A stretch of 64,000 bases of DNA from Zygnema circumcarinatum SAG 698-1b (Eukaryota; Plantae; Zygnematophyceae): NCBI GenBank assembly GCA_037447605.1, contig CM074804.1:1922001-1986000 (forward strand), in the 5' to 3' direction. A program made the translations under genes and the position numbers. The notes under the pieces were generated by a model. It did not search any database. It saw only the letters and a list, made by a program, of their open reading frames with translations, and was not told the origin of the DNA. Shown here piece by piece: positions 1-64,000 of the stretch. Each line of letters starts with the position of its first letter. Positions within the stretch are counted from its first letter, which is position 1.

Positions 1-267
1 TTTCCTTTTCCAAGACAAATTTTATTTAGTTTGTACACAAGCGGTGCGCACACTCGATAAATTTAACAACAAAACAAACTGTTCGAGACACGGGCGAGCG
101 ATTACCGCATTCATATCTTAACTGAACGGTGACTTACATTATCAAATTTTCGCATCTCAAAAAATAAATCGTTTAAAACAAATTAACTTCACATATTTCT
201 TGTACTTAAAAACTTAAAACAAACCCCTTTTTCTACAAGTTGAATTGCTTCAACGCAGAGCTCGCAC

Positions 268-532
268 CTGCCAGGGGTTGTACTGCACCACTGCAGTGGG
301 CCGCCCCTTCAGTTCCGGCCGCCGTCGCTGCTCAACTGAACGCTAACCCACATGGAACCACGCAATCAGTCGCCAGGAGCGCTTGCTGCCTCAATAACTG
401 GCCTCCAAAAACTGTCCACGGAAACCAGTGAAGCAGCGCGGGGCACGGCGACTCGCCTTGCACATAGAAGCAGTCGAGGTCGAAGTGAGCGACGACGCGC
501 GTCTGCCCCGCCTGGCCCGCGCCCCTCCGCAT
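268..532 (-). CDS. POLH: DNA polymerase eta (Y-family), first two coding exons; gene continues off the left end of the window
   Basis: Exons 532-457 and 335-268 splice to MRRGAGQAGQTRVVAHFDLDCFYVQVEQRRRPELKGRPTAVVQYNPWQ. This is the Pol eta N-terminal catalytic motif (HxDxDCFYVQVE...P.L.G.P.AVVQYN.W). Intron 456-336 has a GC donor (CAAG|GCGAGT) and a TTCAG acceptor. Confidence 0.88.
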
Positions 533-787
533 GCCGGACCCGACCCGACCTCGCCCCTCTCTCTGCTCGGAGGACTTCCCCTTCAAATGGCCACTCCGAC
601 CCCTGTCTCTCTCCCCCTCCCTCCCTCCCTCCCGAACCGTACCGTACCGCATTCCCAGTTTCCCAGGTTCCCGCCATATGGTACCTCCGCCCCGAGGGCG
701 GGTCGCCAATTTCCACTTGAACCCGCAAAACGGGGCTTGCACGTGTGAACGGTCGGGGCTTGCACGCGTGGGCGGGCGCAATAATAT

Positions 788-1003
788 CACAGTTCGGACC
801 AGTGGATCGGCAACCATTGGACAACCATTGGATGGCAATGGTTGGACGTCTACTGGTCGGCAACCAGTCGAATGGTTGTTTCGATCCGGCGGCACTGGTT
901 GGCAACCAGTCGACTGGTTGTGAACCAGTGGCATCCACTGGTTGGCAACCAGTCGAATGGTTGTTTCGATCCGGCAGCACTGGTTGGCAACCAGTCGAAT
1001 GGT
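788..1003. repeat. Left subterminal array of tandem palindromic units
   Basis: Repeated AACCAGTCGA(A/C)TGGTT and AACCAGTGG(C/-)ATCCACTGGTT-type hairpin units joined by GGC/TTG linkers. Confidence 0.9.
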
Positions 1004-1020
1004 TATATCCATTAAATCAA

Positions 1021-2034
1021 GGAAAATTCTATTCTCACACCTTTTTTGTCTACACACAGACCTCTTTTCGCTGGGCAGATTTTAAAATAGACAAAAAAGG
1101 AACACACCTTTCATACCTTTTTTTTTTCACCTTTTTTTTCACATCGTTTTGGAATCGATAAACGCTACTAGTCCTGAGCGGCCGAGCGCCGTGAGACCTT
1201 TTTCTGTCGGGCAGATTTTACTCCTTATCATTTATTTTAAGGAAAAAAATATCTGCCTGCCCGAATCCGCTCGGAGCGGAAGATCCGTCGCCACGAGATC
1301 GTTCGCGGGTGGCCGTCCTTCACACGTGCAATAATTCTCCGCCGTCGATATTCACGCAGATCGCACCATGGCAGATCACCTTTCGATCAGCAGCCGGGCT
1401 CTGTCCCACGTGTCCCACCCAAGCCGGCTCCAAGGACCGTACAAAAGGCGTACGCCCGCAGCTTCGAGGAAAGTCAAAAAACGTAATAATTAAAGTTGAG
1501 TGCCTGTACCAATCACAGTTTGCCACGTCTAAAAAGAGCACGCGGCAGGTGGTGATTGGTTCAAGCTCGCAATATAAGGAATTTAGACTTTCCTCGAAGC
1601 TGTGACCGTACGAATTGTGTACGGACCTCGAGCTGCTTGGGTGGGACACGTGGGCGTGTCCCATTCGCTGGAATCGAGCCCGGCTGCCGATCGAACGGTG
1701 ATCGGCCGTGGTGTGATCTGCTCTAGAATCGACGGTGTATAGTTTCTGCACGTGTGAAGGACGGCCACCCGCGAACGATCTCGTGGCGGACGGATCTTCT
1801 GCTCCGAGTGGATTCGGGCAGGCCGATATTTTTTTCTTTGAAAAAAACAAGAAGGGATAAAATCTGCCCGATGGAGAAAGGTGTGTATCGATTTCAAAAA
1901 GGTGTGAAAAAAAAGGTGAAAAAAAAAAGGTGAGAAGGTGTGAAAGGTGTGTTCTTTTTTTGTCCTATTTTAAAATCTGCCCGGCGAAAAGAGGCCTGTG
2001 TGTAGACAAAAAAGGTGTGAGAATAGAATTTTCC
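1021..2034. mobile_element. Foldback (long-TIR) non-autonomous element, MuDR/Merlin-like GG..CC termini, copy 1 (nested)
   Basis: Begins GGAAAATTCTATTCTCACACC and ends GGTGTGAGAATAGAATTTTCC. Imperfect inverted arms of about 450 bp flank a ~110-bp spacer. Highly similar to 42080-43091. No clean TSD at this copy. Confidence 0.85.
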
Positions 2035-2222
2035 TTATGTAAACCGCTCGCAGCCCCGAGCGGGCGCAAGCGACCGTCGATCTCCCGCGATCGCGGAGCC
2101 GCAGTCCCTTACGCCCCCGCCTGCCGTACGCTCCGCAGCCCCGCGAGGCCCCGCCGCCGGATCGGCGCAGCTCCGGAGGCCTGGGTGGTACGGACGTTTT
2201 ATCACCCTTTTTTTTTTTTTGG

Positions 2223-3619
2223 NNNNNNNNNNGCGTTTCTCGTAACGCAATAGCGGACGGGGGGCGGCGGCCATGGAAACGTAAAAATGCGATACGATAC
2301 GATACGATATTTGCGCCTTTGACAATACGGACTGTCTCTCCGCCGCTAAGGGATGCGTCCTCGTGGTTTCTTTCTGCTCTTCTCCTGAACGCCCTCCCCC
2401 CTCGCCGTCCGCCATAGCCCGAGCAAGGGTCCTGCCTGCCTGCCTGCCTGCCTGCCTTCTGTATTTCTTCCCTTCGCCTGTCATTTCTCCGCAGTGATGG
2501 AAACGCGATCTACCCCCCATTCTGATTGTCCACCTTGGTTGGTAGAGTTGGATAGAAAAATTGATCATCCAAATTACCTTATATGCAAAGATGGATCCGT
2601 TTTATCGCCGGAAGATTTAGTGAGCATTATTTGTGCAGAGCCAGAAACTACTGAGATTGGCTTGGTGGCTGCAATGGAAAATCGTCGCAGCATACCAATT
2701 AATGGAAGGTATGTATACATATGTACATTTTTTTAGAAGGAAATAATTGAGAAAATTAATGTGTATTTTGTAAGGGTTCTTTTGTTTCAGGATGAGGGTT
2801 TAGGGTTTCGGGTCTCTCTCTCTCTCCCCCCTATCTGTCTGTCTTTCTCTCTGGGAACTCTCTTTCACTCTCTCTTTGCCTCCCTGTCCCCCCCTCTTTC
2901 CCAAGTTGAAGTATTGGGAGGGAGGGAGACGAGGGAGGGAGGGAGAGGAGGAGGGAGGGAGGGAGAGAGCCGACGCAAGAGAGCGGGGGCCGCGGGAGTG
3001 GCCGCTATAGAGGGAGGGAGGGAAGGAGGGAAGNNNNNNNNNNGTGGCCGCGGGAGTGGCCGCTAGAGAGGGAGGGAGGGAAGGAGGGAAGGAGGGAGGG
3101 AGGGAGGGAGGGAGGGAGGGAGGGAGGCAGTTTGCACCATGTTACCAAGCCTTCTCCGCCCCTCGCCTACGAATGAGGACCACCCCGGAGAGGACGGCTG
3201 GCCAAACTGCCTCGTGTCATTCGTGCCTTGCCTCTCCGGTCCGCCTGCATTGGCATCGCGTGGATAATGCCTCGACATCGTATCAAGTGGCTGCTGAATA
3301 AATTGTGCCTCGAGCTGCTGAATTGAACCACTGGCCGCGTTGTCAATCACGGATGCGATCACGCGCGCGTTTCCCATTAGTCTGAGCTCATCTTGTGAGT
3401 AATCAATCCACCTGTGCGTCAAGACTCCAACAACCTCGCGGTCACACACAGGACGCCCGTTGATCTTCTCAAACAGCGCATCTTGCCACTTGTACCGTCG
3501 GAGAAGCCGCGTCGCACCGACGCGCCTGACAGTCCGTGCAATGAGAACAGGATGTCTGAGCCTGTCGATGCTGACACGCTGGGAGGGGGGGAGGGAGGGA
3601 GGGAGGGAGNNNNNNNNNN
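2223..3619. other. Three 10-N assembly gaps (2223-2232, 3034-3043, 3610-3619) next to poly-T and (GAGG)n tracts
   Basis: N runs are visible in the sequence. Confidence 0.98.
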
Positions 3620-4654
3620 ACAGAATTTCCAATGCTTGGGACAGTAATTCAGTGCAATGTAGCAGGTTTGATGGCGAACGATGGCATTTACCAAGAGACT
3701 GTGAACCATGCCACCAGCCTGCAGCACTTTCAACATCGAAAGCTTTTTAACCGAGAATTTGTAAACTAGGCCAAAACATATGTCGATAAGATAATCTTGC
3801 TAGGCTTTTGGAGTGCGAGTTCCATTGGGAACAGCACTATAACCACACACAAAAATGCTCGAAAACACTTACAGACACAAAAACGCGCAACTCAACTCAA
3901 TCGCACACTCCCTCCATCCCTCCCTCATTCCCACGCGCACAAAGGTAATGCTTTGTAAACGTACCAATGCCATTCGGCGGGCTATAATCCTACAAACCTT
4001 TATAGGGACACAAGTTGTAAGCTGGACAGAAGGATCTACCAAACAAGGGAAACAACGCCGGTTTCATTCATACCAGCCACTAGCAACTACTCACACTTTT
4101 AACAATCAAATTTGTACACAAAGCCATTTCATATATACAAGGTTTCGAATTTTGTAAACGCATACCATCGAGTTGTTGTGTGTCCGGTTCTCTCGATGTA
4201 CTGGTCTCTACACATTTTACAATTTCGTACAAGTTTACAATTGTCTCTTGGTTTCAAATTGTGGCTTGTGTCTTGTGTGATACTGTGAGTTCCTTTTTTT
4301 GCCCAAGGGTCGGGCCGCGCCTTCACATGCGCGAACTGAACGCGCAAGGGATTGCGTACTACGCGTACGCGGCGGCTAAGCTGCCTTCGAAACCACCAGG
4401 ACCACTCCCTCTCCAAGCGGCGGCTTAGCCGTTGCGTTGCTTTTCACGCAACGGCGAGTGCACTCCATGCGAATGCCTTCCTGGCGGCATCGTGTCCGCC
4501 CATTTCATCGACGGTTCTTCGCGAGCTGCGAAATCGAGCATAACTATGGTTATTGCAACCAGGCAGTTCCTTAACGCCTTCCGTACAGCTATAAGGATCT
4601 GCGCCGGGCCAAAAAATACGGCCAAACGTCTGCGAAATGAAGAATAACGCCCCT

Positions 4655-5112
4655 AAATCGAATGGTTGCCAACCATTGGATCACTGGTTCCGAACCAGTC
4701 GAATGGTTGTTTCAGTCCTGCGCCACTGGTTCGCAACCAGTCGACTGGTTTCCAACCAGTGGATGCCACTGGTTGGCAACCAGTCGAATGGTTGTTTCGG
4801 TCCGCAACCACTGGTTGGCAACCAGTCGACTGGTTTGGAACCAGTGGATGCCACTGGTTGGCAACCAGTCGAATGGTTGTTTCGATCCGCAACCACTGGT
4901 TGGCAACCAGTCGAATGGTTTGGAACCAGTGGATGCCACTGGTTGGCAACCAGTCGAATGGTTTGGAACCAGTGGATGCCACTGGTTGGCAACCAGTCGA
5001 ATGGTTTGGAACCAGTGGATGCCACTGGTTGGCAACCAGTCGAATGGTTGTTTCGGTCCGCAACCACTGGTTGCCAACCAGTCGACTGGTTTGTCTAATG
5101 GTCCGATCTGTG
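4655..5112. repeat. Right subterminal array of tandem palindromic units (about 43-bp period)
   Basis: The unit TGGAACCAGTGGATGCCACTGGTTGGCAACCAGTCGAATGGTT recurs at 4921 and 4964 (43-bp period). It alternates with a GTTTCG(G/A)TCCGCAACCACTGGTT variant. Confidence 0.92.
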
Positions 5113-5552
5113 AATAATATCGCTTCTACGGATCGTGGCGCGGGCATGTCGGTGCCGTACGAAACATACGGACGCGGCAGGTCTACAGTACAGTACAGTA
5201 CAGTACGTGATCGCACATCGCCTAGAGTGTCCGTGTACATTTGATGGCCTCGCCATCGCGAGTTAAGAGCAGTGCATGCATGCATGCATGCATGTGAGGG
5301 ACCGACCTGCCATGCACGGCTGTTGGCTGTTAGTGAATGGTGCATGTAACTATGGATGTATTTACCTACGAATACACAATGTGTGTATGTATGGCATTCC
5401 GTTCGATTTGATGTGGCATGCAGCGCATGAAGTTGGAAGACGCGACCTTCCATGCGTGTCCCATCGTTCGGGATGGAGCTCTCGAATGGGCCTCTGCCCA
5501 GGCCCTTGCGGCCTTCCTGCGTGAGTCTAAGATAGGCAGCCCTTAGCCCTCC

Positions 5553-5860
5553 CTTATTGGGGAGGGAAGGGAAGGGAAGAGAAGAGAAAGGGGGAAGGGT
5601 GGGAGGAGGAAGTGGGGAGGAAAGGAAAGGGAAGGGAAGGGGGAGGAAGGGGGAGGCGGGAGGGTAAGGGGAAGACGGGAGGGGGAAGATATGAAGGGAG
5701 GAGGGAAATTGTGAAGGGTAGGGAAGGGGGAGACAGAGGGAGAGGGGATGGAAGGAAAGGGAGGGAAGCGAGGCGGGATGGGGGAAGGGGGGAGGGAAGG
5801 GAAGGGAAGGGAGGAGAAATGGGGAAGGGAAAAGGATGAAGTGGGGAGGAAAGGAAAGAC
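5553..5860. repeat. Homopurine (GGGAAGG/GGGA-rich) low-complexity tract
   Basis: About 300 bp almost entirely A/G on the + strand. Confidence 0.9.
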
Positions 5861-7356
5861 CACCTGCTTGCTAGCTAGCTTGCTTGTGGTACCGTGACCG
5901 TGACCCGTCCCCGATTCAAATTCACGACGCTTGCCGTGCCTAGCCTAACCTAACCTATCGGCCCTCGGGGCCTAGCCTAGACAAGCCTTGCCTCTGCCGT
6001 ACGGTAGGGTGTGGTGGATCCGCTCGCGCTGAAGTGGTGGACTGCCGTATGGCGATTGCATCAACTCCACCACGAAGAATTAGAATCAATTTGATCCCTG
6101 CAGCCGAAGTGGACGACGTCGGTCCTAGTGGACCCCGGTGTCCCAATCAAACTCAATGTCGGTGGCGTCAAGATCCACTCGCCACGTAATTCGCAGGACC
6201 GCAATTCCGCTTCTTGGGTTTTTTTTTTTCCGGAAAATATCAGCCGAAAATGACATATTTCGTTGGAAATGACATTTTTTTTCTCTGCCCGCTGTCCGTC
6301 GTCCCCTTTCTTCGCCTTCGCTATCAAATTCGAGCCTTGTCAGGTCAGCCGCAAAAACTTCATTTCATTGACCGGGTCAGGATCCGACATAATTTTGACT
6401 TCTGCCCGACGTTTTCGTGTTGGTACGAGCCCCCCAGCGCTATCGTGGCCGTCCGATGTTCAGCTGAAGGGGCAGCGCCCGGAGGGATCAACGAGGCCTC
6501 ATTACCGCCGTCCGATTCCCAGTGACGTTCAATTACAGCCGTCGATTGGGCCCACGGCAAACGACTAGGAGGGCGCTCCAAACAGTCTCTCCTTCCAGAA
6601 TCGCCTCTGCTACCCTCACCTTCGCTCTCTCTTGGTAGCTCGTTCAGAGCTTTTGGCAGGCAGACAGGCAGACAGAAAGGAAGGGCTTGCAGGAAAAGGA
6701 GGAAGCGGAGTCTGCTCAAGTTGCAGGAGCCCGTGGTACGTGGGCGTGGGGAGGATGGAGGGAGGGAGGGAGGGAGGGAGGGAGGGAGGGAGGGAGGCGA
6801 GTGGGCGGGATGGAATGCGTAGGAGGCAAGGAAAGGGACAAATAGAGGATCTATTGTGAGACATGCATGTGTTGTATGTGATCTGGTAGTAGGTGTTGTC
6901 GGAGATGGTGATGTAAGGTCAAGAGATGAGGAAGTAGTGACAGTCCTGCAGAGAGGGAAGCGTACTTCATGGGCTGGTCCATTGCTGTGATTCTGTTGTA
7001 TGTAGAATCTCTGCCCTTTTGCTAGTGATAAAGGTCAAGAGAAAGTTTTTTTGTTTGTACTGAATATAAAATGCCACTTCTGCAATTGTTGCTTGTCATT
7101 AAAATTCGCCATCACGGTCTGGTCCTTCTGGAGGACACGTTTTGAAACTTGTACTGAGACCAAGTTTGCTGACGAAGAATGCTGCAGCGCACTTTTTCCA
7201 GTTCCTTAGTTTGAAAGCATGGTGGATGAACCGATACACGAAGCTGTCAGCTTTAGCAGCTCAGAAGTATTGTGTTTTTTTGTATGTTAACTTTTTGAAG
7301 CTATGCTTTCTGTTTTTTCTTCTCCAATTTTCATTCGCTGCAGATTCACTGACACG

Positions 7357-9427
7357 ATGGCTGAAGAGGAGGGAAAGAAGCCTATCGTTTGCGACAATGG
7401 CTCAGGAATGGTGAAGGTAGGCGAAGGGCATAGCATCTGTCGCGACTTGAACTTCGACTTGGCCTTTTTTTTCCGGCCATGGCAGCTGCAACATTACAGC
7501 ATTGCAGTGTGTTGATCTCTGGCAACCTTGTTTTCGTTGCAGGCTGGATTTGCCGGCGATGATGGACCAAATGCTGTCTTTCCCAGTGTGGTTGGATGGC
7601 CGAAAGCCAGCTACAATCGCATTCACGGTGCAGCAGATGACAAGCCGTTCTTTGTTGGAGAGGAAGCTCAAGCAAAGCGTGGTGTGCTGTCGCTTAAATA
7701 TCCTATTGAACACGGTATGTTATGATGAGCCGCGCCTTGAATGCGGATTTGATGCATGTGTTTTTGCAATTTTGTTGATCTTCGTACGGGGTTTCTGCTC
7801 TTTGCATTGTCCCTTGTTCGCTTGTTTAAGGGCATTGTTCAACCGCTTATCGTCACTAATGACTGTGCAGGTACTGTCACAAACTGGGATGACATGGAGA
7901 AGATCTGGCACTATACCTTTTTTGATGAATTGCGAGTGGAGCCACAAGAGCATTCTGTCTTACTGACGGAAGCACCAATGAACCCCAAGGCGAACAGGGA
8001 GCGTATGACACAAATTATGTTCGAAACGTTTGCAGTTCCGTCTATGTATGTCGCTATTCAGGCAGTGTTGTCTCTTTACGCCAGTGGACGAACAACTGGT
8101 ACTTCTGCCGCTCACCTCAAATTGAGGCATCTCTTTATGTTTTTGGAACTTGTTCTGAAAGGCAAATCTGCTTGATTGGCGTCGTTTATTTTTTCTCTGT
8201 AACATGGGTGGCCTTTCAACGACCTCTCGTTTGTCTCTCCTTTTGCATATTGTGAATCATGCCCTATTCACTAAATTTGCTGCAGCTGCTAATTTCTCGT
8301 GGCACTGTTTATATTTTTGTATTAACTTCCGCTATTGTAACTTTGCCACTTGATTTATCGCATATTGCACATGTAAAACTTGAATCATTAGTTGCTAATG
8401 CAGTTCTGAAACTTGACTAACGTACAACTTTGGATCTTCACGTGATGACGATGCACATAAGACTTGGGAAAAAAACCTGGATTTGCCTAGATTTTGAAAG
8501 ACAGAATTCTTGCCATGTCGTTTCTGCATGCAGGTGTTGTTCTCGACTCTGGTGATGGTGTCACCCATACCGTACCTATTTATGAGGGTTACACAATGCC
8601 CCATGCAATTACCCGTCTTGACTTGGCCGGTCGAGATTTGACTCATTATCTGGCAACAATTCTCACTGAGAGGGGCTACAAGTTTGAGACCTCCTCAGAG
8701 ATGGAAATTGCCCGCGACATTAAGGAGAAGCTGGCGTATGTGGCGGCAGATTTTGAGGCTGAGTCACAGACAGCGAGGACTGATCCTTCAGTTGAGAAGG
8801 AATATGAGATGCCAGATGGTCAAGTGATCACCATTGGTGATCAGCGCTTCCGTTGCCCAGAAGTCCTGTTCCAGCCATCTCTCCTCGGAAAGGAGTCGTC
8901 TGGTATTCATGAAATTACGTATAACTGCATCATGAAATGTGATGTGGATGCTCGCAAGGATTTGTACGGCAACATTGTCCTTTCAGGTGGATCAACGATG
9001 TTCCCCGGAATGGGTCCTCGCATGAACAAGGAGATGACAAAGCTGGCGCCTGATACCATGAAGGTGAAGGTAGTCACTCCAGTGGAGCGCAAGTACAGTG
9101 TCTGGATCGGAGGATCAATCCTTGCTTCACTCAGCACTTTTGAGCCGGTATGGCAGCGTCAAATCTTCCTCTCTTACCTCCCTCTCGGACACTCCGAATT
9201 TAATCTGCATTTGTCACCTGCATTTTCATCGGTTGCTCTTCTAGGAGGCTGATCAGAACCTTCTTGAGGTTCCTTGAGATTGTCTTCCTTGTCCCTTCTC
9301 TCTTGAAGCTAGTTGATGTACGGCTCTTAAGTAAATGTGTTTCTTGTTTTTTGTCGAACAGATGTGGGTGACTCGGAAAGAGTACGACGAGGTTGGTGCT
9401 GCCATTATTCACAAGAAGTGCTTCTAA
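7357..9427 (+). CDS. ACT: Actin, divergent isoform (379 aa)
   Basis: Exons 7357-7416, 7543-7714, 7871-8098, 8534-9147 and 9362-9427, all GT-AG and phase-consistent. Motifs [67 protein letters not shown]. Three introns sit at the conserved plant actin positions. A 5'UTR leader-intron acceptor is at 7343, with a likely donor at 6736. Confidence 0.96.
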
Positions 9428-11102
9428 GTCGAAGTGTCAAATTTGGTTTCATTTTCCATTCGAATGTCTTCCCCGAGTAATGGGGTTTCTCCACCTGTCC
9501 CCCTCAAGAGGGCAGCAGAATATAGCAGAGTTGTGGATTGCTGTCTTTTGCCACAGCTTGTGGAAGTGACCGATTGGATGAACGCCATGGTGCTATCAAG
9601 ATGGACAAACTTCCACTCCTCCTAACCTCTGTCGGTCGAATTATGAGTGGACAATAGTCGGAGTTCCTTATGTAGCATTTTAGGCCTGAAAGTTGAGCTC
9701 TCCCATTATGATACGTTGCAGATGTAGATGATCACCGATGTTTCTCTCCCCAAATGTTCTCACGGATTCATTTGCTATCAGAGTGTAAATGGAAGTTCTG
9801 TTGTATCCTTCTTTTTCTCTCGATTAGGGTCAAGTTGAACAGCTATACTGTGTGGAAGTGTGTTTCTGTGTGCTGACATGAGTGGGATTTCCTTACTGTG
9901 AGTTAGGGGGTTGAGCTGGTTAGGACGAGAGGGAGGGTTTTTTTGAACTTGTTACGCCCTGAAGAGGCTTTGTGATGTCCACTGAGAACATTTAGGAGCC
10001 GAAAGGATGGTTCTTTTGTCTGTGTTTTGTCTAAGGGCGTTTTCTTATAAACGAGTCAGATGATTTACTGCCTATCAAAAGCCTCCAGCCCCCTCCTTCC
10101 CCATTATCCACCTAATTAGAGGCTGAATTCTGGACGGAGCAGCAGAGAGAGGCATGTGGTCCGATTGTTTAATTTTACTTTCCTCAGGGAGCTTTTTTTT
10201 TACGAATTCCATATGCATAGGGGAAGACTCATGGAGTGATAGCTTGAGGAAGGGATTGTGCATGAGAGGATAAGGTTGTGTTCTTGGAAGAGATTGAAAA
10301 CTTTGTTAGTGCCGTGCATGTGATCTTTGCAAACTTCTTCGCCTTTCCTTGTTGAGTGTATGGCAGCAGCGCAAAATCAGATTTCATGTTATTTCGTCAT
10401 GTAGTTCGATGAATGTCTTGAACATAGAATTTCTGCAAGGCCATCATGTTATTTGGAAGGCATCAATTTTCAAGGACAATCTTTGTTTGCATCTTGTAAG
10501 GCTTTGGATACGTCTAGGATGATAAAGCCTGACGCTCAAGGTAACTTGAGATATTAGGGTTCCTTCAAAATGTGCTTCTGGCTTTTTATCTGAATGATTT
10601 TGTTTTTGACAAGAAACCATATCTTGTCTTTTTCTTTCATGTCCCTTTGTTAAACGTATTTTGGGTTGCACTCTCCCTCCAACCACACCTTCCCACACCG
10701 CCTTGAAAGACGTTCAAGTTCTCATGCAGTGACGAAAGACTGAGGAAGAATATCAGCTCAATGAAATATAATAATTTGCTATTAAGTATAGTAGCCGATG
10801 TTAGACTTAAAAATTGTTCGTAAGTTTGAGTCCAAAACGAATACTCCGTTGACATCGCGATCCTGTTGCGGCGGAAAATTTGCGAAACTTTTTTGTTTAC
10901 TAGACTTCGGGAAGTCTGAATCTTATAATTTCCCTCCGGATAAAAATGTGTTAGTGGTACTTCAAAACAGAAAGACACGTAGTGGAACAAGCCTTAAAGT
11001 ATGAAAGGCTCCTTCCAATGTTTAATATTAGTATGGGATTAAAAACAGGCACATTTGTACAATGAAGTCGGAAAAGTAACAGTATCGTAGCATTTCACGT
11101 TC

Positions 11103-12483
11103 TCACCGCTTTGTCAAGAAGTAAAGCAGGACAACAAAAGCTACACAAGAAATGGCGACTGTGGCCATACTGCGGTTTGATTTTGATTCAAAGACCTGCA
11201 ACAAACCAACATCCCACGCCCTCTAGATAAGAAGTCGAGCTGCTGTTCAATGGATAATCTCGATACTGCTGTGCATTGTATCTCTAACGAGTAATTCTCT
11301 CGAAGCATGGATTTGCGTGAATTCATGGAAGGAAGCCTCGTGGAGATGACAATCCTGCGCACGCTACGGTTTCACTGAATTTATTTATAATCCAGAAGTG
11401 ACTTGAGTTTCTCTGTTCAAGCAAATCCATTACAACATTTCGCAGAAAGATATCCGGCTTACTTTGCCGAAGCGCTCCACTGTTCCTGCCAACACCCGTC
11501 GAGCTCCTTCCATTTCGATCCCCTGTAAAATACACTAACAAAGGACTTTAGGACATCGTCATCATGAATGGACGGGAGGGGACATGAGGGAGGTAAGGAT
11601 GGAAGAAGCCGAGGGCCAAGAGCTAAGAGAGAAGAGAAAAGCATTTTAGACTGAGGCATAATGAAGATACATTGGTTCCATTGATGCGACACTACAACAA
11701 AACAATCACTGAAGTAATGAAATAACAACTCACCAGACCTTCAAGAAACTTATTTTGTGAGTCCACTTCCCCATGGATGTCCCGAGTCAACTGCAAGGGA
11801 TGAAGAAAAGAAGAGAAATCAGGAAAAGAAAATCACAAAAGCACAAAAGGCAGACGATGAAATCCCCCTCTCGCTTCTTTTAGTCCCAGTTTGAACATTT
11901 CCGTTCGAGGCATCCAGACTATGGCTCTGCTCTGAATTTCAAAAGTGCTTTACTGAAACGAGGAAGAAATCAGACGCTTCTAAACGAGGACCTACTTTAA
12001 TTCTACGGCAAATAAAGAAAGGGTAGCCTCCACTTAGCCGGCGTTAAGCACATTGCAATGGTCAATGCTGGTCTAATATGTCAACTGCAAAAGGCCCCAT
12101 AAAGCAAGGAGACAAACCTGTTTTATCAAGCGAGCTCTTCCTTCCAATTCGCTCAGCGACTTCTCGTTGTCTTGCTCTGCTATTTCATTGGTGTAGGATG
12201 ACACCGTTTTCAAACCGCCTACTCCCTCTTCAATGTCAAACGGAGCCCTGCCAGGCCTGGCAGAAAAAAAGATTAATTCAAAGCATGAATTCCTGCTCAA
12301 ACAGATGACGCGAAGGTAAGGCAGACTATCATTGCTGCAATAACAACCACCAATAAACAAATGCTCTGACAGAACAAAGGTTCACTCGATTAATCAACAC
12401 TATGCCACCAATCTACTCAAAATTTTCGTGCATTCAATTTCCCTGAACGAAAGGACTCACCTCTTGTTGTAATTCATCGCCAT
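11103..12483 (-). CDS. BET1: Bet1/BS14-like Golgi Qc-SNARE
   Basis: Exons 12483-12461, 12256-12118, 11790-11734, 11522-11463 and 11195-11103 give MAMNYNKRPGRAPFDIEEGVGGLKTVSSYTNEIAEQDNEKSLSELEGRARLIKQLTRDIHGEVDSQNKFLEGLGIEMEGARRVLAGTVERFGKVFESKSNRSMATVAISCVAFVVLLYFLTKR*. It has a SNARE motif and a C-terminal TM anchor, matching plant BS14/BET11. Confidence 0.9.
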
Positions 12484-12633
12484 TGGCCTTCAAGCCTACC
12501 TCTGCACACTCTAGCAAAAACGAATCTTGCAGATCTTGCAAAAAGCTGCCTTTCGAAGGCTTCTCAGGCCCGATGTTTCAAGAATAAGAAACACGCTTCA
12601 AATTTCTGCTCCTCCTCTTAGAAAGAAGGCCTC

Positions 12634-12642
12634 AAACCCTAA
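12634..12642. promoter_or_regulatory. Telo-box AAACCCTAA near the BET1 5' end (similar boxes at 34081-34088 near HDS and 46316-46324 in UMP kinase intron 1)
   Basis: Exact motif matches near gene 5' ends. Function is inferred from plant telo-box knowledge. Confidence 0.35.
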
Positions 12643-13242
12643 CTTGCAGTAGGAAGCCTCCCGGGCTTTCAGAACCTGCAGGAGCTACAGAAATAGAAAC
12701 CCACCTCCAACTGTTTCCATGGCGGCAGTTCCCGGTTGTTGTCCGCTTAACAAACATTTCCGGACGGAACGTCTATGTGTTCTCCGTACACTGTACGAAT
12801 TATTCCGTACGGAACCTTCCATTCCCGCTTTAGTGTTGTCTTTTCCATCTGTCCCGTGCAGTTTGTAGGTTAACAAAGCGACATGGAACGGTTTGCAGTT
12901 GCCAGTTCCGTCCGGCAGGGCCGCGAAATTCAAAGCCAATTTTCCTTTTTTCGCCGTTGACCGCGGCGGCACCACCGACTGTGGCCACTGTGGGCTTGCC
13001 ACGTGTAAAAATATCCGAGAGTTACAACGTTTCTATTTCTGAATGGTCAAAACCTTAGGTCGGTACGATACTCCGTAGGTCATTTTCAGAAACCAGAGGC
13101 GACTGCTCTGTCGCATTTGTCCGTACACGTTGACCCCTCCCGACTCCTGAGCAAGTAGGGATGTACGGCACCGACATATTCGTACTGAATAAGATTCCGT
13201 ACACGTGAACCGTTACAGTACTGTACAGTTAAGCCCCATTCG

Positions 13243-14127
13243 CAGGCCACTTCAAATAGGGGATTTCGGCTTAAGATAGGGGACTGTCCCCTAACTTGGT
13301 TTTGTAAAAACACGTAAATATGGACTGTACGGACGAAACCGTACACGTACGGACGAGAATTTTGTGGAGACCTTGCTTCATCATTTCCCAACATTGCTAC
13401 CGTCGAGTCTGATTTTTCAGTAATTGGATGGGAGAAAGACGAGTTTCGAAAGAGGTTGACAGACTTTTCATTGGAAGGCATTCTTCACTGCAAACGGTTT
13501 GATAGTTTGAACACTCTTCGAGGGTCTCTTTGAGTAGTTTGCATCACTTCTATAGCTGTCTTGATCAGCCTAAAACTCCTAAGGGAGTGAGACCATTTTT
13601 CATTTCATTTCTAATTTTAGTTCCTATTTCAGTTTTTCTTTTGTGACTACACCTTGAATTTCAGAGGTAATGATTTGGAATAGAGTTTTTGTGAGGAAAT
13701 TTCAAGACTATGATGGATTCTAAAGTGATACTTGGAGTAATTAATGATGGATGGAAAAGGAAATAGAGAGCTTAGGATTGAATCTACAAAGTTTCAGTGC
13801 AATTGGGTTTTTGAATAAGCAACTATATGTTGTGATTGCCAAATGCACAGTTGTTCTAATTGATTGGTAAAATTTACCAATCTATAAGAGTCAAAGAGGT
13901 TGCACCAGTTTCTAAAGCCGTGTTGTTATACCAACAAGTAAAGTTCATATACATCATTGCTATCGTGGTTGCAACTGCAATTCATTTCCTTTTGGTTTTT
14001 AACCAAAAAAATGCTTTTTTGGGGCTTGTGTGGTATTTAAGTTGAAATCACGTAAACTAATCTCAAAATCTTACATAAATAAGCTATTTACGATATTTAG
14101 GGGATCTCCCCTATTTGAAGAGGCCTG
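13243..14127. mobile_element. hAT-type MITE (885 bp)
   Basis: The 21-bp TIR CAGGCC(A/T)CTTCAAATAGGGGA matches at 20/21 positions. The 8-bp TSD CCCATTCG is at 13235-13242 and 14128-14135. The interior is AT-rich with no recognisable coding sequence. Confidence 0.88.
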
Positions 14128-14359
14128 CCCATTCGGAGCGCGGATGAGGGCCGTCAATCGGTTGTACGAATGTACGGATTGAGCCGTGTACTGTAGTGTT
14201 GATCTCTGGCCGTACAGTACTGTGCAGGGGGTGCAGTACTGTACGGATTGATGGCGTACAGAAGTGTACGGCTGCGGTAAAGGCGAGGGGGGAGGTCGTT
14301 CTCGCTGTCCAAATTTATTTTCGTTTTGGTAAGCGCCAAAGGTGCCGTTGGGAATTGGA

Positions 14360-14690
14360 AGGGGGGCGGAGAGGGAGAGAGAGAGGGAGAAAGGAAGAGG
14401 GAGGGAGAGGGAGAGTGGGATAGAGGGAGGGAGAGAGGGAGAGAGTGGGCGAGGGAGAGAGGGAGAGAAGGAGAGAGGGAGGGAGGGAGGGAGAAAGGGA
14501 GAGAGAGGGAGAGAGGAGAGGCAAAAGAAGAGAGAGGGGAGGGGAGGTGAGAGGGCAGGCGGGAATATTGAGGAGAAGTGCGAGATAATCGAAGGGTGGA
14601 TAGAGGGAGCAGCGGGAGAGAGGAGCGATTGGGAAGAGGGACAGAAGGAAGAGAGGAGAGGAGAGGAGAGGTGAGTGGGAAGGAAGAAGG
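14360..14690. repeat. Homopurine (GA/GGGA) low-complexity tract upstream of myosin
   Basis: About 330 bp of A/G-rich simple sequence. Confidence 0.9.
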
Positions 14691-15071
14691 AAGTGTGGCT
14701 GCAGCCATGTGTTTTGAGAGAAGCTCTCGATACAGGTCGGCGTTGCAAGTGCTCGTCGGTTTATCACGCTGACGTAGGCTCGAGGCCACCATTCCGTCCT
14801 GTACGTGAACATAACGGAATTAGGAGTTTGTTAAAACAGGAGCATTTGTCAAGTTAAAGTTGTTTCAGTTTTTTTTTATTATTTTGCGATTCTTCAGGCC
14901 GGGAACCAGTGGTTTCGTGAATTAGTGCGGAAAAAGGGAAAGGAGGCGTACGAATTCTGGATAACTGGAAGCATAGGAAGCGTGCATGGGAAACTTATCG
15001 CGGCTTAATCGTTGATTATAGCAATGATTAAAGAAGGAATACAACGGCGGCGAATTTTCACCTTGATTTAA

Positions 15072-18000
15072 ATGGTATGCTATCCTTGACTTGAAAGCGG
15101 TCTACTGACCTGCAAGCCTGCCAGCTAAACCCCAACTTCATAGTGACCCTTTCATCGCATGGTTAGTCACTAATTGGTTAGATATAGTTTGTAGTGCAGA
15201 AGCACTTCAAGATGTCGTACGAAAATTCGTTGGTTACTGGTTTTTGGCTCTTTTATCTTCTCCTACAATCTTCTTGGATGAAGATTCTTTGTCCATTAAA
15301 CACTCAGATATTAGTAATGCTCAGCCATTGGATCAAGAATTGTAGAAATGACAACGCGATCGTCTCGCGCAGCAAGAGTGTGAATTCGCTCAGAAATGCA
15401 GATGCTTTACCCTTCCGTTAAGTTTTAATCGTGTTTTTTTTCCTTTTCTACCATTACCCGTCATACATTAACTCTCTTCATCCCTACTCGTCTGCTCTCT
15501 CTCGTCCCCCCCTCGCTCTCTGTCTTTCTCTCTCCCCTCGCCTTCTTGAATGTTGCTGGTGTTGCCTGGAACCTGCAGGCAGCTCCTCAGAAATTTGCTG
15601 CTGGAGTGGCAGTTTGGATCCCGGATGAGAAAGAGGTCTTTGTCGAAGGAGCAGTGGTCAGTCAGGACGGTGATCAAGTGGTTGTCCGGAAGGGCGAGGC
15701 GGCAACAAAGCCAGCGAACTTGGTAAAATTTAACTATTTGAGACACTTATTTGCTACAGGAAACGTGCATTCGTTTTTTGTTGGGTTTAAATGTTGGACA
15801 GTGAAGCTTCCGATTCCTGAATCTTGACACCATGTTGTTTACCGCCAAATGCTTGTTACTCTCCAAAGCAGATTTGCAAATTTTCCATCTTGAAATGTAT
15901 AAATAACAACAAGGGAACTCGACTTACATGTTACGGTTCCAGAACTCCATCTATTCTCTTATTCTCTTATAAACTTGAACTCTTAAGAGGTCTACTACAT
16001 GAAATAGCTTCTTTCTTGTTGATGCATTCAACGTATTAGTTGGATATACAAAAGACAAGCAATGATGTGGTATTGATCTCACGACGGTGATGCCATCAAA
16101 TGTACAAAAAATCAACATGGGGAACCACGAAGAACTGGTCACAGAGGACCTAAGGACAATAGAACATATCTTTGAGCGGAAATCTACTTCTAGGCTCAAC
16201 AACTCGGCCCTTGAAAATAACCTTCTATATATTGGACTGAGATATTTGCATGGGAAAACCCAGCATTTCACTCACTAGAGTTTGGGATTTTTTTTCTTTT
16301 TAAGAATTTTCAGGTCACGGTTAGTTCTTCCGACTGCTATGCGAAAGAAGATGAGGTGGTGGATGACATGACGAAGTTGGTGTACCTGCATGAGCCGGGT
16401 GTCCTCAACAACTTGACGATTAAGTATGGCCAGGACAGCATATATGTGAGCATCATGCAATCTATGATCTGTTCTGGATCAAGGTTCTTGAGTATTACAT
16501 TGGGATTCGTGAAAGAAGCAGAGTTACCTCGGAGACATAGCTCTCATTCAACTTGCATTCGTTTTGCATTCACGTTGTGCTAGAGAAAGTTAAAAAGCAA
16601 CTGTTCGCCCGGATCGACTCTTTGATTTTCATGAGTTGAAGAAATTTGAAAATAAGAAGAAAATGTAATTAAAAGAATAATCTGGCCGAATAAGTGTATC
16701 ACTTTCAAGACCATTTGATAGGATCCTTCAAGTGGAAGTAAAACAATTTGCAGATAATGTATCAGAACTATGGCAGAATTTTAGCTCATATGACCATTTT
16801 AGTACCGTACACGAAGCCATTTTTGTCTTGCCTGACAAGTACAGCACTGGGCCACTAGGTGCTCTATAAAAGATGAGGTAAGTCCTTCCTGGTCAACACG
16901 TTGTGATAGACCACCTGCATTTGGCTGATGTAACAGACATACACTGGGAGTATCCTCATCGCTGTCAACCCTTTTCAAAGATTCCCAGAATTTTATAACT
17001 CATCCATGAGAGCCAAGTATCAGAAGGCTCGTTTGGGGGAATTGCCGCCTCATGTATTTGCGGTGGCAGACAGTGCCTATCGGTGAGTTATGACCACCCT
17101 TTTTTATCTTTTCCTCTCTAACTAGTGTGTGTTCCAGCTACGATGTTGTTCCCTTCGACGGTAGCTTGCAGCATTCTAAGCATGGTTTTGCTATGTGTAC
17201 AGCATTTGCAATGCCTTGACCTATGCTCATGTTTTGATTCAGCTAGGATGAACTGACACTGTTAAAAGACTTCAACAATGTGTTGGCCATTTTGGACCCT
17301 TGCAGAGCCATGATGAGTTACAAGCAGAGCCAATCTATTCTTATCAGTGGAGAATCCGGAGCAGGAAAGACGGAGACCACCAAGCTTGTCATGGAGTACC
17401 TGGCAAGTGTGGGGGGGAGAGCGAAAACAAGCGGGCGCAGTGTAGAGTCGCAAGTGCTGGAGGTAAGCATAATGCTTATTGCCAACTCTTAAAAGCTTAT
17501 CATGATTTCTTAGAGTTCAGTGCAAGATGTGGTTATCTCAAAGGGGTGTCAAATCATGTTAGGGCAGTTATGCTTTTACTGGAATGAGCATCACTACCTT
17601 GAAAACAAAACAAAGCAGGGATATCCTGATTTTAGTGCAGGATTTGGGCTTCAGTTCATGGGTCTTTTCATTTTGGCTTTTGGCATGGCAGTCCAATCCC
17701 CTCCTTGAGGCATTTGGAAATGCGAAGACCATCAGAAACAACAATTCAAGGTGAGGCTTGTACCTCGAGATGCGAGCACCCAATTCCTTTGAAAGGTTAA
17801 TGATTTTTCTTCTTAAAATTCACATGTTAAACCTTTAATTGTCGATCCGTAAGTGAACAAGCTTTTAAAGTATTTCCTTGGTGAACCAAATTCACCGAGG
17901 AACTCCGTCATGGCTAGCAAGCTTGTGGACTCTGGTGATACTAGAAACTACTTCCGCTGACTGTGATAATTCTAGAAAACCACACTGCCGAAGGTGACGG

Positions 18001-21000
18001 CGCTCTTCCGAATTGAATTTGGCAGAAAGTGCTGCTAATTTATTGTTCCATGGTTGATGCTTTATGTCCGGAGAACACACTGACTTGAATGAACTGTATG
18101 TGAGTTGTTGATTTTTCATTCTTCCCAAACTTCATATCAGCAAACTTTTCCGCCTCTCCCTCCAGCATGCATACTGATTGCTTGATGTTGAGGGAGGCAA
18201 TGCAGCCGCTTCGGAAAATACATCAAGATTCAGTTCAATAAGTGGGGCCGAGTGTCCGGCGCTTCCATCAAGTCGTACCTTCTCGAGCGATCTCGCGTCG
18301 TCACCATCGCTGATCCCGAACGGAATTACCACTGCTTTTACCAGCTCTGCTATGGGGCATCCCCAGAGGTCGGTAATCTGCACCTGCTTGCACCAACCCT
18401 CACAGTGACATGGGGTAATGGACCAGCAGAACTGTCTCTGTGGTTTATGTTGCATGTAGCTTCATAAGTCTTTTTTTTCTTCCTTTTTTATGACAGCAAA
18501 CCCTCCTGAAGGGCTTCTTTATGGAGCACGTGTGTCCTTAACAGTACTCAAGCGTCGAAAAAAATAAATGCTTTATATGTTTTTGTCACTTATCCATTTG
18601 TAGACTGGGCTTTTGAAGCCACGCAATTTCCTAGCGATACATGCCAGCTTTTCCTTTTCTAGTGTGTTATGTGTTGACACTTATTCTGATATCAACGATC
18701 TTATGAAGCTCTGCTAGTGGCTAGGCTGAAATTGTGAAACTACCTCAGTTAAGCGGCGTGATTGCAGGAGGTGGAGATCTACAAGCTTCCTCCTCAGGCA
18801 GACCGAGCCAAGTCGTTCAACTACCTCAACCAAAGTAGTTGCTTCGAGCTGGATGGAGTCAGCAATGCGGAGGAGTTTTGCCACACAAAGCGGGCAATGG
18901 ATATAATAGGCATCTCCAAAGCGGAGCAGGTGAGGTCAGACTCGTTGTATTAATAATAAGCATGGAACATTGAAAGTGCTGCTCTTTGGGCCTTGAAGAT
19001 TCCGAAGATGCGATTGGTCTTGCTCAACTTAACTTAGCCTTAGCCCTAGCTTCAAGTCTTGTAACTTTTCTTAAGCACCTGTCGATGGCACCTTTACTTT
19101 GTCCATCAACAGTTTTCCTGCAGTTCTTTTCAAGGTAATATGCAGACAATTTGCTGAGAAGGCAACTTAAGTGTTGGGCTGTGCCAGACGTCCATATTTA
19201 AGATTGTATCTGCCATTTTACATCTCGGAAATATTGACTTCGTGGCGGTGGAGGATGACAATAGTCCCGTCCGCCAAGCATCCGAAGCATGCACGGAACA
19301 TCTTCAAGCTGCAGCGCAACTTTTGGGGTAAGCTGCTGCAAAGTCATAGGACTTGTTCTTTGTACTGCCAAAGACCAAACCAAACCAAAGACCAAAGACC
19401 AAAGTGTGGCCTAGGTTTTGTATGTCCTTTGTAAGATGAGGCCAAAGAAAGATTCATGGGAGATTAACTTGTCTATATTATTCGCGTTTCTTCCAACTAG
19501 GCAGTAGGGGGGGGTTCAGCCTTCTTTAGTTGCAAAACCGTCAAGTTCGCATGATTTCTTGACAAAAAAAGGGATGTTTTGAAACTAATGGGTATCTTTT
19601 GCCATACAGGTGTGATGTTGCTGGATTGGAAAAGTCTCTAGTGTACAGATTCAGGAAAATTTCAGGTCAAATTATTCCCACCCTTTTGGATGTGAAGGGA
19701 GCAAGAACTATGAGAGACTCATTGGCAAAGAACCTCTTCTCGAAGCTCTTTGACTGGTACATACTCAACCCCGCCCTGCTGCACAAAATGCATTCCTATG
19801 TCGCGACGAAATTTTGTCTCTTGGGAGGTTAAAGGATGGTACTATTTTCCATCGCACAGCTGAAACAGGAAGCTCAAAGTGTTTCATTTTGTAAATTCAG
19901 AGGAGGGTGCAAAGTCTGGGAGATTATGCTGGCCAAATTCTGAAATCTACATGTGTTCTGAGATTGGATTGAATTACAGGATTGTGGCGAAGGTGAATAA
20001 CTCCATTGGAGAAGATCATCACTCGGAGATTTCGATCGGCGTCTTAGATATCTACGGCTTTGAGCACTTCAAAGTAAACAGGCATGTCATGTTTCCTTTG
20101 CAGCTCGTTGACTGACTAGCCAGTCTCTTGCTCGCAATCTTGGGCCATTGCATTCCTGATCTCATTCGTGGTCGTTCGGGCCGACTTCTAATCAGCATGA
20201 AGTAATGCCGATGTGCAGTTTTGAGCAATTTTGCATCAACCTCGCCAACGAAAAGCTTCAGCAGCATTTCAACATGGTAAGTGCTCAGTCTCTATTACAG
20301 ATGTGGGAGACTGTTTGCGTTTATTTGCATGTGGTAAGCGGAGTTGGCTTTGAATTGTTTTTGGCTGCAGTTCGGACTGATTTCTTCTCCGTTTCTGCTC
20401 CTTGGAGAGATTAGGCATAGATTTGACGAAGCATTTATTTTCAACTAAACAGCTAAACATCAGTGCCGCTCTTTCCTTGTACATAACGCTGGTGGTCTAT
20501 CCCAGATTCTTTAATCGATCCTGGGTCTATCCAGGCTTACAGCTTACAACTGGCGTAATTTTGGGCCTTGCGTTTCCATATGCAGCACGTTCTTAAGATG
20601 GAACAAGAGGAGTATGAGAGAGAGGAGATCAACTGGAGTCGAATTCCTTTTTCGGATAACCAGGACTGTCTAGATCTCATTGAAAAGGTTCGATTACAGA
20701 ACTTCGTCTCTGTTTAGTTAGCCATATAGTCACAGAGGTATAAACAGATCTGGTGCCATGTAAACAGCGAGGGCCATTCATTTTAACAATGAATGGAGAC
20801 GTCACCCTGCTTGCTTGTACGACCAACATTACCACCGGATGCCAAGTCTCCAGTAATGAGAGCTTGTTGTGGGGGTTTTAGGGTTGTTCTGACTGCATGG
20901 ATACATGGGGGGAGGTCTCGTGCAGGACAAGGGAGGAATTCTCTCAATTCTTGACTCCGACTGGTGAGTTGCCGTCCTTAAATGTTTTAGTTGCGTTGGA

Positions 21001-24000
21001 TAATCGTCCACTGTCAAGTGGATGACTGTCTTTTTTTTCCTTTGTTGTAGTATGCTATATGCAGCTTTACATGGGCTCATGTTCCATCGATGCGTCTTCA
21101 GTTCATAAATCTCTTTCCTTTCCTTTTCTACATATCTTGAAACACATGATCTTGTTGCCTGTGCGTTGTTCTGGACCGTTCTCACCATTGGAGGTAGTGT
21201 TGTTTGCGTTGTGTCCATAGCAAGCTGGGCACAAAGGCCCCCAAAGATTTCACTCGCACACTGCAGCAGCAGTTCTCCTCTCACAGGCGCTTTTATATGG
21301 GGAAATCCTCTCGCACGGATTTCACGCTTGAGCATTACGCGGGAAAAGTAAACATCTACTGCTCAACGTGGTTAAACTGTTTGAACTTGTTTTGTTCATG
21401 GTGGTTGGTCGTCACATTGTTTTGAGCTAAGGCTAAGTGATAATGTTGGTCGTAATGTTGCTCTCATTTTTCAGCCAGCACTTGGCCTTTGCAGGTTACT
21501 TATAGCACAGAAGAGTTTATGTCGAAAAATTTGGATGCCGTAAACCCGGAACATCACAAGCTCCTTTCAGCCTCGACAAATGAGCTCATCGCTTCAATGT
21601 TTCCAAAGGGTGGAGACTTGGAAATGACCAATCAATTCATGTCTCTTGGACTCTCGTTCAAGGTAAGAAACTTCATTTCTTTTTCCTTTTCAAGTTGTGA
21701 ACGCTTCACCTAAAGACTTCGCATTTCTGATAGATAGAATGTCCAGTAGATACTGGCTTCCTTTGCGCTTTATATTTCGTCTTGAAGGAGGGGTATAGTA
21801 GACCCCCCTATATGTCAAGAACTGTATGAGTATAGGCGGCGCTAAACCAAAATTACGAAGTTGTATTTTTCCTCTGTTGCAGAAGCAACTGGCTGAGCTG
21901 ATGGAAACACTGAATGAAACGGAGCCCATGTACATCCGTTGCGTTAAACCGAACTCAAAGAATCAGCCGCGGACTTTTGAGCGCCAGCTCGTTATGACGC
22001 AGCTTAGATCTGGGGTGGGTTTTTCTGTCATTTTTCTTGTCTGTTGAATGGGAAACTGTAGTCATCCAGGAACAGAAAATGCCTTCCTCAGCTCCGGTAG
22101 GAGATTATTCTACATGTATATGTGAATATGCATGTAATATTTTTGTGTATGTTGCATGTAGATATCAATATAAACACATACATTCTTTCTTGAGTACATA
22201 AATAGTAAGTACATATGTGTGTGTGTGTGTGTGTGTGTGTGTTTATGCTATATAATCATAAAGCATAAACATAAGTAAATATAAGGGTTGGCGCTGCATT
22301 GTCTCCCCACCAGTGCAGGGGGTGCTGGAGGCAGTGCGAATGTGCTCGGCGGGCTACCCCACGAGGAGGGCCTTTCAGGACTTCGCCGACCGCTTCCGAA
22401 TCCTCGCGAGAATGCCGCTCACTATGGAGTATGGGGCATTCCTCGCAGTCAAAATTTTACAAATTGAACTTAAACAAACAAATATGAAGACAAAAATAAT
22501 TTATCCTGGTCTCAATAAAAATATGAAACGTTTTCCTCGTCTTTTTCTCTCAGGCTTCCTTGTGTTTTAGACGGGCCTTCCAAACCCACTAGCATACGCG
22601 GGTCAATCCCCATGAAGGGACTTAGAGAGGGAAGGAGCCCGTGATGCAACAACCGCTGAAAGAGGAAACGGAGCGCAAAGATGTTTTAGTTTTGTCTGAG
22701 TTGTGGGGTCATGTATGTTCCTGTCTTGTTTTTCTTGCAAGCATTATTAGCCATTATTGTGAACCACCGTTATGGACCTGCATCTTGCCGCTGAAAAAAC
22801 TAGCTAGTTTTCTAGCCTGTTTGCTCTCCTGTTGCCAACAATGACTCGCCATGTTGTTATGTGTCTTTCGTCCTTCTTTTTCTTCCCTTTATTTTTCGGT
22901 CGTGCTCTTTGTTGGTTGCCCTGTGCAGCCTGAGCGAAAAGAAAGTTTGCCAGCTGCTGATGGAAAGGACTAATCTTTCCGACTACCAGGTAAGCAAACC
23001 GTTATGGACCCTCCCATTTCTCCTCTTGTGTAAAACGCATGTGCTTTCGCTCTGTTCAAGCAATTTTCTCACAATCAGTCTGCCTAGCTCTAGTGACGAA
23101 GCAGTGAAGCATTTAATGTCCTTTTCAGTTATACTATTGATTAGGATATAATCAATAGGATTAAATTAGGATATTAATCATAAAATGCCGGTGCTGTTGT
23201 GAGCAGATTGGAAAAACCAAAATTTTCTTGAGAGCTGGTCAGATGGTTCAGTTGGACACTCTGCTCTCCAATCAAAGGGAGGCAGCCACAAAGATTCAAA
23301 AGCACGTTCGCCGCTTTTGGTTCTTAAGGGAACGGAGTGGGGCCTCTCTGCGTCTTCAGACTTGGTGGAGAGGTGGGTCGTACTATGCTATGTAGATGAC
23401 TCAGGGGAGGATTTGTAGAGCCTTTGAAACTCCACCCACTTCAATCATGGTCCAAGAGTTTCTTCTTTTGGGATTTTAACCGCAGGCCTACGTAGTGATT
23501 CGGTTATGACCTCGTGTTTTGCTGTGTATAATTCAATTATAGTTCGCCTTGGAAACTCTCATGCCCAGTTATTGCTAAGTCGTTTGCGGTCGGTTTGATT
23601 GTTCGTCCTGGCAGGTGTGTTGGGAAAGTTGGCTGAAAAGAGTCGGAGAGAGGCCCACACGAAAGCAGCCCTTGTTTTCCAGAAGAATGCGCGCATGCGG
23701 AAGGAACGAGCCTATTTTCTGGCTCTGAAACGAGCGGCAAAGCTCTGTCAGAAGCTGCTCCGGCAACGGTTGGAGGACAACATGGAGCTTGCAATGAGCA
23801 TCCGGGTGCGCGCCTTTTTGCTATCACGGAACTTGCTCACCGAAGTTTGTGTCTTAAAGGTTACTTATTTCAGTGGAGGAGCGGTGGTGTTAGCATCCGA
23901 AACTTACTGTGTCTGGAGATGAGAGTACCTTAGCTGCAGTGGCTGAGTCTGGACATGGTCTGTCAGTCCTGAAATTGAGACAAGGCACGAAAGCTAGCTA

Positions 24001-27000
24001 CACTGCGTACGAAAAATGGCAGCGGAAAAGACAACGACCGTCAGTAGTAGTCAACGATAGTGACCATCCTGATGGGTCCATCAATACCCATTCAGGACCA
24101 TTCTTATCTACGACATCCACATACAACCTCTTTGCGCCTCCCCTCCCCCACCCGAACCCCCCCCACTTCTCTCTCTCTCCCTCTCTCTCTCTCCCTCACT
24201 CGCTTTCTCCCCCTCTCTCTTTCTCTCTCTCCTTCAATCTTCCTCTGATGAAATTGCACGGCGGTGCAGGCAGGAGTGGACCGCAAGCTGGCCAGTAAAG
24301 CAGAGCGATTTGCGAGGGCGAAGCTGGACGCTGCTCTTGCGCAGATGCGCGGCTTTGAGGCGCAGGTCGACCAGAAGGCGCGGGAGCTCGTCGGCCTTCA
24401 AGCAGACCTCGCCCTCGCAAGGGAGGCAGCAACGGGGGCCGCTCTCGCAGTCGAGAAGATTACGGGAGAGAGGGAGGCAATTTTGGACTCGCTCATGGTA
24501 CTTGCAGGGCAGCAGGGTCTGTCAAGTAGGGGAATGCTCGTTGCTGGGGATGCTTTTGTTCAACGTGTGGGGATTGTCTGTGTGATTATGGATGGATGGA
24601 TGGATGGATGGATGGATGGATGGATGGATGGATGGATGGATGGATGGATGGATGGATGGATGGGTGGATGGATGGATGGATGGATGGATGGATGGATGGA
24701 TGGATGGATGGATGGATGGATGGATGGATGGATGGATGGGTGGATGTCATAGATGCTTTTTGAGTTACTATCATCTAGGTAACCTGAGCTGTGGGCTCAT
24801 TAAGTTTTGGTTGTGAGGGAGGGGATTATTCTACGGGCAACCACCTGCAAGATACGTAAACTCCCTCTGTTCGTTTGAGTGCAGGCTCAAGAGGAGGAAG
24901 AAAGGAGAGAAGAGAAGGAGGAGATAGATTTGGAAATGAGGGAACTTCAGGAGCGGCTTCAGGAAATGCAGGATAAGCTTGCTGAGTAAGTTCCCAACTG
25001 CCACTTTATTACTATCTGACCACTTGTATTACTGGATTTCCATTGCTTGAGCCGGCGCAAAAAGAGAAAGAAAGAAGAGGTGAAAGGGGGAGGGGGGTTG
25101 CGATACATTTTTCTGTTGCACTATCTCTGTTATGAATGCTCAGTAGGGCCATGTTCGACTTGGGGCCTGCAGGAAAGAGCAGGAGGTCAAAGCCTTGAGT
25201 AATCGGCTTGCTGCTATACCAACAAATGTGAAAATTCCAGAGATGCCTCTCGACGAGCAGCAGGTGCATACTTGTCAAAGTCTTCACGAGTGAATTGACT
25301 CGTTTCCTCGACTCCTTTGTATTGTTTGAAGCTTCTTTTGAAGAGGGAAACCAGATCTATGACAATCACAAGTTCGAAACAGTAACTGGACCTTTAGGCG
25401 GGTTGAAAGGAAACACTGCAATTCTCTTGTACATTCTTGTCGCATATCGGTTTATACCAGTATACGACGCTTCTCCATATATCTCACTATCTCCCTGCCA
25501 GATTGGTTCGGATGCAGTACACATGGCCGACTGTTTGTCCGACTGGGTCTTCTGATAAGCAGGACCGCCACCACATTCAAGCCAAAACTTCCTATATTTG
25601 AAAATGCTGCCCTAGCACCTGTTTACCCTTGTTCTGGTGGCGTTCCATTGGCTAATGATTAGTCTGTTTTGTGGATTTCAGGCCACGCTATTACGAGAGA
25701 TTGGCAACAGCAATTTGGGGTTTGAAAATGGCCATGCAGTCGCTGCTTCGATGGTTTTCAAGGCCCTTCTGAGGTGGAAAATTTTCGAGGCAGAGAGGAC
25801 CAACACATTTGATCGGGTGGTATACACTTTCCAACAAGCAGCTCGGAATGGCAACTATAGCACTCTCTCTTACTGGCTCTCCAACACCATCACCCTTTAC
25901 TATCTTGTTGACAATGTGATCTATGAAGCGGGTTCCACGAAAAGTATTCGGCCGTTTTCCCTCTTCAGCAAACGTGAAACTAGCTCGCAGCGTGTCGAAC
26001 ATGTAGACACTATGCTGTTCAAGCTGCAGTTAGGCACGTCGGTTGAACGGCTATATGTTACAATTCGTGATTCTGTGAAAGCAGAGCTCAACAGTCACCT
26101 CACATTGGTGAGTTCTTACAACTTACGAACCTGAAAAAAAAAAAAAAAAAAAAATACTGAAAGCTCTTCAAACTCTTAAGAGCACCCTAACTTACAGTTG
26201 TGATTACGAATGGGAATGTGTCAGGGACCCCAGCCTATGGCTAATGGGGATGGAGGGAGCTCAGCCTCCACTCCCAACAAAAGGCTCCTCTCTCGGAACA
26301 CAAGTTCTTTGCGCGCTCAAGTGGACGATAACTGGAGAGCAATTCTCGATTGTCTCAAAAACGTTCTCACTGTCATGCGGCGGAACTATATTCCTCCGCT
26401 CCTTGTGCACTTCCTTCTGAAACAGCTTCTAAACTTTATTGACACGACGGTCTTCAACAGGTCCGGAGCAAGAATGGCCATGCTTAGACACTTCGATACT
26501 TTGCTTTTCCTTGTTGTCTGGTTGGTTTACTTTTTGAATGCTTGCGTACTGCTCATTATCAGTTTCTTTGCCGTTTGAATGCCAGTCATTGCGAAATATG
26601 TAGCCTACAGAGAGAACTAGCGAATGGATCTAATTTTTCACTCAAATGAATCATAAGACCTCGCGGAACTCTTATTTGGGGAACATGGGTCTGAACGTGG
26701 GTCATTATAAATCAAACAGAGGACGAAAGCTATGCATTGATAGGGTCGGACTTTCTCTATTTGGTGCATACCGGTCTTGAAGCAGCATGAGAGTGTAACG
26801 TCGGGAGGAGAAAGTAACACCTTTAACCTCAAACCTCCAAGCGAGCTGTTAAACATTAAAATTCTGACCCAGGGTTCGCTGATGTCCAATGCCGAAGTCG
26901 CAGTTTGATGGTGCGAAGTCCTTGGTGCCCATGCACATACAGCAATGGCGTGGCTATGGGAGAGGGACTTTCGAAGGTGATCGAGTGGCTCTCAGTGGAG

Positions 27001-28050
27001 GTAGACGAGTGGTTAGCCATGCAGCTTGGACCAGAGACTCCCCCCTTGAAGAAAGAGCTTTGCCACATTCAGCAGGCTATCTTCTTTCTGGTAGGTGCAC
27101 TTACGGTTGGTGGCAAGTCACCAACTAACTTCTGGGTGATTAAACATTACTTTATTCCTTCGCTTTCCTCCTCTATCGTTCTCCCTCTCCCTCTCCCTCT
27201 CCTCTTCCTCTGCCTCTGCCTCTGCCCCTCTCTCTCTCCCTCGCTATCTCTCCCTCCCTCTCGCTCTCCCCTCCTCCCCCCCATCCCTCCCCCTTGTTCC
27301 CCCTCTCCCCCTCTCTCTCCGCCTGTCTCTCCCTCCCCCTTCCTCTCGCTCAATCGATGACAGTTCTTCTTCTTCCGATTTTATCAGTTGATAGATGACA
27401 AGCCGAAGCTGAGCCTCGAGGACATTCGGCAGCTGTGCCCCGCTCTGAGCATGAACCAGCTCGTGCACATCTGCATATGGTACGACGACGATAAGCGCAC
27501 CTCCCAGGGAGTGGAGCCCGCCGTCATTGAGCTCATGTGGGCCCACATGCTGGAGGACTCGCCCATGCAGCTGCGGGAGGACGACAGGTGACTGTGCTTG
27601 CCTCTCCTATATGGGTGCTTATATGATGCTCTTTGGAATAGAGTGAGGATGCTGATGCTGATGCTGATGCTGATGCTGATGCTGATGCTGATGCTGATGC
27701 TGATGCTGATGCTGATGCTGACGGATGCTGTGTGGCCAAACAGCTCTCCAGGAGAGGCTCGGGACCAGCTCGGAATTCAGGGCAAGAGGAGGGAAGAGCA
27801 TTGGTATAGTCTTGCAGTGTGTTCAAAAGCTTTGACTGCGACGCGTTGATTGATAAGGGGGTGGTTTCACTTGGATGGCAGGATACCCTTCGGGATTGAT
27901 GAGATCGTGGCCTCTATGATGAATTTTGAAATCGATGAAGTGCAGCCCCCTGGGGAGCTGCTTCAAGCCGGCCTCCATTTTTTGCTACAGAACACCAACG
28001 CAACCCACTCAGGGAAGCACCTCCACTGGCGGATGCCCTCCATAGGTTAG
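15072..28050 (+). CDS. Myosin XI (SH3-like N-terminus, motor, about 4 IQ, short coiled coil, DIL-type tail), about 1389 aa
   Basis: 29 phase-consistent exons: 15072-15074 (ATG only, inferred), 15579-15722, 16314-16445, 16937-17082, 17306-17462, 17692-17750, 18206-18368, 18768-18929, 19188-19327, 19610-19756, 19980-20081, 20219-20276, 20586-20687, 20926-20963, 21221-21347, 21495-21662, 21883-22014, 22319-22428, 22929-22989, 23207-23372, 23615-23805, 24270-24497, 24885-24985, 25173-25263, 25682-26107, 26225-26460, 26904-27090, 27388-27587, 27858-28050. Motifs [31 protein letters not shown], and tail YWLSN and LCPALS. Confidence 0.95.
16065..16190 (+). repeat. Dispersed repeat fragment in myosin intron 2 (inverted copy at 32954-33082)
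   Basis: GATGTGG(T/C)ATTGATCTCACGA...GAAATCTACTTCT aligns with the reverse complement of 32954-33082, about 80% identical by eye. Confidence 0.75.
22216..22243. repeat. (GT)n microsatellite in myosin intron
   Basis: Direct inspection. Confidence 0.9.
24588..24746. repeat. (GATG)n tetranucleotide microsatellite in myosin intron
   Basis: About 39 near-perfect units with occasional GGTG variants. Confidence 0.95.
27648..27721. repeat. (GATGCT)n hexanucleotide microsatellite in the last myosin intron
   Basis: About 12 perfect units. Confidence 0.95.
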
Positions 28051-29734
28051 CCACCTACGAGCTCCTTTACAGTTGGCTTTATTATTCATTCTTTTGGGCT
28101 TAGCATCGCCTCCTTCCTGCTCCTTTTCGTCTGTACTCTAGCTTATGGATGTGCATCTAGTGTAGACCCTACTCAATGGGTAACTGAACGAGATGAGTGT
28201 AAAATTCTGAGTCAAGAGTTTCTTGAGTAGCAGCAATGGCTCTACCTGAGCCTGCCCGCATGTAGCGAGAGGGAAGAGGGAGGAGAGAGTGAGCTCAGCC
28301 CAGGAGCTGCCCCCTCCTCGCCCCCGTCTGTCATAGCTGTAGATGGCCTCATTCAATGGCCCACTTCCCATTTCAATAACACTCTGACAAGCAGCGGTAA
28401 CATAGCGTAGGAGACAGCTCTTGCATCTTCTGGCTCCAACTTTCCACTTCCCTATCTGCAATAGAGAGGAATAGAGGGACAGAGGCGAGAGCCCCCCTCC
28501 GCATTTCGTCGTGAAGTAACGGAAATCACTGAGTTATGTCGGAATAAAGTACGGTGGCGTTCGAGGCAAGACTCGACACTTTTCTCACTGTCAATGTGCC
28601 TCTTAAGCTCACGTGTATGAGAGAAGAGTCTGAGTACCTCGTGCGTCTATTAATGTGAAATCGCTTGGACCTCTTTTTGTCATGGTTCGTATGTCAATGA
28701 AACCATGGTTGTTCTGACACAATGACAATGACACTGACAATGATCGCTGGAGTCAAACACATGCGCTAGAGTAATTGGATGCCCTGTTTCACTTCCTAGC
28801 CCTCCCCTGCAGTCACTTCCCCCTTCCCCTCCCCTTCCTCTTCCCCCCCCCCCTCCCTCGCGAGGCCGTCCCCAAAGCAGAGCTTCTGGCATCACATGCC
28901 TCCAAGTTAGCCCGCGCGGCTGCATGGCCTGGCATGGACCCAACTTGCATGCAACGTGCCAACAACTGCCCAATGCGACCGCTATGCCAACATCCTCCAA
29001 TCAGGATCTGCCACCTGGCGGATTGCTACTGGACAAGTCAGCCCTGCCTAAAAAGGGCTACCGTACGATACGGATTTGAGAAGAAACGGGGCACGTGTCA
29101 AGAAGCGAGGGGGTGTTGCCACATGTCACATGTCACGTCACGCAACTGCTGAGGGTGACCTCGCACATGGGATAGTTTCCCATTGGTCGCGGCCCGCAGC
29201 AACTGGCGGTTATTCCGTACGGATAACGTGGCCGTACGGCAAGATGGTTCGTACACCCCTGTCGGAGGTGTAATGTACGAACTCGTACCTAGTCGCAATC
29301 ATTGGATGTACGGCCATCAGCCAACGGCCCTCGGTTGACCGCGGCGCGGCCTCTTCGGCCGATCTGTGGCCGTCGATTGGCATGACACCTTGTGGATCCA
29401 ACGGTCCGTAATTGCCTTGAACGACCGTACAGATCGTGTACGGCAGTTGGTCCGACAGAAGCAACAGCAATGAGCAGGGTAGGCTGGCGTCACCGTGACA
29501 GTCCAGTGCCCTCCCCCCTCGATAAAGTCATCACAGATGCGTCGCAGGGCCCTCTGTGCTCTCGACAAAGTCAAGTTCAGCACTTGAAACTTTGATGACG
29601 AGCACACCTCCTCCGGATCTTGAGGCTGGCTGTAGACCTTCATATTGGAGGCCTGCAACTGGAGCTCTCAAAGCTGCGGTATCAAGAGAGCTTGGAGGCG
29701 GTATTGGTCTCATTGTGGTTATTTAGAGGCAGCC

Positions 29735-32306
29735 ATGGCGGCCGCGGCTGTGGGGGATCTTGACAAGTCGAAGCTGGAGGAGGAGCTGAGGGATATTGAG
29801 CGGCGGGGGAAGGACGCGGAGGGGCTGGATGGTGGCGGCGAGCAATCGAAGGAGGTGGTCGTGGCGAAGGAGGAAGTTGAGAAGCTCGTGAAGGAGATGC
29901 GGCAGGCAGTGGAGCAAGGGAAGGTTTCCACAGAAGTGAGTACAAGAATGGCACTGCATGTGGCAGTATTGTCGCAATAATTGAATTTTGCCGTCTTTAT
30001 TTATTGATTGAATGGTTGTATCGATATCGGGAGAAGTTTCAATTTGGTTGTGGGGATTCTTGTGTGTCCCTTCTTGAAAATCATGTGGAGCTGGCTTCAA
30101 TAATTTTACGCATTTCCTTACATTTCTGCTGGTGTATGCGTGCGTTTGCCGCGTCTAGGTAGGCTAGGCGTAAGAGGCGAACATTGCAGCCAAGTGATGA
30201 TCAATGCTTCTTTCAGAGCGCATGGGTCTCTACCAATTTCCGAAAGAAACAAAGACACTTATCTTGCTGGAGAGAACAGTGGTTAAGATAACAGTCTGGA
30301 TAATATGATTCTGCTAGCATTCCCGAAGAAAAAGACCGTGCGTCCGTTTTTTCATGTTGGCTCTTATAATGGTCGAGAGAGCAATTGATAATCGTACTAC
30401 TTTTTTTTAGCTGGGGGACTCTCTCGTTCCCTTTTCCTTCTACGCTTCCCTATCTTTCCTCTCCATTTTCTCCCGTTCCCTCTCATGACCACCGTTCACT
30501 CTGCCCCTCATCGTCCTCCTACTGTCCATTCCGCTATCGTTTTCGCTCCCCCACCCTCTTTTTCCCTCACTATTCCCTCTCTCTGCCTCTCTCTCGCTCA
30601 CTACCCCTCCACTCTTCTTCTCCTCCCTCCTCTCCGTTTCTTTTTATGTGCAGGGAATTAGCGATGCAACATTGAAGCGCTTTCTCAGAGCAAGAGACAT
30701 GAATGTCAGCAAAGCAACAAAAATGTTTATCAACCACGTTCAGTGGCGAGCAGCAGCGATTCCTTCATCGTACATTACTCTTTCAGAAATTTCAAACGAA
30801 TCAGCTTGCAAGAAAGTATTTCTTCAGCTGAAAGAGGGACATCGTTCGGTGGTTATTCTTCACGGGAGAAAGCACGAGACATGGAAACGGGATTTGGAGG
30901 AGTTCAAACGTATGGTTCACTCCTCATTAAGTGTAGTGATTGTCTCCTAAATGGAAAGTCTTCAAGCGTCGGATGTTTGCGTTGACAGAATGGGGAAAAA
31001 ATGGAATGCGAGCAGCAGCAGCAGCATGAAAGAATAAGGATATAGTTTGTAGTATTAACGCACTGAACTCCTAGGCTCTTCGGAACTTGACCAACTGATT
31101 TGTAAGGTGGTCCGGCAGAGCTTGTATTGAAGGTTAGTGGTTGAGCAGGAGATTGCCCGCCTGAACAATTTTACTCAGGACTGATCCTGTCTTCTCAGTT
31201 TGACTTGTCTATATCCAGGCTATGCCATCTACGCCACCGACAAGGCCATTGCAAGGTACAATTCTAAGCATTCCTGAAGTTCTCTTGTTGACTATTTGCA
31301 AGACTCAGGTGGGTCAACCAGATTGGAGGCTTATAAGGTGAGACACATGAAACATTTTTGTACTTGTAACGAGCAATTTCTGTGGAATACTGAGCGATGT
31401 CGTTTGTCCTGTTGTGGCTACTAGCCTGCCCCAGGGAGAGGAAAAGTATGGTGTCTTGCTGGACCTGCAAAGCGCTGGTTACAAGAACATGGATCCACGT
31501 GCGATGATTGTTGTTTTTGAAATGCTGCAGGTGAATTCTCTTCTTAATTCTTCCCATCGTTCCCTTTTGGTGGATTGAAATTCTAACTTTAAGTCACCTG
31601 CCTGTCACCTGTCACTGGTTCATTCTGTCATTCCTTACAAATGAACAATTTCAGCGCGAAGCGTGTTGCGATTTGAGACTTACTTTTGCTGAGCTGTCGT
31701 GTGGCAATTTTCTTAAAATACTGTCACTTGCTGTTTTCACTATGGTTTCTGACCTTCGTTTTGCTGTGCCAGGCCCATTATCCTGAACGTTTGGGAAGGC
31801 TATTTATGGTCCACGTACCTTATGTATTTTGGGGTGTTTGGAAAGTTGTTTCTCCATTTATAGACCGAGTGACCCGCGAGAAGGTGAGTAACTTTTATGT
31901 GTGCGCTCTACACATATTGATATCAAATAGTTTCGGTGATGTTTTCTCACAAATCGGTGAATTGGGACTCACCAAGAGCACACTTGTGACGAACACTTCT
32001 TGTAGTCGTAAGTCGGAGACTTCAGCTTCTGCATCGGTAGCAGGGATGCAGAAACAGCTGCTCTTGTCTGTCCTTTCTTCAACCTCCCTGAGTCATTGCC
32101 AAACCTCCTTTTTATCCTGATTTAAAAACCATGCGGGATTGTTCTCACAGATTATCTTTGTTGAAGACAAGAACCTCAGCAAAACACTGCTGGCTGAGAT
32201 CCCTGAAGACATGCTCCCGCCGGAGTACGGAGGAACAGGGAAACTTGTTAGCTTAGAGGACGCGGAGGTTCCAAACTGGCCTCCGCAAAACGCCCAATTT
32301 ACCTGA
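29735..32306 (+). CDS. Sec14/CRAL-TRIO lipid-binding protein
   Basis: Six exons from 29735-29935 and 30654-30909 to the last exon 32151-32306. Motifs DATLKRFLRARD, LLDLQSAGYKNMD, HYPERLGRLFMVHVPYVFWGVWKVVSPFID, LPPEYGG. Confidence 0.92.
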
Positions 32307-32953
32307 GCTGTTATTTAGTTGGACTTCCCTCTCATTGCTGAGGCCCTCCCTGGCTGAATGCGCCCCTCCCTCCCTCCCTGTTGCTTTCTCTCATTTGCCG
32401 TTGCCAACTTCTGGAAGACTCGGTGATCCCTCTGCAAGGCATTGGAGGGGGGCCTGCTGCCATTTCAACAGCACTTGTTCCAAGCGCCATGAAGTTGGGT
32501 CGGTGTGTATGTTCGTGAACGCCCTCCCTCGAGGGTAAAGGTTGACCTGCCGCTTGTAGATTGGTGACGTTTCTTTTGCCTTCTGAGAAGAGATTGCCGG
32601 TCCTGCGGTTGCTTAGGGATGGACTATTTTTTTGCGCAATATTTCAAAGGAGAGTTTGAATATTGATAGTTTGCTGTTGTGGCTGCACTTGAGCTGTGGT
32701 TTGATGGAAACTTGCTATGAAGCGAGTGGAGAATAGCGCCCAAAATGTGAAAACGAATGGCTAAGCGGTTCCTCCCATTGTAGACTGCTTGCGTGTTTTC
32801 CCTCTTTGGCTTGTATCTAGTAAGTAAATCGTCCCCATGTAATCGGTTTGCGGGTTTTCAATTTGAGAAGGGAAGGAGGTTGTATGCTGCGTGGGTGTTG
32901 CGTTCCTGTTACATTGTACATCGCGTATGTCTTGTTGTAGACATTGTTGAAGA

Positions 32954-33082
32954 AGTAGATTTCTGCTCATAGCTTTTTTCTATTGTCTTTAGGTCCTTGG
33001 TGAACAAGTTTTCGTGATTCCCCATGTTAATTTTGTCCATGTACATTTGATGGCATCGCCATCGTGAGATCAATGCCACATC
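32954..33082 (-). repeat. Dispersed repeat fragment (copy of 16065-16190)
   Basis: Reverse-complement similarity to 16065-16190. Confidence 0.72.
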
Positions 33083-33096
33083 AATCCTCATTATTG

Positions 33097-33473
33097 CACA
33101 GATCGGACCATTAGACAAACCAGTCGACTGGTTGCCAACCAGTGGTTGCGGATCGAAACAACCATTCGACTGGTTGCCAACCAGTGGCATCCACTGGTTC
33201 CAAACCAGTCGACTGGTTGCCAACCAGTGGTTGCGGACCGAAACAACCAGTCGAATGGTTGCCAACCAGTGCCGCCGGATCGAAACAACCATTCGACTGG
33301 TTGCCAACCAGTGGCATCCACTGGTTCCGAACCAGTCGACGGGTTGCCAACCAGTGGCATCCACTGGTTCCAAACCAGTCGACTGGTTGCCGACCAGTAG
33401 ACGTCCAACCATTGCCATCCAATGGTTGTCCAATGGTTGTCCAATGGTTGCCGATCCACTGGTCCGAACTGTG
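33097..33473 (-). mobile_element. 377-bp MITE, internally deleted derivative of the 788-5112 element (opposite orientation)
   Basis: Ends CACAGATCGGACCA and TGGTCCGAACTGTG. 8-bp TSD CATTATTG at 33089-33096 and 33474-33481. The interior consists only of the palindromic units. Confidence 0.92.
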
Positions 33474-33937
33474 CATTATTGGCAACGCCTCCATTCAATG
33501 GTCTGTCGACCTCATGACCGGCAAGAGTGTACCCAACGGTAAAACCCTGTGTTGCTCGATGTGTCGATGTCCGGGTATGCCAAATTGTCGCTCCCAACCC
33601 CTCGATAGTCAACAAGCATCTTGTGAAATGCGCACCAGAAGGGCCCGCCCTGTCACGCACGGCATGGTCAACGACGGTCGATTGCTGACTGCACGACTGC
33701 ATGGGTGGATGGCATCCGTCCTAATGTGCCACTGTTTTACCATTGCCAATGGTTGGCAATTGGCGATAGTCCACCATGGGCTAACGCTGGCTATTGCCAA
33801 GCAGCCAACAAAACCACCAACCAACCAACGAATGGTCCGCCCTCGAAGCCAACGAATGTCAAACGGCGGCCCGCGAATCTGCGATCCAACACCATCCCTA
33901 ACGGTGCTGACGTGACAGGATCGGCCACATATATTTC

Positions 33938-33958
33938 GCCACGTGGCATATGGCCAAT
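33938..33958 (+). promoter_or_regulatory. G-box (GCCACGTGGC) plus CCAAT box upstream of HDS
   Basis: Perfect 10-bp palindromic G-box at 33938-33947 and CCAAT at 33954-33958, about 160 bp before the ATG. TGACGTG is at about 33908. Confidence 0.5.
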
Positions 33959-34104
33959 CAGCGAACGCCACGCTGGCCTTTTCCGTTTCCTTTTCGCTTT
34001 CGCTCCCTGCAGCGTCCAGGCCCGTGCAGAGGGCGAGGGCGAGCCGGCTTCTTCATTGCAAGGCGGCCTCTCTCCGGCGCTAGGGTTTGCATACGAAGGC
34101 CCCC

Positions 34105-37100
34105 ATGGCTTCCACTCGCGAGCTGCTCCTCGTATCGCGGAGCTCTTTCTCCTCATCATTCGTCCCGGGATTCAAAAGGAGTGCTGCAGAAGGCAGGAGG
34201 GATGCTGCGCAGCTCCTGTTGAACGGCGGGAGATTACCGGGAGAAAGGAAGGGAAGAGCTGTCACGGTAAATGTACGGAGTGTGTTGGAGATGGAGGCGA
34301 CTCCGATTGAAGGAGGAAGTCAGCTCTTAGGTATGGGAAGGAATGGTGGAGATGGTTCCGAGATGACAGCTGGAGTTGAAGCTGCTAGGCCTTCCTTAGC
34401 CTTGGTTTGTCATTCGCTGCTTGTTTTGTATTCCAGGATTTGCTCTGTGCTCATAAAACGGAAGGGGATGGGAGGTGTCTGAATATTCGAGTGGGGGTGT
34501 GTATAAGCTTATGGCCTCCCGAGCAGTGAAGAGCTTTTTTGCTTGCAGGCTTAATGGTTTGAGGTAAAAAATGTTGGGCGCTGTGCATGAAGCTTCCGAC
34601 AGAAGCGCTTTCTGCTGTATGTAGTTCCTAGGACGTTTCTCAAGCCGTCCGTCCGTCCGTCTCATTGTCACAGGAGGGACTGCTCTTACGAGGGGTTATG
34701 TATGGGCTGCATTTTCGGTTTACTTGAGAAAAACAATAACTTAGAAGAACATGTTTAGAGGACTTGTTTTCTTGAGGGACGCCTTTACTCATGCAGAAGA
34801 TCCAAGTGCAGTAGAAGTGTAGCAATCGAGTGCACGTCGTATTTGTTGTCGACGTAAATAATTTTGTCAAATAGGAAAGAGGAGGAAGGAGGAACGATTG
34901 TAATGTGAAGTGCTGCACCTTTTTTGGCCATGCAGTCCCACGATTAAAATATGCAGAATCCATTCACAAGACAATCAGAAGGAAGACGAGAACAATCATG
35001 ATTGGCGATGTAGCAGTCGGAAGCGAACATCCAATTCGTGTTCAGACTATGACGACCACAGATACAAAGGATGTGAAGGGCACAGTTGAGCAGGTGAAGT
35101 ATACGGCTTCACACGCATCTCTGCTTTCTAAAAGAACAACTTATTTTTCTTGTTTGCTCCATGCTTAAGCCATTTTCTCCTTATCGTTCCTATAGCACCG
35201 AGTGGGCAAACGAGTTGCTTTATTTATCACCTTGTATTTGCGTTGGTTCGTTTTTAAGGAAATGAGGAATGTGACGGATATCTAGCAGTTATTGGCCTTG
35301 CAAGTATTATACTTTGTCATGTGGTTAAAAAACCCTGTCAGTTGGGTTTTCGTCATTTCAATAGGTTCCATGCTGTGCCGGCCACGGTGTTGCAGGTAAT
35401 GCGTATTGCTGATAAGGGCGCCGACATCTGCCGCATTACTGTCCAAGGAAAGAAGGAAGCCGATGCCTGCTTTGAGATAAAGAACAGTCTGGTGCAGGCA
35501 GGGTAGGTTCCGCAGCTTGTCTTTGTTGAGTTGAAGCGTGTAGAAAGCTATTTGATGGTGATCATTTACAGGTACCAGCATCATCAAAACGATTGTTATA
35601 CCTCTGCTCATGCATTGAGTTTCTTCATTTTTTAAACTGTCAGGAATATTATATTGGATTCATCTGCACTCCAGTAGAGGAGGTTATAATGAGCAAGTGC
35701 TCTGAAGGAAAAGGATCGATGTGGTAGAATTATTCCTTACTAGTTGACTATGCTCGTAGTGTTCCTTATCTGAGACAGACATGTTTCCTTCTCTTAGTGT
35801 TCCTGGCGTTTGCGAGGTAAGAAAGCTGGCTACACGTTGGCTTTTATTCGTTATGCCTTAAAAAAGGTTGTTCTATGGCACTTTTGAAGAGCCGCGTCGT
35901 TTATCTATTGAGAAGACTAAACTTTAGGAGAACCTGGCGATGGAAGAAAGCGGAAAGTCGTGCAAGGGCAGACGCCAATCATGCATGGGATAGTTCGCGC
36001 CAATGAATCTGACGTTTGGTTATTGTCCTTCTGGTGACAGGTACAACATTCCTCTCGTTGCTGATATCCATTTTGCTCCGGCTGTTGCGATGCGGGTTGC
36101 TGAATGCTTTGACAAGATCCGAATCAATCCAGGCAACTTCGGTGAGCTGCACGCTCTCATGTGCTTATTTTTTATTTTGCACTCTATGATATCTTTCAAG
36201 AAGATGTTGATTTGGCTGACAGGAAAAGCTTCATCAACGTCAAGCAACCCTCGCACTTATTGACATGTTGTGCCAAATATTTACTTGCTAGTCATCACAG
36301 TTATTGGCCACACAGCTTGTTACGTTCGTGCCTCGCTTCTCGAATCCTGTCTAGCAAATACTATATTTGAGCGTTGTGTTTTTAGGGTTTAACCTGGTTG
36401 CAAGCTTAAGAAAGCAGCGAACCAGTTTAGACACAATCTGTAGATTTTTTTTGTGAAGCTTTTGCATATACATGTCGTTACACCTAGGAATTTTTGGAAT
36501 GAAGACTAAGTGCATGTTTGAAAGCTCAAATCTGCTATTCTCTGAAGAAGCTCAGTGAGGCAGGATGCCTGCGACATTCATCCGTCACTCTCCCTTGTTC
36601 ATTAAACTTGCAAACGTAAGCATTGTTGAGACATACTCTGTCGAGTTTGGAGTAGCAATCCAAAATCTGTTGATCGTGCCTTGCTGGTATCTGAAAGTGA
36701 ACTGACCTAGCCAACACCGTTTTCTCAAATGGAACAGCTGACAGGAGAGCAAAGTTTGAGACCCTAGAGTATACAGAGGAGTCTTATCAGCAGGAGCTCG
36801 AATACATTGAGGAGGTATTTTTCCATCAACTTGCCGAGACTGCTTTGAAACTACCGAGATCGGGTTGATAGGTCTGTCGTTAGTGTCCAAGTTTAGAAGC
36901 CTCATCATATTCAGTGGATGTCTGGAAGTCATCAGCCGACAGATAAAATGCGAACGAGGTCTGTATCTGCTTGACTTCTTCAAAATGTATAGGGGATCGC
37001 AGTATGGCAACTACCAAACGGCAGTCGCATAGAGTCTGGTTGATTTTTCTGGCCACGTCCATAAAGCGACAGGTTGCCCTGTTGATATGTGCTAGGTACT

Positions 37101-40100
37101 TCTCGTTTGTGGAGTTATCATGTAGTGTAATGTGATACAGTTAGTCCGATTACGGTGTATTCATTCGATCGTGTTGCCTATACCGCACGGTTGAGGACAA
37201 TACAATCGGCAGTCTTTTCATGACCTCATTGATTCTTGTGCTTTGGGTCGTTCTGGCAACTTGCAAAAGGTTTTCACGCCGCTGGTGAAGAAGTGCAAGG
37301 ACCTCGGACGGGCCATGAGGATTGGAACCAACCACGGCAGTTTGTCGGACCGCATCATGAGCTACTACGGTGATTCGCCTCGAGGAATGGTGAGGCTGAT
37401 GTTGGAGAGAGGATTTAGTGAAAATTAGTACATTCCGGGTCCACCTATTAAGAGAGCGTGTAATGCTGAAAGTGTGGGAGGAGACAATATCTTTGCTTGA
37501 AAGTTGTCTGTGTAAACATGATAACTGGGATTAGAAATAGGGAGCTATGCTGGCCGGCTACCTTTAGCAGACAAGACTGCTTCCTGCGCACCTTGAGTCC
37601 ACGGCCGCTGCTTCGTTCCTTCTTGTTGATAGCTCAGAATGCTGCATTTAAAGGAGGAACGAAAATGAGAAGTTCCCATGGGCTTTAGACATGACGAAAA
37701 CTATGTCAGGTTGCAACAGCCATCTACTTTGTTGAGATGTTCGTAGAGCTTTCCACCTCAACATGAGCTATAAAAAACATGTACATCTCTTGATCTTCCA
37801 AATAACTGCCTGTAGGCCCGTCGCATGCTTTAGAGATCATGGCTAGTATTTTCCAAACCTTCGTTCCATAATCTTCTTTTCTTCTTGTGCTGCTTGCTCA
37901 TTTATGTCTTTGGCCTTGTCAGGTTGAGTCTGCATTCGAGTATGCGAGAATCTGTCGCAAGCTCGACTACCACAACTTCCTGTTCTCTATGAAGGCGAGC
38001 AACCCTGTTGTGATGGTTGCTGCCTATCGCCTCCTCTGTGCTGAAATGCACCGTGAAGGCTGGGATTATCCTCTGCATCTTGGAGTCACTGAGGCTGGAG
38101 ATGGAGAAGATGGGCGCATGAAGTCTGCTATTGGCATAGGCACTCTACTTCAGGTGGGTTTTTCAATTCCCTAGGTGTGGGGGTCCAGCCACAAATTCCA
38201 GCCTTCTGTTGTTTTTAAAAACTAACGAGAGTCTTCTCTTAGGAGTTGCTTGAGACAACTTCGTAAAGCGGATGACTTAAGAAGAAAATGGTCACAATGG
38301 CAGGATGGGCTTGGAGATACAATAAGAGTTTCGCTTACGGAGGCTCCTGAAGAAGAGATTGATCCGTGCACCCGACTGGCCCAGTATGGCATGAAGGCTG
38401 CAGCCCAGCAGAGAGGAGTGGTGAGACTTCGATGCTTAATCTCGGATCCTTTCTTTGGCTTGTGATCCCCCCAATTCTTTCGCCCACAAAAAAAGGGCGT
38501 CAAATATATCGTCCCTGATGTGGTGAAGCACACGGAAATGAAAGTGATATGGGATTCATGATTGTTACGTCTGTGAAGGAGCTCGTTTGCTGATAGTCAG
38601 AAAAGGGAAACTAGGCTTCCTCCTTGATGAATTATAGAGCGGGTGGTACTTGCAGGAGTTTTTTGAGGAGAAGCACAGACATTACTTTGACTTTCAACGA
38701 AGGTCGGGCCAACTGCCAGCTCAGCAGGAGGTGTGTAAACTGCTCAATCTCAAGGATGTGCAAACCTTTTTTTGTCACCGATTGAATGGTGTTTCATTTT
38801 GCTCGTGAATGAAATTACACGCCAAAGGCACTCATTGTCTCCATTGTGCGTTTTTTCTAAGTGTTTGTATGATTATTTCTCTGTACTATCTACCTGCTAA
38901 TGAACTTATTATGCAATTGTAACCTTTACCTGGTCTGGCACTTTGACCTACAGGGAGATGAAATTGACTTCAGGGGGGTGCTGCACCGTGATGGTTCTGT
39001 CCTCATGTCAGTCACCCTCGACCAGCTGAAGGTGAGCACATGGTTAACTAACGTTTTCCTGAGGCTAACCATCCTTGATAATTCTTCATGTTGAAACATC
39101 TACATACCCACTGCTTCATGTACCTTTCGAAGTTGTCCTTTTGCAAATTTTTCTGTGTGAAATCTAAGTCTCTCCAGCTATTTTTCTACATTACTCACCA
39201 CTCACATCACTACGAAGCTGCTTGAGAAGACCTGTTTTACCAGAATGACTGAGAGCTTCTTTTGCACTGAACACAGGTCCCGGAGAAGCTATATAAGGCT
39301 CTCAGTTGCAAGCTGGCAGTAGGTATGCCATTTAAGGTAAGTGTACAAACCACGTCACCCTTCGTCGTCCTTCATCTCGTCTCCTAAGTTAGATCAGCAA
39401 GCTATGTGAGGAGAGAGAAGTTGATGCGGTACTGGTTTTTGTATACTCAGCTATGAAGCTACCTGCCGGGCTTTTTGGTGCAGGACTTGGCAACCGTGGA
39501 TACCATACTCATGAGAGAACTTCCTCCAGTCGACGATAAGGAAGCTGTAAGTCTCATGACCTCCAGACCTCTCCATAGCATGGACTGATAGAGAATATGA
39601 CTCATCCGATAGCTTTGCAACCTCTTTCACTGCATAGGTGGTGTCAAAATGAGTGCAATTGTGATGCCACCCTTAGGTTGTTCCTTCAGATTAAACTTGC
39701 ACTCTTCTTGTATTGAGAACAGGCATGGGTGGGTGAGAGGGATTTGCAGAGATTGGCATTAAAGAGGCTGCAAGAGGTGAGCATGGGAGTGTTGGCCCCT
39801 CTCTCTGCCCTCTTGGAGCGACCTTTGAAGAACGGAATGGCTCTGCTCACGCTGCAGGAAGCAAAGAGTGGAGCGTATGAGCAGTTGCCAAAGGGTGAGA
39901 TTTGTGGCTCCATATGTCCAAGAGCTGCGGCCTACTACTAGAAATCGATGCTTTGCTGTGAGATATTCTGTACAGGAATCCAAGCTGTTGACATTTTTTG
40001 CATGGATCTGGTCTGCAGGAACTCGTCTGGCCGTGTCATTGAGAGGAGATGAGCAGTACGAGGACCTGGAGGTCCTTAAGGGCCTTAAGCCTGTAATGCT

Positions 40101-41808
40101 GCTGATAGAGATACCTGCCAATGACGAGAAGGTCAGCCGAGTGCATGCCTCTAGAAGGTGAGGGGGACCCTAGAACCCTACATGCCCGAATAGTTCGGAA
40201 GTGTTGGAAACTCCTAAAAATCTGCTCGCACATTCTGGGGCTGTGCTAGGGCAGGAGCATGATAGGAAGTATCATTCCCTGCAGTACCACCATGTACTTC
40301 TTGGAATGCACAAGAGCCTTGCAGTCTTTGAAGTACTGTATCAACTTGGAGGTTTTGTTTTGGATCCTGTCCTACGCTTGTCGCAGGCTATTTGAATATC
40401 TGCAGACCAACCAGCTCGATTACCCCGTTATTCATCACCTCAGATTTCCGGAAGGCACACACAAGTGAGGGCTTCCTTTTTATTTTACATCGGGTCGGCT
40501 TTTAGGGTCCTTAAAGTGTATCTTGTGCATCTGCTAGTCTCCCCTCTGTTGTAGTTTGTTTGGATATCTCATGACCTGAAAGGGTCAGAGTTTTTTCCGA
40601 ATTCTTTCCTGATGTGAATCTAGTTTGTGGATGCAGAGATGATGTGGTGATTCGTTCGGGAAGTGAAGCAGGTGCTTTGCTGGTAAGGACATCTGTCAAA
40701 ATGTTGCTCAGAGGTTCTGAAAGCGAGAAACTTTGTTGATTGAGGATAGTTTCTTATTCCGTTGAGGGGGGGTGGAGTTGTTGTATGCAGGTAGACGGGT
40801 TGGGAGATGGCGTGATGCTGGAGGCGGAAGGTCAAGATTTTGAGTTTTTGCGGAATTCCTCCTTTGGAATGCTTCAGGGCTGTCGAATGCGCAACACAAA
40901 GACGGTAAGCTTGAAACTGGCCTACTCTTACTCATGTTCATGACATTATGTTCGCTTTCTTTCTGACTCTGCTGTTACCTTCTCTTAACGCATCGATAGC
41001 GTTGAAGGCTGGTGTTCTGTATTTTTCATCTGCCAGTGATTTTCGGAAATTGTACGTCTCGTACAACAGGGACCTTAACCTTGCGGTTTTCTGATTGGTG
41101 TTGTAAATAGGAATTTGTTTCCTGCCCGTCATGTGGTCGGACCCTTTTTGACCTCCAAGAGGTGACTGCTTCAATCCGAGAAAAGACAGCCCACTTACCG
41201 GGTGTTGCGGTGAGTTCCAACCTCCCTACTATATGAGGGCCTCTATGGTGCTTCTCTCTCTCCCCCCCCTTCGCTCTGTCTGTCTCTCAACACAACACAC
41301 ATACATACGACTTGATAGCCTTTAGGTTTGACGGTAGGCACGAGGGACTTTGGGGCGCCACAGATCGCCATCATGGGGTGCATTGTGAACGGCCCGGGGG
41401 AGATGGCGGATGCCGATTTTGGGTATGTGGGAGGCGTGCCCGGGAAGATCGACCTTTACGTGGGGAAGGTGAGGCTGCTGTTCTCTCTCATCCAATCTAT
41501 CTGTGCACCTAGCAACTAGAAATGGGAAGAATGCTGTCATTGGCTGTTGTTGTGAATCTTCATTTAGTGTTCCAGTTTAAGGTTTTCGTGGTCCTATAGT
41601 TATGTAAGGGTCTGGGATTCTCTCCCCCAGAATTTGTTCAGCGAGAGGGAAGTATTATGTGTCGGTGCATGGAAGCGGGGCTCATAGCCTTCAGTTTGTG
41701 GGGCAGGAGGTTGTACGGAGAGCCATTCCCATGGAAGGGGCTACAGACGCTTTGGTTGAGTTGATCAAGGAGCACGGGCGCTGGGTGGACCCTCCCAAGG
41801 AGGAGTGA
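34105..41808 (+). CDS. HDS: 4-hydroxy-3-methylbut-2-en-1-yl diphosphate synthase (plant-type IspG/GcpE with transit peptide and insertion domain)
   Basis: Multi-exon. Motifs [114 protein letters not shown]. Confidence 0.96.
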
Positions 41809-42079
41809 TGCATGCGAGTGCCCTCAACACTCATTTGAAGGCTGTGTTTTACCCATAACGTATCGGTTGTGTTCATTATTATCCCCGTTGGATACTTTTG
41901 GAGTCATTAGGGCGTCTCAGTTTTGTGAAGTGCAGGTGTCTATGAAGTCTAGACCGCCTGACGCAGAAGTCAGTCAGGTAGGTCTTCAACGGTAACCGTA
42001 ATGGTAACGGTACCGTCCATTGTAAACAGTAGCAGTGAAGCTTTGCCAAACGTACAGCTTGGCATAGACGAATGTTTTA

Positions 42080-43091
42080 GGAAAATTCTATTCTCACACC
42101 TTTTTTGTCTACACACAGACCTCTTTTCGCCGGGCAGATTTTAAAATAGACAAAAAAGGAACACACCTTTCACACCTTTTTTTTTTTCACCTTTTTTTTC
42201 ACATCTTTTTGGAATCGATACACGCTACTACTGAGCGGCCGAGCGCCGTGAGCACCTTTTCTGTCGGGCAGATTTTACTCCTTATCATTTATTTTCAGAG
42301 AAAAAAATATCTGCCTGCCCGAATCCGCTCGGAGGGAAAGATCCGTCCGCCACGAGATCGTTCGCGGATGGCCGTCATTTACACGTGCAATAATTTTCCG
42401 CCGTCGATATTCACTCAGATCGCACCTTGGCAGATCACCGTTCGATCAGCAGCCGGGCTCTGTCCCACGTGTCCCACCCAAGCCGGCTCAAAGGACCGTA
42501 CAAAAGGCGTACGTCCGCAGCTTCGAGGAAAGTCAAAAACCGTAATAAAAAGTTGAGTGCCTGTACCAATCACAGTTTGCCACGTCCAAAAATAGCACGC
42601 GGCAGATGGTGATTGGTACAAGCTCACAATGTAAGGAATTTAGACTTTCCTCGAAGCTGCGACCGTACGAATAGTGTACGAACCTCAAGAAGGCTTGGGG
42701 CGGACACGTGGGCGTGTGCCATTCGCTGGGACCGAGCCCGGCTGCCGATCGAACGGCGATCTGCCGTGGTGTGATCTGCGCTAGAATCGACGGTGAATAG
42801 TTTCTGCACGTGTGAAGGACGGCCACCCGCGAACGATCTCGTGGCGGACGGATCTTCTGCTCCGAGAGGATTCGGGCAGGCCGATATTTTTTTCTCTGAA
42901 AAAAACAAGAAGGGGTAAAATCTGCCCGATGGAGAAAGGTGTGTCGATTTCAAAAAGGTGTGAAAAAAAAGGTGAAAAAAAAAAAGGTGAGAAGGTGTGA
43001 AAGGTGTGTTCTTTTTTTGTGCTATTCTAAAATCTGCCCGGCGAAAAGAGGCCTGTGTGTAGACAAAAAAGGTGTGAGAATAGAATTTTCC
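42080..43091. mobile_element. Foldback (long-TIR) non-autonomous element, copy 2
   Basis: GGAAAATTC...GAATTTTCC termini with inverted arms of about 450 bp. 8-bp TSD ATGTTTTA at 42072-42079 and 43092-43099. Confidence 0.92.
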
Positions 43092-43411
43092 ATGTTTTAA
43101 TAACAGAAGTAGTGATATTGTCGATGTGAAGATGCTTGTCATTCCATGGGGTTTGAAAACTGATCGCATTATAGTATCAACAACAATTTATGGAAATGCA
43201 AGGCAGTTTGGGTTGTAACACTGTAGAGCAATGAAAAGTGCCTTTATTTACCGCTTGGAGAGCAGAATGTGCTGAAATGTGTGAAGCCACTTCACATCTT
43301 CATATGAGCACAAGACAAAAATGAAAAAAATAATAAAGAAAGTTCTGCAACCCAACAGAAAGAGGTGTTTCGGCTTATTCCCCGTCCCATAATACCCTCC
43401 TTCGACAAAAG

Positions 43412-46559
<3,148 letters not shown>

Positions 46560-49146
46560 GGCGGAGGCGTGGGAGCAACGCAGCCAGAGGGCCAAATAAG
46601 GGCGCTCGATGGGGACTATTTTTGTAGTTTTTGTATCTTAAATTTAGATATTTATTCAGAGAAAGGGAACCGTAGGATTTCTGACGCGTGGCGCTCATGG
46701 CACGATCTCGGCTGTTCATTGGGCACGGTGGCGTCGCGTTGACCGGAATGAGGGGGATCCGATTGATTGATTACTTTTTGGCGTCGATGTTGATCGCGGC
46801 CCCTCGTCGCGAGGGCGGTGTAAATCTGGACGAGATACGGACCGGATTCAGTTTCAATTTGGGATCCAAAAATAGTTAGTTTTTACCCTAAAAAAAGTGA
46901 CATGTCTAATTTCGTTTTTTGATCAAAAAATTGCATAGTTGGCCCCCCAAAGCAGACAGTGCAGCAGCCCCAGCTTCAGTCTGCAGTAGCGGCGCCGGGA
47001 GGGAGGGAGGAGGAGCCGGCGGCCTCCCTGCTATACAACAATAAGGTAACGTGATGGCAATGGGCGGCAGGAAGATGCGTGTCCTGTGATGCATGGCGGG
47101 TGCAGTATGGCACACGATGCGTCGGGCCATGGCCATGCATGCATGGGTCCCTGCGCGGGGGCGGAGCGCGCGAGGAAGTGATGAGCAAGCAAGCGGTAGC
47201 GCTGCAGCTCACGAGCTGCCGCGCGATGACTCCTCCACACGAGATTGCTGACTCTCCGCGCTCTGCCAAGCGCCCGCCCGCGGCCCTGCGCGCCGCAAAG
47301 CCTACAGCGCCCATTTTGACCTGCGATTGCCCGCCTTCCGCGTTTCTCCGCACTCTCTTACCCCGCTCTGCTTCTCTCCTTCTCAAATTCAAGCTATCGC
47401 ATCCTCCTGCTGGTGTTTTTTTCCTCGAGCTTCGTCTACTTGCTCCCGCCTCTTTCTCGCCTCATCGATGCCTGGTCGTTGATTGTTCGATATCCAAGCA
47501 GATGCTTTCTGTAATGAATTGGCTTGGAAACGTTCTGGACACCTTTCTGTGTTCCTATGTTCTACTTCCGATGGTGGTTTTTTAGGCAATTCTTGCTCCT
47601 TGCTCCGCTTTTGCATGGCCTCTTGCTGTCCAAGAGGCTGCGTCTTCATTAGTATGTCAAATTTGCAACGCTAATTATTAACTGCCTATCATTTCATGAC
47701 TCTGCGTTTTTGCAGGGATACGTTTTCAGGTGCCGACTTTTCAATGCGTTGAAGATCTATTTACTTGGAAGGTTTCGTTTATATAGGAGATGCTTTGAAG
47801 GATTGCAGTTCTGCTGCTGTGCAATATCATCTGTTAACAGCACTGGCAACTCCTTTCCAGTTCCATGTAAAGGCTCATTAAACACATGAATGCGATTACC
47901 ATTTGAATGTGTTCTTCCGTTGTGCTTCCTTCTCCTTTCAACCTTTTTCTATAGTTAGTATGGATGTACCATGAGTAGAATGTCCTTACAGAGAGGAAAG
48001 GCGTGAATTGGCATCAGAAAGATAGTGGCTAGTGTATCTGATGTGGCAGCCAAAACCGCGTGCTTGCCCGCTAACCCTGTGCCTCCATAGTGCGCTTTTT
48101 GTTGCTGGTTCAATTCGTACTAGCCAATGTGGTGATGTGCATTCCGACTGGACGACACTGACTAAAGCAATGCAGCGTTGGTCCAATTGGACTAACTCGG
48201 GAGCTCATTCATTAACTAGCTCATTTATCAAGCAAGAAATCGCAACAGTAGACGATTTCATAACGTTTGTTGGCCCGACATTTAAACCTCTAAGCTCTCG
48301 ATGAATCCATCAGCCTTCCCTCCAACCATAATTTCGCATGTTGCATGGCTGACAGGTCAGTATAAAAGGTAGAAACTTCATTTCGTCTTGTGACGCAAAA
48401 CATTGGATGAAGGCACGTACATCAAGGCTGGAGACACTCTAGTCCAAAAACGTAAGCAACCTTCTCGCAGCATCACATATGAGACAGTGCAAGCAGGCAA
48501 ATGCTCCAATCTCATTACTGAAAAAGGCACACACTACACAAGGCAGGAATCCATACTGTGCTGCGCCTATGACCTCTGCAGATGCTTACCCCAACATCGC
48601 AGTCCACCTTAATCGACATCCCAACCATGCCTACCAATCGAAGGAACCAACAGCTGCACAACAGCGTGGAAGCCCCACTGCATACAGCGCGAAGAGTGAG
48701 AAGTTTGCTCGTTTAAACGAAAAAAATAAAAAAACTGATTTTTGATTCACGAAAATAATGAGCCCAACCCTACTCAGAAAGAAGAATGCTCTTATGCAAG
48801 AATAGTGGACACCAATCGTGCCATCAGTTCCCACACCCACCCCCCGTCCCCCTAAATGCCAAGAATTCATGTACTAGTAGTAGCCTCATGCCTGCACCCA
48901 CTCCCCTTCCTCTCTTCTCCGTTCTCACCCTCCGTCACTCCGCCCTCTTTCCACATCGAGAAACGCAGGCACATACAAAGCCTGATCCCAGAATCAGACC
49001 GCCTCCAGAGAATTCACTCTTTCTCCACCTTACAATGGCCATACTTGCCATCCATCCATCCATCCATTCATCCATCCATCCATCTGTCCACACCTTCACT
49101 GGATGACTCTACACCCGGACCGTGCCGAGGCCTTGGCTTCCACCAT

Positions 49147-53863
<4,717 letters not shown>

Positions 53864-54601
53864 GGCTATTCTCTCCCTACAGGATCCTTACGAGCCAAGA
53901 AACCCCAATACAGTAACAGCAGCAGGGAGCAATGTTCTCTTTGCCTGCTTCTGGTATCTCCTGCCGTTCTCTTCTCTCCCGCTATCCCCTAATGAATATG
54001 CAGACGCAATAATTACAACGAGTAGCCCTAAAATTTGGAGCTCCAAGAACGCAGGAGGAGAGGCGGTGCCTTCTCTAAATTTCAGAACTCTTTCGTTATG
54101 CATTCAGACCTAAATAGTTCACCTTCGCGTCTCGGGCAGACGAAACTTTTGACTTCTTGCCAGTAACACGTTTCTCCTTCTTGGGCAGCCCTTCCACCCG
54201 GGCAAGAAGGAAACGTTTTTGAACGTACGCGAGTCACACTCACTCAGTGCTCTGAAAAGAAGTTTTGTTGTGACCCTGAAAACTGGGCAGTATGAAGATT
54301 CGGGATTTCGACCTGCCCTAAAAAAACGGCATTCAAAACCCTGGTTGACGCTCAACCCTCCGACGGCGTACGGGCGAGGCGGCGGAAAATTTTACTGTGA
54401 GCCGTGTATGGGCCCGTGAAGATCGGACGGCCGCCAGGGCTCGACAGAAGCAATCGACGGCTGGGGACGCCCCGCCACGGTCCGACCTCGGCGGTTGTCG
54501 ACACTCGGGGGGCGCCAATCGTGGAGAGTAATATCTCCCTTTTGAATGAATCGAGGGGATGATTCAAGGAAAAAAAAAAAAAAAAAAGGGGGGGGAAGGT
54601 G

Positions 54602-54636
54602 AATGTCAATGTTCAATGTTCAATGTTCAATGTTCC
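54602..54636. repeat. (AATGTTC)n 7-mer tandem repeat
   Basis: Four to five units, next to a poly-A/poly-G run. Confidence 0.8.
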
Positions 54637-54751
54637 CCTTTTCACGTTTGCCCCTCCCTCTTATGTTTTAATTTTATAAATAGGCCTTGAATACATTTCC
54701 TTCTGTCTGACTTTCTTTCCTTCCTAACTGCGCTCGCTGCTGCTGCTGCTG

Positions 54752-57156
54752 CTACTTCCAGGGCCATCCTTTGGCGTCCTTCCATACAAACGCGCAGCCT
54801 GAGGGCCGCCCTTCGCCGCTCGCCCGTCCGCAGCCCCCCCGCGGCTTCAGGTCCGCCTCCGCCTCCGCCTCCGCCTCCTCGGGGAGCCCCTCCTCCTCCG
54901 CGCCGGCTTGCAAGGGTGGATGGCGCTCCGCACTGTTGCGGACGATGACACGCTCCCGATATGCGTCTCCGTCTGCATACTTGGGATGCTCGCAGAGGGG
55001 AACACCTTTCCACCATAAAAGAAATGCCTGCAGGCAAGTGAAGCCCAGACCTAAGTTCAGATGAGCCATTCTTGCACGATTCCATGTTATTCATGAGGCA
55101 TTCAAATAGCCAAGAATGCGCCTTGCCTCTTTTTCAGGTTAGCAACTGCTTTCTAGACACGTTCCAGTGAGATAATGAAACTGAAGCGGAGTGCTCCTTC
55201 ACGAAGCCGGATCACAAGAAGTGTTCTCAAAACTTTCTATAGAGACGCCAAGCAGAAACATTGGAGAGGTTGAAGCATATTCAACGATGGAGGAAGTACC
55301 TGCCAGTAGATCCAAAACGCTACACAGTGAGGCTGAAGCCAAAGAAACCACTCGGGATGGACTGCCGTAGCGACTTTCCGACCGTTCAGTGTCGCAGTGA
55401 AGTAGTTACCCATTTTTGGGTGTGATACGGTTATCGCCAAGTGTAATGTATCTCTTGGATCGGACGTATGAAATTTCCATGTTGATTTCATGTCCTATCC
55501 ACAAGAGTAGAACAACATCTATGCAGTTTATACCCACGAATACTCACGCAAGGGTGTTCACTTCGGCATGCATGCAAAGCTGTCAAGTTTGTTTCTTCGA
55601 GAATGTGACATTCCTCCGCAAGCTTAAGAATTTTTGTGTTCTATTCACATTAGACCCCGCAATCAAACGCATTCAAAACTTCCAAGTTTAGAAAGCAATC
55701 ACCAGAAGCCGCTTCTCTAAAGCCGCTAAATAGCTGTAAGATAGCCCACAACCGGCTATGCCGCTGCCTCCAGCCCACTTGCCTCACACAGGCTCACCCA
55801 GGCGATCCCGCAAGCCTCACACATACACAACCTCACAAAGCACACTATACTTATGCACCCCTCCGCAGTGCCAGGCAGCAACCTCTGATTTCTCAGAGAG
55901 TATGGGACCAGAAAGCCGGAGCTTCAGCTCTCTCTCTCTTTCCCCCGGGAAGAGAAGATCCTGATCTCTTCTCCTCATTAACAGTTAATATGTCCTGAAG
56001 GAGGGACAAACTGTGCTCACCATGAAGGGGCTCACATGAAGCGGTTTCGGCAATCCATCTCGTGGATCAAATGTGAAAATGCAGCACTCCCCCCAAGGTG
56101 TGTTGGTCACCTGCTTGAAGGAAGTTCCAAGAAATGCACCTCAAGGCAGCCTCATTGCTGATTATACCACAAGGAAGCAGTTGCTCGCAGTTCAGTTTAC
56201 AGAAAGTAGCTCCTTAATTTGTCTGGAAACCTGATAGAAATAGTTCTTGCTCCGCACATGGATGTACGCTCAGCTAGAGCAACATGTGTTCGAATGGATT
56301 TATGCCAATTGGCGATCACGTTTGTAGAAAAATCAAAACAAAGGATGCTATAAAGGATGGGGAGAGATATTAACCTCGGCAATGCATTTGGCCAAGTGCT
56401 GCTTCCCATCCACTCCCTTATTGTAGCAATAGAAGACGCTAATCGGGTTTTGCTCGTAGCCAACGCTCTCAGGATTTGTCAACAGACGCCTGGAAGCTAA
56501 GTGAAGGAAATACCCTGCGCTTTAAAATTTATTAGGAATAGCAACCGAAACGACTCCAACTCGAAACACTCGAAAGGTTTCACAGTTCTAACAATCACTC
56601 TTTTAAAACTACGCACGACGAACGAGCAAACTCAGGCATTCTTACAAGCTCCGCTTCCTTTGGCCACTCAGCATAAAACAAGTGACAATCAGATAAAAAT
56701 GGTCCTCAATGAGGGAGGCGGATACACAGGTCCAGCAGTCCCTGAAAGTTCTCGTGCTTCAGCTGCGCTCATGTGGTGCCGGAGAGAAGGCTGGAACCAG
56801 TGCGGAGGGCGGTCCATGTCCACGACAGCCATGCGCACGTTGTAACTGAACCCGTGTCGTACAGGATGCTGGCGTACATGACGGACGACTCCTTCATAGA
56901 GAGAAGTTCCTCCTTCCCCTTCCTCTTCCTCCGTCACCTCCTCTTCCAGCTCTCCGCCTCCACCTTTACTCGCTTCATACCCTCTGTGCTTGTGCCTTCT
57001 TTTCTCGTGCAGGGGTTCTGCATGGCGAGAAGAGAGCAACCGCGATTTGGCAGTTGATAGAAGTAAGAGAAGAGAGGCGTACGCAGATGTGAGCACATTG
57101 TGCAGCGCGGCGAGGAGCAGAGAAAGCGCGAAAGCCGCGGCACTAGGGTGCGCCAT
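54752..57156 (-). CDS. DUF1365 family protein
   Basis: Five exons, ATG at 57156. Motifs LYEGVVRHVRQHPVRHGFSY, LLTNPESVGYEQNPISVFYCY, EVTNTPWGE, KPLHVSPFM, AFWIYWQAFLLWWKGVP, WKDAKGWPWK*. Confidence 0.88.
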
Positions 57157-58028
57157 GTCGGTGGCGGGGGACGCCCGCCCTCTCTCTCGCTCTCTCTCTC
57201 TCCCTGCGCCTCCGCGTGACTGGAGAGGAGAGGAGAGGTGCGCTCGTTCCAGCCAGACTGCAGGAAACTTCTGCTGTACACGCAGCCAGGAGCGAGTCCG
57301 GTACGCGCACTGCCGTGTGCCGGTACCGCGATTCGCACAACGCCCGCCCGGGGGGCGACCGGGCAGTCGGTGCACTTGCCAACCCTAAAACCAAGGGAGG
57401 GCCGGAGGGAGGGAGAGGGAGAGGGAGTGGGAGAGGGCGATCGAGGCTGAGGGGATGAACATGGCGCGCTTTCTGCTTTTGGGATACAAATGACAATGGC
57501 AGGCAGGCAGGCAGGCAGGCAGGAAGGGTTACATTTCTTTTTGGAAAAAGGAACTCAGCGGGACATCCGTGCGATTTTCTGCGTGACAGGCAATGAACAT
57601 CCCGCGCATAACATACCGTACGCAAGGAAAATTTCATTGAACTCACGATACCGTATGCGGTCTCTGTAAAAACAATTTTCAGTAACACTGAACAACAACC
57701 GTCCTTCCGATTTTGTTTGATAGTCTGACATCTCCTGATTGGCAAAACCACCCTCGGAAGAGGCGAGTGAGACGCTGAACGTGACCTCGTAATAAGACGG
57801 GCAATCCGGAATTGCCTGCGACGTGACAGAACATGGTGGGTCAAAGCGAACAAACACCCTTCCCCTTCAACTTTGCACTCTTCATAAGACTAATAGCAAA
57901 GTTGTGCAATTAATTAATCGACAAAAACGTATCGAGCACAGCGTTACGCTACGACATTCAATACAGTCTAGAACGAATAAATGTAGAAATCTAAAATATT
58001 GGCAATCGCTCTTTAGCCAGAGAATCAA

Positions 58029-61000
58029 CTATCGGCCAAAAGTTGAGCATTTCTGTATACACCGCACTGTGTCGTTGTTCACTCGTAAAGATCGAGCAAC
58101 CACAGCATGAGATGAGCCTCGTCTGCCACAAAGAAAACAAAGCAATAAACCGTGAGTATACAAATCTTTAATGAATGCATGGCAATACAGCGAAAAATGA
58201 GACATTGGGTCTCGGAAAGGGGTAAGGGGAGAGTGAAGTTCGACGGAGAGGGTTGCAAGGGAGAGTGACAAAGGTGCCTACTAATGTACATTAGACCTTT
58301 CTCAGCGCAAGTCCTATATTCGTGTCCCTCTATTAGGTTTACCTATTCTGGAAATTAGGGTTAGGAGCTTTCTATTATTCACATGATGTATCACACAAAC
58401 CCACAACCACAAGCGCCCTTCTGACCCCTCTCGCCCACGGACGCTCACCGACTGCCTGCATCGCACGTGCCCTCCTGCGCTCCCTGAAGCATGCAGCCCA
58501 CATATGCAGCATACTCGTGGCAGGCGCCTCTGGCGGCACACAATCTCCTCGCTGGGGGCACAATCTCACCCACACTCCGTTCCAAAAGCCTGCATCGTTT
58601 GCCCCTGCTAAACAAAGAAAGCCACAAATGAAGATCCCTGGACCTGTCATCTACCTCTCAAGATTCACGAGACTCGTCACAAACAGTACATGCTGGTCTG
58701 CATATGGACAACACTACTCCGTCGCCATGATTACATTCGAGTCCGTAAACCAGCAAAAATGGAGAAACCAGAAAACCAGACTACCAGATTGCGTCTGCTA
58801 AAAAATAAAGCTGACAGAATGGGCACCAAAAACCTCGCCAAGCGCTCTGCTACCCCTGCAACTCACCAGGTCTTCTCCATATCGAAGAGTGCTGCTCCCG
58901 TTACTGCGAGCTCCGCTTCCGGCAGCGCCCCTTCTGCATCGTCTTCCAGCAGAGGGCTCGGCTCCCTCCCATCGGCTGCTTGTTGCGGTATCTCCCTCCC
59001 ACAGGGAGATTCCGGGCCCTTCCGGAGCTTCTTATTGGGCAGCGGAGTTGGACGGCAGCAAGCAGAGGCAGCCTCGACGAGGAGCACCGCAGCTTCTGCT
59101 GCCTCCGCAGAGGCCCTTCTGTTCCAGCTGTCCGGGAGGCTTCGTCCTGACCATGTGCTGCAAGGCTGTTGGAATGGCAGATCAGCCTGCAGTCCAGTTA
59201 AACCAAACAAGTCAGAACAAGGTTTTCAAGAATGGGCTGCTGCCATAGGCAGCAATGTGATAGGCCACATAATTAAGGCAGGTGAACTCCAGACTTTCAG
59301 ATGATGCTCAGATACAAAAGACCAACCACCTGTTCTGTACTTCGTCTTGAGGAAGGCTCACCATGGTGGCAAAGCACTCCAAGCTCGATAAGACATCCGC
59401 ATCAGAAATGCTCTGCACTATCCCAGCGACAGTTTCCAGAATACCCTCGTTCTGTCTAAAAGTTGCCTCAATCAAATGCTGCCAAGCATCTCTCTCCCCC
59501 AGCATGGACTTCCATACTCTCTCAACAGTTACAGGATTGGCTTCTCGAATGTCTTCTGTAGCGTCCGCAAGGACAGCCCCTTCAGTGCTCATCTCACGCG
59601 GCTGCTCATTTCCATTTGTCAGCTGTGCATCCACAGAGAGCGAGTCTGGTTTTGGGGAAAGGTTAACAACACTCTCAACCTCCTCGGTCGGCCTTGCTTG
59701 ATGACAACACGGCGCTACATCACCAGCATGAAAAGAGTCATTTAAAGTTTCCGCTCTCTGCTGCTGGACCTTGTTGCCTACACCATGTTCCGTTGTGATT
59801 CCATATTCAGTGCTCGCTACTACTGTCTGCTGTTCCCCAAGTATACAAGGCAATCCAATTTGTTGGAAAGATCCGCTGCCGTCGATCCAGCCCTTATCAT
59901 GTGCCAGTTCACCCTTATCCTCTCTCTGCATTGGTTCCTCTTCTAGGTCGCATGACGAAAGAGCTTTGTCATTCTCAACGTCAACCATTGGCTTAGAAGT
60001 AAGCACAAAAGATGAATATAATTCGTCCCTGGCTGCAGGAATCTGCTGCGACAGACTATTAAAAGAAGAGAGCTGATACTCGGCCTTCTTAAGTAGATGT
60101 TGGACGAAATCATCTGTCATTGCCTTCCGTCCCTCATTTGATTCCTCACCCGGCCTTTCCCCATCCTGTAGACACTTTGCTGCACATAAGATCACTTCCC
60201 CTGTGCCCTTCACAGGACATTCCGCCTTTGACATTCCATTGATGACCGACTCCAATTGCTCCCCTCGCACATCCGAAGTTTCCGCTCTACACCATTTTTC
60301 AACATCACTCATCCCCAAATCCTTTGAATCATTCAACAAAAAGCTGCTGATTCCTTCCACCCCTTCTGCTCGACCTCTGGCAGTATCCTCTGCCCTGCAA
60401 CCAGCCTCCTCGTTTAGACAACGAAGTCGCATAGAAGGCAGTTTGCCGACAGCTTTACCTGCTGCGATTTCACCTACTTTTGATTCTAACAAGACAATGC
60501 CGTTTCTTCTTTCAAAGTCGTCGTCCTCGGTGTCCCTGTCAAAGCGCTCCTTTTCCCCATCCCTCTTACTTACATCGTTAATCTGTAAACAGATGGCCCC
60601 ATTGTCACTTCTCGTGTCCTCTACTGTCACGCCTGCTGTTTGGTGACTGATTTCGCAAAGGCCAACATCAGGCTCACTCTTGACCATTCCTACTCCCTCA
60701 TCTACAGAACTCCCTCTATAAAGCCCTGTGTCAACAAGGTTTCGCAACCTCTGTTCTTTCACCTCCGAAGGAGCTGGCAGACGCGTGTTGACCAGATGGC
60801 CATCGGAGGCTTGCCTATCAATACCATCTACACGGCCAGTTTGTTTCGACATATGTACCGGTTCAGGTCCTTGGTGCTGTGCATTATGCAGCATGCACAA
60901 AGGACAAAACCACTTTCCTGATGGCAGTTCGAGGATTTTGGGATCCAAACATTCCATGTGCCAGCCTGCATTGCAACTATCACATAGAAGCATAGTCTCC

Positions 61001-64000
61001 TCCGGTTCTGGCTTTTTACAAATCTCACAGGCCTTGTCATCATCCACCGCCTTTGGAGACATTTGCACTCCCTTTTTCTGCCTTTTCAATTTGGATCTTC
61101 GCCTCTTCATGTTGCCTATACGTGCTATTCTTTTTGAAATGCCCAGCTTCTCGTCGCCACTAATCTCCGTGGCCGTACTCGAACCAATCGATCGCCCACT
61201 CCCAGGGCCTGCTTGCACTGCGTCGTCCCTGTTCACCTCAAAGAGTGGGAGCATAGGAGCTCCAAGCCCAGGGCAAGTACCTGTCGATGTTTCATTTTCC
61301 ATAGCAGAATTGCATATCCATCCGACTAAATAGCCAGAAAGTAACTTTTGTTTTGTTCTTTCTTTTACATAGCCTTCCAAGTTTGACGGTGGCTTGCCAT
61401 CGCCTACTTTCTCGAGATTCTCTGACTCTGTCAGCGCACAAAGCATTCTTGTTTCTCGTTTTCCTTGTCTTTGCTCGTGTTCCGGTCTCGACAATGATTC
61501 ATCCTTGCTCCCACAGTTAAGTCCGGTTCCTGACTTCTCCATCAACTGGTTTTCCCTCGGCACTGCCGGTCGTCCCCCCTCTTTCTGCCCTTCCTGCTCA
61601 TTTGTCAGTTTTGCAGTTGTTTTGGTTTGCCCCTCAAGTTGTGCCCTGCGTGCTGCCGCCTTCGCCTTGCGCTCCTGCTTTCGCAGTAGTGCAGCGGCCT
61701 CCAATCTCTTTCTTTCTGCCAACATGGTCTGCATTGCCAGCTGAGCAGAAGCCATCTCTGCCGCCTGTTGCTCCTCCTGCACTGTTTTTGTGATCTTTTC
61801 ATTCACTATCACAGGCAATGGACAAGAACAAGCAACATCAAAGAAATGGGATAGCGCCCTGTGCTGAATCTCATGGTAAGGAACTTCCCCAACGTCCACT
61901 GGCCATCCATCAATGGAAGTCGTGGTTCCTAAGCCTCTGGCTTTGGAATAACCTCCACCTTGTCGACTCCTAGATAAGGGCCAGTCCTTGATCTGACACC
62001 CGTCTTCATTGGTTGACATTGGTTCTGCTGACTCGAACGCTGCGGCTAGCAACTCATTATTGAACTGAGTTATGTTTGCTTCTTCAGATGCTGCAAACGG
62101 CTTTGAATCACATGTTTTCTCCTGTTTTTCTTCAACCAATGGCCCCACATCTTGTATTAAAGCCTCTTCTGCACCTGCACCACAAGTATCCCTCAATTGC
62201 AAGGGCCCTTGCGCCATCTGTCCCCAGAACTGAAAAACGAGCAGCAGCCTTCGGAGGTCATGGCTGCAGCTATAAATCATGTGCTCCATAAGCGAAGGGG
62301 GAGGCTGCAAGGCTTCCGCAGCTGCTACCTGCATCCCAGCAGCGGCGATCAACAATCATAAACAAATTGTTACCTGTGAACACACAGAACTAACTGTCAC
62401 ACCGGAAAAAAAGAAGATAAAACCACATGTAAGGCATGGCATTACACAGATACCATTGTTTGCTCGGTTTGTAACATGTAGAACTAGGAATCCATCTGCA
62501 AAGAATGAGACTGTCAAAAAGGCAGCAACTCACCATGGCAGTCTGCAGAAATAGTTCTCGCGTGCGGGGAGTCTGGAACTCCACATGATGTCGGAGGAGT
62601 GCTGCTGGCAGGGACGGGTTTGAAACTGCAAAGGACCCACCTGGGACGAAATTTCAGTTTGCTCTCCTTGTGTGCAGTCATACATGCAGCATAATGAGAA
62701 GAAGCATCACCTTGTCAAAATACTTGAGTTTACATTCGTCTGAAACCATCAAAGCATTGACCCCAAGTCATTACTGCAGCATCAGATACGAAATTAAATT
62801 GCACGAGTTGACTACAAACACACCACTGGTTGCTGCACTTTGTTGGAAAAAAGTAACCTCCAAATCTAATATGCAAAGTATGCAATCAGGTTTCATGAGC
62901 CACAAAAAAAGGGCCACTCTGAGGCCTGTGTAAAGTTCCACTAAACGTTCTACAAAGTTGCTGAAGTTGACTTTTCTCTGAACTAACCGTTGCTCATGAG
63001 AATGATGGGTCTCTTCTTGCTGGCAGCGAGGTGTATGAGCGCTGCTGTGAAGCCCTTATCCTCCTCGAGAAGCACATCCGCCTCCTCAAACAGCATCATG
63101 GACATCATTGGGCCGAGGTCATCCCCTGATCACATACATAGAGAATGAGGATTCAAGGAAGGCTGATTAGCAAAGCGACCATTGCACAGGTTGTCGTTTC
63201 TCATCCTCCAGACCATTGGCTGAAAAAGCCATGTGAAAACCTTGAAATACGGGCACTGACCTCAGCAGTGTCTTTCAAATTCCTACCTGGAGTCGGAGTA
63301 GTACCGGTTATTGAAACTGAGGTCGTAACTTCTGATTCATTTTCGTTGGTCGTTGTAATTTTGGTTTTTCCCCTTTTAGACGACCCCATAACACTGCTCC
63401 ACTTTTCCGATGTAGACATGGCTCCTGCATTGTAGCTGGAATGTACCACCTCTGTCAGTTGGCACGTGCTGATCACTACTGCTGCGCAGCATTACAAGCC
63501 ACAAATGGCAAAGCGCGAGAAGGGAACCACGTTTTCTACACACAAACTGCCAATCGCCAGATCAACTGACATCCAGTGCATTGATATCACGACACAAAGG
63601 AAGATTCAACTATTGCTTCTAGTATGACAGGCAAATGATATCACGGATTGCTGCAGTTGCGTCGGAAACTATAAAAGAATTGCTTTCACAAATGACCCGG
63701 ATTAAGCTTGCTGTCTCTTCCCACAGACAAGACCAATGAAGAGTGAAACCTAGAATCAGACATTCTTTCTAATTGAAAGCGAAGTTGAGCTTGCACTACG
63801 TTCAAATAGCTTACCGTCTCTTTAATCCGTGTGACTCTGTCGCCTCCCCAAAGCGGTGCCGTACGAGATTTCCACTCCTGCAATCTGATGCGTTGATCTG
63901 CAACAGTGAACACACCGGTTCCATCATCCATCGAATTGACGAGCAGTTTTCCAAAACTTTCTTCTTGAGAAGTTCTATCCATTCTGAACTGGCTATGCTA
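58029..64000 (-). CDS. ATAD5: ELG1/ATAD5-like RFC large subunit (PCNA unloader) with an internal PHD finger; 5' end outside the window
   Basis: Exons encode MLFEEADVLLEEDKGFTAALIHLAASKKRPIILMSN (Walker B plus KRPIIL), NPSLP...EFQTP...LQTAMVAAAE and CSHDLRRLLLVFQFW, plus a ~3-kb exon (about 62330-59341). The 3' exons are inferred: 59190-58870 (approximate), 58589-58449 (ACHEYAAYV) and 58122-58029. Confidence 0.8.
60895..61032 (-). other. PHD finger (C4HC3) coding segment within the ELG1-like gene
   Basis: ACEICKKPEPEETMLLCDSCNAGWHMECLDPKILELPSGKWFCPLC, in frame within ORF 59308-62355. Confidence 0.93.

What the first reader, a model, noticed from the sequence alone, without database searches (positions are those of the whole stretch)
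7357..28050. Linked divergent actin and divergent myosin XI with reciprocal interface charge changes: candidate private track-motor pair
Seen: the two genes are 5.6 kb apart, in the same orientation, separated only by a Golgi SNARE. The actin N-terminus gains two lysines (EEEGKK). Myosin loop 2 is [12 protein letters not shown] (21603-21638): net negative and lacking the Lys of the usual ...SKF end. The cardiomyopathy loop gains basic residues ([11 protein letters not shown]). Established: loop 2 basic residues contact the acidic actin N-terminus, and loop-2/loop-3 charge tunes velocity in Chara myosin XI. Functional gene clustering is uncommon in plants. Inference: a co-evolved actin-myosin XI module dedicated to one process. 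This is the best candidate for an undescribed system here, but linkage alone could be chance.
Basis: partly seen in the sequence, partly recalled or inferred. Interest (0 to 1): 0.75.

Follow-up and report, generated by a model that had tools for sequence, protein, structure and literature searches.

The report
Odd actin beside odd myosin XI
A green alga has an unusual actin gene about 6 kb from an unusual myosin XI motor gene; each belongs to its own conserved family, but nothing yet shows that they work as an exclusive track-and-motor pair.

Summary
**Observation.** The sequence observations hold. A 5-exon, 379-aa actin (7357-9427, +) starts [14 protein letters not shown]-like gene lies on the minus strand. 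A multi-exon class XI myosin (about 15.1/15.6-28.05 kb, +) has loop 2 [12 protein letters not shown] at exactly 21603-21638. The myosin is transcribed and spliced in four studies.

**New here.**
- The actin belongs to a conserved, apparently undescribed "KK" clade. At least five other organisms carry it, at 79-87% identity. It is about 74% identical to ordinary actin.
- The clade has 23 fixed differences, concentrated in the D-loop, the longitudinal filament contacts and the myosin footprint.
- The myosin belongs to a divergent XI subfamily shared with Closterium and Mesotaenium.

**Against a co-evolved pair.**
- Closterium orthologues share the basic cardiomyopathy loop (+5), the loop-2 charge (-1) and the missing Lys before the loop-2 Phe. 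No KK actin was retrieved from Closterium, and no actin lies within 10 kb of its myosin.
- The actin keeps its three N-terminal acidic residues.

**For a pair.** One relative (SRR9302961) has both genes, and its myosin loop 2 is even more acidic (-3).

**Linkage.** Linkage in that relative is unresolved: its actin is followed by a SEC14-like gene and a second actin copy.

**Verdict.** Two real lineage-specific cytoskeletal genes. Pairing is an untested hypothesis, at about 0.2.

No note on other DNA was found.

The parts
7357..9427 (+). Divergent 'KK-type' actin gene. Five exons: 7357-7416, 7543-7714, 7871-8098, 8534-9147, 9362-9427. Product 379 aa.
   Evidence: Hand-built model with GT-AG introns. 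Identity is 87% to P0009, 83% to P0011 and P0017, and 73-75% to conventional actins. It forms a monophyletic clade with a long stem.
7357..7416 (+). Actin exon 1, encoding [20 protein letters not shown]. The N-terminus keeps three acidic residues and has two lysines where plant actins have I-Q.
   Evidence: The KK motif is conserved in P0009, P0017, P0011 and P0123.
7543..7714 (+). Actin exon 2, with the remodelled and lengthened D-loop ([20 protein letters not shown]).
   Evidence: Clade-specific fixed changes R37W, M44R, V45I and an inserted His.
11106..12300 (-). SNARE-like gene (Bet1-like by eye), with several small exons and a C-terminal membrane helix.
   Evidence: Minus-strand open segments. 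No Pfam hit on the exon pieces. Weak V-SNARE_C lead, score 0.78.
15579..23374 (+). Myosin XI N-terminal SH3-like domain, motor domain and first IQ motifs, in 19 exons. The start-codon exon upstream of 15579 is not resolved.
   Evidence: Junctions come from spliced contigs of four runs. Myosin_N Pfam hit. Motor identity is 56% to Closterium and 54% to Chara corallina XI.
19644..19676 (+). Cardiomyopathy-loop segment [11 protein letters not shown].
   Evidence: The region is net +5 here and +5 in the Closterium orthologues.
20082..20218 (+). GC-AG intron in the myosin motor region.
   Evidence: The junction is seen in all four runs.
21603..21638 (+). Myosin loop 2, [12 protein letters not shown].
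   Evidence: Exact translation. Exon 21495-21662 has both junctions in four runs.
23593..28050 (+). Myosin neck, coiled coil and globular tail. Conserved exon blocks lie at about 23593-23808, 24267-24476, 25171-25266, 25682-26110, 26294-26461, 26902-27093, 27385-27585 and 27874-28050 (stop TAG). Exact junctions are not determined.
   Evidence: Collinear tblastx with the orthologue on L011. tblastn with Closterium and Mesotaenium tails. phmmer hits to myosin XI tails. Weak DIL hit.
30489..32303 (+). SEC14-like (CRAL-TRIO) gene. This is context: its homologue lies directly next to the KK actin in a relative.
   Evidence: Pfam CRAL_TRIO_N and CRAL_TRIO. tblastx to L003.

Best explanation
Two separately conserved, lineage-specific cytoskeletal genes are neighbours in this streptophyte (probably zygnematophycean) alga.

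**The actin.**
- It belongs to an undescribed 'KK' clade of divergent actins.
- Its fixed changes fall in the D-loop, in the longitudinal subunit contacts (residues 204, 289, 319) and on the surface that myosins and other actin-binding proteins use.
- It therefore most likely builds filaments with their own stability and their own set of binding partners, alongside a conventional actin. This step is inferred.

**The myosin.**
- It is a functional-looking class XI motor of a divergent subfamily shared with Closterium and Mesotaenium.
- Its low-charge loop 2 predicts weak electrostatic attraction to actin. By analogy with Chara myosin XI, that fits a fast, low-affinity motor. This step is inferred.

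**The adjacency.** It is most simply explained by chance or local rearrangement. Exclusive pairing is not shown.
For: **Actin clade.**
- Searches give five full-length members, including the window. All have the KK N-terminus, support is 100, and the stem branch is long.
- P0013 (on L003) is a further member known only from its exon 3-5 fragment.
- One search lists the 23 clade-specific fixed differences.
- Relatives' full-length copies sit on intron-less 1.4-1.6 kb contigs, so they are transcribed.

**Myosin.**
- It is spliced in four studies.
- Catalytic motifs are intact.
- In the tree, window + Closterium has support 95*, and adding Mesotaenium gives 99*, all within class XI.

**Subfamily-wide loop features.**

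**No actin near the Closterium myosin.** None within 10 kb, and no myosin near the odd Closterium actin.

**Literature.** Low loop-2 charge goes with high velocity in Chara XI (bioRxiv 10.1101/2021.05.06.442907).
Against: - A relative with the KK actin also has the orthologous myosin, with an even more acidic loop 2. This fits a coupled change.
- About half of the clade-specific actin changes lie on or near the known myosin footprint: the N-terminus and residues 26, 37-45, 88-99, 331/333 and 353/354. The footprint list comes from my own knowledge of actomyosin cryo-EM work and was not computed here.
- Chance adjacency of an actin and a myosin within two genes is a priori rare, roughly under 1% per genome by my rough estimate.
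- The presence of a conventional actin in this genome was not checked.
Confidence: 0.55

Rival explanations
1. Dedicated track-motor pair. The KK actin forms a separate filament population. This myosin's acidic, Lys-poor loop 2 is repelled by the strongly acidic N-terminus of conventional actin but tolerated or attracted by the EEEGKK N-terminus. The motor would therefore run preferentially on KK filaments.
For: - The two genes are adjacent in the window.
- They co-occur in sample SRR9302961. There the orthologue's loop 2 is SEESAPEVGQ (-3) and the post-Phe segment GLSFK has lost its basic residues, as in the window.
- The KK motif is conserved across the clade.
- Several fixed actin changes sit at myosin contact sites.
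Against: - Most of the myosin interface peculiarities are also in Closterium, where no KK actin was retrieved.
- The actin keeps three N-terminal acidic residues.
- The window's loop-2 charge differs by only one unit from Chara and Spirogloea XI.
- The comparison rests on a single evolutionary transition.
- Conserved linkage is not shown.
Confidence: 0.2
2. Shared-neighbourhood regulation without isoform specificity. Actin, a Bet1-like SNARE, myosin XI and a SEC14-like lipid-transfer gene form a small trafficking-related neighbourhood. It may be co-regulated, but the motor uses any actin.
For: - Four genes with membrane-traffic or cytoskeleton roles lie within 25 kb.
- The SEC14-like gene is also next to the KK actin in a relative, 0.8 kb away and in the opposite orientation.
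Against: - The SNARE identity is only a weak lead.
- Gene order and orientation differ between the two species.
- No expression comparison was possible.
- Functional clustering of this sort is rare in eukaryotes.
Confidence: 0.15
3. The actin is a decaying or non-polymerising actin-like copy and so is irrelevant as a track.
For: It is only about 74% identical to conventional actin, and its D-loop is heavily altered.
Against: - The reading frame is intact and the splice sites are canonical.
- The DNGSG and DSGDG phosphate loops and the KKCF C-terminus are kept.
- The clade is conserved in at least five other organisms, with clade-specific residues fixed, and transcripts exist in relatives.
Confidence: 0.05

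Closest known systems
Chlamydomonas/Volvocales NAP1 (novel actin-like protein) alongside conventional actin IDA5
   Same: A markedly divergent actin paralogue (60-75% identity to conventional actin) kept in a green-lineage clade, presumably beside a conventional actin (PMC6789165; bioRxiv 10.64898/2026.04.22.720131).
   Different: - No NAP sequence appeared among the best 120 hits of any of the three actin searches, whereas conventional chlorophyte actins did. The KK clade is probably an independent origin; direct comparison was not done.
- NAP1 has no known neighbouring or dedicated myosin.
Chara corallina / Chara braunii myosin XI (fast streaming motors)
   Same: A class XI motor whose loop 2 carries little or no net positive charge (Chara 0, window -1). 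In Chara, loop-2 charge tunes velocity.
   Different: - The window motor is only 54% identical to Chara XI and belongs to another subfamily, with Closterium and Mesotaenium.
- It lacks the Lys before the conserved Phe and the KPK of loop 3.
- There are no kinetic data.
Apicomplexan actin-1 / MyoA (divergent actin served by a specialised myosin)
   Same: The idea of a divergent actin used by a lineage-specific motor.
   Different: In apicomplexans the divergent actin is the main actin, and pairing is shown biochemically. Here pairing is only a hypothesis, the genes are of plant type, and a conventional actin probably coexists (not checked).
Closterium myosin XI-like proteins (GJP44698.1, CAI6007082.1 and relatives)
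   Same: The nearest named relatives of the window motor (56% identity; clade support 95*). They share the +5 cardiomyopathy loop, the -1 loop 2, LDSxC and the GK-type loop 3.
   Different: The Closterium post-Phe segment keeps KR (NSLGKRFK, +3, against +1 here). No actin lies within 10 kb of the gene.

Membership tests
Actin (PF00022), conventional actin group | Full-length alignment to actins, with the phosphate-binding loops (DNGSG, DSGDG) and the C-terminal ..KCF kept | tested here: met
   The 379-aa protein aligns end to end at 73-75% identity to conventional actins. Exon 4 matches PDB actins at E=1e-104. The motifs are visible in the translation.
Actin (PF00022), conventional actin group | Branches inside the tight cluster of conventional plant and algal actins | tested here: not met
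   It forms a separate five-member clade (support 100) on a long stem (0.35 + 0.13). A zygnematophyte conventional actin (Netrium P0014) sits on the other side.
NAP-type divergent actin of Volvocales | Orthology to Chlamydomonas NAP1 | tested here: inconclusive
   No NAP sequence was retrieved to compare. None appeared in the best 120 hits of three searches that did list conventional chlorophyte actins.
Myosin class XI | N-terminal SH3-like domain plus a motor with intact P-loop, switch I and switch II | tested here: met
   Myosin_N at E=1.8e-9. [23 protein letters not shown] and DIYGFE are all in the RNA-supported model.
Myosin class XI | IQ neck, coiled coil and a DIL-type globular tail | tested here: met
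   - The first IQ motifs are read.
- The tail exon finds myosin XI tails: Mesotaenium, Closterium, Chara, Brassica.
- The DIL Pfam hit on one exon is below the cut-off (E=9e-4).
- The number of IQ motifs and the coiled-coil exons are not fully resolved.
Myosin class XI | Groups with class XI motors in a tree | tested here: met
   It nests among streptophyte XI sequences, in a subclade with Closterium (95*) and Mesotaenium (99*). No class VIII or class V outgroup was included.
Isoform-specific actin-myosin pair | Co-occurrence of the two partners across taxa | tested here: inconclusive
   Both are present in the window genome and in sample SRR9302961. The myosin subfamily also occurs in Closterium and Mesotaenium, from which no KK actin was retrieved. 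Annotation gaps cannot be excluded.
Isoform-specific actin-myosin pair | Conserved genomic linkage | tested here: inconclusive
   - In L003 the actin is followed by SEC14-like(-) and a second actin copy.
- L011 starts inside the myosin, and the 2 kb after it matches nothing in the window.
- In Closterium no actin lies within 10 kb of the myosin.
Isoform-specific actin-myosin pair | The motor prefers the cognate actin (motility, ATPase) | not testable with these tools
   This needs purified proteins.

The most novel reading that the evidence does not exclude
[quoted passage not shown] A myosin XI lineage lost the basic residues of loop 2 and became selective for that system. This would be a natural orthogonal track-motor pair encoded side by side.
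Probability: 0.2. Interest if true: 0.8.

Novelty: new variant of a known kind. Interest (0 to 1): 0.45.

Why it matters
**If the pairing were real.**
- It would be the first plant-lineage case of a myosin selective for one actin isoform.
- It would provide a natural orthogonal transport system.
- It would explain why such a divergent actin is retained.

**Without pairing.**
- The searchable literature mentions divergent green-lineage actins only for Chlamydomonadales. It does not describe this KK clade.
- The clade has fixed changes in the D-loop and in the longitudinal contacts.
- The acidic-loop-2 myosin XI subfamily is likewise undescribed there.
- Both are concrete, testable material for the open question of how cells sort actin filaments and motors into separate networks.

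Tried and rejected
**Scans and searches that gave little.**
- Two degenerate DNA-pattern scans of JGI metagenomes looked for KK-specific motifs, to obtain genomic contigs for synteny. The first found nothing. The second found five other "GWP" divergent actins at 51-65% identity, none of the clade.
- A literature search for the two SRA accessions, to name the relatives, found nothing.
- A findings search by sequence for a conventional actin in this genome was blank.
- Pfam on the SNARE exon pieces gave nothing.

**Ideas considered and rejected.**
- Closterium's odd actin P0416 as the KK orthologue. The tree places it with conventional actins, and it keeps conventional residues at the clade-specific sites.
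- The in-frame TTG at 15546 and the ATG at 15550 as the myosin start. TTG is not a start codon here, and the ATG is in the wrong frame.

**Not done.**
- The full spliced proteins could not be given to the big searches, because they have no reference and I did not type long sequences. The window's own annotated proteins were never retrieved.
- Co-expression could not be tested: one reads call, limited to 6 kb.
Full report
**Observation**

The actin gene model was built by hand from the sequence. Its exons are 7357-7416, 7543-7714, 7871-8098, 8534-9147 and 9362-9427 on the + strand. All introns are GT-AG, and the product is 379 aa beginning [17 protein letters not shown].

The myosin lies downstream on the same strand. 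I laid contigs of four runs from four different studies of the same organism on 17000-22999. They are spliced and give the exon junctions through most of the motor. This includes both junctions of exon 21495-21662, which holds loop 2.

The assembled N-terminal domain, motor and first IQ motifs (19 exons, 15579-23374) have intact P-loop, switch I and switch II. Window 21603-21638 translates exactly to [12 protein letters not shown], and [11 protein letters not shown] lies at 19644-19676.

The start-codon exon is not resolved, because there is no in-frame ATG upstream in the first recognisable exon.

The gene in between lies on the minus strand (about 11106-12300). By eye it looks like a Bet1-type SNARE. 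Profile searches found nothing on its small exons, and the Atlas gave only a weak V-SNARE_C lead.

**The actin**

It is 73-75% identical to conventional plant and algal actins. It is 87% identical to P0009 and 83% to P0011 and P0017. P0123 and the exon fragments P0007 and P0013 belong with these.

All full-length members share three features:
- MA[DE][DE][DE][12 protein letters not shown] at the N-terminus;
- a remodelled D-loop, one to two residues longer (GWP[KR]..RIHG..DK.FF);
- TPVERKY and [15 protein letters not shown] near the C-terminus.

In a tree they form one clade (support 100) on a long stem, apart from all conventional actins. The conventional side includes the Netrium digitus actin P0014. 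The full-length relatives sit on intron-less 1.4-1.6 kb contigs, so they are transcripts.

I found 23 positions where the clade is fixed for a residue never seen in 20 conventional actins. They fall into three groups:
- the D-loop: R37W, M44R, V45I and an inserted His;
- the longitudinal contacts: A204S, I289A, A319K;
- the surface around residue 26, residues 88-99, 331/333 and 353/354.

From my own knowledge of actomyosin structures, that last surface overlaps the myosin footprint. It also overlaps the binding sites of many other actin-binding proteins.

The N-terminus keeps three acidic residues, as plant actins do, and adds two lysines. Its net charge goes from about -3 to -1.

No named member of the clade exists in the databases searched. 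The papers I could search mention divergent green-lineage actins only for Chlamydomonadales. The Spirogyra genome paper states only that Spirogyra has two actin orthologues in different co-expression modules.

**The myosin**

A tail exon searched against 1.8 billion representatives found its nearest relatives in Mesotaenium endlicherianum and several Closterium strains, at 48-54% identity. This suggests the window comes from a zygnematophyte. Earlier notes of the scan call it a green or streptophyte alga.

The motor is 56% identical to the Closterium proteins, 54% to Chara corallina XI and 50-54% to land-plant XI. In a tree it groups with Closterium (95*) and then Mesotaenium (99*). This divergent subclade sits inside streptophyte class XI, apart from the canonical Spirogloea, Chara and land-plant motors.

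**The charge claims**

- **Loop 2 proper, between the two conserved Phe.** Net -1 here, -1 in Closterium, -1 in one further reference (P0240), 0 in Chara and Spirogloea, and 0 to +2 in the remaining references.
- **Loop 2 plus the segment after the Phe.** The window is the least positive of the database references (0, against +1 to +4).
- **Lys before the Phe.** Missing here (QF) and in Closterium (AF).
- **Cardiomyopathy-loop region.** Net +5 here and +5 in Closterium.
- **Other odd features.** LDSxC and the GK-type loop 3 that lacks KPK are also shared with Closterium.

Most of what looks special in this motor's actin-binding face is therefore a subfamily trait.

**Tests of the pairing idea**

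1. **Closterium.** The orthologous myosin has no actin within 10 kb on either side. The one odd Closterium actin, P0416, is not of the KK clade and has no myosin within 10 kb. Searches ranked by the diagnostic N-terminal 80 residues returned no KK-type protein from Closterium, Mesotaenium or Spirogloea. These annotated proteomes are in the collection. Missing gene calls cannot be excluded.
2. **Relative SRR9302961 (about 38% G+C).**
   - Contig L003 carries KK-actin exons 3-5. About 0.8 kb downstream, in the opposite orientation, lies a homologue of the window's SEC14-like gene (window 30.5-32.3 kb). After that comes the start of a second actin copy with a different N-terminus, [21 protein letters not shown].
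   - Contig L011 from the same sample carries a collinear orthologue of this myosin, from the [19 protein letters not shown] exon to the last exon. It has much shorter introns.
   - That orthologue's loop 2 is SEESAPEVGQ (-3), followed by FTSIGLSFK. It is even more acidic and lacks the same basic residues.
   - So the two genes co-occur there, and the acidic loop 2 is a shared trait of this lineage.
   - Gene order differs from the window directly downstream of the first actin copy. Both contigs end inside genes, so the second copy could still be followed by the myosin. Linkage conservation is unresolved.
3. **More contigs.** Scans for further genomic contigs of the clade failed.

**Reading**

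Both genes are real, intact and lineage-specific. Each would merit description on its own.

The evidence for an exclusive pair has three parts:
- the adjacency in one genome;
- co-occurrence in one relative;
- one shared loss of loop-2 basic residues.

Together these amount to a single evolutionary event. Against it, most of the motor's peculiarities predate that event and occur where no KK actin is known. The charge changes are also not mirror images of each other.

A low-charge loop 2 has a simpler precedent. In Chara myosin XI, adding positive charge to loop 2 lowers velocity. The motor may therefore simply be tuned for speed on any actin.

My probabilities are:
- about 0.55 for neighbours without exclusive pairing;
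- 0.2 for a dedicated pair;
- 0.15 for a co-regulated trafficking neighbourhood without isoform specificity.

Co-expression, the presence of a conventional actin in this genome, and complex modelling could not be done with the calls available.

Noticed in passing
window 30489-32303 (+) and L003:1881-2837 (-): A SEC14-like (CRAL-TRIO) gene lies 21 kb from the KK actin in the window. Its homologue lies 0.8 kb from the KK actin in a relative, in the opposite orientation. Actin-SEC14 proximity may therefore be older than actin-myosin proximity.
   Followed up: partly
L003:3229-3451: The relative has a second, tandem KK-clade actin copy. Its N-terminus is [21 protein letters not shown], with one Lys and no EEE. 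The N-terminus therefore varies between paralogues.
   Followed up: partly
window 20082-20218: A GC-AG intron in the myosin motor, supported by spliced contigs of four runs.
   Followed up: yes
window 22314 vs 22319: Two AG acceptors lie 5 nt apart (CCACCAG|TGCAG|GGGG). One run's contig uses the upstream one, which would shift the frame. This is probably a minor or aberrant isoform.
   Followed up: partly
window 24588-24736 and 27648-27719: Long microsatellites lie inside myosin introns: (ATGG)n of about 150 bp and (GATGCT)12. Further low-complexity GA-rich tracts lie at about 14.2-14.7 kb and 27.1-27.4 kb.
   Followed up: no
L004 (Closterium sp. NIES-67, P0416): A Closterium actin has an insertion of about 38 residues, rich in Gly and Ala, in subdomain 4, plus many substitutions. 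It is a different, independent divergent actin, or possibly a gene-model artefact.
   Followed up: partly
L006-L010 (JGI/ENA metagenome contigs): Other actins with a Trp in the D-loop stem (GWP) exist in metagenomes. They are only 51-65% identical to the window actin and unrelated to the KK clade.
   Followed up: no
window 15072-15161: Two candidate one-codon first exons (ATG followed by GT) lie upstream of the first recognisable myosin exon. The true start was not determined.
   Followed up: partly
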